Part shown: positions 1 through 64,000 of the stretch, one piece after another | How the letters are laid out: each line of letters begins with the position of its first letter | Position numbering within the stretch: position 1 is the stretch's first letter | NCBI GenBank assembly: GCA_965249225.1 | Contig: CBDFLT010000007.1 | Location: forward strand, 198,213 to 262,212 | Direction: 5' to 3' | Length of the DNA: 64,000 bases | DNA from: Dehalococcoidia bacterium | GTDB lineage: Bacteria; Chloroflexota; Dehalococcoidia; Lucifugimonadales; G963668185 | Made by a program: the position numbers and the translations under genes | Notes under the pieces: model-generated | Seen by the model: the letters and a program-made list of their open reading frames with translations, nothing else | Told to the model about the DNA's origin: nothing | Database searches by the model: none

Positions 1-724
1 TAGTGTCGACTCCGGCGTCCAGGCAGTTGATTATGCCCTGCGACGAGACACAGTGGGCCACGGTGTGCTTGCCGAACTTGTGCACCTCCTCAACGATCGC
101 CTTGAGCTCGTCTACGTTGAAAGAGGGCCGCTTGGTGAAGGATGTGCGGGTAGAGCCGCCGGTGGCGGTGATCTTGATGAAGTCGGCGCCCTCTTTTACG
201 AGTTGGCGTACGGCGGCTCGGCACTCGTCGGGCCCGGTGGCCTGGACGCCGAAGTAGCTCAGGTGTCCGCCGATGATGGCGAGGGGCCTGCCCGCCAGCA
301 CCAGCCTGGGCGCGGGGGTGATGCCCATCATCGCCGCCTCGCGCAGCATGAGGGTTGTCCGGTGCTTGGCACCGCAGTCGCGCACGGTGGTGACGCCCGA
401 GAAGAGGTGCTTCCTGGCGTTGTGCGCCGCCTGTAGTGTGAGGACCTCGTCGGGGAGGGTGGCGAGGTCATCGCCCATGCGGCCGTCGCCGAAGCCGTTG
501 AGGTGGACGTGGCAGTCGATGAGGCCAGGGAGGACGGTCTTGTCCTCGTAGTGGAGCACCTGGACGTCTGCAGCTTCGGGGGGCACGACGCTCTCCTCGG
601 TGCCCACGGCCCTGATGATGTCGCCTTCGATGAGAAGGGCGCCCCTTTCCAGGGGAGGGCCTCCCTTGCCGTCGATGAGGCGGGCCGCTGTGATGAGCTT
701 GAGCTTTGCACTATCCTGGGCCAT
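1..724 (-). CDS. amidohydrolase-family metal-dependent hydrolase (N-terminal part; C-terminus lies beyond the left window edge)
   Basis: Absent from the ORF track because it has no stop in the window. Own translation from ATG (724-722): MAQDSAKLKLITAARLIDGKGGPPLERGALLIEGDIIRAVG...VLPGLIDCHVHLNGFG...TVRDCG. The D-x-H-x-H metal-binding motif is typical of amidohydrolases. Confidence 0.7.
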   Translation of the reverse strand, partial: MAQDSAKLKLITAARLIDGKGGPPLERGALLIEGDIIRAVGTEESVVPPEAADVQVLHYEDKTVLPGLIDCHVHLNGFGDGRMGDDLATLPDEVLTLQAAHNARKHLFSGVTTVRDCGAKHRTTLMLREAAMMGITPAPRLVLAGRPLAIIGGHLSYFGVQATGPDECRAAVRQLVKEGADFIKITATGGSTRTSFTKRPSFNVDELKAIVEEVHKFGKHTVAHCVSSQGIINCLDAGVDT

Positions 725-783
725 ACATGTCTCCTGGCTATAGACCAACGATCCTCAAGTACCACGCACCCTCGAAACCACCT

Positions 784-1389
784 CTAGTCCGGCGTCGCGT
801 GTCCCTGCGCTCTCGAGGAGACGATGCGTTCGCTGATTTGCGTCACCATCGATGAGTTGGCCGGAACGAAGTGGAGCCTGGCGGAGGCGCCGTCCTTTAG
901 CGCGAAGTCCACCGTTCGGTATCCGAGGCCTCCTCCGAAGAGGCCGGGGCTTGCGCGTATGTCGTCGATCAAGGCAATGGGGAGTTCGTTTTTGCGTTGT
1001 CCCGAGAGCGTGCCCTGGATGATCACCAGGTGGTCCTCGGTAAGAATAAACGCCGTCTTTCGCCATCCCAGGTATCTGGGTCCGGCGGTGATGGCCGCCA
1101 GCACCACGGATAAGCCCAGGAAAAGTAAATCGCCTATATAAATCTCGATGGCTCCGAGGACTACCCAGGGGGTAAGAGCCCAGAGCCAGACCCAGCGTGA
1201 CTGTCTGACCACGGACGCATCTTCGGGGATACTTACCTGCCGCTCGGGCGATGTTTCCTTGGGGTCCATGCTGGAAGTGCCTTCGAACGATGTGCCGGTG
1301 ACCAGCATAGTATACACCCAGGGGCTGGTAATTGAGCGGCGGTAGAGGATGACGGCCGGTGTTCCACCATCGGGTCCCAGTGGCCTCAC
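784..1389 (-). CDS. membrane protein with bacterial PH-like (YdbS/YdbT-type) domain
   Basis: ORF track 201 aa. It has two hydrophobic helices (WVWLWALTPWVVLGAIEIYIGDLLFLGLSVVLAAI) followed by RKTAFILTEDHLVIIQG...IDDIR, typical of bPH_2 proteins. The start is uncertain; internal Met codons at 1308 or 1269 are possible. Confidence 0.5.
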   Translation of the reverse strand: MRPLGPDGGTPAVILYRRSITSPWVYTMLVTGTSFEGTSSMDPKETSPERQVSIPEDASVVRQSRWVWLWALTPWVVLGAIEIYIGDLLFLGLSVVLAAITAGPRYLGWRKTAFILTEDHLVIIQGTLSGQRKNELPIALIDDIRASPGLFGGGLGYRTVDFALKDGASARLHFVPANSSMVTQISERIVSSRAQGHATPD

Positions 1390-1422
1390 ACGATGTCGAC
1401 GGCGGGTGCTTCTCCCACGGGT

Positions 1423-1764
1423 CTATGTTTTGCGTCTGACGTTGAGCATGGCCCGCAGGCGCTTGTTGTCCTCTTCTAGCCTTTCCTTCTCGGCCTCTAC
1501 CTCCTGCAGCCGGGCTAGGAGCCGTATGACCACCTCGACGCCCGCCAGGTTGACGCCGAGGTCTTCCATGAGGCCCCTTATGCGTTGAACCTTCTCAACG
1601 TCCCTGCGGGAGAAGACGCGCTGGTTGCCCCTGGAGCGGGCGGGTGATATGAGTCCGAGGCGCTCATAGTACCTGAGCGTCTGGGTTCGAACGCCCAGCA
1701 TTCGCGCTGCGACACTGATTACGAAGACGGGCTCGTCGCCGCTTATCATTTCGTTCATCGACAT
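1423..1764 (-). CDS. hspR: MerR-family heat-shock transcriptional repressor (HspR-like)
   Basis: The N-terminal MerR HTH reads VFVISVAARMLGVRTQTLRYYERLGLISPARSRGNQRVFSRRDV. It is followed by a coiled coil and lies directly downstream of a J-domain chaperone gene, as in hspR operons. Confidence 0.75.
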   Translation of the reverse strand: MSMNEMISGDEPVFVISVAARMLGVRTQTLRYYERLGLISPARSRGNQRVFSRRDVEKVQRIRGLMEDLGVNLAGVEVVIRLLARLQEVEAEKERLEEDNKRLRAMLNVRRKT

Positions 1765-1769
1765 ATTTA

Positions 1770-2660
1770 TTACCCCTTCTGCTCTCGGGTCTCCCTCAGC
1801 TTGCGGACCAGATCGCGCTCCTCCTCGGTCAGCTTTTTGGGCAGCCTTGGGCGTAGAGTGACGAACAGGTCACCCTTGACGTCCGGTTTGCCCAGCGTGG
1901 GCATCCCCTGTCCGGAAAGTCGAATCCGCTGGCCGTTTTGGCTCTCGGCCGGCACCTTCATTTTTACCTTGCCTTTGAGGGTTTTGACAGCCACTTCGCC
2001 ACCCAGGATCGCGTCGGCCAATGGCACTTCCACCTCTGTGTAAAGGTCGGCCCCCTTGCGCTGAAATCCTGGGTGGGGCAGGACCGTAACGTTGATGAAC
2101 AGGTCCCGGCCTCGGCCGAGCCTGATACGCACGGTTGAGCCGGTGTCGACGCCTGGCGGTATGCTTACCTCTATCCGGCGTCCACCGGATGGCCTGGAGA
2201 TGGTTACGAGGCGCTTCGCTCCGGCCAGCGCCTCTTCCAGAGTCACCGATACCTGCGATTGCATATGAGTGGCGGTCGTGGTTCTCCCCTGGCGCCCGGA
2301 GCCCAGACCGAAGCCGCTGCGCAGGTCCTCCCACCCGCCGAATAAGTCGGCCCCGAGAGTATCGCCGGGCTCGCCACGCCTGAATGACCAGTCGACTGGA
2401 GCACCGGCGCCGGTTCCGAACTGGGATTCAATCTGATCGGCGTGCTTCCACTGGTCCCCGTACATGTCGTACTTTTTCCGCTTGCCCTGGTCTGAGAGGA
2501 CTTCATAGGATTCGTTGATCTTCTTGAACTGCTCTTCAGCCTCTTTATCGCCAGAGTTCAAGTCGGGGTGGTACTTGCGGGCAAGCCGTCTGTACGCCTG
2601 CCGGATCTCCTTGTCACTGGCGTCTTTCGAGACACCGAGTATGTCGTAGTAACTAGCCAT
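1770..2660 (-). CDS. cbpA: J-domain co-chaperone, CbpA-like (no zinc-finger domain)
   Basis: J domain: [32 protein letters not shown] with the HPD motif. It has a G/F-rich linker and C-terminal DnaJ_C beta domains. There are no CxxCxGxG repeats. Confidence 0.8.
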
Positions 2661-2686
2661 TTTGGTTATACTGAGTCAGCGCCTTC

Positions 2687-2724
2687 ATCTCATATATATT
2701 TTAGCATATGTTGAATTATGAGAT
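2687..2724. promoter_or_regulatory. 8-bp perfect inverted repeat ATCTCATA-N22-TATGAGAT in the AT-rich divergent cbpA/hsp20 control region (candidate operator)
   Basis: Read directly: atctcata at 2687-2694 and tatgagat at 2717-2724. They sit between the divergent heat-shock genes next to hspR. It does not match the canonical HAIR or CIRCE consensus. Confidence 0.25.
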
Positions 2725-2755
2725 ACTTATAATTATTATATTTACTATATATCTA

Positions 2756-2785
2756 TTGACAAATATGCTGCACCGTTGCTGTAAT
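2756..2785 (+). promoter_or_regulatory. sigma70-like promoter for hsp20 (TTGACA-18 nt-TGTAAT)
   Basis: ttgaca at 2756-2761 and tgtaat at 2780-2785, about 70 nt upstream of the hsp20 ATG. The ATG is preceded by the RBS gaggagg. Confidence 0.4.
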
Positions 2786-2857
2786 GGGGATAGTCGGGTT
2801 GGAGAGGCGCCTCCCGATTAGGAAGCACAACTAACCCAGTATAGAGGAGGTAGCAGA

Positions 2858-3283
2858 ATGCTATTACGGCGATGGGAGCCTTTCAACGAGATTCGTAGGT
2901 TTGACGAGGCCATGGACCGCCTCTGGAACGGCGTTCCGTATAGGGACCGAGGTCGATCGGCGATGCCTTTGGACGTAGTCGAGAACGACGGCGATATCAT
3001 CGTCCGGGCAACAATACCAGGCGCCAAGCCTGAGGAGATACAGGTCACCATAGAGAACCACGTCCTTACCATTAAGGGGGAGACCAGCGAGGAGCACGTG
3101 AAAAAGGATGGGGACTACTTGATGCGAGAGCGTCGAACCGGCGGTTTCCACCGTGCTCTTCGTCTGCCTGACACGGTGGACGTCGATAAGGCCGAGAGCC
3201 GTTACGAGCACGGTGTGCTGACGGTCACCCTCCCCAAGGTTGAAGCCAAAAAGGCCAAGCGCCTTAAAGGCCAAGCGCCTTGA
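2858..3283 (+). CDS. hsp20: Hsp20/alpha-crystallin family small heat-shock protein
   Basis: Alpha-crystallin domain: PLDVVENDGDIIVRATIPGAKPEEIQVTIENHVLTIKGE...FHRALRLPDTVDVDKAESRYEHGVLTVTLPK. Confidence 0.9.
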   Translation: MLLRRWEPFNEIRRFDEAMDRLWNGVPYRDRGRSAMPLDVVENDGDIIVRATIPGAKPEEIQVTIENHVLTIKGETSEEHVKKDGDYLMRERRTGGFHRALRLPDTVDVDKAESRYEHGVLTVTLPKVEAKKAKRLKGQAP

Positions 3284-3363
3284 GGTCAAGGCAGCGTAGG
3301 TTGGCTTCGTAGCTGGGTGAGCCGGACCTCTCACGGTTCGACTCACCGCTTTCATGCTGGAAA

Positions 3364-3400
3364 GGGGCCCGGCTCTTGAGATGCCGGACCCTCTCTTTTT
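3364..3400 (+). terminator. intrinsic terminator after hsp20
   Basis: Stem ggggcccggc / gccggacccT with one mismatch and a 9-nt loop, followed by ctcttttt. Confidence 0.55.
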
Positions 3401-3494
3401 GCATTTGTTGCTATAATTCTCTCGGCGTATTTTCGCCACATCGGCTGTCTTCCCCTGAACATTAGCGATCGCCGGCCCGGAGGGAACATCGGTC

Positions 3495-4052
3495 ATGCGC
3501 ATTTACACCAAGAAAGGTGATGCAGGAGAGACGAGTCTCCTGTTCGGCGGACGGGTCTCTAAGGCCGATCCTCGGTGTGAGGCGTATGGGACCATCGACC
3601 AGGCGGTGTCTGCAATGGGCCTGGCCCGTGCTCTGTCCAAAGAGCGACGCGTCGGGGAGATGCTGCTGCACGTCCAGCGCGAGATGTTCACCGTCGGCGC
3701 CGAGCTGGCCACCGATCCTGAGAACTACCAGCTTCTACAGGAAAACTTCGGCACCGTCACGTCTGACATGGTCGACCGGCTGGAGGCTTTCATCGACGAG
3801 CTGGACGCGCAGGTAGACCTCCCACGGGCGTTTGTCGTCCCTGGCGCTTCCGTGGGATCTGGGGCGCTTGACCTCGCCAGGGCCATGCTGCGCGCGGGAG
3901 AGCGGCGGGTAGTGGACATCCAGCGGGCGGGGCTGCCGGCTAACCCTGAGGTGCTCAGGTACCTTAACCGGCTCTCCGATCTTCTGTTCATGATGGCCCG
4001 GTATGAAGACCGCGAGATGCCATTCGAACTTACTACCGGCGAACAGGCGTAG
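3495..4052 (+). CDS. ATP:cob(I)alamin adenosyltransferase, PduO type
   Basis: N-terminus MRIYTKKGDAGETSLLFGGRVSKADPRCEAYGTIDQ plus a C-terminal NRLSDLLF motif, typical of the PduO/MMAB family. Confidence 0.85.
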   Translation: MRIYTKKGDAGETSLLFGGRVSKADPRCEAYGTIDQAVSAMGLARALSKERRVGEMLLHVQREMFTVGAELATDPENYQLLQENFGTVTSDMVDRLEAFIDELDAQVDLPRAFVVPGASVGSGALDLARAMLRAGERRVVDIQRAGLPANPEVLRYLNRLSDLLFMMARYEDREMPFELTTGEQA

Positions 4053-4056
4053 CTGC

Positions 4057-4698
4057 GTGAGCGGGCCCGACATAGCGATAGTTGACTACCAGGCGGGCAA
4101 CGTGCGCAGCGTGCAGAAGGCGCTGGAGCGATATGGGGCTATAGCGCATATCACCGACGATCCGGGGCGGATTGCGGGTGCAGACGGGGTGGTGTTTCCT
4201 GGCCAGGGCGCCAGCGATCCGTCCATGCGGGAATTGAAGGCTAGGAACCTGGTCGGCTCGATCAGGGATTTCGTGGCAAGCGGCAGGCCCTTTCTTGGGG
4301 TATGCCTGGGTCTACAGCTGCTGCTTGAGGGTTCCGACGAGGGCGTGGAGCCGGGACTCGGCGTGCTGGCCGGACGGGTACGGCATCTTCCTCAGGATCA
4401 GAAGATTCCCCACATGGGCTGGAACCAGGTCGAGTTTCGCGGCGGCTATCCCGTTTTTGAGGGCATAGCCAGCGGCTCGTATTTTTACTTCGTCCACAGC
4501 TACTACGCGGACCCTGCGAACAAGGAACTAGTGGTAGGCACGACCGTTTACGGGACCGAGTTCTGTAGTGCAGTCGTCTGGAACAATGTTGCGGCCACCC
4601 AATTCCATCCTGAAAAGAGCGGGGCCGTTGGCCTCCGAATCTATGAAAACTTCGTGCGCCTTGTCGGAGAGTCGGGCCGGAGTAGCACATGCAGGTAA
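4057..4698 (+). CDS. hisH: imidazole glycerol phosphate synthase, glutaminase subunit HisH
   Basis: IAIVDYQAGNVRSVQKALE...PFLGVCLGLQLL...FYFVHSYY...TQFHPEKS contains the class-I GATase Cys-His-Glu triad context. I moved the start to the in-frame GTG at 4057 to avoid overlapping the upstream gene. Confidence 0.9.
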   Translation: MSGPDIAIVDYQAGNVRSVQKALERYGAIAHITDDPGRIAGADGVVFPGQGASDPSMRELKARNLVGSIRDFVASGRPFLGVCLGLQLLLEGSDEGVEPGLGVLAGRVRHLPQDQKIPHMGWNQVEFRGGYPVFEGIASGSYFYFVHSYYADPANKELVVGTTVYGTEFCSAVVWNNVAATQFHPEKSGAVGLRIYENFVRLVGESGRSSTCR

Positions 4699-5414
4699 TC
4701 CCGGCCATAGACATCAGGGAGGGTAGGTGTGTGCGGTTGTACCAGGGGGACTACGGCAGGGAGACGGTGTACTCAGAGCAGCCGCTGCGAATGGCACAGC
4801 GTTGGGTTGATCTGGGCGCATCACGGCTGCATGTGGTGGACCTGGACGGCGCCAGGCGGGGTGCGCTGGCGAACCTGGACGTGGTCACGTCCATTACATC
4901 CTCGTGCCAGGCGGCCGTACAGATGGGAGGCGGAATTCGCACGGTCGAGACTGCGAAAGAGGTGGTCTCGGCGGGAATCGACAGAGTCATCATAGGAACC
5001 GCGGCCGTAGAAGACCCGAAGCTAATCGAGGCGTTGTACGGAGAGGTTGGCCCTGAACTGCTGGTGGTCAGCGTGGACGCCAGGGATGGATACGTGGCGG
5101 TGCGCGGATGGACGGAGAACACAAGGATTCTGGCGTCAGACCTCGTACAACGGATGGCGGATACCGGGGTCCGACGGTTCATGTACACTGACGTGGTGCG
5201 GGACGGCACACTCACCGAGCCCAACTTTGACGCCATCGAAGCCCTTACCACTGGATCCGATCTACCCATTATGGCGGCGGGAGGCATCTCGTCGGTTGAG
5301 CATATCGTTCGGCTCTCGCGGATTGGAGTGGAGGCAGCGATCATCGGGACGGCTCTGTATACTGGACATATTGACCTGCGCGAAGCAATTGCGGCCGTTG
5401 GGGATGGATCCTAA
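4689..5414 (+). CDS. hisA: ProFAR isomerase HisA
   Basis: MQVIPAIDIREGRCVRLYQGDY...VVDLDGA...GGGIR...IIGTA. It lies in his-operon context. Confidence 0.9.
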   Translation: MQVIPAIDIREGRCVRLYQGDYGRETVYSEQPLRMAQRWVDLGASRLHVVDLDGARRGALANLDVVTSITSSCQAAVQMGGGIRTVETAKEVVSAGIDRVIIGTAAVEDPKLIEALYGEVGPELLVVSVDARDGYVAVRGWTENTRILASDLVQRMADTGVRRFMYTDVVRDGTLTEPNFDAIEALTTGSDLPIMAAGGISSVEHIVRLSRIGVEAAIIGTALYTGHIDLREAIAAVGDGS

Positions 5415-5441
5415 CTAGCGGTCGTTGGAAAGGTCTGATAG

Positions 5442-6011
5442 ATGCCGAAGAAGTTCGACGCGGACAGCAAAGATATCCTGATGGCTACTGACAGGTACAC
5501 GAATATTGACGTTCATCGAGTGCTGGCCACCATCCCCATCCTCACCTACCATGTGGTGGCTGATGTTGGCTGTGGGCCTGGCTTCTTTACGATTCCCCTG
5601 GCTAAGTATTTGTTCGACGGTCGGGTTTACGCCCTCGATGTCCAGCAGAAGATGCTGGATGCCACTAACGAGGCCCTGGAAAAGGTACACCTCACCAACG
5701 TGGACTTGGTGCGCTCTAAGGAAAACAAGTTCCCCCTGGAAGACGATAGCCTGGATGGTGCGCTGATTGCGTTTGTTCTTCAGGAGGCCAACAGCCCGAC
5801 GGCGCTGCTCAAAGAGGTTAAGCGCTGTTTGCGCAAGAGTGGCTGGCTGGCGATTCTCGAGTGGTACAAAGAGGAGATGGAAGAGGGCCCACCAGCGAAG
5901 CGCCGCATAGCCGAGGAGGGGATGCGTAAGATGACCGATAAGCTGGGGTTCAGGTTCACTTCCCGGCAGGACCTCAACCCTAAGCAGTACATGCTCGTAA
6001 TGAGGAAGTAG
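5442..6011 (+). CDS. class I SAM-dependent methyltransferase
   Basis: Motif [17 protein letters not shown]; motif II/post-[12 protein letters not shown]. It is inserted between hisA and hisF. Confidence 0.75.
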
Positions 6012-6034
6012 CTTTAGCAAGCGAGCGTACGGAC

Positions 6035-6874
6035 ATGCTGGCCAAGCGAATCATTCCCTGTCTAGACGTTACCGCCGGAAGGGTGGTCAAAGGCATCAGC
6101 TTCGTCAATCTGAGAGACGCCGGCGACCCCACCGAGTTGGCCTCGTTCTACGACCGTGAGGGTGCCGATGAGTTGGTGTTCCTGGACATTACCGCCACCT
6201 CGGATGGTCGGGATATCATGGTCGACGTGGTCAGCCGCGTATCCGAAAAGGTCTTCATACCTTTGACCGTGGGAGGGGGTATCAGGAAGGTGGAAGATGT
6301 CCGGCTGATGCTGGAGGCTGGCGCCGATAAGGTATCGCTTAACACCGCCGCCGTCCAGAACCCTGATGTCGTTGCCGGTGCATCGGACTTCTTCGGCAAC
6401 CAGTGTATTGTCGTCGCCATCGACGCGAAGGCCATAAAGTCGGCGGGGGATGATGGTCCGGTCCGACGCAGGGTTGCCGATGTGGACTCTCAGCTCGGGC
6501 TCGACTCGGGCTCTCGATGGGAGGTTTTCACACACGGAGGTCGGACCCCAACTGGGTTGGACGCCCTCAAGTGGGCCAGGTGTGCGGCCGAGCTGGGAGC
6601 GGGTGAGTTGCTCGTCACCAGTATGGACACCGACGGACATCAGACCGGGTACGACTTGGATCTCACACGCGCGGTCTCAGAGAGCGTACCCATTCCCGTG
6701 ATCGCCAGCGGTGGCGCGGGAGAGCTGGAGCATCTGCGACAGGCGCTGGCGATCGGCAAGGCGGACGCCGTGCTTGCCGCAAGCATATTCCACTACGGCA
6801 CCTTCCGGGTAAACGACGCAAAAAAGTACCTCTCAAGCAAGGGGGTGCCCGTGCGCCCCACACATGGTTCGTAG
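6035..6874 (+). CDS. hisF: imidazole glycerol phosphate synthase, cyclase subunit HisF (carries a ~25-aa internal insertion)
   Basis: [20 protein letters not shown]...LVFLDITA...TVGGGIR...VTSMDTDG...IASGGAG. The segment [29 protein letters not shown] is additional compared with typical ~253-aa HisF. Confidence 0.9.
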
Positions 6875-6914
6875 GCGCCGCCGAGATGTCGTATGCCGAG
6901 AAGTTGAAGGGGAA

Positions 6915-7532
6915 ATGATGATCCGCTTAGACGAAAAGGGCCTGGTGCCCGCCATAGCGCAGAACGCCGCTACCGGTGAGGTGCTCATGCTGGGGTACAT
7001 GACCCCCGGCGCTCTGAAACGGACCCTCGAAGGTGGAGATGTTTGGTTCTACAGTCGCAGCCGGGCTGACCTGTGGCACAAGGGCGAGGTCTCGGGCAAC
7101 TATATGCACTTCAAAGTGGCATCCCTCGACTGCGATGGAGATGTAATTCTGCTTCAGGTTGAGCCCGATGGGCCCATATGCCATACAGGCAACTCCACCT
7201 GCTTTTTCACCCCGTTTAGCGAACTGCCGGAGTTCGAGCATTCCGACAAAGGGCCGGGTATCCTCGAGCAGCTGTACTCCGTGATTCAGGACCGGAAACA
7301 GGAGAGGCCTGAGGGCAGCTACACGGCGGAGTTATTTGAGCAGGGCGTTCAGCGGATCAGCCAGAAGGTAGTTGAAGAGGCCGGTGAGGTGGCCATCGCC
7401 GGCGCGACGGAGAACCAATCGCAGCTCGTTGAGGAGGCGGCGGACCTCTTCTACCACACTCTGGTCCTACTGTCTGCGTGTGACCTTAAACCCGACGACG
7501 TGTGGGAGCGTTTGAGGGAGCGCCGCAAGTAG
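6915..7532 (+). CDS. hisI: bifunctional phosphoribosyl-AMP cyclohydrolase / phosphoribosyl-ATP diphosphatase HisIE
   Basis: GLVPAIAQNAATGEVLMLGYM...WFYSRSR..LWHKGE.SGN...DCDGD (HisI part), then SYTAELF..G...I.QKV.EEA.E (HisE part). The start is set at ATG 6915, behind a purine-rich RBS. Confidence 0.85.
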   Translation: MMIRLDEKGLVPAIAQNAATGEVLMLGYMTPGALKRTLEGGDVWFYSRSRADLWHKGEVSGNYMHFKVASLDCDGDVILLQVEPDGPICHTGNSTCFFTPFSELPEFEHSDKGPGILEQLYSVIQDRKQERPEGSYTAELFEQGVQRISQKVVEEAGEVAIAGATENQSQLVEEAADLFYHTLVLLSACDLKPDDVWERLRERRK

Positions 7533-7561
7533 CCTCTCCTCTCCCGGGAGCTGTTTGCCAA

Positions 7562-8464
7562 TCAGCTTCTCAGCTTGGGCGGTTCTTCCTGGCCGGCTCC
7601 ACCGTCCGCTTCCACAGCCTGCTTCATCGCCGCAATGGCGACCTGGATTTGGTCGTCGTCGGGCTGCCTTGTGGTCAGTGTCTGGAGCGCCAGGCTGGGT
7701 GCGGCGATCGTCCGCACCAGGGGATTGTTCCCGTGGAAGCCCGTGAATCGAATCGCCTCATAGCTGATGGCGGCTATGCCGGGAACCAGAACGATCCGCG
7801 AGGTGATGAGCCACCACAGAGGGTCTCTACCGATGAAAACAAACACCGCGACCGCCACAACCATCACCACGAACAGGAACGCCGTCCCGCACCTTGGATG
7901 GGCCGTCGGGTACTTCCGAATCTCCTCCACCTCCAGCGGGTCGCCGTGCTCCTGCGCGTGAACCGTCATGTGCTCGGCGCCGTGGTACATGAAGACGCGT
8001 CTGATGTCCTCCATGCGCCCGATGAGCAGGAGGTAGCCGAGGAATATGGCCAGCCGTATGGCCCCCTCCGCGATGTTGCTGGTGACGTCCGACCCGAAGG
8101 CACCCTCAAGCGGTCTGCTGGCGAACAGGGGGGCCAAGAAGAAAATCCCGACGGCCAGCAAGAGCGACACGATCATCATGGCGGCCATGGCGCCCTTTCC
8201 GATCTCCTCGCCCTCGGCCTCTACGTTGACGTTGGCCGAGTAGATGAGAGCCTCCATGCCTAACGACACCGTCTCGATCAATACGACGAATCCGCGGACC
8301 AGCGGGATGCGACGCAACCTTCCCGTGAAAAACGCGTTGATGGGCCGGCACCGGAGGGCGATGGTCCCGCCTGGGCGGCGTACCGCTATGGAGGCGTTAC
8401 ACTGTCCCCGGATCATCACCCCTTCCAGCACCGCCTGGCCGCCGTAGGTGGCCTTTCTTTCCAA
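7562..8464 (-). CDS. DUF1385-family membrane protein
   Basis: N-terminus YGGQAVLEGVMIRG, an HGAEH motif (YHGAEHMTV) and several TM helices, as in DUF1385/YqhQ proteins. Confidence 0.7.
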   Translation of the reverse strand: MERKATYGGQAVLEGVMIRGQCNASIAVRRPGGTIALRCRPINAFFTGRLRRIPLVRGFVVLIETVSLGMEALIYSANVNVEAEGEEIGKGAMAAMMIVSLLLAVGIFFLAPLFASRPLEGAFGSDVTSNIAEGAIRLAIFLGYLLLIGRMEDIRRVFMYHGAEHMTVHAQEHGDPLEVEEIRKYPTAHPRCGTAFLFVVMVVAVAVFVFIGRDPLWWLITSRIVLVPGIAAISYEAIRFTGFHGNNPLVRTIAAPSLALQTLTTRQPDDDQIQVAIAAMKQAVEADGGAGQEEPPKLRS

Positions 8465-8553
8465 GGCTTCCCCTTATTTAGACTCTTGGCCGGTAATACA
8501 AAACGAGGGGTGAGACCTCTCACCCCTCGTGCAGGTCGTCGAATCGATGAAAT

Positions 8554-8757
8554 CTACTTCAAGTTGTACCGGCGCTTAAGTCTATCTACCCTTCCTTCCG
8601 TGTCGACGATTCGCTGCTCGCCCGTGAAGAACGGGTGGCACACACTGCACAGCTCCGTCTGCAAAGTCGGTTTGGTCGAGCCCGTCGTGTACGTATTGCC
8701 GCAGGAGCAGGTGACCACGGCCTCGGGATAGTATTTCGGGTGGATGTCCGCTTTCAT
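8554..8757 (-). CDS. rpmE: 50S ribosomal protein L31
   Basis: [64 protein letters not shown]. The track ORF (to 8943) is over-extended; the true ATG is at 8757. Confidence 0.95.
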
Positions 8758-8762
8758 AGGGT

Positions 8763-9029
8763 TTAATCGTCTCCTGACGCGGGGTAAACGCTGGCCCGCT
8801 TTCGCCCCTTCGTGAAGTGCTCGAATTTGACTGTTCCGTCGATCAACGAAAAGAGGGTATGGTCCCGCCCCAGACCGACGTTTTGGCCCGGGTGTATTTT
8901 GGTCCCACGCTGCCGGACGATTATCGATCCCGCGTTGACCCACTGGCTATCGTAGCGCTTGACGCCGAGTCGTCGGCCGCGGCTGTCTCGACCGTTTCTT
9001 GTGCTTCCTCCGCCCGTCTTGTGTGCCAT
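8763..9029 (-). CDS. rpmA: 50S ribosomal protein L27
   Basis: [48 protein letters not shown]. Confidence 0.95.
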
Positions 9030-9040
9030 TCTAATTCTCC

Positions 9041-9784
9041 CTAAGACCGGGTGCTGGTCGAGGACCGCCGTGTCGACGTTTTGGCTGTGCTCTTGGTCGT
9101 ACGCGTGGAGGTTCTCTTGCTCGTGCGTCCCGGTGTCGCTTTGGCCGCGCCTTTAGCCGCACGTTTGGCCGGCGTCGTGGCTGCGCCCTGCTTTGCGCGT
9201 CCCGGTGTCGCTTTGGCCGTGCCCTTGGTCGCACGTTTGGCCGGCGTCGTGGCCGCGTCCTGCTTCGCGCGTCCCGTGGCCGCTTTGGCCGTGCCCTTAG
9301 CCGCACGTTTGGCCGGCGTTGTGGCTGTGTCCTGCTTCGTGCGTCCCGTGGGCGCTTTGGCCGTGCCCTTAGCCACACGTTTGGCCGGCGTTGTGGCTGC
9401 GTCGTCCTGCTTCGTGCGTCCCGTGGGCGCCTTGGCCGCGCGCTGCGCTGGCAGCGTGCTTCTTCCGTTTAGCTGGATGTCAACGATTTTCAGATCGGTG
9501 TAAGACTGACGGTGGCCGGCCTTCCTGCGATAGCGGGTCTTGGCTTTGTATTTGAAGACGATGATCTTCTTGCCCCGGCCACGCCCGAGGACCTCGGCAA
9601 CCACCTTTGCGCCAGCGACGGTGGGATTTCCAAGGGTAACATCACCATTGTGGGACAGCATCACCACATCGGTGAGGTCCACCTTGGCGCCCTCGTCGCC
9701 TGGGAGCGTTTCCACGCGAATCGTTCCGCCGGGCTGGACCCTGTACTGCTTTCCCCCTGTTTGAACTATCGCGTAGTCGGCCAA
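9041..9784 (-). CDS. rplU: 50S ribosomal protein L21 with a ~142-aa Lys/Ala/Thr-rich repeat tail
   Basis: The first ~105 aa are canonical L21 ([15 protein letters not shown]...[32 protein letters not shown]). A repetitive basic tail follows. TTG start at 9784. Confidence 0.9.
9110..9445 (-). repeat. ~72-bp tandem coding repeat (about 4.5 copies) encoding [24 protein letters not shown] units of the L21 tail
   Basis: Successive plus-strand units gcacgtttggccggcgt(c/t)gtggc...gtcctgcttcg(c/t)gcgtcccgtgg(c/g)cgctttggccgtgccctt(a/g)gcc are visible by eye. Confidence 0.85.
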
Positions 9785-10051
9785 CTCTCGCTACCTCGCC
9801 AAACGATAATTGTAGCCCCCGTCGCCATGGTGGTCAAGGTGAACATGTCCCCAGGGAAGCCTCAGACTCCTTGACGAGGAAGAATGAAACGTGCCCGTTG
9901 GCGTCGCCATTAATTGGCCAGTAAACTAACCACTCACACGCCGACTTTCATCTACGGTCACGGAGGGCCAACAGGTGGGAGACTGTGCGTGTGAAACGGT
10001 GCCTAGACGCCATTACGCCCTGTCGGGCGGTGGAGAGAACGTGCTGACTCC

Positions 10052-10092
10052 AGACAAACACGAGGGTGCGCTGACGGTGTGTCGCACTCTCG
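10052..10092 (-). terminator. possible intrinsic terminator downstream of the DUF5679 gene
   Basis: Minus-strand CGAGAGTGCG-12 nt-CGCACCCTCG (one mismatch), followed by TGTTTGTCT. Confidence 0.35.
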
Positions 10093-10131
10093 CGGGCCCG
10101 GGAGTTCAGAGCGAGCTAGACGGTGTCGGAA

Positions 10132-10272
10132 CTATCCTTTACCGATGCGGAAGACCCTTGTGCCGCATTTGGGGCAGGTGCCCTCTACCGCCGGCCGCTT
10201 GTTTTTCAGCGTGACGTTCTTCGGATTCTTGATATCCCGCTTGGCCTTGCACTTGAAGCAGTAAGCCTGCAT
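10132..10272 (-). CDS. DUF5679-type small zinc-ribbon protein (46 aa)
   Basis: Below the ORF-track size cutoff. Own translation: MQAYCFKCKAKRDIKNPKNVTLKNKRPAVEGTCPKCGTRVFRIGKG, with CxxC...CxxC. This matches my recollection of the DUF5679 family. Confidence 0.7.
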   Translation of the reverse strand: MQAYCFKCKAKRDIKNPKNVTLKNKRPAVEGTCPKCGTRVFRIGKG

Positions 10273-10468
10273 CGGGGAACCTCCTGATTGCCTGGCGCTT
10301 TCTCGGAACCTTTCGCACCGGCTGAAGATCGCTCTTTAAGATGGCCAGTGTAAGTCGGCTGCTATTGCAGCTACACAATATACTGGGCTTGAAGGGCCTG
10401 TCAACAGAGTGAGCTGCTTCTAAAGTGGGAAAGGAGTGACCGGCCCGTCAATCCCCGCATGAGGCCAT

Positions 10469-11422
10469 CTAGAGTGGGTTTTCTCCGTCAGAGTACTTCA
10501 ACAAGAACACTCTGTGGGGCTGCCACTGCCCAGTTGAGGAGTTGAAAGACAGGATGGCCAGGAACCTTCCATCCACGGTGTATGCCCGACACTCCTCGTC
10601 CGGATCGGACGGCTGGGAGAGAGGGACGCTCATCCCAGCGGGGAGAGGGCGCCCATGAGTGATCAGGTCTTCGTGCCGTTTGCCCACTATGACCACTCGA
10701 AGGTGCTGAAGTGCGGCGTCGGGGCCATAAAGCGCCTCTTCCCATGTGCCGTCGGAGATCTTTTGCTCGGCATCGTCCGGGGACAGCGAATCCGATATGT
10801 GGAACGGTCCGCTCCGGAGCCGGACGAGACTCTTCAGGTGGCCGCCGCAGCCTAGATTCTGACCCAGGTCGTGGGCGAAAGAGCGCATGTAAAAGCCTCG
10901 GCCGCAGCTAACCTTTATAGTGGCGAGCGACGGCTTCCAGTCCAGGAGATCGATGCTAAATACCTCTACGGCGCGGGCCTTTCTCTCCACTTCTATCCCC
11001 GCACGGGCCAATTCGTACAGCCGCTTGCCCTCTCGCTTGAGCGCGCTGTACATGGGCGGCACCTGCTTGATCGACCCCTTGAACGGCTCGAGCGCTTGTT
11101 CGACATCGTGGCGGGTTATATGGGAGGCGTCCGACCGATCGGTTACCTGGCCTTCCGAGTCGTAGGTATCGGTGGTTACGCCCAGTTCAACCACGCTGTC
11201 GTAGGCTTTGGTCCCTTCGATCACATAATCCATGACTCGTGTGGCCTGGCCGAAGAATATGGGCACGACTCCGGAGGCCGCAGGATCAAGGGCGCCCCCG
11301 TGCCCCACGCGCTTCTGCCTGCTTGAGCGCTTCATGCGGCGCACCACGGCCATGGACGTTATGCCATGAGGCTTGTTTATGTTGAGAATGCCTTCCACCG
11401 CACCGCCTGATCGGCTTTTCAA
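10469..11422 (-). CDS. truB: tRNA pseudouridine(55) synthase TruB
   Basis: GILNINKPHGITSMAVVRRMKR...GHGGALDPAASGVVPIFFGQATR carries the catalytic Asp motif. It lies in the truB-rbfA-infB-nusA cluster. Confidence 0.9.
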   Translation of the reverse strand: MKSRSGGAVEGILNINKPHGITSMAVVRRMKRSSRQKRVGHGGALDPAASGVVPIFFGQATRVMDYVIEGTKAYDSVVELGVTTDTYDSEGQVTDRSDASHITRHDVEQALEPFKGSIKQVPPMYSALKREGKRLYELARAGIEVERKARAVEVFSIDLLDWKPSLATIKVSCGRGFYMRSFAHDLGQNLGCGGHLKSLVRLRSGPFHISDSLSPDDAEQKISDGTWEEALYGPDAALQHLRVVIVGKRHEDLITHGRPLPAGMSVPLSQPSDPDEECRAYTVDGRFLAILSFNSSTGQWQPHRVFLLKYSDGENPL

Positions 11423-11541
11423 TAAGCCGTTTCGAAAACCTTATTTGTCCTTACGTAACATATCCAGGCCCCATGCAGCTATTCACATCCACTCGGAGCC
11501 GTAACCGATCCGCCCTGGAGCTGGGTTAATTTCCCGACCAT

Positions 11542-11907
11542 CTACGGTGCTGGGTCTGCCTCAGGCCCAGGGGCTACCTTTTTGATGATCCGAAGGAGCT
11601 CATCGCCCTGTTCAATCGAATGATCGATAAAGAAGTTCAGAGATGGGACCGTCTTGAGGCTAACGTACGGCCGCAGGCTTCTGCGAATAAAGCCCGACGC
11701 CGACTTGAGCGCCTTTAGTGTTTTACGCTTCTCCTGCTCGTCGCCAAGCACGCTGACGAAGACTTTAGCCAATCTCAGGTCGGAAGAGGTCTCGACCCGG
11801 GTGATGCTCACCATCGGATGCAGACGCGGATCTTTGAGCTTGAAGGTCAACATGCTGCTGATCTCTTGGCGCAACAAGACGTTAACGCGGTCCATCCGGC
11901 GGCTCAT
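11542..11907 (-). CDS. rbfA: ribosome-binding factor A
   Basis: RMDRVNVLLRQEISSML...DPRL..VSITRVETSSDLRLAKVFVSVLG. Confidence 0.9.
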   Translation of the reverse strand: MSRRMDRVNVLLRQEISSMLTFKLKDPRLHPMVSITRVETSSDLRLAKVFVSVLGDEQEKRKTLKALKSASGFIRRSLRPYVSLKTVPSLNFFIDHSIEQGDELLRIIKKVAPGPEADPAP

Positions 11908-11969
11908 ATGAGGAACCTCTTGCTGGGTGCTGACAGAGGGACAGGCGACCGGTGGTCAACTAGAGACGC

Positions 11970-13814
11970 CTACTCGATTCGATGCGCCTCTAGGACGTCG
12001 CCTTCTTCGTAGCCTTGATAGCCTTCGAGGACTAAGCCACCTTCGAACCCATTGGTGACCTCTCTGACGTCGTCCTTGAAGTGCTTGAGGCTGACCACTG
12101 TCCCAACGTACAGAGATTCGCCGTTTCGCAGAACGTGGATAATGGAGTTTCGAGTTATGTGGCCATCATTGACGTAGAAGCCTGCGGCCCTGGTCCTCCG
12201 ACCAAGGCCGAATATGGCTCTCACCGTTGCGACCCCTTCGACGATGTCTTGCTGGACCGGCTCGAGAAGACCTTCAAGGGCCTTTTCGATGTCCTCGGTG
12301 AGGGCGTAGATGACGTCGTAGAAGCGTATCTCCACGCTCTCTTGATTGGCCATTGCCAGAGCGCCGGGCTCCGGCTTCGTGTTGAACCCTATGACGATGG
12401 CGTTGGAGGCGACCGCCAGCATTACGTCGCTCTCAGTGATACTAGCGGTGGCGATGTGTACCAGGTTAACCCTTGTCTGATCGGTGTTGAGTCCCTCGAG
12501 TGCGCTGCGCACCGCGTCGACACTGCCCTGTACGTCCGTCTTGACGATCAGGTTGAGGGACTTGACCTCACCGGACTCCATCCTGGAGTGTACGTCCTCT
12601 AAAGTAACACCCCCTCGGGCGCTCAGCTCATGCCGCCTCTGCCGCTCGCGGTCCTCCACCATCTTTTTTGCGGTCTTCTCATCAGGGACGGCGTACAGAA
12701 GGTCTCCTGCTTGTGGAATGTCCCCGAGGCCCAGGACCTCCACGGGCTGTGAGGGCCCCGCTTCCTTAATACGCTGGCCGCGGTCGTTGAACATGGCCCT
12801 CACCCGGCCGTGACGCTCCCCCGCTACCACGTTGTCGCCGATACGCAGGGTGCCAGTCTGTACCAGCACCGTCGTTACCGGACCCTTGCTCTTGTCCAGA
12901 CGTGCTTCGATGACCACGGCCTGTACCGACCGATTCGGGTTGGCCTTGAGCTCGTTAACCTCGGCCACCACTTGGATGTTCGCCAGCAGATCGTCGACTC
13001 CATCTCCTGCCAATGCTGACACCGGAGCCGCTATGACGTCGCCACCCCACTCCTCGATGAGCAGCTCATGCTCAGACAACTGCCTCTTGACCTTTTCCTG
13101 GTCGGCGTTGGGCTTGTCGATCTTGTTAATGGCGACGATGATTGGGACGCCGGCGGCTTTAACATGGTCGATGGCTTCCTCGGTCTGTGGCATGATCCCG
13201 TCGTCGGCGGCAACGACCAGGATCGCCACGTCGGTTACCTGGGCGCCCCGCGCTCGCATGGCGGTAAACGCCTCGTGGCCAGGCGTGTCGATAAAGGTGA
13301 TTAAATTGCCGTCGTGTTCCACCTGGTAAGCGCCTATGTGCTGGGTTATCCCACCGCTCTCAGCGGCGGCCACATTGGCCTTACGTATGGTGTCGAGAAG
13401 AGTCGTCTTGCCGTGGTCGACATGGCCCAGGATGGTCACGACGGGGGGCCGAGGCTCGAGAGCCTCCTGGTCCTCCTCCTTAGTGGAGACCACGAGCGAG
13501 GCGGGTCCGATATTCTGGTCGGCAAGCGGCTGCACTTGGTAACCTAGCGACTGGGCTATCAGCGCGGCAGTATCGTGCTCTACCACCTCGTTGATCGTAT
13601 ACATGTGGCCTTGCCGCATGAAGACCTTGATCAGCTCAACGACGTCAACGTGCATGATCGTGGCAAGGTCGGACACTGTGAGGGCGGCGGGGATTTCCAG
13701 GACCGCCGTGCCAGCCACGTCGCCTGTTGCAGCAACCTGAGCTGGCTGGGGCGCAGGGTCGGTGCTCACGGCTCCCTGTTGTGGGTCTTCATGCTTTGTA
13801 GCCCTGTTAGCCAT
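11970..13814 (-). CDS. infB: translation initiation factor IF-2
   Basis: GTPase motifs [25 protein letters not shown] and NKID, plus the C-terminal IF-2 domains. Confidence 0.95.
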
Positions 13815-13855
13815 AACACTCCGAATTCTTCGTGCTGACGGTGGTAGTAGAGATG

Positions 13856-14143
13856 TCAGACAACCGGCGATGCCGTTGTTAGTGTCGTCGTCAGCCTCTT
13901 CCAGTTGTCATCTGTCACCTTGGTACGGAGGGCGTACTCAAGACGCCCGCGTTGTAGACCCTTGCTCTCACAATCGAGCCTTTTGCATACGTATGCTCCT
14001 CGCCCTGGGGACTTACCCGTTGGGTCCACCTCAACCGCCCCGGCGGGAGTCGCCACGATCCGCAGCAGTTCGGTCTTAGCCGATCTGTTGCGACAGATAA
14101 CACAACTCCTTAGTGGCACACGTCGTTTGGCAGAGGCGCACAT
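13856..14143 (-). CDS. ylxR: YlxR/RnpM family (DUF448) RNA-binding protein
   Basis: PLRSCVICRNRSAKTELLRIV....GRGAYVC. It sits between nusA and infB. Confidence 0.85.
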   Translation of the reverse strand: MCASAKRRVPLRSCVICRNRSAKTELLRIVATPAGAVEVDPTGKSPGRGAYVCKRLDCESKGLQRGRLEYALRTKVTDDNWKRLTTTLTTASPVV

Positions 14144-14165
14144 TACTCAATTGAGTACCTTATAT

Positions 14166-16001
14166 TTATCTTCTACGGGCTTTGGATTTTCTTTTTCGCT
14201 GTCCGGTTCCCACTCCCCGCCTTTGCCCCCGTTTTTCGCGCCTGGCGGTCACCCCTCCCTTTAGTCCGGCGATATCCTCGGCGAAGCGGATTTGGCCTGG
14301 TTCCGGTTCCAGCCGTCCCCTTTGAAGCGACCATATGCCTTCCGGCAGGTCGGCAAGGGAGGCGCCGACTGAGAGGGCTGGGACGGCCTCTTCTTCCTTC
14401 TTCTCCTGAGTCTCGAGTTCCAACGCCTCAGGAACAACAGGTTCAGGCGTAACCCCGTCTCCCACGGCGGGCGCAGCTGCGGCCACGGCCTCGCCCGCGG
14501 GCACGGCAGAGGGCTCTGGCGCGACATGAGGCTCTGCTTCGACCTCCACGGCCGGCTCCGCCTCAGCCTCCTGGATTTCGGTTGCCGGCTCGCTAACGGC
14601 GACCTCTTTTTCTGCCACGGCTTCTTCCGGCGCGGGCTCCTCCTTGGGCGCCTCAACAACAACCTCTTCCGCCACCGCGGGAAGCTCTTCGGCTTTTTCG
14701 TCGACTGGGGGAGCACTTATCGTATATGCGGCCGTTTTGCCCTTCTGCCCCTCGGCGGCGTTAACGAGGTGGCCATCGGCCGCCAGAGAGCGCAGCTGGC
14801 GTGAGGCGGTGGATGAAGCCACTCCGAGCTCTTCCGCCACCGCGCGAATAGACGCGGTCGCGGTCTCTGACCGGCCGCAGACTTCGCCGACCGCCGCCAT
14901 GACGGCCAGTTGTTTCTCTGAGAGAGCGTCGGCCCCGGCAGCCACAGGCGTGGGCTTGGCCTCGGCCGTAGAATCTATGTGGCTTCTGATGTCAACTTTC
15001 CAGCCGGTCAATTTGGCCGCCAGTCGGGCGTTCTGCCCTTCCTTCCCAATAGCCAGGGACAGTTGCCTGTCTGGCACCACCGCCGCTGCTGATCCGGTTT
15101 CTTCGTCCATATCCACCCTCAGCACCTGGGAGGGACTGAGGGCATTGGCGATGAAGACCTTGGGGTCCTTGTTCCAAGCCACGACATCGATCTTTTCGCC
15201 GTCGAGCTCGTTTACGATGTTCTGAATTCGTATGCCTCTGAGGCCGACACATGATCCAACAGGATCAACGCCGTCTTGTCGGGCGAACACCGCAACCTTG
15301 CTGCGTGCGCCAGCCTCTCGGGCGATAGCCATTATCTCCACGGCACCGTTATATATCTCTGGAACCTCCATCTCGAACAAGCGTATCAAGAGCTGTTTGT
15401 CGGTTCTGGACACGATTAGCTCCGGGCCTTTGGTGGAGCGCCGGATCGACTGGAGAAGCACCTTCATCCTCATGCCAACCCGGTATCGCTCGTACGGCAC
15501 CTGTTCTGAGGCCGGCAGGATGGACTCTGCGCGTCCCAGCTCAACGATTATCTGCTTAGGCTCGATGCGTTGAATGGTAACCGAGAAGACCTCGCCTTCT
15601 CTATCGGCGTACTCGTCGTATACTAGCTCGCGCTCGGCCTCCCTTAGCCGCTGCATCACCACCTGCTTCGCGGTCTGGGCCGCGATTCGGCCGGCGCTAT
15701 GGGGGAGGCTTTCGGTGGCTATGCTTTCACCCACCTCGGCATCGGGCTTGATCTGCTTTGCGTCAGGGAGAGAGAGCTCCAAGAGTGGATCGGCCACCTC
15801 ATCCACAACGGTTTTGACAATATAAACGCTCACGTCCCCGGATCCGGGGTCCAGTTTGACGGAGATATTGTGCCCGCCGAGGACGCTGTCCCTCCGATAT
15901 GCGGACACCAGGGCGGCTTCGATGGCTGACAGCACTGTCTCCCTCGGGAGATTGCGCTCGGAGGCCAATTGGGTTAGGGCGATTATGAAATCGCTCTTCA
16001 A
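14166..16001 (-). CDS. nusA: transcription termination/antitermination factor NusA with a ~260-aa C-terminal extension (wHTH-like + acidic + basic tail)
   Basis: NusA N-terminal, S1 and two KH regions (FIIALTQLASERNLPRETVLSAIEAALVSAYRR ... GVDPVGSCVGLRGIRIQNIVNEL ... AIGKEGQNARLAAKLTGWKVDI). I set the start at TTG 16001 because AAGGAGG lies 8 nt upstream. The track start at 16082 adds 27 non-NusA residues. Confidence 0.9.
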   Translation of the reverse strand: MKSDFIIALTQLASERNLPRETVLSAIEAALVSAYRRDSVLGGHNISVKLDPGSGDVSVYIVKTVVDEVADPLLELSLPDAKQIKPDAEVGESIATESLPHSAGRIAAQTAKQVVMQRLREAERELVYDEYADREGEVFSVTIQRIEPKQIIVELGRAESILPASEQVPYERYRVGMRMKVLLQSIRRSTKGPELIVSRTDKQLLIRLFEMEVPEIYNGAVEIMAIAREAGARSKVAVFARQDGVDPVGSCVGLRGIRIQNIVNELDGEKIDVVAWNKDPKVFIANALSPSQVLRVDMDEETGSAAAVVPDRQLSLAIGKEGQNARLAAKLTGWKVDIRSHIDSTAEAKPTPVAAGADALSEKQLAVMAAVGEVCGRSETATASIRAVAEELGVASSTASRQLRSLAADGHLVNAAEGQKGKTAAYTISAPPVDEKAEELPAVAEEVVVEAPKEEPAPEEAVAEKEVAVSEPATEIQEAEAEPAVEVEAEPHVAPEPSAVPAGEAVAAAAPAVGDGVTPEPVVPEALELETQEKKEEEAVPALSVGASLADLPEGIWSLQRGRLEPEPGQIRFAEDIAGLKGGVTARREKRGQRRGVGTGQRKRKSKARRR

Positions 16002-16040
16002 TTCAGGCACCTCCTTGGAGTCTAATGTAACCCCGCCATA

Positions 16041-16066
16041 ATTAAAGAAAGTGGGGCCCGCCCCAC
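16041..16066 (-). terminator. leader hairpin + T-tract upstream of nusA (candidate attenuator)
   Basis: Minus strand GTGGGG-CGGG-CCCCAC followed by TTTCTTTAATTAT. It lies ~40 nt upstream of the nusA TTG and downstream of the promoter-like element. Confidence 0.45.
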
Positions 16067-16096
16067 TTTCACCGTAAGGCACAAAAGTGCACAGTG

Positions 16097-16125
16097 AGTA
16101 TAGCAGTTTTAACGCTTCGGTTCAA
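16097..16125 (-). promoter_or_regulatory. sigma70-like promoter for nusA operon (TTGAAC-17 nt-TATACT)
   Basis: Plus-strand gttcaa at 16120-16125 and agtata at 16097-16102, with a 17-nt spacer. Confidence 0.45.
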
Positions 16126-16387
16126 GCGAGACGGGCCGCCGCGACGGCCCGTTAGAGATGCCAATTCACGCCTTGGCGAAGCCGTTCGTGGGCAGCCTTT
16201 ACTAGTGAGTATTTTCTAGCGTAAGCTTTCGGGCCACCTTAGGAGTCACAATTAAGCAGTGTCGCCGATATGCGACCAACCAGTGTTGCACATGTTGATT
16301 GCATGGTAATCATCTGGCCTTGATAATGTTTCTTAAATTTCGCTTTAACGACGCTGAGTCGCATATGGCGATTGGAGGAGCATTGAT

Positions 16388-17200
16388 TTGCGGACAGGAG
16401 AGTCGCAGGGGAAAATAGGGCGCCTGGGTCTGCTAGGCTGGTTGCTGGTTGCTGGTTGCGCACTGTGGCTGGTTGTTGTGGCCGCTGGATGCTCATCGCA
16501 AGGGCAGGATTCGCGGGATATCCTGGTGTTCGCGGCGGCCAGCCTGGCGGATGTCATGAATCAGGTAGTGGACTCATTCGAACGCCAGCACGGCACTACC
16601 GTCACCGTCAGCTATGACGGGTCGCAGGCCTTAGCCCAGCAGATCTCGCGGGGCGCTCCTGCGGATGTGTTCATATCCGCAGGAGCGTTTCCCATGGATT
16701 TCCTTGAAGAAAGGGGCCTGGTCTCCGCTGAGAGCACAAACATCCTGACCAACAAGCTGGTTGTGGTCGTGGAGTCAGACTCGCTTGAGGGCTGGGCGTC
16801 TGTCGAGCAACTAGCCTCCCCTCAGGTGGAGCGGATAGCCATCGCCACCCCGGAACTTGCTCCAGCAGGTCGCTACGCCAGGGAGTCGTTACAAAGCCTG
16901 GGCCTGTGGGATGGACTGCAAAGCAAGCTGGTGTTCGGAAGCGACGTCCGGGTTACGCTGGCCTACCTGGAAGGTGGGAACGTTGACGCGGTCCTTGTGT
17001 ATGAGACTGATGCACGTGTGGCCGACAACGTAACGGTCCTTGACATCGTTCCGCCTGACAGCTACTCCCGCATCGTCTACCCGGCAGCGGTGGTCCTCAA
17101 CGGTGACAACCTGGAGCAGGCGCAGACGTTCCTGAAGTTCCTGACGGGAGAAAAGGCGGATGAAATCTTTCGGTCTCACGGCTTTGCGCCTAGTGAATAG
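16388..17200 (+). CDS. modA: molybdate ABC transporter substrate-binding protein
   Basis: Lipoprotein-like signal (LLVAGCALW...AAGCSS), then ILVFAAASLADVMNQV..., typical ModA. TTG start 7 nt after GGAGGAG. Confidence 0.85.
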   Translation: MRTGESQGKIGRLGLLGWLLVAGCALWLVVVAAGCSSQGQDSRDILVFAAASLADVMNQVVDSFERQHGTTVTVSYDGSQALAQQISRGAPADVFISAGAFPMDFLEERGLVSAESTNILTNKLVVVVESDSLEGWASVEQLASPQVERIAIATPELAPAGRYARESLQSLGLWDGLQSKLVFGSDVRVTLAYLEGGNVDAVLVYETDARVADNVTVLDIVPPDSYSRIVYPAAVVLNGDNLEQAQTFLKFLTGEKADEIFRSHGFAPSE

Positions 17201-17306
17201 CCATGACTTCTCGTTCCCGTCCGCCGTGTTGGACGAAGGCGGTCCCCGGTTGCCATGGACGTGGGAGCGCACGGCTGTGCGCCTCCACTTGAGGGATTGA
17301 GCACAC

Positions 17307-17987
17307 GTGTCCTTATCCGAGTACGTTTCGCTGCTGTCGCTTACCCTTCGGGTTGCCGTGGTTGCTACCGCCATCAACGTGCCATTGGCACTGCTGATTA
17401 GCTGGCTGGTGGTCAAGAAGAGGGTGCGGGGCCGGTTTATCATCGACCTGCTGGTGGCCTTGCCTCTGGCGCTTCCACCGGTAGTGGTAGGCTACTTTCT
17501 CCTTCTATTGTTGGGGCGTGACGGTCCGGTTGGCACCGCGGTCCACGCCGTATTTGGAGTGGACGTGGTGTTCACCTGGGTTGCTGCGGTGCTCGCTTCG
17601 GCGCTGGTCTCGTTCCCCCTTGTGGCCAGGGCCATAATGGTGGCCATGGGCGGTGTGGACGAGCGGCTGGAGCAGTCTGCCCGCAGCCTGGGCGCCCGAC
17701 CATGGAGGGTGGTCTTTACCGTCACCATACCGCTGGCTTACCGGGGTATCCTTGCCGGGACGCTGCTGGGTTTCGTTCGTGCTCTGAGCGAGTTCGGTGC
17801 GACCATCGTGGTGGCTGGCAATATCGTGGGTCGGACCCAGACGCTCCCGTTGGCGATCTTTACCGAGGTACAGTTGGGCGACGACCAGGCAGCGCTGAGA
17901 CTTGTGGCCGCCTCACTGGTGCTGGCGGTTGCGACGCTGGCCGCACACAACTGGCTGCTGGGGAAGGCGACGTACAGCAGGGTCTGA
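17307..17987 (+). CDS. modB: molybdate ABC transporter permease
   Basis: Multi-TM protein with the EAA loop (SARSLGARPWRVVFTVTIPLA). Its stop overlaps the modC start (TGATG). Confidence 0.85.
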   Translation: MSLSEYVSLLSLTLRVAVVATAINVPLALLISWLVVKKRVRGRFIIDLLVALPLALPPVVVGYFLLLLLGRDGPVGTAVHAVFGVDVVFTWVAAVLASALVSFPLVARAIMVAMGGVDERLEQSARSLGARPWRVVFTVTIPLAYRGILAGTLLGFVRALSEFGATIVVAGNIVGRTQTLPLAIFTEVQLGDDQAALRLVAASLVLAVATLAAHNWLLGKATYSRV

Positions 17988-19132
17988 TGGAGTCGCGAAG
18001 GCTAGATTTGAATACAGTGTCAAAGTCCAAAGGCCCTCTGCTGACCTTCAACATCACCAAGCGGTTCCGGGATTTCGCCCTGGAGTGCGAGGCCACGTTC
18101 GATTGCGGGGTTACGGCCGTCTTCGGGCATTCGGGCAGTGGCAAGACCACCTTACTCAACTGTATTTCCGGGATGGATAGCCCAACCGGGGGCGAGATTG
18201 AGCTGCTGGGACGGACTATCTTCTCCATAGAGGACGGTGTGAACGTCCCGGCGGAGAAACGCCGGATAGGCTACGTGTTTCAGGACATGGCCCTGTTTCC
18301 CCACATGAGCGTGCTGGACAATATTATGTACGGCTATAAACTGACGCCGGTGCCCTTCCGCGAGATCGAGCCCGGGCAACTGATAGACCTGTTCCAGCTG
18401 TCTCCGCTGCTGGACAGAGGCGTAGCCAATCTCTCGGGGGGCGAGCGCGAGAGAGTGGCCTTGGCGCGGGCGCTTGCCACGTCACCCGACCTTCTGCTTC
18501 TGGATGAACCACTGGCATCGCTGGATATGGGGTTTCGTGGCGTCATAATCCGGTATCTCAAACGCATCTGGCGTGAGCTGCGCACACCTATGATTTACGT
18601 CTCCCACTCCATATCGGAAGTAATGGCGCTTGCCGAATCTGCGCTCGTATTGTCCGATGGGAAACCGGTTGTCCAGGACAGGCCGTCGAGTTTGCTGTTC
18701 CATCCCGGTGTTTCGACCATCGCCGACTACGCGACACTGGAGAACCTGCTGGACGCTCAGGTGGTCTCGCGGGCCGGCGATGGTGGGCTGGCCGAGCTGA
18801 GGGTCGGTGACGTCCGGCTGCTGGTGTCCGACGTGTACAGGGAACCGGGTGAGGAGGTGACGGTGTCGATTCGGGCCGGAGACATCATCCTGGCACGGGA
18901 TGCACCGTCGAAGCTGAGCGCGCGCAACATTCTACCGGCCACCGTCAGAGAGATACACGTCTCCGGTCCCCGTGTCCTCGTCTACGCCGACGTCGGCTGC
19001 GATATTGTCGTGGAAATAACGCTCGGCGCGCTCGAAGACCTGGAGCTGCGTGAGGGGCAGCAGGTCCACCTGATCGTCAAGACCAACGGCATCATGGTGT
19101 TGGACGCGCCGAATCGCGGGCCTGAGGCTTAG
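17987..19132 (+). CDS. modC: molybdate ABC transporter ATP-binding protein with C-terminal TOBE/Mop domain
   Basis: Walker A GHSGSGKTTLLNCISG, signature LSGGERERVALARAL, Walker B LLLLDEPLASLD. The start is at ATG 17987; the upstream part of track ORF 17702.. is a frame shadow over modB. Confidence 0.9.
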   Translation: MESRRLDLNTVSKSKGPLLTFNITKRFRDFALECEATFDCGVTAVFGHSGSGKTTLLNCISGMDSPTGGEIELLGRTIFSIEDGVNVPAEKRRIGYVFQDMALFPHMSVLDNIMYGYKLTPVPFREIEPGQLIDLFQLSPLLDRGVANLSGGERERVALARALATSPDLLLLDEPLASLDMGFRGVIIRYLKRIWRELRTPMIYVSHSISEVMALAESALVLSDGKPVVQDRPSSLLFHPGVSTIADYATLENLLDAQVVSRAGDGGLAELRVGDVRLLVSDVYREPGEEVTVSIRAGDIILARDAPSKLSARNILPATVREIHVSGPRVLVYADVGCDIVVEITLGALEDLELREGQQVHLIVKTNGIMVLDAPNRGPEA

Positions 19133-19137
19133 AAGAG

Positions 19138-19437
19138 ATGTGCGCAACCCGCAACCGCCTTGGGCCGGATGGCTCCCATCTGCTCAGGCTTGAGGACCTC
19201 GACGTCACCAACGGTCCTGACCTGCACGTCATCCTCTCGCCGGTTCCCAACCCCAAGAAACGGGATACCGTGAAGACCCCCGGGTACGTCGATCTTGGCA
19301 AGCTCAAAGGTAACAAGGGGAATCAAAATCGTCCTATTCCCGCTGATGTCGACGTGACGATCCAGGGAAGCGTTGTTATCTACTGCGCGCCCTTCCACGT
19401 GATCTTCAGCGTAGCGCCGCTGCGAGACGTGGGTTAG
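19138..19437 (+). CDS. DM13 domain-containing protein (short, possibly N-terminally truncated)
   Basis: LEDLDVTNGPDLHVILS....GYVDLGKLKGNKGNQNRPIPADVD...SVVIYCAPFHVIFSVA resembles the DM13 domain. There is no signal peptide or preceding domain. Confidence 0.5.
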   Translation: MCATRNRLGPDGSHLLRLEDLDVTNGPDLHVILSPVPNPKKRDTVKTPGYVDLGKLKGNKGNQNRPIPADVDVTIQGSVVIYCAPFHVIFSVAPLRDVG

Positions 19438-19471
19438 ATTCGGACGAGTCGACGGATTAGCGGGCCAGCGG

Positions 19472-20233
19472 TTATGCCTCCTCGCCCCGAACGATGCCTT
19501 TGCCCGTTGGGCAGACTTCGAGAAGGCAGCAGCCCGCGCACTCCGGCCGCTTTCGGCAGACCTCCCTGCCGTGACGCACGATCAGGGCGTGGTACTCGCC
19601 GTACAGACCCGGATCGGCCGGCAGATGGCGCGTGAACAGGCCCTGGTATTCCGAGTACATTCCTTTCTGAGGGGCCAGTCCGAGCCTGGCGAAGATGCGC
19701 CGGGTGTAAGAGTCCACGACGAAGACCGGCTGACCGCCGACGTATAGCAGAATATCGTCGGCGGTCTCCTCGCCGATGCCATAAACGCCCAACAGCTCCT
19801 CCCTTAGCGAGCCAGCATTTTCCTGCGACATGGCGTCCAGATCGTCGTCGAACCGCCGGCCCAGAAACTCGGCTAGCGCCTTCAGCTTCCGGGCCTTGAC
19901 GTTGTAGTACACCGTTGGATACAGCAGAGCGGCCAGCCTCTCCTCGGGGATGCGTCGAATCGCCTGTGGGGATAAGGCGCCGGCGGCCTTGAGGTTGGTG
20001 ATGGCCTTCTCCACGTTGACCCAGGCCGCCGCCTGCGTGAGCACGGCGCCGACCATGATTTCGAAGGCGGTCTCCCCTGGCCACCAACGCTGAGGCCCGT
20101 ACCTATGGGCCAGCCGTTGGTAGATTTCCAGAAGACTTTGCCGAATTTCCTTGCTGCCGTCCAAGTCGGATCTGAGGGCTAGGGTTCTCATAGCTGGTCG
20201 GTCAAATTGACTGAGCATCGCGACGGAGCTCAT
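19472..20233 (-). CDS. endonuclease III-related HhH-GPD base-excision repair protein
   Basis: HhH-GPD core (GVYGIGEETADDILLY) and a C-terminal Cys cluster (CRKRPECAGCCLLEVC). Confidence 0.75.
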   Translation of the reverse strand: MSSVAMLSQFDRPAMRTLALRSDLDGSKEIRQSLLEIYQRLAHRYGPQRWWPGETAFEIMVGAVLTQAAAWVNVEKAITNLKAAGALSPQAIRRIPEERLAALLYPTVYYNVKARKLKALAEFLGRRFDDDLDAMSQENAGSLREELLGVYGIGEETADDILLYVGGQPVFVVDSYTRRIFARLGLAPQKGMYSEYQGLFTRHLPADPGLYGEYHALIVRHGREVCRKRPECAGCCLLEVCPTGKGIVRGEEA

Positions 20234-20327
20234 CCTAGCATCAGCGCCCGTTTTCCAACAACTTGAATCGCGCTCGCCTCCCCCTTAAACTTTCATTACG
20301 AGAACGTCAAAAGAGGCGCGGAGTCCG

Positions 20328-21167
20328 GTGAAGACCTTTTTACAGAAATTACTAGAGGCCTGTGAGGCAAGCCAGAGCCTGGTGTGCGTCGGCCTCGATC
20401 CCGATCCGGACCGGATGCCGGTCTCAGATGTTTTGGCGTTCAACAAAGCGATCATTGATGCCACAAAGGACTTGGTGTGCGCCTACAAGCCGAACCTGGC
20501 GTTCTACGAGGCCTTGGGTCGATCGGGGCTGGACGCCCTAGAGGGGACGGTGGCCTACGTGCGAGAGCAGGCACCGGCCGTTATGGTGATCGGTGACGCC
20601 AAGCGCGGCGACATCGCCTCCTCCAACGCGCGCTATGCCAGGGCCATGTTCGAGGTGTGGGGCTTCGACGCCACCACGGTTAACTGCTACGGCGGTGGCG
20701 AATCCCTGGAGCCGTTTCTCCAGTACAAGGACCGGGGCGTGTTCGTCTGGTGCCGGTCCTCCAACCCAGGCGCACGGGAGTTCCAGGACCTGAGTCTATC
20801 GTCGGGCGGTGAGACGGAGGTACTGTACCAGTGGGTGGCCCGTCGCGCGGCCGAATGGGACATCAAAACGGGAAACGTTGGACTGGTGGTGGGCGCTACC
20901 TATCCAGAAGAGCTGAAGTTAATCCGCTCTCGGTGGCCTGAGGTCCCACTGCTGATCCCAGGTGTCGGCAAGCAGGGAGGAGACCTATCGGCGGCCGTCA
21001 AGTTTGGAGTGAACCCTCGCGGTCGGGGGGCCTTAATCAACTCGTCTAGTGGGGTAATTTACGCGTCCGAAGACCCTGCCGATTTCGCGGTGGCCGCTCG
21101 CGGCGCTGCGGAGGACCTGCGCCGCCGGATCAACCGTATCCTTAGCGAGGAGGGGAGGGGTTGGTAA
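20328..21167 (+). CDS. pyrF: orotidine 5'-phosphate decarboxylase (type 2)
   Basis: [14 protein letters not shown]...[11 protein letters not shown]...[12 protein letters not shown]...PGVGKQGG. Confidence 0.9.
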
Positions 21168-21355
21168 CCGAGCTGCGCTTGGGCGACGTGGTGCGGCTCA
21201 GGAAGGTGCACCCTTGTGGCGGGTACGAGTGGGAAGTCGTTCGATTGGGTGCCGATATCGGGGTTCGGTGCCTCACCTGCGGCCGACGGGTTCTGATGTC
21301 GCGGTGGACACTGCAGAAGAGGATCAAGAGTTTGAAGCCCACCAACCCGGTTTAA
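21161..21355 (+). CDS. DUF951 family small protein
   Basis: [42 protein letters not shown] matches the DUF951 pattern as I remember it. Confidence 0.65.
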
Positions 21356-21568
21356 CCCGTTAGGTGGGCCGGCAATTTTGGACGGGAATTAGCGTCCCGA
21401 GGCGGTGAGACTTCCGCCCGTGGCTACGTGATGTTGAGGTGCCGCGGCGCGGTGGATGCGTCGCCCTCCCGCCGGAAATTCTCCCCCCGAGGGGTCGCCG
21501 TCTTCGTTGACACCCTTTGGGGTTGGGCCTAAAATGGCAATACCCATTTGGCAAGGAGGAACGGGTCT

Positions 21569-22144
21569 ATGAATGAGATGGTCATAGACAGCATACGGGT
21601 CAGTCTCATGAACTATCAGAGGGTGGTAATCCTCCGCGCGAAGGACACCAATCGCTATCTTCCCATCTGGATTGGCCCGACTGAGGCGGACGCCATCGCG
21701 TTGCGTCTGCAAGATGTATCTGTTCCTCGCCCACTTACCCATGATCTGCTGCGTTCCATCATCGCGACCCTGGGCGCCACGGTGAGCAAGGTGGTCGTGT
21801 CCGATCTGACAGACGATACCTTTTACGCGAAGGTCGTGCTGCAGTCTAATGGGTCCACCATGGAGATCGACTCACGGCCGAGCGATGCGATCGCCCTGGC
21901 CGTCCGGACGGATGCCCCCATCTTCGCCGATGACTCCGTGCTGGACAAGGCGGGTGTGATAATGGATGAGGAGACCGGCACGCCTCAGGTCCCGACCGAC
22001 GGCGACCGGCGCCCCGTCGATGAAGAGGAGTTGAAGAGGCTCTCGGCGTTCACGGATTTTGTGGACACGCTGGACCTGGAAGGCCTGGGGAGCGAAGGAA
22101 AGCCACCGCCACCGTCTGAACCACCATCTGAAAGCAAGTCATGA
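21569..22144 (+). CDS. bifunctional nuclease (BFN/DUF151) family protein
   Basis: VVILRAKDTNRYLPIWIGPTEADAIALRLQDVSVPRPLTHDLL. Start at ATG 21569, 9 nt after AAGGAGG. Confidence 0.75.
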   Translation: MNEMVIDSIRVSLMNYQRVVILRAKDTNRYLPIWIGPTEADAIALRLQDVSVPRPLTHDLLRSIIATLGATVSKVVVSDLTDDTFYAKVVLQSNGSTMEIDSRPSDAIALAVRTDAPIFADDSVLDKAGVIMDEETGTPQVPTDGDRRPVDEEELKRLSAFTDFVDTLDLEGLGSEGKPPPPSEPPSESKS

Positions 22145-22176
22145 CCGCACTGGCGGCTAAAGATTAACCGTTCGAT

Positions 22177-22206
22177 AAGGCCCCGCAAATCTGCGGGGCC
22201 TTATTC
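22177..22206 (+). terminator. intrinsic terminator
   Basis: Perfect 10-bp stem aaggccccgc/gcggggcctt with a 6-nt loop, followed by attcg (weak T-tract). Confidence 0.6.
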
Positions 22207-22268
22207 GTGCTCGGGGTGGTTTGACCCCTTCGGATAGTTCATCCCGGTGCGGGACGCGCCTGCCGAAA

Positions 22269-22299
22269 TTGACAAGCTGGAATTCGATAGTGATATAAT
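22269..22299 (+). promoter_or_regulatory. sigma70-like promoter of the atp operon (TTGACA ... TGaTATAAT)
   Basis: ttgaca at 22269-22274 and an extended -10 tgatataat ending at 22299. The spacer is 19 nt, slightly long. Confidence 0.4.
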
Positions 22300-22323
22300 A
22301 CGCAATCGCTGAAGGGCCCACTG

Positions 22324-22563
22324 ATGAACCCCGATAGGATGGGCACCGCACTCCGGCTCCTGGGCATCGGTTGGTATGTGGTGATCTGTATTTTCGGAGG
22401 GGTGTACGGCGGTTACGCTCTGGATCGCTGGCTTGACTTAAGCCCATTGCTCACCCTTCTTGGATTGGCGGCCGGGTTAATTGTCGCCGGCATTGGAACG
22501 TACAGGATGCTCATGGCGTTTCTGAGGGCTGACTCCAATCCCGGTGGTGAGAGCAAAGAATAG
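22324..22563 (+). CDS. atpZ: AtpZ/AtpI-family small membrane protein
   Basis: 79 aa with two TM helices, immediately upstream of atpB. Confidence 0.7.
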   Translation: MNPDRMGTALRLLGIGWYVVICIFGGVYGGYALDRWLDLSPLLTLLGLAAGLIVAGIGTYRMLMAFLRADSNPGGESKE

Positions 22564-23621
22564 TGTCGAATCTGCTCCGTAACCCCAGAATCGTAACGGT
22601 CTTCGTCGTTCTGGGGATTCTCTTTCTCGTCGGCCTCGCCGGTGGAGCGCTCGGGAACGAGTTCGGCGGCGGATTCATCGGCTCCCCCATCCCCCACCTT
22701 CAGCTAGCAGCAGAGTCGATCACTTCCGAAGAGCTGTTCCCCGGTTTCGAGCTCACCAATACCATGGTGGCAACATGGCTCACCATCTTGATACTGGTGG
22801 TCCTCTCTTTCTCAGCCACACGCAGAATGAAGGAGGTTCCCAGAGGTCTCCAGAACCTCTTTGAAGTAATTATCGAGTTCTTCCTGAACTTGGCTGAGAG
22901 CGTGGCCGGACCCGCCAGGGCCCGGCGGTTCTTTCCCCTGGTTATGACCATCTTCATCTTCATCGTGTCGGCCAACTGGGTGGGAATCCTTCCTGGGTTC
23001 GGGACCATAGGGAGGGTGGAGGCACCTGAGGAGGTCATCCATCACGCCCGGGAAGGCGATGAGAATGTCGACCTCGCTGATCTTAGGCTCCAGCTGTTTG
23101 ACGGCGAGGGCTCGCTCGCCCTGGTGCAGTTTGGAACCGTTGACGACGTGATCACCGCTGAGGAATGGGAGCGCGACGGCGTGGAAGAGGGCAAGCAGGC
23201 CGGCCGGCTGGCGCCTTTCCTGCGCAGCGCCAATACCGACATTAACACGACCCTCGCCATCGCGCTTGTCGCCATGTTCATGGTCCACTGGTGGGCTATC
23301 AGGACCCTGGGTATCTTTAGTCACGTGGGCAAGTTCATCAACCTCAAAGCGGGCCCTGTTTGGATATTCGTGGGGATCCTGGAGGGTATCAGCGAGTTTG
23401 CCCGGATCATCAGCTTCAGCTTTCGTCTCTTCGGCAATATCTTTGCCGGCGAGGTTCTGCTGGTGGCGATGGCCTTTATGGTGCCCTTGGTCGGTATCAT
23501 CCCGTTCCTGGGCCTGGAGCTTTTCGTGGGTTTGATCCAGGCGTTTATATTCTCGATGCTCACACTGGTGTTCGCCACGACGGCAACCACGGAGGTCAGC
23601 CATGGTGCGGAGGGGCACTAG
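22563..23621 (+). CDS. atpB: F0F1 ATP synthase subunit a (with ~70-aa loop insertion)
   Basis: C-terminal signature ISFSFRLFGNIFAGEVLL contains the essential Arg. It has multiple TM helices and sits at the expected operon position. Confidence 0.9.
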   Translation: MSNLLRNPRIVTVFVVLGILFLVGLAGGALGNEFGGGFIGSPIPHLQLAAESITSEELFPGFELTNTMVATWLTILILVVLSFSATRRMKEVPRGLQNLFEVIIEFFLNLAESVAGPARARRFFPLVMTIFIFIVSANWVGILPGFGTIGRVEAPEEVIHHAREGDENVDLADLRLQLFDGEGSLALVQFGTVDDVITAEEWERDGVEEGKQAGRLAPFLRSANTDINTTLAIALVAMFMVHWWAIRTLGIFSHVGKFINLKAGPVWIFVGILEGISEFARIISFSFRLFGNIFAGEVLLVAMAFMVPLVGIIPFLGLELFVGLIQAFIFSMLTLVFATTATTEVSHGAEGH

Positions 23622-23697
23622 GGGCAGGATTAGATCCGCTGTGAGTGGGTAATCCACTGAGGTGTTCATGTTGACACGGAGAATGATTGAGAAGTAG

Positions 23698-23961
<264 letters not shown>

Positions 23962-24034
23962 TTCGGTTACGCGGGGTTTCGGCCATATAGCCCATTTGTT
24001 GGGGTCTTATATATTGGCGAGGTAAGGAGAGAGT

Positions 24035-24538
24035 ATGCACGCCTTGGGAATCAACTTGACAGGCCTGGTTACTCAGGTCGTCAGTTTTCTGATCCTGTTC
24101 GCGGTCCTGTACAAGCTCCTCTACAAGCCTATCCTGCGCATGCTCGACACGCGGTCTGCTCGAATCAAAGAGAGTCTCGAGACCGCCGACAGGGTGCGGG
24201 AGGAAGCCGTCCGATCTCAAGAGGAGTTGCAGCAGCAGATCGAGGCGGCGCGGGCGGAAGGCCAGGCGATGATCTCCCAGGCCAAGGAGGTGGGGGAAAA
24301 GTATCGGGAGGAGGAGCTGACCAAGGCGAGGGCCGAGATCGGGGCGGCTAGGGCGCGGGCCGAGGCCGATATACAGAGCGAGAGGGACGCGGCCATAGAG
24401 GAGCTCCGGCGTGAGTTCGCAGGGCTGGCGATTTCGGCGGCGGAGCGCATAGTAGAGCGCTCGCTCGACGAGTCGTCGCATCGCGACCTCATCGAGAAAG
24501 TCCTGGACGAGGGCTCGCAGGTCGTTAAGAGGTCATAA
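24035..24538 (+). CDS. atpF: F0F1 ATP synthase subunit b
   Basis: An N-terminal TM helix followed by a long charged coiled coil, at the expected operon position. Confidence 0.9.
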   Translation: MHALGINLTGLVTQVVSFLILFAVLYKLLYKPILRMLDTRSARIKESLETADRVREEAVRSQEELQQQIEAARAEGQAMISQAKEVGEKYREEELTKARAEIGAARARAEADIQSERDAAIEELRREFAGLAISAAERIVERSLDESSHRDLIEKVLDEGSQVVKRS

Positions 24539-24561
24539 GGGATACGGGATAGGACATAACA

Positions 24562-25104
24562 ATGCCCAAGGGTGGCTCCGCCCGCCGATACGCGCAGGCG
24601 GTCTTCCAGTTGGCGTTTGAGAGAGATGAACTGGACGCGTGGAGGGACGACCTGGGTGTCATGGCGCGGGCGCTTCAAGACGAGGAGCTGACCCAGTTGC
24701 TGGACGCCCCCCACGTGCCCATCGAGCGGAAGCTGGACACCGTCGGCCGGGTGCTGGACGATTCCGTAGGCACGTTGCCTCGAAACATGCTCTCGCTTCT
24801 GGCGTCGCGAAACAGGTCGCATCTGGTACCTGCCATCCTCGATCGTTATTCTGCATTGCTCGACGCCCATCGTGCGATCGAGCGCGCCGAGGTCGTGTCG
24901 GCCGTGGAGCTGAGTGATGTCCAGCGAGAGAAGGTTGCGGACCTTTTGAGGGAGATCGTCGGTAAGGAGATACGGCTGACGTCCCGCGTGGACCCCCAGG
25001 TTCTCGGTGGACTGGTTGCGCGCGTCGGCGACCGGATAATCGACGGCAGCACCAGATCGAGGCTGGAGGGACTTCGCCAGAGCCTTGGTGGGCCGGTCTC
25101 CTAA
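24562..25104 (+). CDS. atpH: F0F1 ATP synthase subunit delta
   Basis: ARRYAQAVFQLA... and a C-terminal IIDGSTRSRL motif typical of OSCP/delta. Confidence 0.9.
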   Translation: MPKGGSARRYAQAVFQLAFERDELDAWRDDLGVMARALQDEELTQLLDAPHVPIERKLDTVGRVLDDSVGTLPRNMLSLLASRNRSHLVPAILDRYSALLDAHRAIERAEVVSAVELSDVQREKVADLLREIVGKEIRLTSRVDPQVLGGLVARVGDRIIDGSTRSRLEGLRQSLGGPVS

Positions 25105-25227
25105 TTGTAGAGTGCAGATAGACTTCAATATGGTGTCTAAAACTAAAATACCGTTCTATTCGGTCTGGTCGTGCGTGATGGGCATTCCGTTGCAGGCCCG
25201 CCGGTGGCATGAGCTAGGGAGGTAGGC

Positions 25228-26739
25228 ATGGCAGTCGGTGGACAGGACATAGCGTCCGTAATCAAGAAGCAGATAGAGGAGTTCGGCCAGCCGCTCACGA
25301 TGGTGGACGTCGGTGTGGTGGTCGAAGTGGGCGATGGCATTGCTCGCATCCACGGCCTTTCGGGCGTCAGCTACAGCGAGCTGCTGGAGTTTACGGGGGG
25401 TGTCATAGGTATGGCGCTTAACCTGGAAGAGGACCAGGTGGGCGCCGTCATCCTTGGTGACCCCCTGGAAATCAAGGCGGGCAGCGAGGTCAGGGCCACC
25501 GGCCGGATCGTCCAGGTACCGGTTGGAGACGCGCTTGTAGGTCGGGTGGTGGACGCTCTTGGAAGGCCCCTGGATGGGAAAGGCCCGATCAAGACCGACA
25601 AGGTGCGTCCGGTGGAGGTAGTGGCGCCCGGGGTAGCCACTAGGAGTTCCGTGAACACTCCGGTGCAGACGGGCGTCAAAGCCATCGACGCCATGATTCC
25701 CATCGGCCGGGGACAGCGAGAGTTGATAATCGGCGACCGGTCGACGGGTAAGAGCATGCTCGCCATCGACGCCATCATCAATCAGAAAGGCGGCGACCTG
25801 CTTTGCATCTACGTGGCTATTGGCCAGAAGGTGGGGAAGGTGGCGCAAACGGTGGCCTTGTTCGAGGAGCACGGCGCAATGGAGCACACCATCGTCGTTG
25901 CGGCCACTGCCGCCGACCCCGCGCCCATTCAGTACCTGGCCCCTTATGCCGGCTGTTCCATGGGTGAGGAGGTCATGCACCAGGGCAACGACGCTCTCAT
26001 CGTGTACGATGATCTCTCCAAGCACGCCTGGGCCTACCGGCAGATGTCCCTGCTTCTGCGGCGCCCCCCGGGGCGCGAGGCCTACCCTGGTGATGTGTTC
26101 TACCTTCACAGCCGGCTGCTGGAGCGGGCCGCCAGGCTGGACGATGCCCATGGCGGCGGCTCCTTGACGGCCCTGCCAATCATCGAGACCCTGGCGGGCG
26201 ACGTATCAGCTTACGTCCCCACCAACGTGATCTCCATCACCGACGGCCAGATCTATCTCGAGACCGAGCTGTTCAACTCCGGCATCAGGCCTGCGGTTAA
26301 CGCTGGGCTGTCGGTATCGAGAGTAGGAGGCGCGGCTCAGACACGGGCCATGAGACAGGTGGCAGGTCAGTTGCGGCTGTCCCTTGCCCAGTACCGCGAG
26401 CTGGTTACCTTCGCCCAGTTCGGCACCGCCGACCTGGATCGTGCAACGCGGGCCCAGCTCGAACGAGGACAGCGCGCCATGGAAGTCCTCAAGCAGGGGC
26501 AGAACGCTCCCTTGCCCATGGAGCAGCAGGCCTGCATCCTGTACGCTCTGGTTAATGGGCACTTAGACGATGTTGAGATCTCGAAGGTCAGGGCGTTCGA
26601 AGAGGGCCTAAGGGGTTACATGAGCACCAACCGGCCGGAGACGCTGAAGAAGATCGCGGAGGAGGGGGAAATCACCTCGGACACAGACGCCTTGCTCAAG
26701 GAGGCGCTGAAGGAGTTCAAGGCCAGCATTCCACACTAG
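25228..26739 (+). CDS. atpA: F0F1 ATP synthase subunit alpha
   Basis: Walker [16 protein letters not shown], and the overall alpha signature. Confidence 0.97.
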
Positions 26740-26816
26740 ACTTGCTTCGCGGTCAGGGGTCTTCATCCACTTGGGGGTGGGGCTCAATGAACGGACAAAT
26801 GTAGCCAGGACTAAAT

Positions 26817-27674
26817 ATGCCCAGCGAGAGACAGATCAGACGCCGTATTCGCAGCGTCCAAAACACAGCCAAAATCACTAAGGCCATGTCCATGATCGCC
26901 GCCTCGAAGATGCGTCGCGCCCAGGAGATGGCCCTGATGGGCCGTCCCTACCACGATCGGATGCGGGAGCTTCTGGCGGACCTGGCGGCCCAGCCACAGG
27001 AGGAGGAAAATGCCCATCCACTTCTTCAGCGGCGTGAGGTTAAAAGGGTGGAGCTGGTGCATATCACTCCTGATCGAGGCCTGACCGGCGGCCTGAACTC
27101 CAACCTGAATCGTCGTTCCGGGCAGTTTATCCTCGACCACGACGGCAAGGTGAGTGTTGTGGCGGTTGGCCGAAAAGGGCGGGACTTTATGGTCAGGTAC
27201 CGTCGAGATGTGCGGGCCGTATTCATAGACCTGGGGGACCGGCCTACGCTCGCCGACATGACCCCCATAGCCCACCTCGTCATCGAGGAATATACCGAGC
27301 GGCGCGTGGATGCCGTTTACGTTACCTTCGCGAACTTCATCAATACCACGGTGCAGAGGCCTGAGGTGGTGCAGCTTCTCCCGGTCAAGCCTGCGGATTT
27401 GAGGCCCCAGGAGGCCGTAGGCTACATATACGAACCCGACAGCCTACCGGTGCTCTCGGCGCTGCTTCCCAGATTCGTCGAGATGCAGCTGTATCACCTG
27501 GTTCTCGAGGGGATCGCTAGTGAGCAGTCGGCCAGGATGGTCGCCATGCGCAACGCCACCGACAACGCCAGCGTCATGGTCGATGACCTGACGCTGGAGA
27601 TGAACAAAATCCGCCAGGAGACGATAACCAGTGATCTCCTTGACATCATCGGGGGAGTGGCGGCGCTCGAATAA
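26817..27674 (+). CDS. atpG: F0F1 ATP synthase subunit gamma
   Basis: IRRRIRSVQNTAKITKAMSMIAASKMRRAQ and a C-terminal ITSDLLDIIGG. Confidence 0.95.
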   Translation: MPSERQIRRRIRSVQNTAKITKAMSMIAASKMRRAQEMALMGRPYHDRMRELLADLAAQPQEEENAHPLLQRREVKRVELVHITPDRGLTGGLNSNLNRRSGQFILDHDGKVSVVAVGRKGRDFMVRYRRDVRAVFIDLGDRPTLADMTPIAHLVIEEYTERRVDAVYVTFANFINTTVQRPEVVQLLPVKPADLRPQEAVGYIYEPDSLPVLSALLPRFVEMQLYHLVLEGIASEQSARMVAMRNATDNASVMVDDLTLEMNKIRQETITSDLLDIIGGVAALE

Positions 27675-27697
27675 GGGACGAAAACACCCTGTGTTAG

Positions 27698-29128
<1,431 letters not shown>

Positions 29129-29258
29129 GCTGAGTCAATACGTAGGCTGTGATTCTTGATCGGTGGTTAGTCTAGCAAGTACCTTGCTGGCAATTGAGGG
29201 AAGTGAGGGTTGATGTTCAGAGAATCCAATCGAGTAGGTCCAGCCTACACCGGAAAAC

Positions 29259-29287
29259 TTGACAAATCATGTTCCAACACTTTAATT
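29259..29287 (+). promoter_or_regulatory. sigma70-like promoter inside the atp operon, upstream of the cassette (TTGACA-16 nt-TTTAAT)
   Basis: ttgaca at 29259-29264 and tttaat at 29281-29286 (or ttaatt at 29282-29287), about 35 nt upstream of the cassette ATG at 29322. Confidence 0.45.
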
Positions 29288-29321
29288 TGGAACAAACGTT
29301 CTCACAAACTGCGAATCCTAT

Positions 29322-30185
29322 ATGCCGCCCTGTACTTTCATAAAGGAATACCAATTGGACCGGCACCAGGGCTGGCTGAGAGTGAATATCACCTATGCAG
29401 GTAATATTCGGTTTCCGTTCTCTCAGCTAGTCAGAGCGGCCTTTCCTCAAATTGAAGTATGGCCTGAGTCTGGGGCTAGTGCAGTGGCCCTGATCTTAGA
29501 TTTGGAGGAGACTTTTCGGATAACACAGTCTGAGGATTTAGACCGCGAAACCTTTACGAAATTCCTAGATCTGCTCAAGAGACACATTGCCATTGATGAC
29601 TCCTTGGATGAGAGCCACGCGCTGGCTCCCCACAGTCTTCCCCCCGAAGGTGAAGAATGGAATCGTACTAGCATGGGGAAGCTGGTTAAAAAAGCTAAAT
29701 CTTATTACGGTGAGGCAGCTTACAAAGACAAACAAGCCGCCAAAGAGATTTGTATGCTCCTTCTCAATTTTATTAATAGCCATCCGCGCTACCGGAGGGC
29801 AGATATTCTGGTACCTGCTCCGTCATCGAATCCAGCAAGGACTAAAACGCTGTCATTAGCATTGTCAAAGGCCATCTCCAAGCGTCTAGAGAAACGTCTT
29901 GTCACACCCGTACGTCTAAAGCCGATACCACCGCAGAAAGACTATGAAGAGGGTACGTCTGGAGTTCCTCGTTCAGAAGTGCAGAAAGGCACAGTGGACA
30001 TCGCAGAGTCCATGCAAGGTAGCCACGCCATCATCATCGACGACCTTTATGATTCAGGTGAGACCCTTAAAGAGGTCGCTCGGGCGTGTCGCGAAGCTGG
30101 CGCAATGTCTGTGCTGGGTCTGACTGTGACTAAGAATGCTACGTTCACCCAGGGGATGGATCTAACGGAGTGGCCATGGGGATAG
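29322..30185 (+). CDS. ComF-like type I phosphoribosyltransferase with unrecognised ~150-aa N-terminal domain
   Basis: The C-terminal half reads ...RRADILVPAPSSNPARTKTLSLALSKAIS...GSHAIIIDDLYDSGETLKEVARACREAGAMSVLGLTVTK. It has the PRPP-binding loop (acidic pair + small residues + T) and ComFC-like layout. An in-frame TAA at 29283 fixes the ATG at 29322 as the only possible start. Confidence 0.75.
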   Translation: MPPCTFIKEYQLDRHQGWLRVNITYAGNIRFPFSQLVRAAFPQIEVWPESGASAVALILDLEETFRITQSEDLDRETFTKFLDLLKRHIAIDDSLDESHALAPHSLPPEGEEWNRTSMGKLVKKAKSYYGEAAYKDKQAAKEICMLLLNFINSHPRYRRADILVPAPSSNPARTKTLSLALSKAISKRLEKRLVTPVRLKPIPPQKDYEEGTSGVPRSEVQKGTVDIAESMQGSHAIIIDDLYDSGETLKEVARACREAGAMSVLGLTVTKNATFTQGMDLTEWPWG

Positions 30186-31183
30186 ATCAGAAACTATTCT
30201 GGCTGGGCCTGCATAAAGCACTCTCTCCACATCCGGCCCTTCTGCATATGGTAGGCATCGCATGCGAGAGTGACGTTACTCGTCTGGCTGAATTCACTGG
30301 AGCGGAGCTAGACGAATTGTTCGGGGAGGATGCCACTAAGATAGAGTCAGCTCTTGCTCGGGTGGAAGAGGCAACTAATGATTGGGAAGAGCTCAAAGAG
30401 AAAGGTGTGCAAGTCGTCCCGATTACCGATGCCAGATATCCCGAGAAGCTAAGGGAAATGCCAAGTTCCCCTCCCATCATTTATGTGCTAGGTAATCTTT
30501 CGTTCTCGAACCAACGTGCCATCAGCATATGTGGTTCAAGACACGTATCTGAAGAGGGGCTAGAGTTTGCTAAATCTTTTGGCTCTCTCGCAGCGGAACT
30601 TAACTTAGTTGTGGTGAGTGGTTTTGCAAGTGGCGTAGATACCGCTGCTCACTTGGGTGCCCTGGGGTCGAACGGGAGAACTATAATTGTACTGGCGGAA
30701 GGTATAAGCAATTTCCGATTGAAGAAACCGTTTAATACACTGGGCGATTTTTATGATCGAGCAGTGGTGATATCGGAGTTCTATCCCAAAAACATATGGC
30801 AAGTTTCAAGGGCGATGACCAGGAACAGAACCATATGTGGTCTTTCTGAAGCCTTGGTTGTTGTCGAAGCCGGTGCTCGCGGCGGAACTCTTGCGGCCGG
30901 GAGGGAATGTATTGAGCAGCGTAAACCGCTCCTAGTTGTAGAGCGATCTACGCCAGGAAAGACGGCTCCAGGAAATCGCACACTCATAAATGAAGGAGGG
31001 ATTGCATTACATGAATCGAGAGAGTTGAAGTCTGCACTTTCTGATATTTCCATGGGCTTGGAGTTGAATCACAGAGACCGGATCGGTCGTCCAGACAACT
31101 TAGAATCTCTATCTAATGTAGCTGTGGAGCGGCAGTTGGCTTTCAAAGAAAGTAAGCCTCAGGATAGCGAGTCGACCTACTAG
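30170..31183 (+). CDS. DprA/Smf-like (SLOG-fold) DNA-processing-family protein
   Basis: DprA Rossmann motifs: ISICGSRHVSEEG, LVVVSGFASGVDTAAHLGAL, TIIVLAEGI, MTRNRTICGLSEALVVVEAGARGGTLAAGRECIEQRKPLLVV. It overlaps the upstream ORF by 16 nt (ATGGCCATGGGGATAG). Confidence 0.8.
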   Translation: MAMGIDQKLFWLGLHKALSPHPALLHMVGIACESDVTRLAEFTGAELDELFGEDATKIESALARVEEATNDWEELKEKGVQVVPITDARYPEKLREMPSSPPIIYVLGNLSFSNQRAISICGSRHVSEEGLEFAKSFGSLAAELNLVVVSGFASGVDTAAHLGALGSNGRTIIVLAEGISNFRLKKPFNTLGDFYDRAVVISEFYPKNIWQVSRAMTRNRTICGLSEALVVVEAGARGGTLAAGRECIEQRKPLLVVERSTPGKTAPGNRTLINEGGIALHESRELKSALSDISMGLELNHRDRIGRPDNLESLSNVAVERQLAFKESKPQDSESTY

Positions 31184-31201
31184 CGTGATGCAGGATCAAC
31201 G

Positions 31202-31645
31202 ATGCCCACCATGAAATTTGAGATAGTCACTGCGGAGAGGGTTGTTTACTCCGATGACATCAACGTTCTCGTGGCGCCCGGCATCGATGGTGAGCTAGCG
31301 ATTCTGCCGCGTCACGCCCCGCTTCTCACCGTTCTCAAGCCGGGCGAAATTCGCGTGGTCAAAGACGGTGAAGAGACCTTCATGGCCGTAAGCGGCGGGT
31401 TCCTGGAGGTTTTGGGAAACAAGGTGGTCATTCTCGCCAACACCGCCGAGCGCGTCGATGAGATCAACCTCCAGCGTGCCGAGGAGGCGGTGCAGCATGC
31501 CCAGGAGCAGCTGGCCTCGGCTTCCGCAGATGAGGACCTCGAGCAGGCAATGGCGTCGCTCAGGAGGTCCCAGGCACGGGTGGCGGTGGCCCGACGCAGG
31601 GGACCTAGGAGGGAGAGAGGGCCGGGACCCGCACCTCCGGGATGA
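31202..31645 (+). CDS. atpC: F0F1 ATP synthase subunit epsilon
   Basis: MKFEIVTAERVVYSDDINVLVAPGIDGELAILPRHAPLLTVLKPGEIRV...SGGFLEV. It starts only 18 nt after the cassette stop. Confidence 0.9.
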   Translation: MPTMKFEIVTAERVVYSDDINVLVAPGIDGELAILPRHAPLLTVLKPGEIRVVKDGEETFMAVSGGFLEVLGNKVVILANTAERVDEINLQRAEEAVQHAQEQLASASADEDLEQAMASLRRSQARVAVARRRGPRRERGPGPAPPG

Positions 31646-31675
31646 CAGATCGCCAGAATCGGATCAGCATCTGCT

Positions 31676-31704
31676 AGCCCCGCCAACGCGGGGCTTTCCG
31701 TTTC
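31676..31704 (+). terminator. intrinsic terminator after atpC
   Basis: 8-bp stem agccccgc/gcggggct with loop caac, followed by ttccgtttc. Confidence 0.6.
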
Positions 31705-31708
31705 AATT

Positions 31709-32332
31709 CTACCGCGCTAGGTAGAAGGTCATGGACTGTAGGGACAGGACCGGATCGATGTTCCTCATGATGAAGTTTTCTGGTAGGTTCGGCGCGATAG
31801 GGGCGTAATTCAGAATACCGCGAATCTGACTTTCGGCCAGCCGGTCTATTACTGTCTGCGCCTCCGAGGAGGGGACCGCAATGATGCCGATGCTGATGTT
31901 TTTCTCCACGGCCGTTTGGTTGAGTTCCGACATAGGTTGAACCCGCAGGCTGCCAATGGTGCTGTTTACCTGTTTTGGATCGCTGTCGAAAGCGGCGACG
32001 ATCCTGAATCCCTCCGGGGAGAAGCCGGGGTAGTTGATGATGGCTCTACCTAGGCGCCCCACTCCCACAAGGCACGCATACCACTCACGGTCCAGGGCCA
32101 GGATACGCCTTAGCTCCTCCTTCAGAAACTGAACGTTGTAACCTCTGCCCTGCTTGCCGAATCTTCCGAAGTAGCTCAGGTCTTTCCTGATCTGAGCAGA
32201 GGTCATCTGGAGTCGCTTCCCAAGCTGCTGGGAGCTAACCACTTGGTCTCCCTCTGAGAGAAGCTGTGTCAGGGCCCTAACATATAGAGGCAGCCTGAGA
32301 ACAACCACTTGAGGGACTTCGACGCGAGCCAT
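31709..32332 (-). CDS. rex: redox-sensing transcriptional repressor Rex
   Basis: LRLPLYVRAL...SSQQLGKRLQMTSAQIRKDLSYFGRFGKQGRGY and the Rossmann motif LVGVGRLGRAI. Confidence 0.9.
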   Translation of the reverse strand: MARVEVPQVVVLRLPLYVRALTQLLSEGDQVVSSQQLGKRLQMTSAQIRKDLSYFGRFGKQGRGYNVQFLKEELRRILALDREWYACLVGVGRLGRAIINYPGFSPEGFRIVAAFDSDPKQVNSTIGSLRVQPMSELNQTAVEKNISIGIIAVPSSEAQTVIDRLAESQIRGILNYAPIAPNLPENFIMRNIDPVLSLQSMTFYLAR

Positions 32333-32604
32333 TGACCTCCTCTACTACCACGCTTTACCTGTGAGTGCTTTGGGCCTCTACTCGATGAAGCCGCCACCTC
32401 GAACCCACTTTAGGGGAGAAGGCGTGGCTATTTTAGTTGTTGGAAATCACTGCGTCAATTTTGTGTGAAGCTTGTAACTACCTGGTGCCACGCCGCCGTG
32501 ATTAGGAGACCGCCGATGCGCATCGTTAGGCCGAAGGGCAAGGCGTCTTGTCCGTCGAACCTGCGGCGATAATCCCAAGGCCCTCGCCGCACCGTGCTGC
32601 TTGG

Positions 32605-32634
32605 TTGACACGCCCCTGCCCAAAATGCTAATAT
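32605..32634 (+). promoter_or_regulatory. sigma70-like promoter upstream of citrate synthase (TTGACA-18 nt-TAATAT)
   Basis: ttgaca at 32605-32610 and taatat at 32629-32634, about 145 nt upstream of the ATG at 32778. Confidence 0.4.
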
Positions 32635-32777
32635 TGCCACGCCCTCGCCGTTGCTAGGTAACTGGGGGAGCATCGTCGAGCTTCCACGTTAAAGCTGGCC
32701 TGTGGGTAGTTCGTACCTTCTTTCAACTGTCCAGATGGCGCAGGGAGAGGCACCGAATCAGGACGGAGAGCAGGAAG

Positions 32778-33920
32778 ATGGCGGGAGAAGAGAAGGTCGA
32801 GCTCCATCGGGGCCTTCGAGATATCTATATCGATCGGACTGAGTCCAGCCACATAGACGGTGCGTCGGGCAAGCTCCTCTATCGTGGGTACACTATCCAC
32901 GACCTCGCTCAAAACTCTACCTTCGAAGAGGTCGTCTACCTACTGCTTTACGGCTCTCTTCCGACTACCAGCCAGCTCGAGCGATTTGATGCCGAGCTGA
33001 AAGCTAATAGAGAGCTGCCGGCCCAGGTCTTCGAGGTAATCCACCTAGTCAAGGACGCGCATCCAATGGATGTCCTGCGTACCGCCGTCTCAGCCCTCTC
33101 CGCCTTCGATCCCGATGTGTCCGATAACTCGTTGGAAGCCACCCGTAGCAAGGGAATCCGTCTAACAGCCAAGGCTCCCACGGTGGTTGCCGCTCACGCC
33201 AGGATACGCGACGGCCAGGAGACGATCGCGCCCGACGGAAGCCTCGGGCATGCGGCCAATTTTTTGAATATGCTTCTCGGAGAGGCCCCGGACCCTGAGG
33301 ATGCTGCGCTGATGGACAAGGACTTTGTACTTCACGCCGAGCATGGGGTAAACGCTTCGTCTTTTGCCGCGCGCGTCGCCGCATCCACTCTGGCCGATCT
33401 TCATAGCGCCGTCGCCGCAGCTATCGCAGTCCTCAAGGGGCCATCTCACGGAGGCTCCGCCGAGGGAGTGATGAAGATGGCGCTGCAGATCGGTGATGAG
33501 GCCAATGCTGAGCCGTACGTAAAAAACCTTCTGAAGAACGGCGGCAGAGTGATGGGATTCGGACACCGGGTCTACAAGTCCGCCGACCCCAGGGCCAAGC
33601 ATTTGAAGGAAGGGACCAAGGCGCTGGGAGAGCGCAAAAACCAGCCTGGGTGGTTTTCCATTCTCCAGGCTGTCGCCAGGGTGATGGAGCCGTACGAGGA
33701 GCGTGGCATCTACGAGAACGTGGACTTCTGGTCTGGTGCCATGTACTACCTTCTGGGAATTCCCGACGACATCTTCATCTCTATCTTCGCGATGGGACGC
33801 ATACCGGGGTGGACCGTGCAGGTCACCGAGCAGTTTCAGAACAACATCCTCCTGCGGCCCAGGTTGCTTTACGTGGGCCCCATGGACCTCGAATACAAAC
33901 CGATTGAGCAGCGCTCCTGA
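32778..33920 (+). CDS. gltA: citrate synthase (type I, ~380 aa)
   Basis: LYRGYTIHDLA..., HAEHGVNASSFAARV, GPSHGGSAE, GFGHRVYKSADPRA catalytic His/Asp contexts. Confidence 0.9.
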   Translation: MAGEEKVELHRGLRDIYIDRTESSHIDGASGKLLYRGYTIHDLAQNSTFEEVVYLLLYGSLPTTSQLERFDAELKANRELPAQVFEVIHLVKDAHPMDVLRTAVSALSAFDPDVSDNSLEATRSKGIRLTAKAPTVVAAHARIRDGQETIAPDGSLGHAANFLNMLLGEAPDPEDAALMDKDFVLHAEHGVNASSFAARVAASTLADLHSAVAAAIAVLKGPSHGGSAEGVMKMALQIGDEANAEPYVKNLLKNGGRVMGFGHRVYKSADPRAKHLKEGTKALGERKNQPGWFSILQAVARVMEPYEERGIYENVDFWSGAMYYLLGIPDDIFISIFAMGRIPGWTVQVTEQFQNNILLRPRLLYVGPMDLEYKPIEQRS

Positions 33921-33944
33921 CTGTAGGATTGTCGGAGGACCTCA

Positions 33945-34163
33945 ATGGCTTACTCTTTTGAAAAGGGACCGGCCGTGAGCGAACAGGATGCAATGGACTT
34001 GGAATGTAATCATCACTGGCTGATCGCGAGCCCCAACGGGCCCACCAGCCAGGGACGGTGCAAGCTGTGCGGTCAGCATGCGAATTTCAATAACTCGTTC
34101 GCGGAGACCGGCTGGGACGGAAACGGCGCGCATCGCAGGCGCGTGGGGCAGGTCCGAAAGTGA
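33945..34163 (+). CDS. small Cys/His-containing hypothetical protein (72 aa)
   Basis: GGAGGA lies 5 nt upstream of the ATG. The sequence has C-x-HH...CxxC spacing (ECNHHW...GRCKLCG), suggesting a zinc-binding mini-protein. No family is recognised. Confidence 0.45.
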   Translation: MAYSFEKGPAVSEQDAMDLECNHHWLIASPNGPTSQGRCKLCGQHANFNNSFAETGWDGNGAHRRRVGQVRK

Positions 34164-34255
34164 GCGTCGGATAGCTCTGCTGACCGAGCCCAGAACAGAC
34201 ACTGGAAGCAGCTGCAAGAACAGCTTGTGGCCGCCTGCTCCATGATCCTCGCCCC

Positions 34256-35512
34256 ATGTCGACACAGCACCGCACCGTAAACACCGCTGCAGAAGATGAG
34301 ATCAGGGCTAGGATCGCCTCGTCAGGCAGGATAACCTTCGCCGAGTTCCAGGAACTGGCCCTGTATCACCCGAACGGCGGGTACTACGCGGCTCAGCGCG
34401 CGGTGGGCGCTGAAGGCGATTACTTTACCAGTCCAACCGCGCACCCAGCCTTCAGTGCGCTGATGGCCGTACAGGCCCGACGCATGTGGCAACTCCTGGG
34501 GCGGCCCTCTCCTTTCACTCTCGTTGAAATAGGCGCGGGTGGCGGCCTCATGGCGCGAGACCTGCAGAACTACGCCTCCACGCTGGATGCTGCGTTCTGC
34601 GATTCGCTTCGGTACATCGGGCTGGAAAGATACAGTGTCGACGGCTTCTCCGTCCGGCAGACGCCAATCCCGCAGCGCATAGTGGCCGAAACCGTACCGT
34701 TGAATAGGGTCGTGGGGTGCGTTTTCTCCAACGAACTGGTGGACGCGTTTCCGGTCCATCGCTTTGAGATCCAGGACGGTACGGTGAGGGAGGTCTATGT
34801 GACCGCTCAGGGCGCCGGGTTCACCGAGGTGCTGGGCGAGCCGTCCACGCCGCTTCTTGAGAGGCGCCTGGAGCGGCTTAACTTTGAGCTACCCGAGGGT
34901 TCCCGTGGAGAGGTAAACCTGGGCATCAAACCTTGGATGAGCGAAGTGGCGAGCTCTCTGGGAAGGGGCTTCGTTATCACGGTCGACTACGGCTTCGAGG
35001 CGCGAGACCTGTACTCGCCGGAAAGGTCGAAAGGAACTATCCAAACGTACTTCCGCCACACGCCTGGGGGCAGTCCGTACCAACGCGTAGGCCGCCAGGA
35101 CATCACCGCCTTCGTCGACTTTTCAGAGATCGTTACAGAAGGCGAGTCCGTGGGACTCCGGCCCATAGCGCTGATGAGCCAGGCCCGTTTTCTAAGAAGC
35201 CTGGGATTCGACCGAATGCTGGAACGCCTGGGACAGCGGCAGCTCGAATCCGTCGAATTCTCCGCGAACCGCGAGGCCATGCTGGAAATCATCAAGCCAG
35301 AGGGTCTCGGTGGATTCAAAGTGCTGGTCCAGGAGCGGGACACCGGTGTGGAAGCCGCCGAACAGATCGCGCCTGCTAGCGGCGATGTTGCTGCCCTCGA
35401 GGTCCCCCTGTTGGGTCCAGATCACCTGCCTCTGATGGAGGGGCGTTTCCCTCGCACGGCGTGGGAGCTGGAGCATCTGTGGCCACCGGAAGAGGACTGG
35501 CCTGGGAAATGA
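34256..35512 (+). CDS. MidA/NDUFAF7-family (DUF185) SAM-dependent methyltransferase
   Basis: ITFAEFQELALYHPNGGYY...GDYFTSPTAHPAF...LVEIGAGGG...SNELVDAFPVHRF. Confidence 0.8.
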   Translation: MSTQHRTVNTAAEDEIRARIASSGRITFAEFQELALYHPNGGYYAAQRAVGAEGDYFTSPTAHPAFSALMAVQARRMWQLLGRPSPFTLVEIGAGGGLMARDLQNYASTLDAAFCDSLRYIGLERYSVDGFSVRQTPIPQRIVAETVPLNRVVGCVFSNELVDAFPVHRFEIQDGTVREVYVTAQGAGFTEVLGEPSTPLLERRLERLNFELPEGSRGEVNLGIKPWMSEVASSLGRGFVITVDYGFEARDLYSPERSKGTIQTYFRHTPGGSPYQRVGRQDITAFVDFSEIVTEGESVGLRPIALMSQARFLRSLGFDRMLERLGQRQLESVEFSANREAMLEIIKPEGLGGFKVLVQERDTGVEAAEQIAPASGDVAALEVPLLGPDHLPLMEGRFPRTAWELEHLWPPEEDWPGK

Positions 35513-35600
35513 GCGTAGTCGTTCCCGCCCGCCCCGGACCGCATCCGGTCCTTCCTTAAGAAAGAAGGCTCACTAGTGTAGTCGGGATCTGCGGTATGTC

Positions 35601-36452
35601 CTAGGCGGCCTCGCTATCGTCTCCGTTGTCGGCCTCTTCCGCCGGGTGCGTCGGCTCACACTTTCGCGCCGTGGTGATGAACCCCGTGTGTCCTACCATA
35701 CGGTGGTTCGGCCGAATGGTGCGGGCACCCACCGTCCATGGCCGCATCAAGACCTCGTGAGTCTCGATCACGTCGAAGGCCTGCTCCTTCAGGGCGAGGG
35801 TAAAGTCGCGCACCTGCATCACCGTTGGCAGGAATCCCAGGATTATTCCACCCGGCACCAGCGCCTCCGACGCGTGGGGGACAACGTGCCACGGCTCGGC
35901 TAGATCGAGCACGATCCTGTCCAGGTCCCTTTCCTCGAAGCCCTCATACACGTCCCCAAGCTTGACGGTGAGGTTCTGATGCTCCGGGTGCATGGCGCTG
36001 ATATTGCTCATAGCCCGGTCGATCATGTCGCTACGCACATCGTAGGAAGTGACCGATCCTCGGTCGCCCACGGCGCGCAGCAGAGTGATGGTCACCGCCC
36101 CTGAGCCGGTTCCGGCCTCCAGCACCCTGGCTCCGGGAAAGATGTCCCCATAAATGAGGATCGCCCCCAGGTCCTTAGGGTATACGACGGTGGCGATGCG
36201 GGGCATGTCCCTCGTAAAGTCCCCCAACGTAGGCTTCAGCGCCAGCAGCCGGTGGCCCTGCGCGGTCTTCACTCTCGACCCCACGTCTCGGCCGATGAGG
36301 TCGGTGTGAGGAAAGTTGCCTAGGTGTGAGTGGAAGGCGCCTGAGGACTTAAGTTGGACCAGGTATCTCCGCCCTCGGCGGTCAATTATCAGGGCGAAGT
36401 CACCCTCCTTGAAGATGTGTCTGGAGGACATTTCGGGACCGCTTCTAGACAC
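35601..36452 (-). CDS. trmI: tRNA (adenine-N1)-methyltransferase TrmI/Gcd14 family
   Basis: FKEGDFALIIDRRGRRYLVQL...H.G.F.H.DLIG and the SAM motif VLEAGTGSGAVT. Confidence 0.8.
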   Translation of the reverse strand: MSRSGPEMSSRHIFKEGDFALIIDRRGRRYLVQLKSSGAFHSHLGNFPHTDLIGRDVGSRVKTAQGHRLLALKPTLGDFTRDMPRIATVVYPKDLGAILIYGDIFPGARVLEAGTGSGAVTITLLRAVGDRGSVTSYDVRSDMIDRAMSNISAMHPEHQNLTVKLGDVYEGFEERDLDRIVLDLAEPWHVVPHASEALVPGGIILGFLPTVMQVRDFTLALKEQAFDVIETHEVLMRPWTVGARTIRPNHRMVGHTGFITTARKCEPTHPAEEADNGDDSEAA

Positions 36453-36476
36453 TCAAACGTGGTCGCACAACGGGTC

Positions 36477-36935
36477 CTACAAACCGCTGACGCGGGCCAG
36501 GACATCGGCGACGTCGAGATAGGACGCTGAGCGATAGACCCTTCTGAAGCGCACGATGCCATCCCTGTCGATAATGAACACGGCCCGCTTGGACACGCCG
36601 GTTTCCTGGTCAAATATGTCGTAAAGCTGGGCCACCTGACCGTGAGGGTAGAAGTCGGACAGAAGAGGGTAGGGCAGGCTGCCCAGGGAGGTCGCATAGG
36701 CGGCCTGTACCGGCTGTGGGTCTGTGCTTATACCCAGGACCTGGGCATCCTTCTCCTTGAACTTCCGGTTCGCCGCTCGGAACAAGGAGACCTGGTCCGT
36801 TCAGCCGCTTGTAAACGACGAGATGTGGAACGAAAGGACGACGTTCTTGTCGCCTTGGAATTGGCTGAGGGACACGTCTTTGTTAGTGTGCGAGGGCACC
36901 GTGAAGTCGGGCGCCGGTTCTCCTACGTCGACCAT
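36477..36935 (-). CDS. AhpE/Prx-like peroxiredoxin with in-frame UGA at the peroxidatic Cys position (putative selenoprotein; alternatively a pseudogene)
   Basis: Own translation from ATG 36935 (AAGGAGGA 6 nt upstream): MVDVGEPAPDFTVPSHTNKDVSLSQFQGDKNVVLSFHISSFTSG-[TGA 36803-36801]-TDQVSLFRAANRKFKEKDAQVLGISTD... This continues in frame into track ORF 36477..36785. The TGA sits in the T-x-x-C motif. Confidence 0.65.
36752..36790 (-). promoter_or_regulatory. SECIS-like stem-loop 10 nt downstream of the peroxiredoxin UGA
   Basis: TCTCCTTG-TTCCG-[AGCGGCGAAC]-CGGAA-(GTT bulge)-CAAGGAGA. This gives 13 bp, with the apical loop at +24..+33 from the UGA and a G as the second loop nucleotide. Confidence 0.5.
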
Positions 36936-37072
36936 AAGATTCCTCCTTCTAAGAGCGCGACGGTAATTTGAGGGGCCGAGGAATTACTCTATCGATGGCG
37001 AACCAAGGCCGCTCCCTGCGGCCAAGATACACCACCGGCAGGACACGATGGAACCCTCTTCCGGGCGTTCCG

Positions 37073-38569
37073 TTACACTCGTTTCCAGCGGAGATCGGGC
37101 TGGCGTGCCGCGCGTGCCTCGTCCAACCTGGTGTTGGGTGTGTCGTGTGGTGCCTCGTGAAGCAGTTCGGGACTTTCTCTGGCCTCCTCCGCGATCCTCT
37201 TCATCACGGCAATGAAGCCGTCCAGCGTCTCCTTCGACTCGGTCTCCGTGGGCTCGATCATTAGCGCCTCGGCCACGATTAGCGGGAAGTACATGGTGGG
37301 AGGGTGGATGCCGTAGTCGATGAGTCGCTTTGCCACATCCAGCGCGCTTACGCCGTGGCCTCGCTGTAGGTTCTTCGCCGAGAAGACCACCTCGTGCATG
37401 CAGACCCGGTCGTAGGGCAGGTCGTAATAGCCCTTTAGCTGACTCAGGATGTAGTTGGCGTTGATTACCGCGTCCTCGCTGATCTGCGAGATGCCCTTAT
37501 CGCCTAGAAGGCTTATGTACGTGTAGGCGCGCACCAGAACCCCGAAATTGCCCTGGTAGGCGCCCAATCTGCCGATAGTCTTAGGAGGTGCTTCGAGGTT
37601 GTAATGTTCCCGGCCATCCTCTGACTGCCGCTGCACCACTACGGGGGTGGGGAGGAACGGCTTCAACCTATCTGCCACCATAACCGGCCCCGCCCCGGGC
37701 CCTCCTCCGCCGTGGGGGGTGCTGAAGGTCTTGTGCAGGTTAGAGTGCACCACGTCGAATCCCAGGTCCCCCAGCTTGACGCGGCCGAGCAGCGCGTTCA
37801 AGTTGGCCCCGTCGCCGTACACGATGCCGCCAGCCTCTCGCACGATGCGGCACACCTCCAGGATGTTGGTATCGAACAGACCCAAGGTGCTGGGGAGGGT
37901 CAGCATTATCCCCGCCAGGTCGCGGTCGGCCGCCTCTCTGAGCGCGTCCAAGTCCGCGTTGCCCTGGGCGTCGGATGGAAGCGTAACTACCTCGAACCCA
38001 GCCATGTCGGCGGACGCCGGGTTAGTCCCATGAGCGCTGTCAGGGATCAGAACGTTCTTTCGGTGGGAGTCTCCGTTGGCCAGGTGAAAGGCCCTGACCA
38101 TCAGCATCCCTGTCAGCTCTCCGGCCGCCCCCGCCATCGGAGCCAGGCTGGTCGCGGCCATTCCAGTTATCTCCGCCAGGTAGTCCTGCAACTGGAACAT
38201 GAGCTTGAGAGCGCCCTGTACCGTGGACGCCGGCTGGAGGGGGTGTATCTGGGACATCCCTGGTACGCTGGCCATCTCGTCGTGCAGCTTGGGATTGTAC
38301 TTCATGGTACAGCTGCCCAGCGGGTAGTAGTTGGTATCTATTGAGAAGTTGAGCTGGCTGAGCTGTGAGAAGTATCTGACCAGCTCCCCTTCGGTCACCT
38401 CCACAAAGTCGAACTCGTGACGCAAAAGCTCCGCCGGCGGCAATACGTGCTTCGGCACATCCAGTGGAGGCAGTGTGGTTCCTATGCGCCCAGGCACACT
38501 GCGGTCCATGAGTAGCCTGCGACGACCGTCGTCGATCTCAATCTGTGTGGTTGTCATGACGCTCGTCAC
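37073..38569 (-). CDS. gcvPB: glycine dehydrogenase (aminomethyl-transferring) subunit 2
   Basis: 498 aa, with the PLP-lysine context NLHKTFSTPHGGGGPG. It follows gcvPA with a 4-nt overlap. Confidence 0.93.
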   Translation of the reverse strand: MTSVMTTTQIEIDDGRRRLLMDRSVPGRIGTTLPPLDVPKHVLPPAELLRHEFDFVEVTEGELVRYFSQLSQLNFSIDTNYYPLGSCTMKYNPKLHDEMASVPGMSQIHPLQPASTVQGALKLMFQLQDYLAEITGMAATSLAPMAGAAGELTGMLMVRAFHLANGDSHRKNVLIPDSAHGTNPASADMAGFEVVTLPSDAQGNADLDALREAADRDLAGIMLTLPSTLGLFDTNILEVCRIVREAGGIVYGDGANLNALLGRVKLGDLGFDVVHSNLHKTFSTPHGGGGPGAGPVMVADRLKPFLPTPVVVQRQSEDGREHYNLEAPPKTIGRLGAYQGNFGVLVRAYTYISLLGDKGISQISEDAVINANYILSQLKGYYDLPYDRVCMHEVVFSAKNLQRGHGVSALDVAKRLIDYGIHPPTMYFPLIVAEALMIEPTETESKETLDGFIAVMKRIAEEARESPELLHEAPHDTPNTRLDEARAARQPDLRWKRV

Positions 38570-39897
38570 GCCGCCTCACCTATCTCGCGCATGGCCACGG
38601 CCAGGGCGTCGATCTCCTCGCGCGTATTTACTTCCGTGAAGCAGAGAAGGGTACCGTCCTGGATCGAGGAGCTTACGTCCAGCCCGCCGATGATCCGGTA
38701 GTCCAAGAGCATCTCGTTGAGCTCAGTGGGGGGCAGGGGACACTTAACTACGAACTCTCGGAAGAAGGTGCCTTCGATGGGAAGAGAGAACCCGGGGATT
38801 TTTGAGATGAGGTCCGCTGCGTAGTGGGCCTTGTGGTAGCAGAGCTCGGCTACTTGCCTGGTCCCCTGTTTGCCCAAGGCCGCCATGTAGGCTGTGGTAT
38901 TAAGGGCGATGAGAGCGACGCTGGTGCAGATATTCGACGTGGCCCTCTCGCGGCGGATGTGCTGCTCCCTGGCCTGGAGCGTTAACACATACCCCGTGCG
39001 CCCTCTGGTATCGACGGTCTTGCCTACGATGCGGCCCGGCATCTGGCGTAAGAAGCGCTCCTTGCAAGCGAAGATGCCGACGTAAGGCCCGCCGTATGAG
39101 GGCGGGACGCCTATGGCTTGCCCCTCGGCGGCCACGATGTCGGCGTCGTACTCACCTGGTGGTTTGAACATACCCAGAGACGTGAGGTCTGAGTACACGA
39201 CCAGCATGGCACCATGCGCATGTGCTCTCTCGGACAGGTCCGCTAGGTCCTCCATGTAGCCGAAGAAGTTGGGCTGCTGCACTATGAGGCAAGCGGTGCC
39301 TTCGGTGATGGCGACGTTTTCTCTGGGCACATCTAAAATGTCGAGCCCCGGGGCCTGGGCGTAGGCACGAATCACCTCTTTGTAGGCGGGGGATACCGAA
39401 TCCAGGACCGCGATACGGTCGGCTTTTGTGAGGCGCGCCGCCATAAGGGATGCCTCGGCCAGCGAGCTGCTGCCGTCGTACATCCCGGCGTTTGCAGCCT
39501 CCATTCCCGTCAGCAGGCAGACCAGCGACTGGAACTCGTAGGTGGCCTGCAGCGTACCCTGGGAAATCTCGGGTTGATACGGGGTGTAAGAGGTCATGAA
39601 TTCGCCGCGGCCGGCTATCTGGCGCACCACGGCGGGAATGTGGTGACGGTAGACGCCGGCTCCCAAAAAGCAGGCGTACTCCCCTGGCACCATATTCTGC
39701 CTCGCCATGGCCTCGATGTCGTTTCGAAGCTCGAACTCGGAGCGAGGCGCCGGCAGGTTGAGGGGTGGGTCACGGTATTCGGCGGGAAGGGCATCGAAAA
39801 GCTCCGCCACCGAGTCCACGCCGATGGCATCCAGCATCGCGCGCCGGTCTCGATCGGTGTTGGGGACGTATGGAGATACGAAATCGCGGGTTGTCAT
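38566..39897 (-). CDS. gcvPA: glycine dehydrogenase (aminomethyl-transferring) subunit 1
   Basis: 443 aa, FMTSYTPYQPEISQGTLQ signature. Confidence 0.93.
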   Translation of the reverse strand: MTTRDFVSPYVPNTDRDRRAMLDAIGVDSVAELFDALPAEYRDPPLNLPAPRSEFELRNDIEAMARQNMVPGEYACFLGAGVYRHHIPAVVRQIAGRGEFMTSYTPYQPEISQGTLQATYEFQSLVCLLTGMEAANAGMYDGSSSLAEASLMAARLTKADRIAVLDSVSPAYKEVIRAYAQAPGLDILDVPRENVAITEGTACLIVQQPNFFGYMEDLADLSERAHAHGAMLVVYSDLTSLGMFKPPGEYDADIVAAEGQAIGVPPSYGGPYVGIFACKERFLRQMPGRIVGKTVDTRGRTGYVLTLQAREQHIRRERATSNICTSVALIALNTTAYMAALGKQGTRQVAELCYHKAHYAADLISKIPGFSLPIEGTFFREFVVKCPLPPTELNEMLLDYRIIGGLDVSSSIQDGTLLCFTEVNTREEIDALAVAMREIGEAA

Positions 39898-39910
39898 CGA
39901 CCGGCTCCCT

Positions 39911-40300
39911 CTAGTGCTCTTGGGAAGATAGGAAGCTGTCGTACTCCGCGGCCGTCATCAGGCTGTCGAGATCCGACATGTTGCTGACCGTCATTTTGAG
40001 GAGCCATCCTGACTCATACGGGCCATCGTTAACCATTTCAGGCTTTTCGATCGCCTGCTCGTTGCGCTCCAGGACGCGCCCGCTGATGGGTGAGTAGATA
40101 TCGGAGACCGCCTTGACCGACTCAACCTCACCCAGCTTCTCAGATTGGGTCAGCTCAGCCTCCACGTCGGGAAGGTCCAAAAACACCACGTCTCCAAGGC
40201 TTTCGGTAGCGTACTCCGTGATGCCGATTATGGCTACACCTTCCGATTCTATCCTCACCCACTCGTGTTCCTTTGAGTATTTCAGATCGGCTGGGTTCAT
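39911..40300 (-). CDS. gcvH: glycine cleavage system protein H
   Basis: YSKEHEWV...ESVKAVSDIYSP contains the lipoyl-lysine motif. Confidence 0.95.
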   Translation of the reverse strand: MNPADLKYSKEHEWVRIESEGVAIIGITEYATESLGDVVFLDLPDVEAELTQSEKLGEVESVKAVSDIYSPISGRVLERNEQAIEKPEMVNDGPYESGWLLKMTVSNMSDLDSLMTAAEYDSFLSSQEH

Positions 40301-41418
40301 GCGCTTTTTCTCCTCGAGTAGAAGGGGAGGGTGGTCACCTCGGCGTCCACGGGGCGGCCTCTGATGTCCACCTGGAACTTGGAGCCTGACGCCGTGTAGC
40401 CGGGGGGAACATAGCCCAAACCTATGTTCCTGTCAAGGGTGGGCGAATAACCGCCGCTGGTTACGTGGCCTAGCTCTTTGGAGCCGTCGGTCAGTGGATG
40501 ACCGTGCCTGGCAACGCCGCGGCCGATCATATTGAACCCCACCAACCGTCGCTCCGGTCCCGCCTCGCGTACGCGGCGGAGGACCTCGCCCGCGACGTAA
40601 CCTTCGCGGTCCGGGTCCACGAATCTGTCGAGCCCGGCCTCGTAGGGGTTGATCGAGGCGTCCATATCGTTACCGTGGAGCAACAGCCCTGCCTCCAATC
40701 TCAAGACATCCCTTGCTCCCAGTCCGCAAGGTTCCGCTCCCTTCTCAGATAACACGCCCCAAATCTCGGCGGCCTTTTCCTGGGGGAAGATCAGCTCGAA
40801 CCCGTCCTCGCCGGTGTAGCCTGTGTGCGCCACAAAGGCGTCTGTGCCCGCAACCTGCGTATCGACGGTGGCGAAAAACCTGAGAGACTCCAGCGGCGCG
40901 GGAGTGAGGTCATCCAGAATCGATAAGGCCTTTGGGCCCTGAAGCGCCACCATGGAGTACTGGGACGTTATCTCCTCTATGCGGACGTCGGGGGTTTTCG
41001 GGGCCCATCTGGATAGCCATTCCAGGGCCGCGGGCGTATTGGCGGCGTTGGGCACCAGAAGGAAGCTCTCCTCCCCACACCGGTAAACGATGCAGTCATC
41101 GATGATCCCGCCTTGCTCGTTGCAGATCACCCCGTATCGCGCTCGCGCCACCTTCATCTGGCTGACGGCCGTGCTGAAGATGCGGTCGAGGAAGCCAGGG
41201 GCGCCGGGTCCCCGGATGTCCACACGGCCCATGTGGGACACGTCGAAAATGCCCGCCCTCGACCGAACAGACCTGGCCTCATCGAGGATGCTGGCGTACT
41301 GGATAGGCATGTCCCATCCGCCGAAAGGCATCATGCGAGCGTCCAATGATAGGTGGACGTGGTGCAGGGCGGTGTGTTTTAGATTTCCTGGGCTCGTCAT
41401 GTGTTTCTCGCTGCTCAT
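40297..41418 (-). CDS. gcvT: glycine cleavage system aminomethyltransferase T
   Basis: LKHTALHHVHLSLDARMMPFGGWDMPIQY...FDVSHMG. I set the start at ATG 41418 (or 41400). The track start at 41493 lies inside or upstream of the predicted -10 element. Confidence 0.9.
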   Translation of the reverse strand: MSSEKHMTSPGNLKHTALHHVHLSLDARMMPFGGWDMPIQYASILDEARSVRSRAGIFDVSHMGRVDIRGPGAPGFLDRIFSTAVSQMKVARARYGVICNEQGGIIDDCIVYRCGEESFLLVPNAANTPAALEWLSRWAPKTPDVRIEEITSQYSMVALQGPKALSILDDLTPAPLESLRFFATVDTQVAGTDAFVAHTGYTGEDGFELIFPQEKAAEIWGVLSEKGAEPCGLGARDVLRLEAGLLLHGNDMDASINPYEAGLDRFVDPDREGYVAGEVLRRVREAGPERRLVGFNMIGRGVARHGHPLTDGSKELGHVTSGGYSPTLDRNIGLGYVPPGYTASGSKFQVDIRGRPVDAEVTTLPFYSRRKSA

Positions 41419-41492
41419 GCGCCTACGGCGTCGCCCAGACGGCAACCACCAGACGGGGCTGAGGAGCCGCGCGCTGCGGTAACACCACGCCA

Positions 41493-41521
41493 ATCGTAAT
41501 TGCCCGCTGTCGGACTGTCAA
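41493..41521 (-). promoter_or_regulatory. sigma70-like promoter for the gcv operon (TTGACA-17 nt-TACGAT)
   Basis: Plus-strand tgtcaa at 41516-41521 and atcgta at 41493-41498. Confidence 0.45.
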
Positions 41522-41943
41522 CGATTCAATCCCTACTCTTGGGGCCTTTAGGTTGTCTGGGAGCCGTTTGGGTTCTTCGTTTGCTCGGGACAAACTCAGG
41601 ATAGAGGGGAGACCGCATTGTCACTGTGAGCGAGGCCGAGAGTCTCTTCTCGCATGTTTATCGTACTAGTATTTGCAGGCTGCCTTCTCTCCGAGTGCGT
41701 CTCGGGAGCATCTAACTGGAGACAGCGTCTGTTGCAGACTACACAGGGTAGAATCTGATATAATTTCATATGGTACTATTGACCTTCTTGGCGAGGAGGA
41801 GGAGGGAATCCTCGGCGAGTTAAAACTTTCGGATTGCCCCCATAAAAGGTCATGCGCGGGTTTGCCTGTCGCCTATGTCCTGTAGAGCCGAGCTTGAGGT
41901 GTCCGGGGTTCCTGCTTCGTCGTCTTAGAGGCCGAATGAGCGG

Positions 41944-43782
<1,839 letters not shown>

Positions 43783-43796
43783 CCTAACCACCAGGG

Positions 43797-44663
43797 TCAG
43801 TTCCCAACTATCTCCTTGAACCGTGTGATCGCTTCAATGTGGTCCGTGGGCGAGGACAGTCCCGCCCCCAGGGTATTGATGTACGCATGGGTGGCCCCCA
43901 TCTCTCGCCATGCCTCGATGTCCTTGGCCACATCCTCCTCGTCCAAGCCCGCTATGGGGAGGTCTGCGTCGATCCCGATGTCCCTCGGATCACGGCCTGC
44001 CTGGATGGCGTAGTTTCTTAGCTTATCGACCATCCCCCGGCTGTTGTCGTTGGGCCTTTCCGTGGGAAACCAGCCGTCCCCCAGCCGCGCCGTCCGCTCC
44101 AGGACGCGGTCGACGTCACCACCGAACCACACGGGGATGGGCCGCTGGACCGGCAGGGGGTTGAGTCCGGCATCGGTGATGTGGTGCCACCGTCCGTTGT
44201 AAGTGACCAGCTCGTTGGTCCACAGGGCCCGCATCACCTCGATCTGCTCCTCGATGCGGCGCCCTCGGTTGTGGAAGTTCTCCCCCAGAGCCTCGAACTC
44301 GACGTCATTCCATCCGTTGGCCACGCCGAGCCTGAGCCGTCCGCCGCTGAGGACGTCGATTTCCGCAGCCTGTTTCGCCACCAGAACCGTCTGCCGCTGG
44401 GGCAAAATGACGATTCCTGTGACCAGCTCGATATCGGTCGTTATGCTCGCCAGATAGCCGAACAGCACGAATATCTCGTGGAACATGTCATTTTGGTCGT
44501 AGTAGCCGTCCCACCCGGGCCGGCTGGCGCTGTTGGCGCCCAGCACGTGGTCGAAGGCCAGAAGGTGGGAGTAACCTAGCGATTCGGCGGCCTGCACGTA
44601 GTCTCTAATGGCCACCGGGTCCGGACCTATCTCCATTTGCGGAAAGACAACGCCTATCTGCAT
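43797..44663 (-). CDS. LLM-class (luciferase-like) F420-dependent oxidoreductase, paralog 1
   Basis: 288 aa: MQIGVVFPQMEIG...GRLRLGVANGWN..E...G..F..RG.R..E.I. This is the typical TIGR03619-like LLM pattern (recollection). Confidence 0.75.
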   Translation of the reverse strand: MQIGVVFPQMEIGPDPVAIRDYVQAAESLGYSHLLAFDHVLGANSASRPGWDGYYDQNDMFHEIFVLFGYLASITTDIELVTGIVILPQRQTVLVAKQAAEIDVLSGGRLRLGVANGWNDVEFEALGENFHNRGRRIEEQIEVMRALWTNELVTYNGRWHHITDAGLNPLPVQRPIPVWFGGDVDRVLERTARLGDGWFPTERPNDNSRGMVDKLRNYAIQAGRDPRDIGIDADLPIAGLDEEDVAKDIEAWREMGATHAYINTLGAGLSSPTDHIEAITRFKEIVGN

Positions 44664-44711
44664 TCTGCCATCCTTTCGGGAAGCTCTCCGGGCCGTCGGA
44701 TCAGCGGTGTG

Positions 44712-45578
44712 TCAGCTACCGGCTACGTCCTTAAACCGTGTGATCGCGTCGATGTGATCTGTGGGGGTGGACAGTCCGGCACCCATGGTGTTGACGGACA
44801 CGTGGGTGGTCCCCATCTCTCTCCAGGCCTCAATATCCCTGGCCCATTCTTCTTCGCTTCGATCCGCTATCATTATCCCGCCATCGATGCCTAGACTGGC
44901 GAGGTCTCGTCCGGCCTGCTGGGCGTAATACCGCAGCTTCTCGACGATCTGCCTCGCATCTTCTCCGGGGTAGTCCGTTCCGAGCCAGCCGTCGCCGAGT
45001 CGGACCGTTCTCTCCAGCGCTCGGTCCAGAAACCCGCCCAGCCAGACTGGAATTGGGCGCTGGACCGGCAGGGGGTTGAGTCCGGCGTCGGTAATCTTGT
45101 GCCACCGCCCTTCGTACGTGACCAGCTCGTTGGTCCACAGGGCCCGCATCACCTCGATCTGCTCCTCAGACCTGCGTCCTCGGTTATGGAAGTCCTGGCC
45201 TAGGGCCTCATACTCGATGTCGTTCCATCCGGTGCCCACGCCCAGCCTTAAGCGCCCGCCGCTGAGCACGTCTACCTCCGCCGCCTGTTTCGCCACCAGC
45301 GCCGTCTGCCTCTGGGATACGATGAGGATGCCCAAGACCAGCTCGAGCTTGGTGGTTGCAGCCGCCAGGTAGCCAAACAGCACCAAGGGCTCGTGGAACA
45401 TGTGGGTATAGTTGTAGTCGCCGCTCCAGCCTGGCCGGCTGGCGGGGTTGGCGCCGATCACGTGGTCGTAGGTCTGTAAGTGGGAGTAGCCCAACGCCTC
45501 TGCGGCCTGCGCATAGTCTCTGATGGCGATGGGGTCTGTGCCTATTTCGGTTTGCGGGAAGATAACGCCGATTTGCAC
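44712..45578 (-). CDS. LLM-class (luciferase-like) F420-dependent oxidoreductase, paralog 2 (tandem duplicate)
   Basis: Also 288 aa and colinear with paralog 1. By eye it is roughly 70% identical. Confidence 0.75.
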   Translation of the reverse strand: MQIGVIFPQTEIGTDPIAIRDYAQAAEALGYSHLQTYDHVIGANPASRPGWSGDYNYTHMFHEPLVLFGYLAAATTKLELVLGILIVSQRQTALVAKQAAEVDVLSGGRLRLGVGTGWNDIEYEALGQDFHNRGRRSEEQIEVMRALWTNELVTYEGRWHKITDAGLNPLPVQRPIPVWLGGFLDRALERTVRLGDGWLGTDYPGEDARQIVEKLRYYAQQAGRDLASLGIDGGIMIADRSEEEWARDIEAWREMGTTHVSVNTMGAGLSTPTDHIDAITRFKDVAGS

Positions 45579-45660
45579 TCAGCTACTCCGTCAAGCAAGT
45601 GGCGGATCAAATACGTTCTCTCAGTAGGGTACTCAAGTTAAGGACAAGTTTATACCATAC

Positions 45661-47397
45661 CTAATAAGGCCGGTAGCGGTTGGCGATGGGCATGCGCCGG
45701 TCCCTGCCGAAGTTACGGGGCGTGATCTTGATCCCGGGCGGGGCCTGGCGGCGCTTGTACTCATTGCGGTCCACCATACCCGCGGCGCGTTTGACGACCT
45801 CCTCGTCAAATCCCATCGCCACGATCTCTTTGACGCTCTTGTCCTCCTCTACGTATGCCTTGAGTATGGGGTCGAGGACCTCGTAAGGCGGCAACGAGTC
45901 CTCATCCTTCTGGTCGGGCCTCAGCTCCGCGCTCGGCGCCTTCTCGATGACACTGCGGGGGATGACGGCCTTTGGGCCCAATGAGTTCCGGTACTCCGCC
46001 AGCTCGTAGACCATCGTCTTCGGCACGTCCTTGATGACCGCGAATCCGCCGGACATGTCTCCATACAGCGTGGCGTATCCGGTTGCCATCTCGCTCTTAT
46101 TGCCCGTGGCGAGCACCAGCCAGCCGAACTTGTTGGATACGGCCATGATCAGGTTTCCTCGAATACGCGACTGGATATTCTCCTCCGCGACCCCGGACTC
46201 GGTGCCCTCGAACTGAGAGGAGAGGCTGTCGAGGTAAGCGGAAAAGGCGTCCTCGATGGGGACCGTCCAAAGCTCCATGCCCAGGTTGTCCGCCACTTCC
46301 CTGGCGTCCAGAAGGCTGCCCTCGGAGGAGAACCGGGACGGCATGGCGATGCCCAGGACGTTTTGTCCACCGAGTGCATCGGCGGCCACGGCCGCGACGA
46401 GGCTGGAGTCGATGCCGCCCGAAAGGGCGAGGATCACCTTGTCGAAGCCGCTCTTGCCCACGTAGTCGCGCGTTCCCACCACCAATGCTGTGTACACTTC
46501 GCCCGCGCCGCTGTAGATGCTCAACCGTCGCTTGGGGATTGGGGGCCTCTCGGAGTTTGAGGAGTAAGAGGAAACCGAGACTACCTTCGAATCGCCTATC
46601 TGTTGGGCGGCGATCGGTCTCTCCTTACGTCGCTGTGCCACCGGGGGTCTGGAGCGGGTGTCCCGCTCCACCTCCAGGTCCTCGACTATCAGTTCTTCCT
46701 CGAACTGGCTTCCTTGGGCGACGACCTCTCCGGCGGGATTCAGGACCATGCTCCCCCCGTCGAACACCAGCTCGTCCTGACCGCCCACCAGGTTGACGTA
46801 TGCCACGAAGAGATCGTTTCCAGACGCGCGAGTCGCCAGCATTCTCTGCCGTTCGCCGCGTTTACCCGTATGATACGGCGAGCCGTTGATGTTGGCGATG
46901 ACCTCGGCGCCCGCCGCCCGCTGGACCACAGCCGGTCCAGTCGCGGACCAGATGTCCTCGCAGATGTTGACGCCGACAGGCGTGCCGTTCAGCACGAACA
47001 CGGGGCACTCGGCGCCCGACGTGAAGTACCGCTCCTCGTCGAATACGCCGTAGTTCGGCAGGCGTATCTTGTGGTAAACGCCCACCAGTTCTCCATCGTA
47101 CGCTACGGCCGCGGCGTTGTAGGTGTGTGAGTCGGCGTCGGCGAACCCCACGATCACCCCGATGCCTTTGGAAGCCTTGACGACTTCCTGCATCCGGTCC
47201 ATGTTTTCGCGTAGGAACTGGGGCTTGAACAGGAGGTCTTCAGGCGGGTAGCCGGTGATGGCCAGCTCGGGGAAGGTAATGAGGTCGGCCTGGAGGGAAC
47301 GTGCGTCGTCGATGTATTCCAGTATCTTCCTGGTGTTGCCCTCAAGGTCTCCGACGGTGACATTGAGCTGGGCCATCGCCAGTCTTAAGGTGCGCAT
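45661..47397 (-). CDS. nadE: glutamine-dependent NAD+ synthetase
   Basis: N-terminal CN-hydrolase domain (LRLAMAQLNVTVGD...FPELAITGYPPEDL...ICEDIW) and C-terminal synthetase P-loop (LSGGIDSS). Start at ATG 47397. Confidence 0.9.
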   Translation of the reverse strand: MRTLRLAMAQLNVTVGDLEGNTRKILEYIDDARSLQADLITFPELAITGYPPEDLLFKPQFLRENMDRMQEVVKASKGIGVIVGFADADSHTYNAAAVAYDGELVGVYHKIRLPNYGVFDEERYFTSGAECPVFVLNGTPVGVNICEDIWSATGPAVVQRAAGAEVIANINGSPYHTGKRGERQRMLATRASGNDLFVAYVNLVGGQDELVFDGGSMVLNPAGEVVAQGSQFEEELIVEDLEVERDTRSRPPVAQRRKERPIAAQQIGDSKVVSVSSYSSNSERPPIPKRRLSIYSGAGEVYTALVVGTRDYVGKSGFDKVILALSGGIDSSLVAAVAADALGGQNVLGIAMPSRFSSEGSLLDAREVADNLGMELWTVPIEDAFSAYLDSLSSQFEGTESGVAEENIQSRIRGNLIMAVSNKFGWLVLATGNKSEMATGYATLYGDMSGGFAVIKDVPKTMVYELAEYRNSLGPKAVIPRSVIEKAPSAELRPDQKDEDSLPPYEVLDPILKAYVEEDKSVKEIVAMGFDEEVVKRAAGMVDRNEYKRRQAPPGIKITPRNFGRDRRMPIANRYRPY

Positions 47398-47573
47398 CGA
47401 CACTGGGTTCCGCTCACCGAGTGGGTTGAGCCAAGTATAACATAGGCGGCCTACCAGGGCCGTGGACACCTGGGTGGGAGGGATTTCATTCGTCGCCGTG
47501 CTGGCCTTTCGGCCACACTAATACGCCGTCAGTCGTGAAGGGACCGCCTAGGCCGTCATCTGAGAGACAGGCT

Positions 47574-48740
47574 CTAAGACCTGTTTGCCACGAACTGGTT
47601 GATCCGCTCCAGGGCCTTCTCGATGTTCTCTGCCGAGTTGGCGAACGAGAAACGCACGTAGCCACGGCCGAACTCCCCGAACGCCTCGCCCGCGAGGGAT
47701 GCGACCCCCGCCTGCTGCAGGAGATCATCGGCGAACTCACGGCTGGTCATACCCGTTTCCTCGATGTTAGGGAAGACGTAGAAGGCTCCTCCCGGCATCT
47801 GGCAGCGTATTCCACCGATGCTGTTTAGCCCGTTTACGATAAGGTCGCGCCGCTTCTTGAACTCCGCGACTATCTGGTGAGCGTCCTCCTGCGGGCCGTT
47901 CAGCGCTTCCAGGCAGGCCATCTGGGTGAAGCTGGCGGTACAGGAAGCGCTGTTGGTGATCAGGCGGCTGATGGGCTCCACGAGCTCCTGGGGCATCACA
48001 CCGTAACCCGCGCGCCAGCCGGTCATGGCGTACGTCTTGGAGAAGCCGTCCAGGATAATAGTCCGCTCGGCAAGACCCGGAAACTGGGTGATGCTCTCAT
48101 GCTGCCCCTCGTATAGAAAACGGCTGTAAATCTCGTCCGACAGGACAACGACGTCGTTCTTGTGCGCGAGCTCCGCCAGCGCCTCGAGGGAGTCTAGTCC
48201 CATTATGCTTCCGCAGGGGTTGTGGGGCGAGTTTACAATCATCAGCTTGGTCTTGGGCGATACCTGGCTGGTGACCTCCTCGATGTCTACGCCGAAGTCC
48301 TTGGACTCGTAGAGCTTCATGGGAACAGGCACTCCCCCCACGAATCGGATCATCGACTCGTAGATCGGAAAACCGGGGTTGGGGTAGAGCACCTCGTCGC
48401 CCTCGTCTACCAGGGCGAGGATGGCGAAGAACATGATCGGCTTGCCCCCTGGCGTGATGACCACGTTGTCGCCCGACACCGATATATTCCTCGTACGGGC
48501 GACCTCCTGGGCGATGCGATTACGGACCTCGGGATAACCCGGCGAGGGGTTGTAGTGGGTGTAGCCGTTGCTCAGCGCATCCTTGGCCGCCTGTATGATA
48601 TTGTTGGGGGTGTCGAAATCGGGCTCGCCGATCTCCAAATGGACCACGTCCATACCCTGTGCCTCCAGGGCCTTAGCCTTGACCAGGACTTCGAAGGCCG
48701 TCTCCGTTCCCAGGCGACTCATACGCTCAGCCAACTTCAT
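47574..48740 (-). CDS. pyridoxal phosphate-dependent aminotransferase (class I, AspC-like)
   Basis: MKLAERMSRLGTETAFEVL...HLEIGEPDFDTP...NSPHNPCG...SKTYAMTGWRAGY. Start at ATG 48740; the track N-terminal extension is not aminotransferase-like. Confidence 0.85.
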   Translation of the reverse strand: MKLAERMSRLGTETAFEVLVKAKALEAQGMDVVHLEIGEPDFDTPNNIIQAAKDALSNGYTHYNPSPGYPEVRNRIAQEVARTRNISVSGDNVVITPGGKPIMFFAILALVDEGDEVLYPNPGFPIYESMIRFVGGVPVPMKLYESKDFGVDIEEVTSQVSPKTKLMIVNSPHNPCGSIMGLDSLEALAELAHKNDVVVLSDEIYSRFLYEGQHESITQFPGLAERTIILDGFSKTYAMTGWRAGYGVMPQELVEPISRLITNSASCTASFTQMACLEALNGPQEDAHQIVAEFKKRRDLIVNGLNSIGGIRCQMPGGAFYVFPNIEETGMTSREFADDLLQQAGVASLAGEAFGEFGRGYVRFSFANSAENIEKALERINQFVANRS

Positions 48741-48917
48741 TGCTCGCTCCCCTGGAAGGTATTTCAAAAGGCTCGGTGGCCGGTGGGTAGTATACACTGA
48801 CGTGCCGGCTTTCGGAACAGATGGTGGATGGGTTCCGCCTCGGCGCGCCTTACACCGGGTGATGTGTGATAAAATCGCACTCAGGGGAAATCTCGGGTTT
48901 CTTCGGAGAACCGGTTT

Positions 48918-49817
48918 ATGAAAGTCTTTCTCGGCGTCCCGCGGGGCTTCTGCGCGGGGGTAGTAAGGGCGATAGATGTCGTCGAACTGGCGCTGAAGAA
49001 GTTCGGCGCACCGATCTATGTAAAACATCAGATCGTCCACAACCCTTATGTCGTGAAGTCGCTTGAGGACAAGGGCGCCATCACCGTGGAGGATGTGGAG
49101 GAGGTGCCTGAAGGCTCAACCGTGGTCTTTTCGGCGCACGGCTCGCCTCCCGAAGACTTTAGGAAGGCGGAGAACAGAGGCCTGCGCGTAATAGACGCCA
49201 CCTGTCCGCTGGTGACCAAGGTACACAACGAGGCAAAAAAGTACGCCAAGGATGGGCGGAACCTAGTCCTGGTGGGCCACCGTGGACACCAGGAGGTAAA
49301 AGGTTCCATGGGGCAAGCACCCATGTTCCTGGTGGATGACAGGGCGTCGAAGGAGCTGCCCGATTGGGAGCCCGACACCCCGATCGCCGTACTGACGCAG
49401 ACGACTCTTTCGGTGGACGATACCCAGGACTCGATCGATCAGCTCCGCGAGCGCTTCGGCAATGTCGTCGTGCGCAACGACCTTTGCTATGCGACCACGA
49501 ATCGCCAGGCCGCCGTAAAGGAGTTGTGCCGGTGGGTCGACCTGGTCCTTGTCATCGGCGCCCCCAACAGCTCCAACTGCATGCGTCTGCGTGATGTTGC
49601 GGAGGCCAGCGGCGCGACCGCCTATCTCATTAACGGGCCCGAGGAGATGGAGCCCCGATGGCTTGACGGCCTGGAAGCGGTCGGCATCACCTCTGGCGCG
49701 TCCACGCCCGAGCTGCTGGTTCAGGACGTAATTCGGGCCGTCGGGGCCGACGAAGTGGTTGCCATAGAAGGGATCAATGAAGACGTCAGCTTTGTGCTCC
49801 CTGTGGAGCTGAGGTAG
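48918..49817 (+). CDS. ispH: 4-hydroxy-3-methylbut-2-enyl diphosphate reductase
   Basis: PRGFCAGVVRAI...SAHG...DATCPLVTKVH...NSSN conserved Cys and motif set. Confidence 0.93.
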   Translation: MKVFLGVPRGFCAGVVRAIDVVELALKKFGAPIYVKHQIVHNPYVVKSLEDKGAITVEDVEEVPEGSTVVFSAHGSPPEDFRKAENRGLRVIDATCPLVTKVHNEAKKYAKDGRNLVLVGHRGHQEVKGSMGQAPMFLVDDRASKELPDWEPDTPIAVLTQTTLSVDDTQDSIDQLRERFGNVVVRNDLCYATTNRQAAVKELCRWVDLVLVIGAPNSSNCMRLRDVAEASGATAYLINGPEEMEPRWLDGLEAVGITSGASTPELLVQDVIRAVGADEVVAIEGINEDVSFVLPVELR

Positions 49818-49905
49818 CTGATCACTTGATCTTTTGTGGTGGGACCGTGTGGAGGCATCCGGCCACACACCTTTGGATGGACGATCTAAGTCTCGACCGT
49901 GTGAC

Positions 49906-51135
49906 ATGCGCTACGACGTTATAGTTGTTGGAGCTGGCCCCGCAGGAAGCACCGCGGCCCGAGAGTGTGCCGACCGCGGGCTGGACGTGTTGCTGCTCGA
50001 CAAGGCGGAGTTCCCCAGAGACAAGCCCTGCGGGGGAGCTGTCACCATCAATGCGGCACGTCTGCTGCCGTTTGACCTTGGGCCGGTGGTGGAGCGAGAG
50101 GTGTCGAGCATGTGTATAAGTTTGCGCCGGGGGCAGGAATTCACGCGATACTCGCCAGAGCACTTGGTGTTGCTCACGCAACGCTCACGCCTGGATACTT
50201 TCCTTGTGGAGCGTGCTATCGAGTCCGCTGTTACCTTTCGCCAGCGTGCGCCCGTCCGGGAGGTCCTGCGGTACCCGTCACACGTGGTCGTCCGGGCGGG
50301 ACGTGAATCGTTCGAGGGGAGTACCCTTGTGGCCGCTGATGGAGCCAATGGGATGACCGCTAAGTTGTCTGGCTTGACGATGAACATTTGCCATGGAATC
50401 GCTCTTGAGGGGAACATTACGCCGCCCAATGGCTTTCCCGAGAAGTGGGAACAGGCCATCGGCCTAGACCTGGGAGACCTTCCCGGCGGGTACGGCTGGA
50501 TATTCCCCAAAGGGGACCATCTCAATATCGGAATCGGCGGTTGGCGATACGTGGCGCCCAAGCTCCGTGAACGCCTGGACGGGTTGGTTGACTCCTACGG
50601 CTACGATCCGAAGGGCCTGTGGGGCCTGCGGGGTTACCACCTGCCGATTCGATATCAGGACTCGGCGTTCGTTGACGGCAACGTACTGGTCGTTGGTGAT
50701 GCTGCCGGCCTGATCGACCCGATGACAGGCGAGGGTATCACCATGGCTTTCAAGAGTGGACGTATAGCCGCTGAGCACCTGGCTGACTATCTATCCAACG
50801 GGGCTAGGGACCTTCAGGGGTATGCCCGCGGCCTTGAACGAGAAGTACTGCCCGACCTCGCGGTCTCACGTAAGCTTCATGATCTGTTTCACCTTAGTCC
50901 GGGCCTGTTCATCGGGATCGAACGAAGAACTTCGATCCTATGGAAAGGCGTCCGCAACCTCCTGCTCGGCACACAGACGTACTGGGGAATCAGAGGAAGG
51001 TTTGGGTTGATCTGGACGGTCGTGGAGTTCGTCTCCGATCTAGTGCGGACCACGCCGAGCCTACAGCGTAAGGCCGGCCTGCGAGACCCGGCCCCGCCGG
51101 AGCGGTTCTTCCTCGGGAGTACCCGGCATAGGTGA
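49906..51135 (+). CDS. geranylgeranyl reductase family FAD-dependent oxidoreductase
   Basis: YDVIVVGAGPAGSTAARECA...PCGG...GDAAGLIDPMTGEGI. Confidence 0.8.
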   Translation: MRYDVIVVGAGPAGSTAARECADRGLDVLLLDKAEFPRDKPCGGAVTINAARLLPFDLGPVVEREVSSMCISLRRGQEFTRYSPEHLVLLTQRSRLDTFLVERAIESAVTFRQRAPVREVLRYPSHVVVRAGRESFEGSTLVAADGANGMTAKLSGLTMNICHGIALEGNITPPNGFPEKWEQAIGLDLGDLPGGYGWIFPKGDHLNIGIGGWRYVAPKLRERLDGLVDSYGYDPKGLWGLRGYHLPIRYQDSAFVDGNVLVVGDAAGLIDPMTGEGITMAFKSGRIAAEHLADYLSNGARDLQGYARGLEREVLPDLAVSRKLHDLFHLSPGLFIGIERRTSILWKGVRNLLLGTQTYWGIRGRFGLIWTVVEFVSDLVRTTPSLQRKAGLRDPAPPERFFLGSTRHR

Positions 51136-51345
51136 GAGGCGCCTCCACGGTCGCGTTTCCCGGCGTCGGCCCAACATCTGGTGCATCATACCCGCCTCAA
51201 GGCCCCATTGCTCCTCGACATCCCTCTTAGCGGGATTCAAGCTGTTTACCCTCAAGGGTCGTTTCGATATTCATTTTGGCATCGGGCTAGGGTGCTCATC
51301 TCCAGACAGACAGGGATTTTGCTATAGCCCGTGGAGAGTTCTTAG

Positions 51346-52038
51346 ATGGAAGTAGTTTTGCGCAGCCTTGTGGAAGGCGCGCGCGAGGCGTCCGGCACAG
51401 TCATCGTCGTTGATGTATTCAGGTGCTTTACTACCGCGGCCGTGGCCTTTGCCCGTGGCGCCGACAAGATTGTCATGGTGGCCGAGGTGGACGAGGCGCT
51501 GGAGCTCCGCCGGCGGGGTGTTGGTGAGCTGTGCATGGGCGAGGTGGGCGGAATGCGGCCGGAAGGGTTTGACTACGGCAACTCACCGACCGAGCTTTCA
51601 CACGCCGATGTCGAGGGCAAGACGCTAATACAGTCGACGCGCGCGGGAACCGTGGGGATTACCGCCGTCCGCAACGCCGACCGGATTTACGGAGCCGCTC
51701 TGGTGATTGCCGAGGCCACAGCACGGGCGGTGGAGCGCCGCAACCCTGAGCTGGTAACTATCGTAGCGATGGGGGCCGAGGGAAAGGTGCGCTCAGACGA
51801 AGACGAGCAATGCGCCCTCTACTTGAAGAACATCTTGCGAGGACGGCGGCCAGACCGCGACGCGGTGCGCAAGCTGGTGCTTGTAGGGGAGGAGTCTCAG
51901 AAGTACGGTGATCCGGCACGGCCCCACTTTCCGCCGAGCGACAGGGAGATGGCTCTCCAGATCGACAGTATGCCCTTCGCAGTGGCCATATCCTGCGAAG
52001 ATGGATTTCTGGTCGCCAGGCGGGAGCCAATCGGATAG
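51346..52038 (+). CDS. comB: 2-phosphosulfolactate phosphatase (ComB) family protein
   Basis: VIVVDVFRCFTTAAVAF..GA..I....E...GNSP pattern of the ComB family. Confidence 0.7.
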   Translation: MEVVLRSLVEGAREASGTVIVVDVFRCFTTAAVAFARGADKIVMVAEVDEALELRRRGVGELCMGEVGGMRPEGFDYGNSPTELSHADVEGKTLIQSTRAGTVGITAVRNADRIYGAALVIAEATARAVERRNPELVTIVAMGAEGKVRSDEDEQCALYLKNILRGRRPDRDAVRKLVLVGEESQKYGDPARPHFPPSDREMALQIDSMPFAVAISCEDGFLVARREPIG

Positions 52039-52060
52039 ACTTGATGTCGAGGGGTCAGAG

Positions 52061-54031
52061 CTAGGGCTCCGGCTCGGGTCGGCGTCTTGACCTGCTAATC
52101 ATCGGCCAGACTAACGCGCCCGCCAGGACCAGCAGGCCGACGATCAATAGATTGCGGCTCGAAGCGACGATGCCCGATGCGAATCTGTCGGCCACGGACT
52201 CCGTCACGTCCGCCACTTTGTCGATGAGCAGCTTCTTAGTGTCCTGGAACTCGGGATCGAAGTCGATGTTGTCGTTGAGTTCCTCGCGGGCATCCTCAAT
52301 AGCGTCATCGGCGAACGCGCCGTAAACCGGGCCGGAACCTATCAGGATCAGCACCGACGAAATCGACAGGAGTATGGAGGCCCAAATGGTGCGGCCTCGC
52401 CAGCCCCTGCCGCCCAGAAACCCGATTATCACCAGCAGCAGGACCGCGGGTGCGTAAACCACCCAACGGAACGTGCGAGCGCGGTCGAAATACCCTCGTC
52501 CTCGTTCCAAGTCTCCTGATTTGCGAACCTCGATGACATCCCCTCCACCATCCGATTTACGAAACGCGGGGATATCCTCTCTCAGGTCCCCGTCCGTGTA
52601 AGTCCATCCGTTGGCGAGGAACGCCCGGACATCATCGAGGATTTCCACGTTATCCTCTCCGTCCAGGCCCCGAAGGTCTTCGCGGAGGTCCTGGTCGGTG
52701 TAGGTCCAGCCGTCCCTGAGCAGCTCTCTGACGTCGTCGATCCTATCGATATTGTCCACGGCACCGCTCACCACGAGCGTTTCCCGCAGGTCGTCGCTGG
52801 TGAAGCTGATGCGGCTGGGGATCAATCCATGGATGATATGGTCCACGTCCGTGCCAACTCGAAACATGAGCTCGCTAAGGACACGGTCTCGGTCGATGAT
52901 TGAAGGGACGCAAAGCGGAAGCCCGAGTACGCGAATTTGCTCCTGGAAAGCGGACAGGTCACTCAGGGTGAGATCGGCGCCGCACTCTGGCAGCGCGCTG
53001 ACGGCCTCCTCGAACCCGGTGGCTACCAGGTCCGCTATGAGCCTGCTGGCCAGTGTCCTGTTTTCTTCCAGGGAGATGTCGATGGTGAAGCTCTCCACCT
53101 TGCCGGTCAGGTATGGGCCGGCATTGTCGATGATTCCCTCGGCTTGCTCCTGCACCCACTCGACGGGCGCCACCTCCCGCAAGGCCGACACAAGGTCCTC
53201 TTCCCTTACGGAGATGCCCGACGGCAGGTCGACCGCCCCACCGACCACCTCAAAGAGCACAGGCCCTACTACTTCGTCGTACAACAGGTCGTAGGCATTG
53301 GTCTCTCTGAGGAGGGCCTTGATTTCCTCCAGGGCGATCTCCACGCGATCGGCGAGCTGTACGGAGATCTCCATGGAGTCCTGCCTCCCCACCATGTAGG
53401 CTGTCCCTTCGTCTAAGGCGCTCTCCACTTGTTCCCGCACCCATTCGGGTGGAGCAACTATTCTCGCGGACGACACCAGACGCTCAATGGATACCTCCAC
53501 GCCCAGCGGGAGACTTTCGGTCACAGCCTCGTCGATGAACGGAGTTACGACCTCCTCGTACAGGATGTTGTAGGCGTCGGCCTTCAGTAGAAGCGCCTTT
53601 ATCTCATCCACCAGTATCTCCGCCCGGTCGCCGGCGCGCACGTTGAACTGGAACTCGTCCCGCTCTGCGGTCAAGAACCGTCCGAGTTGGTCGGATGCCT
53701 GTTCCGCTAGCTCTTGCAACCATTCGGGGGGTATGGCGCGGTTTATTGAGGCGACGATCTCCTCTGTGGTGAGCCGCGATTCGACGATGGGGTTGATGTC
53801 CAAGTCCTCGAATACGCCCTCGCCGGGTCTCACCTTACGCGCGTCGTCGATGGCCGACGTCAGGAGGTCCACGAGGACGAACTCATAGGCGTCGGCTTTA
53901 TCCAGCTCTTCGGTGTAGAAGTCGGGATCCAGAAACGTGTTGTTAGCTTCCAAGATGGCCAGCGCCGCGAATAGCAGCACGAAGAAGACCAGGCCCAGCG
54001 GGATAGTAATTAGCCTGCGAATCCAGATCAT
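52061..54031 (-). CDS. large membrane-anchored protein with internal repeats (function unknown)
   Basis: N-terminal TM helix (IWIRRLITIPLGLVFFVLLFAALAIL) and C-terminal TM helices. There are three ~95-aa repeats (..DAY.(I/L)LY.EVV...PPEWV.EQ....) and two ~30-aa DDVRxxLxxGWTYTDxDLRED repeats. Start at ATG 54031. Confidence 0.7.
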   Translation of the reverse strand: MIWIRRLITIPLGLVFFVLLFAALAILEANNTFLDPDFYTEELDKADAYEFVLVDLLTSAIDDARKVRPGEGVFEDLDINPIVESRLTTEEIVASINRAIPPEWLQELAEQASDQLGRFLTAERDEFQFNVRAGDRAEILVDEIKALLLKADAYNILYEEVVTPFIDEAVTESLPLGVEVSIERLVSSARIVAPPEWVREQVESALDEGTAYMVGRQDSMEISVQLADRVEIALEEIKALLRETNAYDLLYDEVVGPVLFEVVGGAVDLPSGISVREEDLVSALREVAPVEWVQEQAEGIIDNAGPYLTGKVESFTIDISLEENRTLASRLIADLVATGFEEAVSALPECGADLTLSDLSAFQEQIRVLGLPLCVPSIIDRDRVLSELMFRVGTDVDHIIHGLIPSRISFTSDDLRETLVVSGAVDNIDRIDDVRELLRDGWTYTDQDLREDLRGLDGEDNVEILDDVRAFLANGWTYTDGDLREDIPAFRKSDGGGDVIEVRKSGDLERGRGYFDRARTFRWVVYAPAVLLLVIIGFLGGRGWRGRTIWASILLSISSVLILIGSGPVYGAFADDAIEDAREELNDNIDFDPEFQDTKKLLIDKVADVTESVADRFASGIVASSRNLLIVGLLVLAGALVWPMISRSRRRPEPEP

Positions 54032-54284
54032 GGTTTCTACTTTAGCCCAGAGGCCGAGGTTAGGCAACGATGATCCCACAGGCGATGAATGGGCGCCACA
54101 TCAATCGCATGCTCAAGTTGAGCCACGGCGGCGGACCCATGACCGGGAGTCGGGTGTAATGATAAGGGTCGTGAGGCTGCTGAATGGGGGGTCGTAGACA
54201 ACACCCAAGCATGGTTCTGGTGGGACGGCCCCAGAGCCAGGTTAACGGATAAGGGAGGTTGCCGATCGGAGTGCGGTTGGAGGA

Positions 54285-55046
54285 CTACACAGGCTTACTG
54301 AGCTGCTCCTCCTCCCATTCGTTGTCCACGTCCCCGGCGTAGAACCTTTCGGGGTGCTCGACCGACATCATCTGCACGCGGATGATGTAGTTGTCGGGGT
54401 CCAGCTTGACGCCCTTGCGCCACTCGGCCATGGCCTCATCCAACTTGCCGGCCCGATAGAGATCGAGTCCCTTCTGGTAGAAGGTATTCGACTGGGAGTG
54501 GTTGGGTCCCAGGTCCGTACTCTCTTGGCCGTTGGTCCCGTCCAGGCTGCCGCCGGTGGCCCAGTTCTCCACAACCGCCTTGGTGTCGGCGTTCCAGACC
54601 TCGAACGAGGCCAGCTCCTTGTACTGAACGGTCCCGCGCTCGTCGATCAGAAAGCCGTTGGGTACGGCCTTGAAGCCATAAAGCCGGCCCAGCAGGTTCT
54701 CCTCGTCTACGACGGTGGTGAAGGTGACTCCAGCCCTCTCAACGTATGGCCGTGCTCTGTCGGCGCCCTGGGCGTCTACGGCCACCGAGAGGACCTCAAC
54801 GCCGCTGTCCTTGTGCTTCTCGTAAAACTGCTGCCATACAGGCAGCTGCTCGCGGCAGCTTCACCAGGAGGCCCATGTAAAGAGGACCACTCTCTTGCCC
54901 CGGTAGTCCGAGAGGCTCACCCGGTCTCCGTTGAGAGAGGGAAGGGTGAAGTCGGGGGCCTCGTCGCCTACGTTTACAACGCCCGATATAAGTGTCGTTA
55001 TTTCATACCTCGCTTGCGGTCCAGATTCCGGTCCGACCGGAGCCAA
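54285..55046 (-). CDS. TlpA/redoxin-like thiol-disulfide oxidoreductase with C-terminal TPR-like segment and in-frame UGA in the active site (putative selenoprotein)
   Basis: Track ORFs 54861..55046 and 54285..54785 are in the same frame and joined by the TGA at 54863-54861: ...[35 protein letters not shown]-[U][29 protein letters not shown]... The only in-frame start before APDF is TTG 55046. Confidence 0.6.
54825..54851 (-). promoter_or_regulatory. SECIS-like stem-loop downstream of the redoxin UGA
   Basis: GAGCA-GCTGCC-[UGUAU]-GGCAGC-AGUUU. The core is 6 bp with a flanking extension, and the apical loop lies at +21..+25 from the UGA. Confidence 0.4.
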
Positions 55047-55055
55047 CGGCCCCGG
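55037..55055 (-). promoter_or_regulatory. SECIS-like stem-loop downstream of the glutaredoxin-like UGA
   Basis: CCGGGGC-[CGUUG]-GCUCCGG is a 7-bp stem including one G-U pair. The loop starts at +17 from the UGA. The stem-loop overlaps the TTG start of the next gene. Confidence 0.4.
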
Positions 55056-55283
55056 CTAGAAGCTTCAACCGACCCCGTGAAAGCCGACGGTGACCTGGTC
55101 TCCCTCGACCATGACCGGCGTAATCCTCTCGCCGTCGGTCAGCTTCTCAACCGTGGCCCATTCTTCGGGATTGAGGGAGAGGTCGATGGCGTCGTACTCC
55201 GTTTCCGCCTCATCCAACTCACCTTGAAGAGCAGCAGAGTACGAGCAGTCCGGGTGGGTATATACGACAATCCTGTTGGCCAT
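55056..55283 (-). CDS. glutaredoxin/NrdH-like small redox protein ending ...GVG-U-S-F-stop (putative Uxx-star type selenoprotein)
   Basis: MANRIVVYTHPDCSYSAALQGELDEAETEYDAIDLSLNPEEWATVEKLTDGERITPVMVEGDQVTVGFHGVG. This is followed by TGA (55067-55065), AGC, TTC and TAG (55058-55056). The N-terminal motif is C-S-Y-S rather than CxxC. Confidence 0.55.
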
Positions 55284-55411
55284 CCATACCCCTAGTTATG
55301 GGATTGACCGGAAATCCTCAGAATGATTAAAGACTGACTCTTATTCTAAATGATCTGGACCATCCCCTGCAAAGAGACCCTAGTGGAGTGAGGTATCTGG
55401 AGGCGGTTGAT

Positions 55412-55487
55412 TGGTGGAGATAGGGGGACTCGAACCCCCAACCTCGGCATTGCGAACGCCGCGCTCTCCCAGTTGAGCTATATCCCC
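55412..55487 (-). tRNA. tRNA-Ala (anticodon CGC), CCA encoded
   Basis: Hand-folded cloverleaf: GGGGATA-TA-GCTC-AACTGGGA-GAGC-G-CGGCG-TTCGCAA-TGCCG-AGGTT-GGGGG-TTCGAGT-CCCCC-TATCTCC-A-CCA. The G3:U70 alanine identity pair is present. Length 76 nt. Confidence 0.9.
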
Positions 55488-55506
55488 ACGTCAGGAGCTT
55501 AACCCG

Positions 55507-55536
55507 ATTATATAGACGCCGCTGATTTTGTGTCAA
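55507..55536 (-). promoter_or_regulatory. sigma70-like promoter for tRNA-Ala (TTGACA-18 nt-TATAAT)
   Basis: Plus-strand tgtcaa at 55531-55536 and attata at 55507-55512, about 20 nt upstream of the mature tRNA 5' end. Confidence 0.5.
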
Positions 55537-55719
55537 TTTGTCGAACGGCGTCTTGTTCGGATAAAAGCTGCGCGGGCAACGCCTTCGTTGTGGTCCACCC
55601 TCCCGATCGTGACGATGCGGGCGAATGGCGTGGGTGACCGGATGTGATGTACACTCGATACCGGGTCCAGAACCGGTGTGGTCCGAGGCCGATCCGGCGC
55701 CGTGGGGCCACAGAGGAAA

Positions 55720-56634
55720 ATGCCGTCGATGCCGAAATACCGCCACCTGATCAGTACCGCGCAGCTAGACAGGGCCTGGATGGAATCGGAGCTGTTCCCA
55801 AGATGTCAGCGGCTTCAGGAGGCCAAGAAGCTGGAGCCTGTCCTGAGTGGGCGGGCGCTGTACTGCCTCTTCTATGAACCCAGCTTCCTAACGCGGACCT
55901 CTTTCGAGCGCGCCATCGGGCTTCTCGGTGGCGAAGCATATCACACGGAGGATGCGTCCCAGTTCTTCCCGGTAACGACGCCCAACTACGTCGACAACAT
56001 CATCTCTATCCTGGCCAGCCTCCATATCGACCTGGTTGTGCTCCGCAGCAGCGACCACGGCGTAATCCAGACGGCCGAGAAGGCCGACGCGCTTCCGGTC
56101 ATCAACGGAGGCAGTCTGGACGATCATCCAACGCAGGCCTTGGCGGATATTTACACCCTTCAGCGGGAGCTGGGTGGGGTGGATGCGATCCGGATTGCCA
56201 TCGTTGGACGGCTTGAACACCGCAACGTCAGCGCTTTGCTGAAGGCGCTGACCATGTTCAAAAACGTCAAGGTGCTCCTGGTCCCGTTCAGCGGCCAGGT
56301 GGACCCGGATGTGGCGAACTACTGCGAGGGCAGGGGCTTAGAGTTGGTCGTCGCCGAGGCCGTAGACGCTCTGGCGGACGTCGATGCCATATACCTCAAC
56401 AGCCCACGCACGTTGGCCCACGTTCAGCTGCTGAAGTCCCGGAACGCGTTTAACCTGCGGATCGACGAGGAGTTCATGTCAGCCCTCAAGCCTCACTGCG
56501 TCATCCTGGACCCGATGCAGAGGAGCGGAGACTTCGACGTGGATGTGCGGGACGATCGTCTGGCATTCTATCGCCAGGCGGAGAACGCTTTGTATGTCAG
56601 AATGGCGGTGCTGAACCAGATGCTGGCGGGTTAG
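55720..56634 (+). CDS. aspartate/ornithine carbamoyltransferase-family protein with degenerate catalytic motifs
   Basis: Family fold signatures FYEPSFLTRTSFE and DDHPTQALAD. STRTR is replaced by SFLTR and HPLP by DPMQ. Confidence 0.65.
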   Translation: MPSMPKYRHLISTAQLDRAWMESELFPRCQRLQEAKKLEPVLSGRALYCLFYEPSFLTRTSFERAIGLLGGEAYHTEDASQFFPVTTPNYVDNIISILASLHIDLVVLRSSDHGVIQTAEKADALPVINGGSLDDHPTQALADIYTLQRELGGVDAIRIAIVGRLEHRNVSALLKALTMFKNVKVLLVPFSGQVDPDVANYCEGRGLELVVAEAVDALADVDAIYLNSPRTLAHVQLLKSRNAFNLRIDEEFMSALKPHCVILDPMQRSGDFDVDVRDDRLAFYRQAENALYVRMAVLNQMLAG

Positions 56635-56698
56635 ACCTGACGCTGCGGTTTCACCGAAGGGCTTGGTCCTACCCTGGTGCCAAGGTGGCCCGCGATGC

Positions 56699-57913
56699 TC
56701 AAGAGGCCCTGACACCCGCCATACGTGCCAGGAACGGTACTACCGCTGGACTGAGCGACCTAAGTACCGGTCCAAGCATCTTGTGGCGTACAGCCTTGAG
56801 AATGAAGGCGCTGTGCCAGTCGAAAGAGAAGTCCTGGGCGTTAACTAGCTCCTCTTGTACCTCTTCAGTGAGGAACGCGCTGAGAAGGCGTTCGATCTGC
56901 TGGTCTCCTAGCACTTCGTAGAGTCTGCGGGCGTAGTAGCCTATCCAAAGCTCTTTACCTATCGCCGCCTTCCACTGTGACTCATACCGTTTGAGCTGTC
57001 TGGCCGACAGGTCGTCCGAGCGCAACGCCTCGCCCGCACTTTCCGCCGCAATTTCCCCTGAGATGAGGGCATAGTAGATGCCTCCGCCCGTGGTGGGCTT
57101 GACGAACCCCGCTGCATCGCCAACCACCAGGACTCTGTCTCCGTAGGTCTTTGGGAGGGGCTTTAGTGGAATGCCCCACTGCTTTGGCTTCTCCACCAGG
57201 TCCCGTACCTTGCCTTTCGATTGAAGCGTACGCTGGAAGCTGTCAATGTGGCCGTGGCCGTTGAGCTTTTGTCGTGTAACCAGTCCCATTAGAGCGCGCG
57301 AATCCGGCAGCGGCACAAGCCAGCCGAAGGAGCCCGGAGAAATCGACTGTCCTAGGTACACTTCCGTGTCGACCAGCTCGTGAGCGGCGACCATGGCTTG
57401 AGATCCCATCATGAAATCGAGGTTGCCGCGGTTTCGGAGTCCTACCATTCGGACTAGAGGGGAGCCGAACCCGGAGGCCAGTATTACCATTCTCGCCTTG
57501 AGTGACTGGTGGCCGTCTTCGCCCGAGCAACGCACCTCCACATCGGTGCCCGATAAGCTGATGCTGGTGACACGGACGCCAAGTCGGTAGTCCGCTCCGG
57601 CGTCTAGGGCCTGGTTCGCCAGCGACTCCACAAATGCAACCCGATTGATGATATAGGCCTGGGGCTGCCCCTTGGCGATTTTGAAGCTCTTTCCAAATGG
57701 CGACACAAGGGTGGCGGAGCTGGCCGGCGCCAGGATATCCCTTTGATCGGGGGGGAAACGCTCGAAGCACTCTCTGCCTATTATGCCGGTGCACAGTTTG
57801 TCCCCGACTTTTCTCCGAGAGTCCAAGACCGTGACGCTGTGTCCAAGGCTCGATAGTCTGTGGGCGGCCATGTTGCCCGCTGGCCCGGCTCCTATTACGA
57901 TGACGTCATGCAA
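56699..57913 (-). CDS. geranylgeranyl reductase family FAD-dependent oxidoreductase (second paralog)
   Basis: HDVIVIGAGPAGNMAAHRL...LCTGIIG...GDAAGFVKPTTGGGIYYA. Confidence 0.8.
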   Translation of the reverse strand: MHDVIVIGAGPAGNMAAHRLSSLGHSVTVLDSRRKVGDKLCTGIIGRECFERFPPDQRDILAPASSATLVSPFGKSFKIAKGQPQAYIINRVAFVESLANQALDAGADYRLGVRVTSISLSGTDVEVRCSGEDGHQSLKARMVILASGFGSPLVRMVGLRNRGNLDFMMGSQAMVAAHELVDTEVYLGQSISPGSFGWLVPLPDSRALMGLVTRQKLNGHGHIDSFQRTLQSKGKVRDLVEKPKQWGIPLKPLPKTYGDRVLVVGDAAGFVKPTTGGGIYYALISGEIAAESAGEALRSDDLSARQLKRYESQWKAAIGKELWIGYYARRLYEVLGDQQIERLLSAFLTEEVQEELVNAQDFSFDWHSAFILKAVRHKMLGPVLRSLSPAVVPFLARMAGVRAS

Positions 57914-58104
57914 GTGGAAGGCCTCCTGCTGATATGCAACTCGATGTTCGGGGCCTTAGCCTAAAGGCTGGCCGACACTTAGGAATTTGACTACTTCTGG
58001 CATTTTCTCAAACTTTTGCAATATTATCCTAACATTCCTGCGGTGGCAACTACCCTGACGACAACCTCGGAACGTTTATGTGAGTTAAAGGAGGCTAAGC
58101 TGAG

Positions 58105-58536
58105 ATGGGGGAAGAGGCGCTCTTCCAAACGCGCGTCCGTGAGGTCGTAACCTGCTTTTTTCGCCACAGGGAGCGCATCCTTGCTCTCAAGCGGAGCGGG
58201 AAGGTGCGCGCCCACCGCGGAAAGTGGGCGGGCGTCAGCGGGACTGTTGAGGCTTCCACCCCATTGCAGCAGGCTTACAAGGAGATACTGGAGGAGACGG
58301 GCCTAGCGCCATCTCAGGTCCGGTTCCTCCGACAAGGTGGACCTATGGAAATCTCCGATCCGGAGAACCAGGTGGTCTAGCGGGTGCACCCCTTTCTGTT
58401 CGAGGTCGAAGACCCCTCGAGCATCCGTCTGGACTGGGAGCATGTGTGCAGCAGGTGGATCGATCCGTCCGAGTTGGAAGACCTGGATACAGTCCCCAAA
58501 CTGAAGGAGACGTGGGAACTGCTTTGGAAAGCATAG
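58105..58536 (+). pseudogene. NUDIX hydrolase interrupted by an in-frame TAG (58378-58380)
   Basis: Nudix box GVSGTVEASTPLQQAYKEILEETGL. The frame continues after the TAG as RVHPFLFEVEDPSSIRLDWEHVCSRWIDPSELEDLDTVPKLKETWELLWKA-stop. The TAG sits where a Trp (TGG) would be expected. Confidence 0.6.
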
Positions 58537-59339
58537 ACGGCCGTATAGACGCGATAGCACGCGACCGGCGGCATGGGTCGACCTTTCTCACCATGGAGGC
58601 GGTGCGCACCCTGGCTGCGGCCACGTATGCCAGTCCCGACGAGGCCAACTGGGTGGGGTATCTCGGAGAGGTCGCTGGGCGGCTGGCCGATGCCAAGCCC
58701 GCGATGGCCGCGATCCGGAATGCGACCGGCCGGCTGCTGCACGAGCTGGTGCAGATTGGGCCGAAGGATGGCGGTCGAGGTGCCAGTGACCGTGCTGAAA
58801 GGCTGCTGTCGGAGTTGGGAGCGGCCGCGGAGCAGGCTGCCGACAATGCGGCGAGCCTGGTGCCCGAGAGTGCCACACTGCTCACTTGCAGCTATAGCTC
58901 GGCGGTAACACGCGTATGTCTGCGCGTGTGCGAGACCGCGGGCACTCTACGGGTTTTGGTCTTCGATGTGGTCGCCCGGCCCGAATCACCGGGCGGTCGG
59001 CTCGCTCTGGAGCTTGCCGAATCCGGGATTGCGACGGAGGTGGTTGCACTTTCCGACCTGGAGGAGGCCATCCGTAGTGCGGACCTGGCTCTGGTGGGGG
59101 CCGACGCCGTAACTCCCCTGCACATCGTCAACGGCGCGCCGAGCCTCAAACTCGCCCGGGCGACCCGTGAACGTGCGCCGATACACGTCGTGTGTGAGAC
59201 GGTGAAGTTCGCCTCGGACGTGTCCACGGAGCCTGGCTACGACAGGGTCCCTTTGACGCTGGTCTCTTCGATAATCACCGAGCTCGGAGGCATCTCGTCC
59301 GATCAGGTGGCGGAGCGTGCCGATCTTACGTGGAGGTAA
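58446..59339 (+). CDS. eIF-2B alpha/beta/delta-related protein (ribose-1,5-bisphosphate / MTR-1-P isomerase family)
   Basis: IDAIARDRRHGSTFLT...TLLTCSYSSAV...VFDVVARPESPGGRLALELAESGI...LVGADAV...VVCETVKF. The start is uncertain. The first ~22 codons overlap the Nudix tail, and GTG 58512 is an alternative. Confidence 0.7.
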   Translation: MQQVDRSVRVGRPGYSPQTEGDVGTALESIDGRIDAIARDRRHGSTFLTMEAVRTLAAATYASPDEANWVGYLGEVAGRLADAKPAMAAIRNATGRLLHELVQIGPKDGGRGASDRAERLLSELGAAAEQAADNAASLVPESATLLTCSYSSAVTRVCLRVCETAGTLRVLVFDVVARPESPGGRLALELAESGIATEVVALSDLEEAIRSADLALVGADAVTPLHIVNGAPSLKLARATRERAPIHVVCETVKFASDVSTEPGYDRVPLTLVSSIITELGGISSDQVAERADLTWR

Positions 59340-59359
59340 GATAAATTTGACCGAGTCAG

Positions 59360-59917
59360 ATGGGTCTGATCCGGCCTTGGGTCGGCGGGTCTCGGTCTGG
59401 AGGAAACGAGTTGGCTAGAAAGAGAGTCGATCTGGATCGATGGCCTTCCAAAGGTAACCGCCGCCGGTTGGAGGAGGAATGGCTGGCGGTACTGGAGAGG
59501 GATGGTCTGATACCGCATCTCATGGAGGTGCCTTTGGAGGCCCCGCGCGAGCTTCATCAGGCCATAGATGAGTTTAACGGCGGACGCTTCTGGGACTGCC
59601 ATGAGACTCTGGAGGATGTCTGGCGAGGCACCTCGTACCCGCTTCGCTTCTTCTACCACTCCGTTATCAAGGTAGCCGTGGGTTTCCATCACATGGGCCG
59701 CCACAACCGTAACGGGGCGCGGGCAAAACTCTCGGACGGCGTCCGCCTGCTCAGGCTGCTCCAGCCACAGTTCCTGGGCGTTCGGACTGACTCGCTATTA
59801 CAAGATGCCGCGCAGTGGCTGGTCCGGGTGGATGGCGTCACTCGCGTTGACTGGGATGAGTTAGACGCACTGCCTCGCCCCAAAATCCGCAGGACACCGG
59901 CGGGCGCTTTTAGCTAA
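59360..59917 (+). CDS. DUF309 domain-containing protein
   Basis: EFNGGRFWDCHETLEDVWR...FYHSVIKVAVGFHHMGRHNRNGA pattern. The start is uncertain; an internal ATG at 59522 is possible. Confidence 0.6.
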   Translation: MGLIRPWVGGSRSGGNELARKRVDLDRWPSKGNRRRLEEEWLAVLERDGLIPHLMEVPLEAPRELHQAIDEFNGGRFWDCHETLEDVWRGTSYPLRFFYHSVIKVAVGFHHMGRHNRNGARAKLSDGVRLLRLLQPQFLGVRTDSLLQDAAQWLVRVDGVTRVDWDELDALPRPKIRRTPAGAFS

Positions 59918-60269
59918 CGGGGGGTTCCGGCAGACCCTGGAAGATTTCGTCGGTCTTGGCTGCCATTACGAAGTCGTTGCGGTGCAGGCCCTTGATCTTA
60001 TGGGTCCACCACTCGACCTTCACCCGGCCCCACTCTACGGTCATCCGAGGGTGATGGCCCTCCTCTTCGGCAGCTTCTCCAACCTGCATCGCGAAGCCAA
60101 TAGCTTGCGCGAAGTTCCGTAATCGGAAGCTGCGCTCAAGACGCTTGATGCCGCCGGTCTCGGAGAGCTCCCACTCATGGACGATCGGGTGGAGCTCAGC
60201 CATCTCTTCCGATGTTACCTGAGGGGAGTCGGCCCGACAGGCTACACACCTTTCCTTTGCCAACGTCAT
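59910..60269 (-). CDS. phhB: 4a-hydroxytetrahydrobiopterin dehydratase (pterin-4-alpha-carbinolamine dehydratase)
   Basis: RLERSFRLRNFAQAIGFAMQVGEAAEEEGHHPRMTVEWGRVKVEWWTHKIKGLHRNDF. Confidence 0.85.
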   Translation of the reverse strand: MTLAKERCVACRADSPQVTSEEMAELHPIVHEWELSETGGIKRLERSFRLRNFAQAIGFAMQVGEAAEEEGHHPRMTVEWGRVKVEWWTHKIKGLHRNDFVMAAKTDEIFQGLPEPPVS

Positions 60270-60583
60270 CGTCGCGTCCTCTGAGGCTCGGGTTGAAATA
60301 GGCCGGCGTTTTTAGTAAGGCGCCATACCACTTTGCGGAGTTCGGCCACGGCCTCAGCAAGGTGGAGGACCGCCTGATTTTCTCCTCAATGCTAACACAC
60401 TCGCGTGACGGTGCCCTTGGGCAAACGCCGCGGGTGACCCGTTGAACCGGACCGCTAGATGGGCCTTTCCGGTTGCCTTTCTGTGGGCCTCTGGGAGACA
60501 TATAACCCGCAGTTTGATGACTGGTATATAGCGGTGGAATGGTTGAGGTGCCCCTACACCTTAATGCGGGCTAGCACCGTACT

Positions 60584-61618
60584 GTGCTCTCCACTGTGCC
60601 GAGATACTGGATGCGAAGGTCTACGTGGGAGGTAACTGCACAGGTGAAATCATTGGTCAAGGCCCATTGGATTGGATGGCTAACGGCAGGACTTGCCGGT
60701 TTGCTTGGGGTGCTGATTCTTCTGGCGATCGGATGTGATATCGCGGAGCGTGCGGTGAAGGCGGAGGCCGTTGTTCAGCCGTCCGCGTCGGCCTTTCAGA
60801 GGATAAGTCTGGGCGATATCGAACCGGACGAGCCCACAAAGAAGGTTAAGAGGTTTACGCCCCTGGCCCAGTATCTGGCCGACAACCTCCATGAGCACGG
60901 CATACTCGAGGGAGAGGTGGTGATCGCCCGCGACTTTGAGGAGATGGCTCGCTTTCTCACGGAGGGGATAGTCGATGTGTATTTCGACAGTGCCTTTCCA
61001 ACGATGAACGTGCAGCAGTTGGCGGACACCGAGATCGTCCTGCGCCGCTGGAAAGACGAGGCTCCCGCCTACTGGAGCGTCTATATCGCCCGGCAGGATG
61101 CCGGTATCAACGGAGTCGAAGATTTTATCGGGAAGGTTCTTGCCTTCGAAAAACCTCATTCCACCTCTGGGTTCGTGTTACCTGGGGGCACCCTAGTGCA
61201 ACGCGGGTTCACCCTGAAACAGGTTTCCAGCGCCGATGAAGCCATTCCCCCGCATGAGATCGGCTACCTGTTCTCGAGGGACGAGGAGAACTCGATCGAA
61301 ATGGTGTTGCAGGGTGTAGTGGCCGGCGCGGGCTTATCGAACCAGGACTACGAGGAGCTTCCGGACGAGATCAAGGGTGAGCTAGTCGTCTTCGATCGGA
61401 CCATCGAGGTCCCAAGGCAGCTTGTGTCGGTACGCCCGGGGCTGCAGCGTGAGTTGGTAGATGAGATTGTCGGGTTGCTGACAGGTCTAAACGAGACCGA
61501 TGAGGGGCGTCAGGTTTTGGAAGCCCTGAAAAAGACCACCAAGTTTGATGCGTTGCCAGCCGACGCTCATCAGTCCTTGGGCGAGCTCAAACATCTCATC
61601 GATCTACTGATCCCGTGA
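60584..61618 (+). CDS. PhnD-like (phosphonate/phosphite-type) periplasmic substrate-binding protein
   Basis: An N-terminal TM/signal segment, then PhnD-family features (FTPLAQYLADNL...VDVYFDSAFP...PHSTSGFVLP). Its stop overlaps the GTG of the downstream kinase (GTGA). Confidence 0.65.
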   Translation: MLSTVPRYWMRRSTWEVTAQVKSLVKAHWIGWLTAGLAGLLGVLILLAIGCDIAERAVKAEAVVQPSASAFQRISLGDIEPDEPTKKVKRFTPLAQYLADNLHEHGILEGEVVIARDFEEMARFLTEGIVDVYFDSAFPTMNVQQLADTEIVLRRWKDEAPAYWSVYIARQDAGINGVEDFIGKVLAFEKPHSTSGFVLPGGTLVQRGFTLKQVSSADEAIPPHEIGYLFSRDEENSIEMVLQGVVAGAGLSNQDYEELPDEIKGELVVFDRTIEVPRQLVSVRPGLQRELVDEIVGLLTGLNETDEGRQVLEALKKTTKFDALPADAHQSLGELKHLIDLLIP

Positions 61619-63636
61619 GAGGTTTGTCCGGCGTGAGCATCCTCCGTGTCAGACCCCGCATCAGGCTGGGGATGTTCACCGTTCTCATGATGGGCATGGT
61701 GATGCTTGTCGCGTCGCTAATGGCCGTCACGACGATGCTCGATATTCGACGCGTCCATTCGTTCTCGAAGGACCAGCTTGAGGAGCGAGGCTTCCTGCTG
61801 GCCAATGCCTTGAACGACGTGCTTGCCGACGCCCTGTACTTTCTGGACATAGACAAGCTGAACGACCTGGCGGAGCTAATCAGGGGCCAGCCCGATGTTG
61901 TCGATGTGCAGGTCTTCGAGCCGAGTGGAGACCTCATCGTGGACCCTAGCGTGCATTACTACGCCGTGGGCAAAGTGCGCCATGAATTCGCGCTGGAGTC
62001 GGTCGGCTCCAGACGGATGATCAGCCGGCTGGAGGGCCGAATCATGCACGTGACGGCGCCCATCACGTCCGGCGACGATGTGATCGGTGGCATCCACTTT
62101 ACGTTGGCCAACGACCGTACCGAGGCCGCGACAAGAAGAATCACGGTCGAGAAGCTCTGGCAGTCGGCGGTCCTGCTGGTTGTGGCCGTGGCGGCCTCTT
62201 ATGTGATGGCGCGGCGCTTTGTACGGCCAATCACACAGCTCGCACTGTCCACTGAGGCGATCGCCATGGGCGAGTTCCGAGTTCCCATAGCCTACCGTAG
62301 AGATGATGAGATCGGAGACCTGACGGTGGCCTTGGCCGAGATGTCCCGCGAGCTTGGGGAGTCCAGAGTCGAGCTGGAGAGTCGGGCTACCGAGTTGAGT
62401 GGTGCCAACGAGCAGTTGTTACGGGAGATGTCTGAGCGGAAGGAGCTGGAGGCGCAGCTCCTTCAATCTCAGAAAATGGAGGCGGTTGGCAGGCTCGCGG
62501 GTGGGGTGGCACACGATTTCAACAACCTGTTGACGGCCATCCTAGGCTACGCTCAGTTGGGTGCCAAGGAAGCTGCCGCTGACGGCAGGCTCGGTGTGGC
62601 CCTCCAAGAAATCACGCGTGCAGGTGAGCGGGCCGCCGACCTCACAAGGCAGCTGCTTGCTTTTTCTCGCCGGCAGATCATAGAGCCGCAGATTGTGGAC
62701 CTGAACGACCTGATCCTCAAGTTGGACGGCATGCTACGGCGCTTGATCGGCGAGAATATAGAGTTGATCACGGTGCCGGGGGCGGATATGCCGGTGGTAA
62801 AGGTGGACCCGGGCCAGGTAGAACAGGTGATAGTCAACCTGGCTGTAAACGCCAGGGACGCCATGCCCCAAGGCGGCGCCCTTACCATCGAAACGGCGCG
62901 TGTGACCCTCGGCGAGTCTTACGCTTCCCAAAATCCTGAGGCCCTCCCCGGTGAATACGTCGTTATAGCCGTGAGTGACAACGGCGTCGGGATAGCGTCG
63001 GACATTAAGGCCCGGATATTCGAGCCATTTTTCACAACGAAGGAGCGTGGTAAAGGTACGGGGCTCGGTCTGTCAACCTGCTACGGTATCGTGAAGCAGA
63101 ACGGAGGCCATATCTCTGTCTATAGTGAGCCGGGCCAAGGGGCCACTTTCAAGGTTTATCTGCCCTCCATCGGCGAGCGACCATCATTGGACCAGGCTCT
63201 GAGCGAGGAAGACGACTTGCTTACCGGAAGCGAGACGGTCTTGCTCGTAGAGGATGAGCCATCGGTGCGCCAACTCGCCACATCCGCCCTCCGCACCTAT
63301 GGATACAGCGTGCTGGAGGCCGCCGACGGTCAACAGGCCCTAAAGCTGGCCAAAGCTCGGACTGGCACCGACATACATCTTCTGGTTACCGACGTGGTCA
63401 TGCCTGCCATGGGTGGCAGAGAGCTTGTCGATGGTCTGGTGGCCATTCACCCTGAGACCAAGGTCCTCTACATGTCCGGCTACACCGATGACGCCATAGT
63501 TCACCATGGGGTTCTCGAGGAAGGAACGGAGTTCCTTCAGAAGCCGTTTACCCCGGTGACCTTGGGGCGCAGGGTACGAGAGATTCTTGACGATACACGA
63601 CGCGGTAGCGCCTCACAAGGCCCTCTATCTCCCTGA
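61615..63636 (+). CDS. hybrid sensor histidine kinase / response regulator
   Basis: TM-sensor-TM, HAMP (RRFVRPITQLALSTEAIAMGEF), HisKA H-box (GGVAHDFNNLL), HATPase N/G boxes (NLAVNARDAM, GTGLGLS), and a C-terminal REC domain (VLLVEDEPSVR...LLVTDVVMP). Confidence 0.9.
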   Translation: MRGLSGVSILRVRPRIRLGMFTVLMMGMVMLVASLMAVTTMLDIRRVHSFSKDQLEERGFLLANALNDVLADALYFLDIDKLNDLAELIRGQPDVVDVQVFEPSGDLIVDPSVHYYAVGKVRHEFALESVGSRRMISRLEGRIMHVTAPITSGDDVIGGIHFTLANDRTEAATRRITVEKLWQSAVLLVVAVAASYVMARRFVRPITQLALSTEAIAMGEFRVPIAYRRDDEIGDLTVALAEMSRELGESRVELESRATELSGANEQLLREMSERKELEAQLLQSQKMEAVGRLAGGVAHDFNNLLTAILGYAQLGAKEAAADGRLGVALQEITRAGERAADLTRQLLAFSRRQIIEPQIVDLNDLILKLDGMLRRLIGENIELITVPGADMPVVKVDPGQVEQVIVNLAVNARDAMPQGGALTIETARVTLGESYASQNPEALPGEYVVIAVSDNGVGIASDIKARIFEPFFTTKERGKGTGLGLSTCYGIVKQNGGHISVYSEPGQGATFKVYLPSIGERPSLDQALSEEDDLLTGSETVLLVEDEPSVRQLATSALRTYGYSVLEAADGQQALKLAKARTGTDIHLLVTDVVMPAMGGRELVDGLVAIHPETKVLYMSGYTDDAIVHHGVLEEGTEFLQKPFTPVTLGRRVREILDDTRRGSASQGPLSP

Positions 63637-63831
63637 TTGGGTCACCCCATACGGCTTGTGGCTGCACCCTGCGGAGAGGCGTATCCCACCACCCTCTGTC
63701 TCACAGCACTCAGAGGGCTTTTCTCCCCGGAGACATCGTCCCATCAAAAATTCTCTGTTTCAGTGCGGGGACGGCGACGCGCTCTGCTATAATCGCAACA
63801 GCGCCCATCGCTTGGGCAATAGGCTGGTCAC

Positions 63832-64000
63832 TTGCGGTTTCCGAATCTCGCTCAAGCCCCACACTTTGCCTCATTCCATTACGTGGACTACCGGAGGACG
63901 TGGACCGCCAACATGCTCTCCGGCGCCGCGACGTGGACGCTGATCGTCGCGGCCTCCTGGCTGACGCTGGAGAAGTCCGACTCCTCTGGCTGGGTGGGAG
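63832..64000 (+). CDS. MFS-type transporter, N-terminal fragment (continues beyond right window edge)
   Basis: Own translation: ...FHYVDYRRTWTANMLSGAATWTLIVAASWLTLEKSDSSGWVG resembles the FR.LW...S..G motif of MFS exporters. The frame opens after TAG 63820-63822. TTG 63832, GTG 63883 or ATG 63913 are candidate starts. A tataat sits at 63788-63793. Confidence 0.4.
   Translation, partial: MRFPNLAQAPHFASFHYVDYRRTWTANMLSGAATWTLIVAASWLTLEKSDSSGWVG

Follow-up and report, generated by a model that had tools for sequence, protein, structure and literature searches.

A Gene Pair inside the ATP Synthase Operon

Accessory and defense genes would normally be sought in islands and hotspots rather than within an operon that ranks among the most conserved of the cell, which raises the question of what two genes are doing between atpD and atpC in the stretch of DNA analyzed here (64 kb in full length, hereafter the window). 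An earlier note on this DNA had described a gap of 2,073 bp at this junction, occupied by two overlapping ORFs on the same strand, and this layout holds: the stop codon of atpD lies at 29126–29128, atpC starts at 31202, and ORF1 and ORF2 fill the interval (table 1). The overlap announced in the note does exist, yet it reads GTGGCCATGGGGATAG and not ATGG... as had been written. It measures 16 nt if ORF2 starts at the GTG at 30170 and 10 nt if it starts at the ATG at 30176, which is the start in the database copy P0168, with a GGAG at 30167–30170. All the motifs quoted in the note were found in the translations of ORF1 and ORF2, and an assembly artifact was ruled out, the arrangement recurring in at least 10 independent assemblies.

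Beyond the two genes, the interval is plain. Rfam gave no match in the segment or in the atpD–ORF1 spacer, the predicted RNA fold of this spacer is unremarkable (z = −1.06), and a candidate remnant of the native spacer at 29180–29217 in the window was dropped as too weak.

Table 1. Features of the atpD–atpC region, with positions in the window.
Feature	Position	Strand	Basis or remark
atpD (F1 beta subunit), upstream flank	27707..29128	+	ORF call; 83% identity to AtpD of L001 and L014
Presence/absence segment, 2,068 bp	29135..31202	+	19 bp (CACCTGCAAGGGGTTGTTT) instead in the conspecific contig L012
Sigma-70-like predicted promoter	29259..29286	+	−35 TTGACA at 29259–29264, 16-nt spacer, −10 TTTAAT at 29281–29286
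Perfect 7-bp inverted repeat GTTCCAA-N9-TTGGAAC	29271..29293	+	Brackets the −10, shares GAAC with the box; window only
GAACAAACGTTC, GAAC-N4-GTTC palindrome (LexA/Cheo-box type)	29290..29301	+	Covers the predicted transcription start
ORF1, PRTase-type putative toxin, 287 aa	29322..30185	+	PF00156; PADLOC PsyrT, ShosT; Foldseek ShosT
ORF1 N-terminal domain, aa 1–103 (~105 aa), alpha/beta, family-private	29322..29630	+	Alignment, domain model
ORF1 PRTase domain, aa 117–272	29670..30137	+	PF00156, family alignment
ORF1 PRPP loop IIIDDLYDSGET	30030–30065	+	
ORF2, DprA-like putative antitoxin, 337 aa (335 aa from ATG 30176)	30170..31183	+	
ORF2 SAM-like N-domain	30170–30391	+	
ORF2 DprA Rossmann/SLOG domain	30392–31030	+	Variable C-tail after the domain
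atpC (F1 epsilon), downstream flank	31202..31645	+	18 nt past the ORF2 stop in the window
Terminator-like hairpin closing the atp operon	31676..31695	+	

The drop in GC that had been counted by hand is borne out, with 0.46–0.54 over 29100–31200 against 0.57–0.65 in the flanks. At third codon positions, ORF1 (GC3 of 0.50) and ORF2 (0.46) are the lowest among the 56 ORFs of the window, about 4–4.7 SD under the mean, when the 54 others average 0.72 ± 0.055. The codons AGA, TTA, ATA, and AAT, said in the note to be rare elsewhere in the window and common here, are indeed enriched 1.8–3.9 times in the pair.

An Old Passenger of the atpD–atpC Junction

This composition had been taken as the mark of a horizontally acquired cassette. 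A recent, one-off insertion of a foreign defense cassette into the atp operon would agree with a GC and GC3 lying 4–5 SD under those of the window genes, with the enrichment in rare codons, and with a conspecific genome, L012 (98.5% DNA identity, same synteny), that lacks the module and displays a clean junction: by blastn, its positions 1–5982 correspond to window 23155–29134 (98.5%) and its positions 6002–12444 to window 31203–37645 (98.6%). The atpD homolog of this genome carries PF02874/PF00006, and its atpC starts with TTG, against ATG in the window. However, 11 of the 14 contexts sampled have the pair at this very atpD|atpC slot, in hosts whose AtpD is 78–83% identical to that of the window and 74–90% identical from one slot carrier to another, when the cassette proteins of these relatives are 34–50% identical to those of the window. 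The GC3 deficit is moreover repeated in the relatives L001, L005, and L014, so that the low GC is a lasting trait of the module rather than a sign of recent arrival. Likewise, no diverged, "imported" tract was found beside the L012/window junction, where differences are evenly spread at ~1.4%; the borders of the segment bear no direct or inverted repeats of note, no tRNA, and no integrase; and no donor more than 51% identical was found among 5.8 billion proteins. Hence, of the foreign insertion initially proposed, the atypical composition, the non-core status, and the absence from a conspecific genome stand, whereas a recent one-off event is largely refuted by conserved synteny and seems to us quite improbable.

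In many Chloroflexota lineages, the pair is an old passenger, dispensable to its host, that evolves under purifying selection. Omega ranges from 0.14 to 0.31 across both genes, the codivergence of cassettes with their hosts is rough (Pearson 0.56–0.62), and between L009 and L011, the dS of ORF2 is near that of atpC. The distribution is patchy as well: L013, another relative, has no module in its atpD–atpC spacer, and the ORF1 family comprises only about 23–30 clusters versus more than 100 AtpC clusters at 67–93% identity. Divergence of the cassette can also outrun that of the host, as between L001 and L014, whose AtpD proteins are 90% identical when their cassettes are 44–48% identical. Among the relatives, names are available only for Chloroflexi MAGs, SAR202-VII-2, and SZUA-185; no member of the family was found in the plasmid, phage, and viral-contig collections, and neither defense genes nor mobile-element genes adjoin the pair in the contexts examined. 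Exact-sequence look-ups of ORF1, ORF2, P0001, and P0053 returned no match, partly because of start-codon differences. In L002, a target duplication around the pair was considered and rejected, the flanking GMC oxidoreductase genes being old paralogs (66% identical).

A PRTase-Type Putative Toxin with a Private N-Terminal Domain

The phosphoribosyltransferase (PRTase) assignment of ORF1 is corroborated by Pfam, with PF00156 detected at E = 5e-7, above the gathering score. Its AF2 model (pLDDT 83, pTM 0.84) retrieves with Foldseek the ShosT entries 8zvd, 8zvc, and 8zvb as top PDB matches, ahead of metabolic PRTases, and its C-terminal half is matched by the PADLOC models of PsyrT (2e-10) and ShosT (9e-8); E. 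coli ShosT was not reached by sequence from ORF1, be it with phmmer or with a family profile. In the PRPP loop, D240/D241 are near-invariant (shared by 90% or more of the family members), and their equivalence with D331/D332 of ShosT is set by motif, not by structural alignment. The ATG start of ORF1 is supported by the invariance of M1, P2, and C4 in the family; P0001, a copy in the database, has its start 11 codons further downstream.

The divergent N-terminal region, which the earlier note had left unexplained by known contexts, is just as singular under closer inspection: neither Pfam nor PHROG gave a match, and no PDB fold matched the domain model (pLDDT 81) at E ≤ 1e-3, although ShosT entries were in the library. 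Its secondary structure is a beta-hairpin/alpha/beta/beta/alpha/beta succession, which is not a five-stranded Rossmann fold, and the invariant motif I-x-D-x-L-D-E-S-H (D-x-x-D-E-x-H) is encoded at 29592–29618. A deep phmmer search with this domain yielded 30 matches, nearly all of them proteins of 270–300 aa that share the ORF1 architecture; two long ones, P0029 and P0034, match over a short stretch only and were set aside as probable low-complexity hits.

A DprA-Like Partner Distinct from the Competence Protein

ORF2 is as the note had described it with regard to DprA, since PF02481 is found at E = 2e-50. Among PADLOC models, PsyrA fits best (3e-55, 186 bits), and ShosA is also matched (9e-49), when PDB matches include both DprA (3uqz) and ShosA (8zva/9vzo). 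R124 and R218 of ORF2, invariant in 9/9 family members, correspond to R139 and R234 of ShosA, which bind ssDNA and are essential for the antitoxin function; R245, the counterpart of ShosA R261, is kept in six of the nine. By contrast, the ShosA dimer residues L181/F182 are replaced by G166/S167, and R206, a RecA contact of ShosA, by L191; ShosA K200 aligns with K185, a variable position within the family. Since the cognate RecA differs, the loss of RecA-contact residues is not decisive.

The presence of a PRTase next to a DprA-like protein also evokes natural transformation, for which the pair would be the ComFC and DprA of the organism. ComFC is a PRTase-fold protein with an N-terminal 4-Cys zinc finger that interacts with DprA (PMC9005727), much as ORF1 has a DprA-fold, ssDNA-binding type of partner, and weak matches to TIGR00201 comF (E = 2e-5) and GntX (4e-4) were obtained. 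The "ComF-like" label nevertheless had to be abandoned: ORF1 has no 4-Cys zinc finger, C4 being its only invariant cysteine and CxxC pairs being absent, and it scores 24.6 bits with TIGR00201 against a cut-off of 233.55. ORF2 falls short as well, with 144.4 bits against the 191.15 cut-off of TIGR00732 (the canonical DprA equivalog), and it is devoid of the DprA winged-helix domain, which is present in a canonical DprA (P0285) only 34% identical to it. The genes of ComFC and DprA are not known to form, as a rule, an overlapping two-gene operon; the pair studied here is missing from the conspecific genome and from most relatives, and no com genes lie near it in the contexts examined. No canonical dprA was found within the 64-kb window, and the idea that ORF2 might be the housekeeping dprA of the clade was rejected because the gene is absent from L012. 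A role as competence proteins is thus scarcely credible.

A Predicted Promoter and a LexA-Type Box

The module appears to have its own promoter, which would be DNA-damage-responsive via a putative LexA-type operator. The predicted promoter (table 1) was not listed by our promoter scan because the latter demands an A at position 2 of the −10; its TTGAC(A) element recurs in 10 of the 11 loci with a plausibly native upstream region, where it stands 35–74 nt ahead of the ORF1 start, L002 being the one without. Overlapping the promoter region and 20 nt from the ORF1 ATG, the GAAC-N4-GTTC box is the sole exact copy within the window. Of 12 upstream spacers, 10 contain an equivalent box with at most one mismatch, 10–30 nt ahead of the ORF1 start; against a background of 3.2e-4 per nt, the binomial P value is 6e-16 for 9/10 spacers and 1e-10 for 6/7. 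The box is absent from the cassette-free atpD–atpC spacers of L012 and L013. The LexA motif finds no independent check in the remaining box-like sites of the loci, all of them being intragenic and none upstream of repair genes. The LexA of Dehalococcoides (Chloroflexota) reportedly uses GAAC-N4-GTTC. As a LexA site, this motif is documented in PMC3323433 for Firmicutes and Actinobacteria only, and it may not be that of the host.

Under this wiring, basal expression would stem from read-through of the atp operon, which we propose because a terminator scan of the spacer found none between atpD and ORF1, and two features would hold it down, rare codons and the absence of an SD ahead of ORF1; DNA damage would then lead to LexA cleavage and to more transcription from the internal promoter. 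In E. coli, the LexA-controlled toxin–antitoxin modules tisB/istR, symER, dinJ-yafQ, and yafNO likewise have a LexA-operator promoter ahead of the module, but they belong to other protein families, and the putative operator of the present module follows the Gram-positive pattern, GAAC-N4-GTTC. If true, this conserved operator would be, to our knowledge, the first hint of SOS wiring in the class of PRTase/DprA-like pairs, and such a link agrees with the mechanism proposed in the literature, namely DNA damage inflicted by the toxin and an antitoxin that acts through RecA. Neither the internal promoter nor the LexA-type operator had been noticed in the first reading of this DNA.

A Candidate Toxin–Antitoxin Module and Its Alternatives

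On balance, we think that the segment is probably a self-contained accessory module made of a PRTase toxin and a DprA-like antitoxin, of the ShosTA and PsyrTA/RqlHI class. This class is defined by adjacent, co-directional genes for a PRTase-domain toxin and a DprA-homologous antitoxin (Millman 2022; Rousset 2022); here, PF00156 in ORF1, PF02481 in ORF2, PADLOC models for both partners, and the 10–16 nt overlap all conform to this gene-pair definition, and the toxin-then-antitoxin order with such an overlap is shared by the window, L001, and L005. The anti-phage DprA + PRTase pair that the earlier note had mentioned was therefore a pertinent lead, given the matches to both the PsyrTA and ShosTA models and ShosT as the best PDB fold. 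This E. coli system from P2 hotspots, ShosTA, is covered in PMC9122126, and the statement that its mechanism was unknown is outdated (PMC11961720, PMC12961424). D331/D332 of ShosT are essential for toxicity according to the latter two publications.

ShosTA (type IV toxin–antitoxin/abortive infection) is likewise a two-gene operon with the toxin first; ShosT is a PRPP-binding PRTase whose essential DD pair is matched by D240/D241 of ORF1, the fold of which matches the ShosT–PRPP structure 8zvc; and ShosA, like ORF2, joins a SAM domain to a DprA fold and has the matching ssDNA-binding arginines. On the other hand, ShosT is longer (424 aa against 287 in ORF1), and its N-domain (1–164), which is pyrophosphatase-like and of Rossmann type, is unrelated to the ~105-aa one of ORF1; ShosTA resides in prophage hotspots, not inside an atp operon, and no LexA box is mentioned in those parts of the ShosTA papers that were consulted. 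PsyrTA/RqlHI likewise associates a DprA-like antitoxin with a toxin bearing its PRTase domain at the C-terminus, but PsyrT/RqlH has a large RecQ-like helicase N-terminal region (PMC4670107), and ORF1 matches only positions 534–685 of the 689 in the PsyrT profile, with no helicase detected in it by Pfam. Judged from domain content, the ORF1/ORF2 pair is a third, previously undescribed architecture of this class.

By analogy with ShosTA, ORF1 would use PRPP, disturb nucleotide metabolism, and cause DNA damage, which ORF2 would repair together with RecA after binding ssDNA; we propose that ORF2 would thereby neutralize ORF1 without any binding between the two. Once ORF2 is disabled, be it by phage ssDNA intermediates or by host shut-off, ORF1 would be unleashed and abortive infection would follow. 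As regards persistence, the stop codon of ORF2 lies 1–4 nt from atpC in L001, L005, and L014, and this tight spacing (atpC 1–18 nt downstream when the window is included) may make imprecise deletion costly and thus retain the module. In L015 and L017, the DprA-like gene remains identical, whereas the ORF1 homolog, which has IS elements beside it, is truncated or interrupted, and this decay of one partner next to an intact other hints at the pattern expected of a toxin–antitoxin pair.

The long residence at one locus and the rough codivergence with hosts fit a domesticated function equally. The pair could, for instance, be an SOS-inducible accessory of recombination and repair, in which neither protein is toxic: the DprA-like protein would load RecA onto ssDNA gaps after damage, and its PRTase-like partner would adjust or sense nucleotide/PRPP pools, or handle ssDNA like ComFC. 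The conserved LexA-type box upstream of the pair, purifying selection at a constant chromosomal address, surroundings free of defense islands and mobile elements, and the retention of the DprA ssDNA-binding arginines would all suit such a role. We nonetheless regard it as unlikely, since the module is dispensable within the species and missing from most relatives, its nearest models and folds are those of the toxin ShosT and of the antitoxins PsyrA and ShosA, its composition is atypical in all lineages, and L015 and L017 keep the DprA-like gene while the ORF1 homolog decays.

A more speculative idea, which we would call a long shot, is that the atpD|atpC junction acts as a dedicated "safe harbor" for a selfish module that has no recombinase but brings along a recombination mediator of its own. 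Homologous recombination in the atpD and atpC flanks, which are extremely conserved, would let the module persist and spread within Chloroflexota. Its DprA-like protein might assist as a RecA loader, the SOS response might switch the module on, and it would be protected from loss because imprecise deletion would cripple ATP synthase. If true, this would explain the fixed address, the presence/absence within species, the standing AT-rich composition, and cassettes whose divergence is out of step with the distance between their hosts (as in L001/L014).

Returning to the toxin–antitoxin reading, PRTase/DprA-like pairs are a recognized and partly understood anti-phage class, and a small private domain in the place of the pyrophosphatase of ShosT or the helicase of PsyrT would offer a new handle on its variable N-terminal module. 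The recurrence of the same junction across deeply diverged lineages, combined with segregation within a species, also makes this locus a clean system for the study of persistence by position. Finally, current defense finders probably miss the ORF1/ORF2 module, because the putative toxin covers only a portion of the length of their models.

The gene pair between atpD and atpC

The atp operon is complete in the window, and the two genes lie inside it, between the end of atpD (29128) and the start of atpC (31202). The earlier note had described two same-strand ORFs filling this gap, a fall in GC and an enrichment in otherwise rare codons, all of which were borne out: GC is 0.46–0.54 over 29100–31200 vs 0.57–0.65 on both sides, GC3 is the window's lowest in ORF1 (0.50), encoding a PRTase-type putative toxin, and ORF2 (0.46), encoding a DprA-like putative antitoxin, the 54 other window ORFs having 0.72 ± 0.055 with a minimum of 0.536, and the codons it named are enriched 1.8–3.9 times in the pair. 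The 16-nt overlap of the two ORFs also stood, with ORF2 starting at GTG 30170, but the letters quoted for it (ATGG...) contained one error, the correct sequence being GTGGCCATGGGGATAG; with ATG 30176, where the database copy P0168 of ORF2 begins, the overlap is 10 nt. The ORF2 stop is 18 nt from atpC in the window and 1–4 nt in the carrier loci L001, L005, and L014.

Features of the window and of the compared loci
Feature	Location	Description
ORF1	29322-30185	same strand as atpD/atpC; 287 aa
ORF2	30170-31183	same strand as atpD/atpC; 337 aa
ORF1 motif I-x-D-x-L-D-E-S-H	29592-29618	invariant; closes N-terminal domain
Predicted -35 element	29259-29264	TTGACA, read from spacer sequence; 16-nt spacer to -10
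Predicted -10 element	29281-29286	TTTAAT, read from spacer sequence
LexA-type box	29290-29301	GAACAAACGTTC; 4 nt past -10 element
7-bp inverted repeat	29271-29293	GTTCCAA-N9-TTGGAAC; flanks -10 element on both sides
Terminator-like hairpin	31676-31695	3' of atpC
rex-like gene	31709-32332 (-)	convergent with atpC
tRNA-Ala(CGC)	55412-55487 (-)	
Mechanical ORF	55327-55746	GC3 0.54; overlaps tRNA-Ala(CGC)
Pair in L002		non-atp context; between two old GMC-oxidoreductase paralogues
Pair in L003 (same as L007)		non-atp context; SAR202 MAG; between pfkA and pheS
Distant pair copy	L015 4640-6000; L016 5113-5958; L017 5212-6000	non-atp context; beside IS630-like DDE_3/HTH transposase genes near ribH
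Split ORF1 homologue in L011	88-994	two frames, 88-891 and 449-994

Class membership and novelty

Judging from homology and predicted fold, the pair is a member of the PRTase-toxin/DprA-like-antitoxin class, toxin–antitoxin defence pairs already known as a kind; it falls outside ShosTA sensu stricto, PsyrTA, and ComFC/DprA when tested for membership in each, and is a third architecture within the class. New are the putative toxin's architecture with its private N-terminal domain, the conserved nesting at the ATP synthase beta–epsilon junction across a Chloroflexota clade together with presence/absence within a species, and a predicted, conserved LexA-type operator.

The PRTase domain of ORF1 covers residues 178–264 (Pfam, score above gathering), and PADLOC aligns the C-terminal half with PsyrT over profile positions 534–685 of 689 (E 2e-10) and with ShosT (E 9e-8). 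Modelled by AlphaFold2 from the family alignment with good confidence (pLDDT 83, pTM 0.84), ORF1 has three ShosT structures (8zvd, 8zvc, 8zvb) as its top PDB neighbours, with PurR, PyrR, and metabolic PRTases ranking below them; by sequence, E. coli ShosT was not reached from the ORF1 family with phmmer or the family profile. Within the PRPP loop IIIDDLYDSGET, the acidic pair D240/D241 is retained, the counterpart of ShosT D331/D332, a pair that toxicity requires (PMC11961720, PMC12961424).

Where the 424-aa E. coli ShosT has a pyrophosphatase-like Rossmann domain (residues 1–164) ahead of the PRTase, and where PsyrT/RqlH has a RecQ-like helicase, ORF1 has instead an N-terminal domain of ~105 residues, predicted by AlphaFold2 as beta-hairpin/alpha/beta/beta/alpha/beta. 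When ORF1 residues 1–140 were searched with HMMER against the whole of a set of 1.84 billion representative proteins, only 30 matched, almost all being of 270–300 aa and ORF1-like architecture; Pfam and PHROGs gave no match for this domain, and a separate model of it (pLDDT 81) had no PDB neighbour at E ≤ 1e-3. The description of ORF1 as ComF-like had to be abandoned, and ComFC was ruled out as its identity, since the four-Cys zinc finger that defines ComFC (PMC9005727) is absent and only C4 is invariant.

ORF2 is DprA-like (PF02481, 2e-50; PADLOC PsyrA, 2.6e-55, and ShosA, 9e-49) but stays below the NCBI dprA equivalog cut-off (144 vs 191 bits), lacks the DprA winged-helix domain, and is only 34% identical to a canonical DprA, the sole winged-helix carrier among the matches listed. 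That the two genes form a ComFC–DprA pair serving competence is largely excluded by the missing zinc finger, by this sub-threshold score, and by the absence of the pair from the relatives L012 and L013, and we give this reading almost no credence. R124 and R218 of ORF2, invariant in nine of nine family members, correspond to ShosA R139 and R234, both required there for ssDNA binding and antitoxin activity, whereas the ShosA RecA contact R206 and dimer residues L181/F182 are not conserved. [quoted passage not shown]

Distribution and history

Full-length members of the ORF1 family are rare (23 clusters among 5.8 billion proteins) and far outnumbered by AtpC relatives at 67–93% identity (>100 clusters). 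The closest relative, the conspecific locus L012, shares 98.5–98.6% DNA identity with the window over 12.4 kb and identical synteny (rex, citrate synthase, a methyltransferase), and there atpD and atpC are just 24 nt apart, 19 bp standing for window positions 29135–31202. L013, whose AtpC is 75% identical, is likewise without the pair. The pair is dispensable. The divergence of about 1.4% between window and L012 is spread evenly, with no diverged tract found beside the junction, and the borders of the segment in the window show no repeats, tRNA, or recombinase. atpC begins with ATG in the window and with TTG in L012 (6001), so the presence/absence junction falls on the atpC start codon; three codons further on, both have another in-frame ATG.

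The pair occupies the atpD–atpC slot in 11 of the 14 distinct genomic contexts seen (window, L001, the contig encoding P0013, L004, L005, L006, L008, L009, L010, L011, and L014). AtpD identity ranges from 74 to 90% among all carriers; between the window and the others it is 78–83%, with 49–65% for AtpC and merely 34–50% for the cassette proteins. The GC3 deficit of the cassette relative to the atp genes recurs in L001, L005, and L014, so low GC is a lasting feature of the module rather than a sign of recent arrival. With the same slot occupied across such diverged carriers, a recent one-off insertion is largely excluded and appears quite improbable to us. Both ORF1 and ORF2 are under purifying selection (omega 0.14–0.31), and in the closest locus pair (L009/L011) dS is 0.20 for ORF2 and 0.22 for the adjacent atpC. 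Host and cassette divergence correlate loosely (Pearson 0.56–0.62), L001 and L014 being 90% identical in AtpD and merely 44–48% in the cassette. The history of the pair may be one of old descent with many clean losses, or of old cassette lineages exchanged by recombination in the conserved flanks; the family was not found in the plasmid, phage, and viral contig collections.

Metagenome ERZ26167216 contains two different Chloroflexota genomes with the pair in the atp slot (L005 and the P0013 contig) as well as a third, syntenic genome that has no pair (L013), so that carriers and non-carriers share one community. The split ORF1 homologue of L011 reflects a pseudogene or else a frameshift introduced in assembly. 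The ORF2 homologue P0190 is identical in L015, L016, and L017, which hold a more distantly related copy of the pair; the ORF1 homologue is whole in L016, lacks ~73 codons at its 5' end in L017, and is interrupted by 167 bp of inserted sequence in L015. This would be toxin decay with the antitoxin kept, the order expected of a toxin–antitoxin pair, a reading that calls for caution because these are long-read assemblies, in which indel errors are possible.

Predicted promoter and LexA-type box

The spacer upstream of ORF1 is 193 nt long in the window (29129–29321) and 65–100 nt in other carriers, and its extra ~90 nt (29135–29230) showed no Rfam match, notable fold, or ORF. The LexA-type box that follows the predicted promoter is the sole exact GAAC-N4-GTTC of the 64-kb window, a motif also reportedly used by LexA of Dehalococcoides. 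In B. subtilis and other Gram-positive bacteria, LexA binds to GAAC-N4-GTTC (PMC3323433). If a single mismatch is allowed, the box occurs in 10 of 12 upstream spacers examined, 10–30 nt 5' of the ORF1 start (exact in the window, L005, and L006; one mismatch in L001, L002, L008, L009, L010, L011, and L014; none in L003 and L016), and TTGAC(A) lies closely upstream in nine of these ten, L002 being without it; the spacers are otherwise unalignable. At the measured background rate of 3.2e-4 per nt, the probability of this recurrence by chance is about 1e-10 to 6e-16, some non-independence between loci allowed for. Since the box is present in the non-atp context of L002 and was not found in L012 and L013, whose atpD–atpC spacers hold no cassette, it moves together with the module.

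Proposed mechanism

On the analogy of ShosTA, we lean slightly toward a toxin–antitoxin explanation. ORF1 would use PRPP, disturbing nucleotide metabolism and damaging DNA, and ORF2 would bind ssDNA and repair the damage with RecA, so that the toxin is neutralized with no direct contact between the two proteins; loss of the ORF2 protection, through phage ssDNA or host shut-off, would then abort infection. The main rival, a non-toxic, SOS-inducible accessory of recombination or repair, seems to us unlikely. For the toxin–antitoxin explanation, basal expression would be low: no terminator or structured RNA was found between atpD and ORF1, so read-through from the atp operon is expected, and ORF1 has rare codons and no evident SD before it. 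The internal promoter may add SOS induction, and imprecise loss of the module would harm atpD or atpC, favoring persistence.

The strong hairpin downstream of atpC (eight pairs, seven of them G-C) is common to atpC and the rex-like gene, whose domains, read in the homologous L012 gene, are Put_DNA-bind_N and CoA_binding; the atpC–rex convergence is kept in L005, L012, L013, L014, and the P0013 contig. The tRNA-Ala(CGC) is the sole RNA gene reported by ARAGORN and Rfam in the window, and the mechanical ORF overlapping it is probably spurious.

Follow-up and report, generated by a model that had tools for sequence, protein, structure and literature searches.

The 64,000-nucleotide stretch of Dehalococcoidia DNA analysed here (the window) carries on its minus strand one intact gene, prx, which almost certainly encodes a 152-residue AhpE-like peroxiredoxin with a predicted selenocysteine (Sec) at its peroxidatic residue. 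The original prediction had read this locus as a putative selenoprotein, and that reading is supported by the Sec machinery of the genome, by orthologues that run full length through the UGA codon and by a conserved hairpin immediately downstream of it.

Results

A single reading frame spans the UGA codon

The prx frame opens at an ATG preceded by a Shine-Dalgarno sequence and reads MVDVGEPAPDFTVP...FHISSFTSG, TGA and then TDQVSLFRAANRKFKEKDAQVLGISTD... up to its TAG stop codon (Table 1). It comprises 44 sense codons, the TGA and 107 further sense codons, and the TGA is its sole internal stop; the original prediction of a ribosome-binding site, a start at 36935 and a frame to 36477 broken only by the TGA proved exact to the base. 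The N-termini of orthologues align with the Met encoded at this ATG in the subfamily alignment (A1). Calling of open reading frames under translation table 11 divides the gene into two pieces, one of 44 aa (36801..36935) and one of 102 aa (36477..36785), the latter opening at a spurious TTG.

The start of prx lies 137 nt past gcvPB and its stop 24 nt ahead of a tRNA methyltransferase gene, and because these gaps are short, co-transcription with both neighbours is possible. A scan of the prx locus for promoters and terminators found nothing meaningful. The same-strand order gcvPA-gcvPB-prx-trmI(-like), which occupies 35601-39897 (minus strand) of the window, is kept in dozens of marine relatives; across related loci, gcvPB adjoins prx in 35 and the trmI-like gene does so in 37. 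A conserved neighbouring gene for a reductant was also sought around the prx loci, and this search returned only gcvPB, the TrmI-like methyltransferase and a Methyltransf_28 protein.

Table 1 Features of the prx locus and Sec machinery genes. Positions are those of the window except where contig C9 of the same assembly is named.
Feature	Position	Strand	Basis and remarks
Shine-Dalgarno AAGGAGGA	36941..36948	-	From sequence; 5-nt spacer before ATG 36935-36933
CDS, 152-residue AhpE-like 1-Sec peroxiredoxin (predicted)	36477..36935	-	Translation; ATG 36935 to TAG 36479-36477
His37-Ile38 codons	36822..36827	-	Phe/Tyr-Pro in AhpE and other peroxiredoxins; HMMER alignment to AhpE
Thr42 codon, active-site Thr of TxxC/U	36810..36812	-	Invariant in subfamily alignment A1
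UGA codon 45, predicted Sec at peroxidatic position (T42-S-G-U45)	36801..36803	-	Aligns with Cys45 of M. tuberculosis AhpE
Predicted SECIS hairpin within CDS	36752..36790	-	Starts 10 nt after UGA; MFE structure
Hairpin lower stem, 8 bp	36790-36783 / 36759-36752	-	
Hairpin upper stem, 5 bp	36782-36778 / 36767-36763	-	
Hairpin loop, 10 nt, AGCGGCGAAC	36777-36768	-	+24..+33
Hairpin bulge, 3 nt, GUU	36762-36760	-	
Arg117 codon, conserved catalytic Arg of peroxiredoxins	36585..36587	-	Invariant in A1; aligns with AhpE Arg (…NRGTFVVD…)
gcvPB, glycine cleavage P-protein subunit 2 (upstream neighbour)	37073..38569	-	Pfam GcvP2_C, GDC-P
TrmI/GCD14-type tRNA methyltransferase (downstream neighbour)	35601..36452	-	Pfam GCD14, TrmI-like_N
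selA	C9:132253-133587		544 bits
selB	C9:58493-60346		371 bits over its frame
selD	C9:148702-149622	+	385 bits; in-frame TGA at active site, SCAG-U-ASK
tRNA-Sec(UCA)	C9:122642-122739	-	Bacterial 8-bp acceptor stem, long variable arm

An AhpE-like active site with a predicted Sec

The read-through product matched the Pfam family AhpC-TSA (PF00578) with 117.1 bits, compared to a cut-off of 26, over profile positions 1-123 of 124, and this match crosses the UGA junction between the two annotated pieces. When the PDB was searched with HMMER, the top seven structures were all M. tuberculosis AhpE (E 1e-28 to 1e-29, residues 1-136), and residue 45 of the window protein fell on the peroxidatic Cys45, in agreement with the AhpE-type assignment that had originally been made by eye. 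No NCBIfam selenoprotein model reached its cut-off with the window protein, including the PrxU equivalog model NF040737 (74.9 bits, cut-off 270) and the Prx-SUH model NF045827 (28 bits, cut-off 298).

His37 is invariant in A1, as are the Thr and Arg of the active site. The canonical Pro of the PxxxTxxC motif is absent from the window protein, in which Ile38 sits on Pro38 of AhpE, and without this Pro, catalysis may not follow AhpE in every detail. The translation contains no Cys, hence no resolving residue. Judged by its sequence, the predicted protein is a member of the AhpE subfamily, a 1-Cys-type peroxiredoxin without a resolving Cys.

The genome encodes the Sec insertion machinery

A search of the genome assembly (2.04 Mb in 9 contigs, 86 % complete) recovered selA, selB, selD and tRNA-Sec, all scoring over curated cut-offs. 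The four genes are on another contig, C9, where they are dispersed and do not form one operon; the earlier statement that the window holds no sel gene was thus correct. The prx gene also confirms that the genome decodes UGA as Sec. A region at about 12780-13439 of the window (C7:210992-211651, minus strand; 645-aa frame) reached only 110 bits with the SelB model, far short of its 242-bit cut-off, and was rejected as a second SelB since only the GTPase part matched, which makes it another translational GTPase.

Two neighbouring selenoprotein candidates at 54.3-55.3 kb gain support from the decoding of UGA as Sec in this genome. The minus-strand frame at 54285-55046 encodes a 253-aa protein with an AhpC-TSA/Redoxin domain followed by TPR repeats; its TGA (54863-54861) lies in the motif W-U-S-C, and a 6-bp hairpin with the loop UGUAU begins about 14 nt past it. 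The second, at 55056-55283 (minus strand), is a small Grx-like ORF whose TGA (55067-55065) stands three codons ahead of the real stop. By folding only, the TGA of this ORF is followed by a strong hairpin of 8-9 bp with the loop GUU, which extends into the beginning of the gene that follows.

The UGA codon is conserved among full-length orthologues

Orthologues were found to have either TGA (Sec) or TGC/TGT (Cys) at exactly the same alignment column, with otherwise intact frames, the outcome of an orthologue alignment that the original prediction had named as support for recoding. Reference genomes, one per species, contributed 44 relatives; the column held TGA in 17 of them, mostly Chloroflexota, and TGC or TGT in 26. 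In JGI metagenomes, the 80 nearest loci came from marine, deep-sea and soil sources and showed 47-62 % identity; 79 of them could be scored, with 78 TGA, one TGT and none with another in-frame stop. The remaining locus (L111) did not pass the filter on the motif and contains a second stop. The DNA patterns used for retrieval held W or C at the Sec position or were sited elsewhere in the gene, so this search was unbiased toward TGA.

Within the same order, 31 of the 40 genomes searched had a prx gene, and in 29 of the 40 there was a match at E <= 1e-30; each of these matches contained exactly one TGA and no further stop. More distant relatives have Cys at the Sec column. The orthologues are full length, neither ending at the UGA nor frameshifted, and their N-terminal 44 residues are conserved as well as the remainder of the protein (A1). 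In one genome of the same order (G011) there are two prx copies about 0.8 kb apart (C4:82012-82431 and 83225-83674), each with one TGA, and three further genomes (G012, G017 and G038) have two copies each, elsewhere in the genome. The nearest named genome with a gene of this clade is a marine Chloroflexota MAG (L017).

A hairpin follows the UGA codon and is conserved with it

The first 60 nt downstream of the UGA have the hairpin of Table 1 as their minimum free energy (MFE) structure (-17.4 kcal/mol; -15.1 kcal/mol when the hairpin is folded alone), and the earlier description of this hairpin as a 13-bp bulged stem from 36790 to 36752 with a 10-nt loop at +24..+33 holds. The published bSECIS model allows 16-37 nt between UGA and loop and an upper stem of 4-16 bp at an MFE of at most -7.5 kcal/mol, with a loop of 3-9 nt that has G in its first or second position (PMC13188914). 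The prx hairpin resembles this model in lying within the ORF just 3' of the UGA and in its 5-bp upper stem and its stability of -15.1 kcal/mol. Its loop begins 23 nt past the UGA, within the allowed range (PMC13188914), as the original prediction had claimed for this spacing. Unlike the model, the MFE structure has a loop of 10 nt, one above the allowed maximum, with G second; an alternative fold at -14.7 kcal/mol, only 0.4 above the MFE, has a 7-nt loop, CGGCGAA, again with G second. In the MFE structures of the 71 orthologues, a G stands first or second in the loop in only 14 cases. Rfam models applied to the hairpin at permissive thresholds returned nothing relevant.

A hairpin followed the UGA in all 71 distinct orthologue sequences; its loop began 22-30 nt past that codon in 70, the single exception being a loop that began at 16 nt. 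The lower stem was 79 % paired in an ungapped alignment (A2), and its covarying pairs (columns 27-63, 30-60 and 33-57), which fall on third-codon positions on both sides, switch between C-G and U-A or among G-C, A-U and C-G. Column shuffles matched the observed covariation in 0 of 500 trials. A control in which the register was slid by +3 gave nearly as many double changes as the true register, so drift in base composition at wobble positions accounts for some of the covariation; the pair counts support the lower stem, but the case for the hairpin does not rest on them. The hairpin was missing from the consensus that RNAalifold computed for the 71-sequence alignment, because the upper stem shifts register among orthologues.

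Compared to dinucleotide shuffles, the 71-nt fold around the UGA was thermodynamically unexceptional (z = +0.2, in another register). We rejected this z value as a test of the hairpin, since coding sequence and GC content dominate its outcome; given the unexceptional value, the significance of the hairpin is carried only by the comparative and codon-permutation tests. The codon-permutation test reshuffled the synonymous codons of each gene, leaving protein sequence and codon usage unchanged, before positions +9 to +56 (48 nt) were folded again. Sec genes (n=90) gave a mean z of -2.6, with 82 % at p <= 0.05 and a mean MFE of -16.7 kcal/mol, whereas Cys genes (n=27) gave a mean z of +0.07, with 4 % at p <= 0.05 and a mean MFE of -9.4 kcal/mol (Mann-Whitney p = 3e-14). 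The window gene itself had z = -2.33 (p = 0.01). This contrast shows that the hairpin is selected at synonymous sites, specifically where the codon is UGA, and such selection tied to the UGA is the signature of a SECIS element, here a predicted one.

Sec orthologues conserve the hairpin, whereas most Cys forms lack it. Within the clade, the Cys forms L135 and P0016 have lost it. Another Cys form (P0004, with TGC; L154:501-959, GCA_044345325.1 contig JAZHCF015233366.1), which is 60 % identical to the window protein, keeps the full hairpin (MFE -20.4, codon-permutation z -2.5), and this looks like a fossil SECIS after a recent Sec-to-Cys change. The other Sec genes of the genome, encoding SelD, a TlpA-like redoxin and a Grx-like protein, also have stable hairpins after their UGA codons.

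The window protein belongs to a clade of Pro-less Sec peroxiredoxins

In a maximum-likelihood tree, the clade that includes the window protein had support values of 100/97, and its stem branch measured 0.54. This clade consists of 70 sequences, 69 of which have Sec and lack the Pro, and one of which is a nested, long-branched Cys form; since the sole Cys form is nested among the Sec forms, Sec is ancestral in the clade. All members have I or V at the Pro column with His just before it, giving the motif FH[I/V]xxFTxGU. A resolving Cys is not conserved; of the Pro-less Sec members, 82 were scored, and 22 of these are entirely free of Cys. Across the whole sample, Sec was used by 82 of 83 Pro-less sequences compared to 14 of 40 that keep the Pro, an association that represents one clade and not independent events. 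The conserved gcvPB-prx-trmI synteny points to vertical inheritance of prx in its lineage.

Alternative readings of the UGA codon

A recent nonsense mutation from TGC or TGT to TGA in a Cys peroxiredoxin needs only one base change, with the downstream frame left open by chance, and gene callers do treat the locus as two fragments (as with the database protein P0002). Such a pseudogene is nevertheless most improbable, being effectively refuted by conservation: the TGA recurs in nearly all scored metagenome orthologues and in the strong matches of most same-order genomes, in frames otherwise intact at 45-62 % protein identity. Sec is moreover ancestral in the clade, a selected hairpin follows the codon and the genome has the Sec machinery. 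We give equally little credence to normal termination at UGA45, by which the product would be the 44-aa peptide or the 102-aa ORF from TTG 36785, even though at least 18 such 'proteins' of 93-104 aa stand among the top 120 database matches. In the 102-aa piece the whole active site is missing, as is half of the thioredoxin fold, and the TTG start of this piece has no counterpart in orthologues, whose truncated calls begin at varying residues. The N-terminal 44 residues, as conserved as the rest, and a Pfam domain that bridges the junction (1-123) also argue against termination.

The least probable reading, which we would set aside almost entirely, is that UGA encodes a standard amino acid in this organism (Trp or Gly, under codes 4 or 25). 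What speaks for it is the W at the Sec column in ENA protein calls of close relatives, one of which translates only with TGA as W; full-length database orthologues of this kind are P0003, P0005-P0015, P0017 and L153:42-500. In one such protein checked at the DNA level the codon was TGA, and the W at the catalytic position stems from gene calling of short contigs under code 4. In the genome studied here TGA is the stop codon of 423 (39 %) of the 1079 ORFs that reach 300 codons or more, so it is not reassigned and the standard code applies; read as a sense codon, TGA would place several internal TGAs in most of them. The sole UCA-anticodon tRNA found is the canonical tRNA-Sec, and a Trp at the peroxidatic position, where homologues have Cys, would abolish catalysis. 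Other public orthologues are filed as C-terminal fragments of 93-104 aa named 'AhpC', and both these and the W proteins are annotation artefacts of the Sec codon. Insertion of Sec at UGA45 is therefore the reading that we retain.

Discussion

In the mechanism that we propose from comparative data, the hairpin 10 nt past UGA45 would recruit SelB-GTP-Sec-tRNA(Sec), so that Sec would be inserted instead of termination taking place and translation would go on to the TAG at 36477. By analogy with the peroxiredoxin and AhpE families, the Sec45 selenolate, placed by Thr42 and Arg117, would then attack a hydroperoxide or peroxynitrite and be converted to a selenenic acid. As in 1-Cys peroxiredoxin chemistry, this selenenic acid would presumably be regenerated by an external thiol reductant, which would be needed because the window protein has no Cys and hence no resolving residue. 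Candidates for this role are proteins of the Trx or Grx type and low-molecular-weight thiols. Sec in place of Cys should confer high reactivity and resistance to irreversible over-oxidation.

The gene adds little scientifically, since Sec-peroxiredoxins rank with the most abundant selenoproteins of the sea and their recoding mechanism is textbook knowledge. The practical consequence of the recoding is a persistent mis-annotation, with the window gene and dozens of its orthologues recorded in the wrong form, as a fragment or with Trp, and with the clade falling outside every NCBIfam selenoprotein model. Why selenium became fixed in some peroxiredoxins while their relatives use sulfur could be studied conveniently in the Pro-less, nearly all-Sec clade, as a natural system.

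A bolder and rather doubtful proposal is that this clade, which is conserved throughout a bacterial order, is a functionally distinct, near-obligate Sec lineage of AhpE-like peroxiredoxins, with a selenium-dependent site that arose through loss of the Pro and gain of His37, a hitherto undescribed reductant and lineage-specific recognition by SelB. If this were true, the active site would have been reshaped by these two changes such that it works well only with selenium, and a SECIS outside the loop-G rule would hint at a lineage-specific mode of SelB recognition. Literature searches found no description of an AhpE-type, Pro-less Sec clade and no specific description of SAR202 with selenocysteine; for the former, this silence is only weakly indicative of novelty, given that earlier surveys pooled all TxxU peroxiredoxins.

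Among characterized systems, M. tuberculosis AhpE (Rv2238c; PDB 1xxu, 1xvw) is like the window protein in its length of about 153 aa, its peroxidatic residue 45, its lack of a resolving Cys and its retention of the active-site Thr and Arg; it differs in having Cys where Sec is predicted here and Phe37-Pro38 in place of His37-Ile38. The reductant system of AhpE consists of mycoredoxin-1 and mycothiol and is specific to Actinobacteria, which makes its use in this organism unlikely.

The original prediction had also called Prx-like proteins an established bacterial selenoprotein family, and the literature bears this out (PMC2398784, PMC5029168, PMC13188914). Sec-Prx accounted for 253 Sec sequences from 34 samples in GOS (PMC2398784) and for 91 genes in 78 sequenced bacteria by 2016 (PMC5029168), and a 2026 review lists 'Prx (pfam00578, TxxU)' among the experimentally verified selenoprotein families and describes it by the motif 'PxxxTxxU' (PMC13188914). 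The window protein departs from this motif in lacking the Pro, and its 152 aa compare to a 233-position profile for PrxU, whose representative from Eubacterium acidaminophilum is the experimentally verified founder of the family. It shares with the family the AhpC/TSA fold, a predicted Sec in place of the peroxidatic Cys in T-x-x-U, abundant Cys homologues and an in-frame UGA followed by a putative coding-region SECIS hairpin. The window gene thus adds a member to a family that surveys of ocean metagenomes have recorded since 2005-2008.

Follow-up and report, generated by a model that had tools for sequence, protein, structure and literature searches.

The locus described here, which lies in a window of 64,000 nucleotides (the whole stretch of DNA that was analysed), can be read with a probability of roughly 88% as one intact gene for a cytoplasmic redoxin-TPR selenoprotein of ~238 residues with a U-x-C active site. 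By read-through translation the gene occupies 54285..55001 on the minus strand and comprises 238 codons, with selenocysteine (Sec) as codon 47 and a TAG stop at 54287..54285. The in-frame TGA at 54861..54863 (minus strand) is almost certainly a genuine Sec codon in the active site, to judge from the conservation of the TGA, the Cys residues of homologues and alignments to ResA and DsbE structures in the PDB, which place it at the first (nucleophilic) Cys position of the ResA/TlpA CxxC motif. The TGC at 54855..54857 on the same strand, at Sec+2, encodes the putative partner (resolving) Cys, giving the motif U-S-C; it is invariant in the family alignment and corresponds in position to the second Cys of CxxC.

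On the minus strand the TGA (54863..54861) is preceded by the codons TTT ACA and then TGG GCC TCC TGG (W-A-S-W) and followed by AGC TGC CGC GAG CAG CTG CCT GTA TGG CAG CAG, and the protein block at this point reads L-F-T-W-A-S-W-U-S-C. The earlier note had described two open reading frames, 54861..55046 and 54285..54785, as parts of one frame split only by this TGA, and read-through translation agrees with that description: the TGA is the sole interruption, and the 25 codons from it to the GTG at 54785 are free of stops.

The DNA of 80 homologous loci was compared, most of them from Dehalococcoidia/SAR202 and some from Acidobacteria, Poribacteria, Caldilineaceae and one bin labelled Marinimicrobia. 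The pattern W-A/G-S-W-TGA-x-TGC-R was found in identical register in 79 of the 80 loci, with the protein sequence kept on both sides of the TGA, the one exception (L052) having TGA GGG TGA, or U-G-U, at this site. Chance could not come close to producing such a pattern. Among genomes of the same order, 13 of 30 have a homologue with an in-frame TGA (a single TGA in 12 of them, two counted in G024). The middle residue of U-x-C in the 75 distinct homologues is mostly A (32) or G (31), followed by V (4), T (3), R (2) and S, D and L (one each), the S being that of the window copy only. Full-length homologues that do not have the TGA carry Cys at the Sec position and keep the one-residue spacing, as CSC (P0119, P0240, P0257), CTC (P0132), CIC (P0145), CQC (P0184), CHC (P0222), CYC (P0134) or CGC (P0128, P0224, P0238), and remoter relatives have the ordinary W-A-T/S-W-C-x-P-C. 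The earlier note had raised the questions of whether the short spacing is conserved in a subfamily and whether homologues end at the TGA; the spacing is indeed a subfamily trait, as U-x-C in the Sec forms and C-x-C in the Cys forms, and the homologues do not end there, since their frame continues and encodes conserved protein on either side.

These comparisons bear directly on the possibility of an artefact, in which a canonical C/U-x-x-C would have suffered a 3-nt deletion, or a TGC or TGG would have been miscalled as TGA. Such errors might be suspected given that the genome is a MAG-grade assembly (2.04 Mb in 9 contigs, 86% complete), but TGA and the one-residue spacing occur together in 79 independent assemblies, and the GOS reads of 2008 and the C-x-C homologues share this spacing. 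Because U-x-C or C-x-C spacing is conserved across the whole subfamily, a 3-nt assembly deletion is excluded by the comparison, and an artefact of either kind has, in our estimation, next to no likelihood.

A second alternative is that the gene is broken or split, with the TGA terminating an N-terminal peptide of 46 or 61 residues that may or may not be accompanied by a separate C-terminal product of 166 residues. This is how gene callers annotate such genes. Of the 378 proteins that a search for public homologues yielded, 120 were listed, and almost every one of these has 164–193 residues and starts just past the Sec position, several of them at the middle codon of U-x-C, which reflects the gene caller's choice of start; a few among the 120 matches listed have been translated with Trp in place of Sec. 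Splitting at the UGA by gene callers is what makes the public homologues look truncated, and the window gene is one more selenoprotein that is cut in this way in annotation. Also in line with a split gene, the window copy departs from family-invariant residues at several sites, and two homologues have true nonsense codons elsewhere in the gene (TAG in L050 and TAA in L077). Against it stand the retention of the TGA by loci from several phyla (79 of 80), with frame and protein conserved to both sides of it, the Cys found at the Sec position in homologues, the conserved hairpin discussed below and the complete Sec machinery of the genome. The latter includes a tRNA-Sec with anticodon UCA, SelA (544 bits), SelB (336 bits) and SelD (385 bits), which has an in-frame TGA of its own, and it disposes of the earlier note's concern that the genome might have no such machinery. 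TGA is also an ordinary stop, ending 11 of 35 long open reading frames within the window, and the genome is therefore not recoded. A terminating TGA is consequently a very improbable reading of this locus, and translation through the UGA as Sec is the one that we follow here.

The SECIS-like hairpin, recognized from its fold and its conservation, spans 54827..54849 on the minus strand. Its core stem of 6 bp pairs 54846..54841 with 54835..54830 around the loop UGUAU at 54840..54836 (GCUGCC-UGUAU-GGCAGC, 54846..54830), which places the loop at +21..+25 past the A of the UGA. These coordinates agree with those of the stem-loop in the earlier note, and the core pairing is conserved in homologues. 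The hairpin alone has a folding energy of −12.5 kcal/mol (z = −2.3), which 7 of 200 shuffles equalled or surpassed, but in its 71-nt context it is indistinguishable from shuffles (z = −0.3), and an Rfam scan of 54700–55120 gave no match to a SECIS family, only two chance sub-threshold hits. Since the fold of the single sequence is weak, support for the hairpin comes from its conservation in homologues.

An ungapped alignment of the hairpin in 80 sequences, 75 of them distinct, revealed a 5-bp core with pairing in every one of the distinct sequences, the only exception being a non-standard cell at pair 24–34. One side of the core is supplied by the codons for Leu and Pro (CUG CC) and the other by those for Trp and Gln (GG CAG), the hairpin as a whole being formed from the codons for Q-L-P-[V/G]-W-Q. 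The sole variable pair of the core, 22–36, connects two synonymous sites, the first Leu-codon base and the third, wobble base of Gln, and is CG in 53 sequences, UA in 17 and UG in 5, with no mismatches; the combination C-A was observed in none, compared with the ~12 expected from column frequencies. This co-variation could in part be a reflection of GC content. However, the adjacent Gln wobble in column 21 shows no association with column 36 (G-G 36, G-A 7, A-G 22, A-A 10), so that the linkage at pair 22–36 is not simply an effect of GC content. The loop has the form N-G-K-N-U in 74 of the 75 distinct sequences, and G-K is present in every loop. The codon that forms the loop is restricted in Sec forms to V (56), G (18) and I (1), whereas the same position in Cys or Ser forms is occupied by G, L, S, A, E, D, I, V or H, and this difference indicates selection at the RNA level on the putative SECIS, a signal that is confounded with conservation of the peptide as the RNA is built from conserved codons. 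The lower stem is conserved only in part (47–88% paired). Bacterial SECIS elements are reportedly hairpins just 3′ of the UGA, with an apical loop 16–37 nt away from it and a G among the first loop bases. At the level of sequence, the window hairpin has this distance and this G and is conserved in orthologues. In the single Cys-form locus for which the energy was calculated (L122), the hairpin has −6.3 kcal/mol, versus −12.5 kcal/mol for that of the window.

The start of the gene is probably the ATA codon at 55001. Homologues have an ATG 38–52 codons before the UGA in 62 of 79 loci, most commonly at −46, and the window codon at −46 is ATA (55001..54999), with an AGG 6 nt upstream. ATA is found at −46 in two homologues as well (L037 and L097), and in L037 an upstream stop lies 4 codons before the ATA with no canonical start in between. 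The alternative is a TTG at 55046, which would give 253 codons with Sec at position 62. As folded, this TTG sits in the loop/stem of a 9-bp hairpin (loop GUU, 55036..55056, minus strand) that is the candidate SECIS of the upstream gene and begins 11 nt after the UGA of that gene. The ATA is favored over the TTG on account of the position of the homologues' ATG, the spacing of the AGG and the location of the TTG inside the hairpin of its neighbor.

Matches to Pfam AhpC-TSA (1.1e-25) and Redoxin (5.3e-22), profile matches to PDB entries (3kcm, 3gl3 and ResA) and Foldseek identify a thioredoxin-fold redoxin domain of the ResA/TlpA/DsbE type at 54600..54971 (minus strand). In every PDB alignment the U falls on the first Cys of CxxC and the Cys at Sec+2 on the second, with a one-residue gap between them, and the earlier description of a TlpA/ResA-like redoxin with Sec at the first active-site position is therefore upheld by Pfam, PDB alignments and Foldseek alike. 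An AlphaFold2 model made from 77 read-through homologues (pLDDT 93.8, pTM 0.91) has a thioredoxin fold followed by four helices. The best Foldseek matches are DsbE, ResA and TlpA-like structures, with target-normalised TM-scores of up to 0.88 (3gl3, ResA) and coverage of ~140 of the 238 residues; among PDB structures, Foldseek found no counterpart of the helical tail attached to a thioredoxin fold. The C-terminal TPR-like segment noticed previously is a single 34-residue repeat (54390..54488, minus strand) that corresponds to two helices of the AlphaFold2 model. Its match to Pfam TPR_2 is below threshold (3e-5, 24 bits versus a gathering threshold of 27), consensus TPR designs are among the PDB matches of the family profile (residues 168–201), and the fusion to the redoxin domain is conserved family-wide. 

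The repeat is followed by a family-specific C-terminal tail (54297..54398, minus strand), defined from homologue alignments, with the consensus E/DPxNW/YxIRKQxWAxExPExFY. The window copy deviates from this tail at near-invariant residues, namely K224V, W227M, A228S and Q245E (IIRKQIWA to IIRVQMMS, and WQ to WE). These departures, the uncommon S in the middle of U-x-C and a start codon that is either a non-canonical ATA or a poorly placed TTG make it conceivable that the window copy may have undergone some functional decay. At the other end of the protein the N-terminus has no hydrophobic stretch, and homologues begin with MTT ~13 residues ahead of the first strand. From the absence of a hydrophobic N-terminus we infer that the redoxin-TPR selenoprotein, unlike ResA and TlpA, is probably cytoplasmic.

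Directly upstream of the redoxin gene, at 55056..55283 on the minus strand, lies a gene for a glutaredoxin-like UXX-star selenoprotein, which matches NCBIfam NF041211 with 112.8 bits (cut-off 100). Its active site is C-S-Y-S and its C-terminus reads GVG-U-S-F-stop, with the UGA at 55067..55065 and the TAG at 55058..55056. In 30 of 79 loci a UXX-star gene immediately precedes the redoxin gene on the same strand, with TGA-x-x-stop in 28 of these cases; within the same order, the two genes adjoin in 10 of the 12 genomes that have the short redoxin. The UXX-star gene is also more widespread than this pairing, being present in 24 of 31 genomes, many of which do not have the short redoxin. The recurrent pairing with a second selenoprotein supplies a concrete candidate for a redox partner; the neighborhood of UXX-star genes, or the pairing itself, may already have been discussed in the literature of 2025. 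Other neighbors were observed in subsets of the loci. An SDR gene lies downstream in 16 of 79 loci, is restricted to a clade and is absent from the window. In 12 of the 79, the same strand carries a gene for a CopA-type heavy-metal P-type ATPase upstream of the redoxin gene, and the two are direct neighbors in L046, L075 and L076. A PrdB/GRDB-like selenoprotein gene beside L121 was considered as a conserved neighbor and rejected, as it had no hits in the 79 loci or the window.

Potentially, SelB and Sec-tRNA would bind the hairpin at the UGA and insert Sec, and the resulting selenolate would attack an oxidised substrate, either a disulfide or possibly a peroxide or sulfenic acid. The Cys at Sec+2 would then resolve the adduct to form a strained selenenylsulfide ring of 11 members, which, by analogy with C-x-C motifs, should be easily reduced. 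The rings formed by C-x-C are said to be strained and to be reduced with ease. Re-reduction would fall to a partner, most plausibly the neighboring UXX-star protein or thioredoxin, and going only by gene position, the UXX-star protein is most likely that partner. The TPR repeat and the helical tail are predicted to pack on the redoxin domain and would probably form a surface for binding of the partner or substrate. An extension of this scheme is that the U-x-C redoxin and the UXX-star protein form a dedicated relay of two selenoproteins, in which the flexible C-terminal G-U-x-x tail of the latter would exchange a selenenylsulfide or diselenide with the TPR-docked U-x-C site of the former and the two genes would be translationally linked, since the UXX-star hairpin covers the initiation region of the redoxin gene. 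We offer this relay as a tentative idea, with the odds distinctly against it; to our knowledge, no Sec-to-Sec relay has been demonstrated in bacteria.

A different function for the same selenoprotein is that its U-x-C site handles a soft metal, such as Cu(I), Hg(II) or similar, the protein then acting as a chaperone or detoxifier, possibly together with the UXX-star protein. The copper chaperone CCS binds Cu(I) through a C-x-C motif, and relatives of the TlpA/Sco type take part in delivering copper. The CopA-type ATPase genes mentioned above would fit such a role, as would the statement in a 2026 review (PMC13188914) that the Sec of UXX-star proteins may be a metal ligand. However, the CopA neighborhood is seen only in a small set of related loci, to which the window does not belong, the closest solved relatives are all thiol-disulfide oxidoreductases, and further conserved metal ligands were not identified in the protein. 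Metal handling is thus an unlikely function for this protein.

The solved proteins of the ResA, TlpA, DsbE (CcmG) and StoA type (1st9, 1su9, 1jfu, 3gl3, 3kcm, 4nmu) have in common with the window protein a thioredoxin fold with a ResA-type insertion, and their block W-A-S-W-C-x-P-C-R-x-x-x-P aligns with it residue by residue. They have C-x-x-C, contain neither Sec nor a TPR tail and are either exported or anchored in the membrane, whereas the window protein has U-x-C, a non-hydrophobic N-terminus and an extra helical C-terminal domain of ~90 residues. It was therefore not assigned to the canonical CxxC thiol-disulfide oxidoreductases, its site being one residue short and its N-terminus having no hydrophobic stretch that would point to an extracytoplasmic location. 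Assignment to the peroxiredoxins (Prx/BCP) was also rejected, as the W-A-S-W block of the TlpA/ResA type stands in place of the motif P-x-x-x-T/S-x-x-C and NCBIfam peroxiredoxin models score only 20–38 bits. The same Sec-x-Cys spacing is present in DUF1573/OS_HP2 (UGC), the Sec.2 thioredoxin-like protein (UxC) and the SO_0444 Cu/Zn efflux transporter (UxC), according to the 2026 review (PMC13188914), but no sequence similarity of the window protein to these three was detected, and their folds or families are unrelated.

The best NCBIfam match of the window protein (5e-43) is NF041054, 'ResA-like WAxxUGC motif-containing protein' (WAxxUGC_long), with which it shares the motif block and a similar C-terminal region. 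Its score of 147.6 bits falls short of the cut-off of 300, and alignment to the profile begins at position 81, leaving the N-terminal extension at profile positions 1–80 unmatched; the window gene has only ~10–25 residues before the redoxin domain. A scan of the genome with NF041054 found no member above the cut-off (118.6 + 20.7 bits). Based on the sub-cut-off score and the absence of the N-terminal ~80 residues, membership in NF041054 was rejected, and that family is considered a longer relative.

The window protein is, on the evidence of its sequence, a member of the U-x-C ("UGC") family that has been catalogued since 2008. Table 2 of Zhang & Gladyshev 2008 (GOS) includes 'Prx-like (UGC-containing)' (pfam00578, motif UGC) with 46 Sec sequences and 855 Cys homologues, the supplement to that paper ('#Prx-like UGC-containing') gives reads such as ...MWASWUGCRGQLPGWQSFYEKH...ELDPENWLIRKQLWAIETPEAFYDGNVDYGWQ..., and the 2026 review (PMC13188914) has an entry for the family as well. 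A BLASTP alignment to this GOS read, JCVI_READ_1095901167516, has 40% identity over 234 residues (E 2e-61), covering both the redoxin domain and the tail. The fold, the U-x-C site and the collinear similarity of the Prx-like (UGC-containing), or UGC-containing TlpA disulfide reductase, selenoproteins were all found in the window protein, and the Sec-decoding trait in its genome. Like the GOS family, it has an AhpC-TSA/redoxin fold, the block WASW-U-x-C-R-x-x-L-P-x-W-Q, a single Sec and a TPR plus tail. The earlier note had called both the shortened spacing and the redoxin-TPR fusion unusual; this holds in comparison with canonical TlpA, but both are defining and published traits of the UGC-containing family.

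Differences from the GOS sequences also exist. All 33 matching GOS sequences have U-G-C, in contrast to U-S-C in the window, and A is about as common as G at the middle position in the Chloroflexota loci sampled (32 and 31, respectively), whereas the GOS sequences all have G. In addition, the GOS read that was compared and one other have an N-terminal domain that the window protein does not have. Our results do not change the current understanding of the family, which has been described in print, motif and TPR tail included, since 2008. It occurs widely across SAR202/Dehalococcoidia, and unusual redox behavior is to be expected of a thioredoxin fold with a Sec-x-Cys site. What our analyses add to the catalogue is that the motif of the family is U-x-C rather than strictly U-G-C, that its genes can adjoin those of UXX-star selenoproteins, and that the window copy departs from its relatives in the tail.

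Directly upstream of the redoxin gene, the window carries a second selenoprotein gene on the minus strand (55056-55283), whose glutaredoxin-like product of 72+3 residues scores above the cut-off of NCBIfam NF041211 ('UXX-star family 2'). The active site of this protein is C-S-Y-S, and its C-terminus reads GVG-U-S-F-stop, with the TGA at 55067..55065 and a TAG at 55058..55056 (minus strand). A UXX-star gene precedes the redoxin in 30 of the 79 homologous loci with TGA-x-TGC, and in 10 of the 12 genomes of the same order that have the short redoxin.

Additional selenoproteins were indicated elsewhere. The SelD gene of the window's genome (G000:C9:148702-149622) contains one in-frame TGA, by which SelD is predicted to be a selenoprotein itself. 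On a SAR202-like contig (L121:5588-6560), a GRDB/PrdB-like gene lies 6 nt downstream of the redoxin homologue, and its called stop is the TGA in ...LTST-U-PVCNR..., which marks it as another putative selenoprotein (UxxC); the remaining loci do not share this neighbor. In 12 of the 79 loci, a gene for a CopA-type heavy-metal P-type ATPase is located upstream of the redoxin and shares its strand (upstream flanks of L046, L075, L076 and L058-L072), and an SDR gene is directly downstream in 16 loci; the window has neither gene.

The start codon of the window's redoxin, within 54999-55046 (minus strand), is uncertain. Homologs start with ATG (or TTG/GTG) 46 codons ahead of the UGA, a position at which the window has an ATA (55001..54999) preceded by AGG, as do two other loci (L037 and L097) with respect to the ATA. 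The TTG at 55046 falls within a 9-bp hairpin (55036..55056, minus strand) downstream of the UGA of the UXX-star gene.

Several homologs depart from the typical active site or reading frame. One from Dehalococcoidia (L052:2657-2680) reads TGG TGA GGG TGA AGG, or W-U-G-U-R; this could be a variant with two Sec residues (U-x-U), or else the long-read assembly has TGA in error for TGC. Two otherwise intact homologs have an in-gene nonsense codon, TAG replacing Glu in L050 and TAA replacing Tyr in L077, and are either pseudogenes or assembly errors. Both redox residues are absent from the family members P0123, P0143, P0182 and P0160 (WASW-S-G-S-R, S-E-S, D-A-S and D-Q-S), which retain the QLPxWQ block and TPR tail and are apparently redox-inactive paralogs. 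The Sec position is given as W in the public records P0067 and P0153 (WASW-W-G-C and WASW-W-V-C), probably because the gene caller translated TGA as Trp on these AT-rich, SAR202-like contigs; at the DNA level, the codon at that position is TGA in the related locus L092.

In the window's redoxin, near-invariant residues of the tail are altered (K224V, W227M and A228S at 54353-54377, minus strand, and Q245E further on), it alone among the sampled Sec forms has Ser between U and C, and its closest public homolog among the matches listed has 65% identity to it.

Follow-up and report, generated by a model that had tools for sequence, protein, structure and literature searches.

The stretch of DNA analysed here (the window, 64,000 nucleotides) belongs to a SAR202/Dehalococcoidia-type MAG of 2.04 Mb (9 contigs, 60% GC). 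On its minus strand, a short glutaredoxin-like gene is followed by a hairpin and by a gene for a ResA-like redoxin, and the following features were assigned.

55056–55283, minus strand: predicted coding sequence of a UXX-star family 2 glutaredoxin/NrdH-like selenoprotein, 75 aa (translation with TGA = U; NF041211; PF00462; AlphaFold2/Foldseek)
55283–55281 and 55058–55056, minus strand: ATG start and predicted real stop (TAG) of the 75-aa UXX-star coding sequence
55236–55247, minus strand: N-terminal active-site motif C13-S-Y-S (CxxS), with C13 and S16 invariant in an alignment of 53 sequences
55065–55067, minus strand: in-frame UGA, predicted to encode Sec as residue 73 in the motif G-V-G-U-S-F-COOH (aligned TGA and Cys codons in relatives)
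55037–55055, minus strand: putative bacterial SECIS hairpin, 8-bp stem CCGGGGCC/GGCUCCGG with loop GUU (bSECIS constraints; covariation; restriction to Sec forms)
54285–55046, minus strand: ResA-like redoxin gene with a W-A-S-W-U-S-C motif and C-terminal TPR (translation; Pfam AhpC-TSA, Redoxin and TPR; UGA at 54863–54861)

As called, the first gene is a 72-codon ORF at 55283..55065 (−) with the sequence MANRIVVYTHPDCSYSAALQGELDEAETEYDAIDLSLNPEEWATVEKLTDGERITPVMVEGDQVTVGFHGVG, which starts with MANRIVVYTHPDCSYS and whose product ends in VTVGFHGVG before the in-frame TGA at 55067–55065. On the same strand, the TGA is followed by AGC (55064–55062), TTC (55061–55059) and TAG (55058–55056). A sequence-only reading of the region had described precisely this 72-aa ORF with its TGA and the three codons behind it, and every detail was correct on re-reading; the redox motif C-S-Y-S lacking a second Cys, which it had also noted, was found at 55247–55236 (−). 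In almost every database entry, the gene caller has ended the protein after 72 aa, so that the gene is called three codons short here and in nearly all database relatives, and by this the family-defining residue is lost from the annotation.

To score the 75-aa product against HMMs, Cys was substituted for Sec. The sequence-only reading had pointed to an NCBIfam family named "Uxx-star" and had proposed a search against its models. The family does exist as NF041211 ("UXX-star (seleno)protein family 2", an equivalog model with a curated cut-off of 100 bits), and the product matched it end to end, scoring 122.3 bits when the C-S-F tail was included and 112.8 bits as the 72-aa form. The parent subfamily NF041212 was matched with 91.3 bits (cut-off 66). 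The layout G-V-G-TGA-AGC-TTC-TAG puts the predicted Sec third from the C-terminus, with the GxG[U/C] context of UXX-star proteins. The nearest database relative is 76% identical, and NCBI already names Dehalococcoidia proteins with about 63% identity (P0096, P0120) as UXX-star family 2. UXX-star family 2 (NF041211, GxGU motif) is treated as a known selenoprotein family in a 2026 review (PMC13188914), a passage of which credits the UXX-star family to Haft & Tolstoy 2025 (mSystems). Judged by these matches, the gene is an ordinary, under-called new member of this already described selenoprotein family: it resembles the family in the full-length match, the G-x-G-U motif, the position of Sec and the glutaredoxin-like fold, and nothing essential differs, this copy being called as a 72-aa ORF.

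A glutaredoxin-like thioredoxin fold was indicated by PF00462, AlphaFold2 and Foldseek alike. The generic domain PF00462 (Glutaredoxin) was the sole Pfam domain seen (28 bits vs 22.9), and in the NCBIfam profile search the models of NrdH, mycoredoxin and classical glutaredoxins all scored far under their cut-offs. The AlphaFold2 model, built on 53 homologues, reached a pLDDT of 93.3 with the tail included and ordered, and showed a beta-alpha-beta-alpha-beta-beta topology without a C-terminal helix. The nearest solved folds found by Foldseek were the NrdH redoxins of Escherichia coli (1h75) and Mycobacterium tuberculosis (4hs1), with a TM of about 0.71, and Grx structures were also matched. NrdH proteins are similar in fold and size, and a profile search placed the V-G-F of the protein on the W-S-G-F of the NrdH signature. 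On the other side, the protein has CSYS where NrdH has CVQC, VGFHGV where NrdH has WSGFRP, and the short G-V-G-U-S-F tail in place of the C-terminal helix of NrdH. An identity as NrdH was rejected, as TIGR02194 gave 30.6 bits, far under its cut-off of 85.75, and neither CVQC nor WSGFRP is present.

Relatives of the gene were compared in 101 genomes of the same taxonomic order and, as a second and independent sample, in 80 GTDB species that all carry the label Dehalococcoidia, SAR202 or Chloroflexota. A match above the family cut-off was obtained in 65 of the 101 order-level genomes. Among the 66 rows past the cut-off, a single in-frame TGA was reported for 51 and none for 15; two of these 15 proved to be U-x-x-stop on inspection, which gave 53 Sec against 13 Cys forms. 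Among the 80 species, the codon at Sec73 was TGA in 73 and a Cys codon (TGC or TGT) in 7, and TAA or TAG was found there in none of the 80. Cys/Sec pairs were consequently present in both samples, with a Cys codon in 7/80 loci and in 13/66 order-level matches. All 73 Sec forms of the 80-species sample read CxxS...G-x-G-TGA with exactly two sense codons between the TGA and the stop; their tails have S/T/N/A as the first and F/Y/M as the second residue, and TAG, TAA and TGA all occur as stops. One order-level relative has four codons after the TGA instead of two. All seven Cys forms among the 80 species read CxxC...G-I-G-Cys plus 3–4 residues, and Cys homologues keep the same x-[FYM] tail after the aligned Cys. 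The sequence-only reading had asked whether a U-x-x-stop or C-x-x-stop end recurs in homologues; such ends, as U-x-x-stop or C-x-x(-x-x)-stop, did recur, whereas the pattern that it had named as contrary, homologues ending in ...GVG with non-UGA stops, did not appear in the 80 species.

Some genomes (among G001–G004, G026, G044, G079 and G091) contain two family members. G001–G004, which belong to the family of the present genome, have a Cys form (CTIC...GIG-C-T-F-Y-stop) together with a Sec paralogue (CPYS...GMG-U-[STA]-M-stop) that is followed by a hairpin. In other genomes, tandem Cys paralogues were found, CGYT...GIGCYG-stop and then CTIC...GIGCTFY-stop.

The hairpin downstream of the gene has its arms on the minus strand at 55055–55048 (CCGGGGCC) and 55044–55037 (GGCUCCGG), with GUU at 55047–55045 between them. 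It begins right after the TAG, 9 nt past the UGA, and the loop G lies 17 nt after the UGA. The 7-bp stem-loop reported by the sequence-only reading at this distance was thereby confirmed; drawn with 7 bp, the structure has a CGUUG loop, and drawn with 8 bp its loop is GUU. The fold energy was −13.9 kcal/mol for the core alone and −18.5 kcal/mol for an extended form, the stem of which spans 55060–55032. The constraints described for bacterial SECIS elements are a loop of 3–9 nt with a G as first or second nucleotide, an upper stem of 4–16 bp, a distance of 16–37 nt from the UGA and an MFE of ≤ −7.5 kcal/mol (PMC13188914). The hairpin falls within all four, with the loop GUU, an upper stem of 9 bp in the extended form (8 bp in the core), 17 nt and −18.5 kcal/mol. 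Folding of the single sequence gave a weak signal in this 60% GC genome (z = −1.27 against shuffles), and a loose bSECIS model was passed by 40 of 200 long ORFs of the genome that end in an ordinary TGA stop. With such a z-score and a background of 20%, we base the case for a SECIS on covariation and on how Sec forms differ from Cys forms. Only 2 of the 200 ordinary TGA stops have an equally stable hairpin at so short a distance.

The 80 loci were surveyed over 48 nt for a perfect hairpin with an energy of at most −6 kcal/mol. The results showed such a hairpin in 69 of the 73 Sec forms and in one of the seven Cys forms. The loops of the relatives (GUU, GUC, CGUGA and similar) contain GU in all but one case, and with one exception they begin 19–26 nt from the U of the UGA. 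Covariation was tested for the 7-bp helix in an alignment of 25 Sec-form 3′ ends. In this alignment, 91.4% of the cells were paired, 37 cells were compensatory, both sides had changed in six of the seven pairs, and the observed covariation score was reached by none of 500 shuffles; when the 3′ partner was shifted by 1–3 columns as a control, pairing fell to ≤58%. By these comparative data, the hairpin pattern is judged to lie far beyond chance. A terminator was considered and rejected for the hairpin, as no T-run lies 3′ of it and the terminator scan flagged no site there. An Rfam scan of the whole window at the gathering threshold returned tRNA-Ala alone and no curated SECIS family.

We identify the hairpin as a predicted bacterial SECIS. 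Since only two codons follow the UGA, the element would be situated wholly in the 3′ UTR, a position forced by the architecture of the family. Mammalian thioredoxin reductase, which carries its Sec close to the C-terminus in a Gly-Cys-Sec-Gly tail and has been expressed recombinantly in E. coli with a SECIS after the stop codon, is comparable in that the recoding hairpin must lie past the stop. Bacterial SECIS elements are normally found inside the coding region, and a location in the 3′ UTR is unusual (PMC13188914).

The capacity of the genome to decode Sec was examined by the genome-wide check for sel genes that had been proposed along with the earlier reading. The genes selA (544 bits), selB (336 bits) and selD (385 bits) were all found past their curated cut-offs on contig C9, and ARAGORN detected a tRNA-Sec with anticodon UCA, reported as tRNA-SeC(tca). 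The set generally expected of a selenoprotein-producing genome, SelA, SelB, SelD and tRNA-Sec, is thus complete. Since TGA also serves as a normal stop codon in this genome, at the end of 423 of 1079 long ORFs, the code is standard and TGA is not globally reassigned. Two further selenoprotein genes were noticed in the genome: a Sec-containing SelD with an in-frame TGA in SCAGUASK (C9:148702-149622, +), and another glutaredoxin-like selenoprotein gene with the active site U-G-P-C (C9:759517-759705, −).

It is almost certain that the TGA annotated as the stop of the 72-codon glutaredoxin-like gene codes for selenocysteine. Our main reading, to which we assign a probability of about 0.9, is that the gene encodes a 75-residue UXX-star family 2 selenoprotein with a thioredoxin fold of the NrdH/glutaredoxin type, in which the UGA is predicted to be read as Sec. 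In the proposed mechanism, SelB with Sec-tRNA(Sec) would bind the hairpin in the 3′ UTR while the ribosome stands at the UGA, leading to the insertion of Sec73; Ser and Phe would then be added and translation would terminate at UAG. When selenium is short, the 72-aa product without the tail would presumably be made.

The ResA-like gene lies directly downstream on the same strand, and its in-frame TGA splits the annotation into two ORFs. Its best NCBIfam match was NF041054 (WAxxUGC), with 147.6 bits against a cut-off of 300, and by this curated test the protein is not a member of that family. It resembles the NF041054 proteins in the W-A-S-W-U-x-C site, with one residue between Sec and Cys, and in the redoxin fold, and differs from them in having 253 aa with a C-terminal TPR, whereas the model covers 354 positions. 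The UXX-star gene has a ResA-like gene as its immediate downstream neighbour in 10 of 30 order-level and 34 of 80 species-level loci, this neighbour being missing from over half of the latter; where the motif could be read, the TGA of these neighbours was always at the same place. This recurrent adjacency makes the ResA-like U-x-C/TPR protein the best candidate for a redox partner, and it is the probable operon and redox partner of the UXX-star protein.

The sequence-only reading had suggested that a Sec near the C-terminus could supply the second Cys missing from the N-terminal motif. This idea was backed by the distribution of active sites in the 80-species sample, in which all 73 Sec forms have CxxS and all seven Cys forms have CxxC, an association that is correlative and in which the forms are phylogenetically non-independent. 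One evolutionary event, or a few, may be all that lies behind the split, the Cys forms possibly being one clade, and CxxT or CxxS is also found in more distant Cys paralogues. The association fits a role in which Sec would make the second active-site Cys dispensable. The WSGF motif of NrdH lies near the active site. From the invariance of C13 and S16, the occurrence of CxxS with Sec and CxxC with Cys, and the position of the tail after the WSGF-aligned segment, we infer that Cys13 pairs with Sec73. The flexible G-U-S-F tail would fold back and bring Sec73, in place of the second Cys of a CxxC redoxin, into a selenenylsulfide bond with Cys13 in the CxxS motif. Next, the protein would exchange reducing equivalents with a partner, in this genome most likely the ResA-like U-x-C/TPR selenoprotein encoded downstream. 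For this selenenylsulfide redox chemistry with its transfer to or from a partner, we consider the odds slightly better than even. Mammalian thioredoxin reductase likewise has a Sec near the C-terminus in a flexible tail, and a selenenylsulfide shuttle is the chemistry proposed here; the two families are unrelated, and the proposed partner thiol is the N-terminal active-site Cys in the present protein and the neighbouring tail Cys in the reductase. As a more tentative proposal, which we hold to be somewhat less probable than its contrary, the UXX-star and ResA-like proteins may form a dedicated cytoplasmic two-selenoprotein relay in SAR202/Dehalococcoidia, in which the C-terminal Sec would act as the resolving Cys, with CxxS plus U standing for CxxC plus C, and selenium supply would gate the expression of both proteins. 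If so, what the relay acts on would be new to the redox biology of marine Chloroflexota.

Alternatively, the UGA may encode Sec, and Cys13 and Sec73 may constitute a metal- or metalloid-binding site for a chaperone or detoxification function rather than a redox relay. This explanation contests only the chemistry and not the reading of UGA as Sec, so that its odds overlap with the 0.9 given above. Metal ligation has been suggested as an alternative role for the Sec of UXX-star proteins (PMC13188914). In 6 of 30 order-level loci, the gene immediately upstream, on the same strand, encodes a heavy-metal P-type (P1B-type) ATPase with CPC and DKTGT motifs, which hints at a metal-related role in some lineages; neither the window nor any of the 80 closer loci showed such a neighbour. 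The commonest neighbour is a selenoprotein of the thiol-disulfide oxidoreductase type, and redoxins typically show this fold and an alternation of CxxS and CxxC. We regard a metal site as unlikely.

A second alternative, that the TGA is a genuine stop, would leave a 72-aa monothiol glutaredoxin-like protein, and the hairpin would be a terminator or a regulator of the downstream translation start. It is consistent with the frequent use of TGA as a stop in this genome, with the 72-aa length of most database entries, and with the fifth of ordinary TGA stops that pass the loose SECIS model. The position of the downstream start also speaks for it, since the only canonical in-frame start of the ResA-like gene here, TTG at 55046, lies inside the hairpin loop. 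In relatives, by comparison, translation of the ResA-like gene begins at an ATG that has a strong Shine-Dalgarno sequence and lies 57–73 nt after the UGA and 25–50 nt past the hairpin, and the hairpin is present with or without a ResA-like gene downstream. A genuine stop would also leave unexplained why the Cys codons of relatives align with the TGA and are followed by the same x-[FYM] tail, with TAA or TAG never at this position, and why the two codons after the TGA are conserved as S/T/A/N/D and then F/Y/M. Moreover, the hairpin is lost where TGA is replaced by TGC or TGT (kept in one of seven Cys forms), and it stands at a fixed distance to the UGA with a GU loop and no T-run. We consider a genuine stop very improbable. 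Near-cognate decoding of UGA as Cys or Trp occurs at low levels in bacteria, and the last and least probable explanation, that the UGA is recoded as Trp, Gly or Cys by such read-through or that the TGA is an assembly error for TGC, is opposed by the same TGA in 73 of 80 independent assemblies, by the complete Sec machinery and other selenoprotein genes in the genome, by a SECIS-like, covarying hairpin, and by the wide use of TGA as a stop.

The overlap of the predicted SECIS with the start of the ResA-like gene was also considered as a conserved coupling device, and was rejected as a general one in view of the ATG of the relatives, which lies well past the hairpin. The site homologous to this ATG reads ATA here (55001–54999, −), 6 nt after a GAGG at 55011–55008. 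It could be a non-canonical start, the start could have moved into the hairpin, or the ATA could be an assembly error.

As the UXX-star family is already curated in NCBIfam and covered by the 2026 review (PMC13188914), the finding adds little new biology. Three points are sharpened by it, namely a predicted natural bacterial SECIS located entirely in the 3′ UTR, the split between Sec/CxxS and Cys/CxxC forms, and a second selenoprotein gene often linked downstream, and together they lead to a concrete hypothesis for the function of UXX-star proteins in the abundant marine SAR202 bacteria. For the biochemical function of UXX-star, the conserved pairing of the two selenoproteins is a lead.

Upstream of the UXX-star gene, a tRNA-Ala(CGC) gene at 55487–55412 (−) is preceded by a perfect sigma-70 consensus at 55536–55507 (TTGACA, 18 nt, TATAAT; 12/12 matches). 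Such a tRNA adjacency to the UXX-star gene was seen in only 1 of 80 relatives. The selenoprotein pair is located 128 nt downstream of the tRNA-Ala on the same strand and may be co-transcribed with it.
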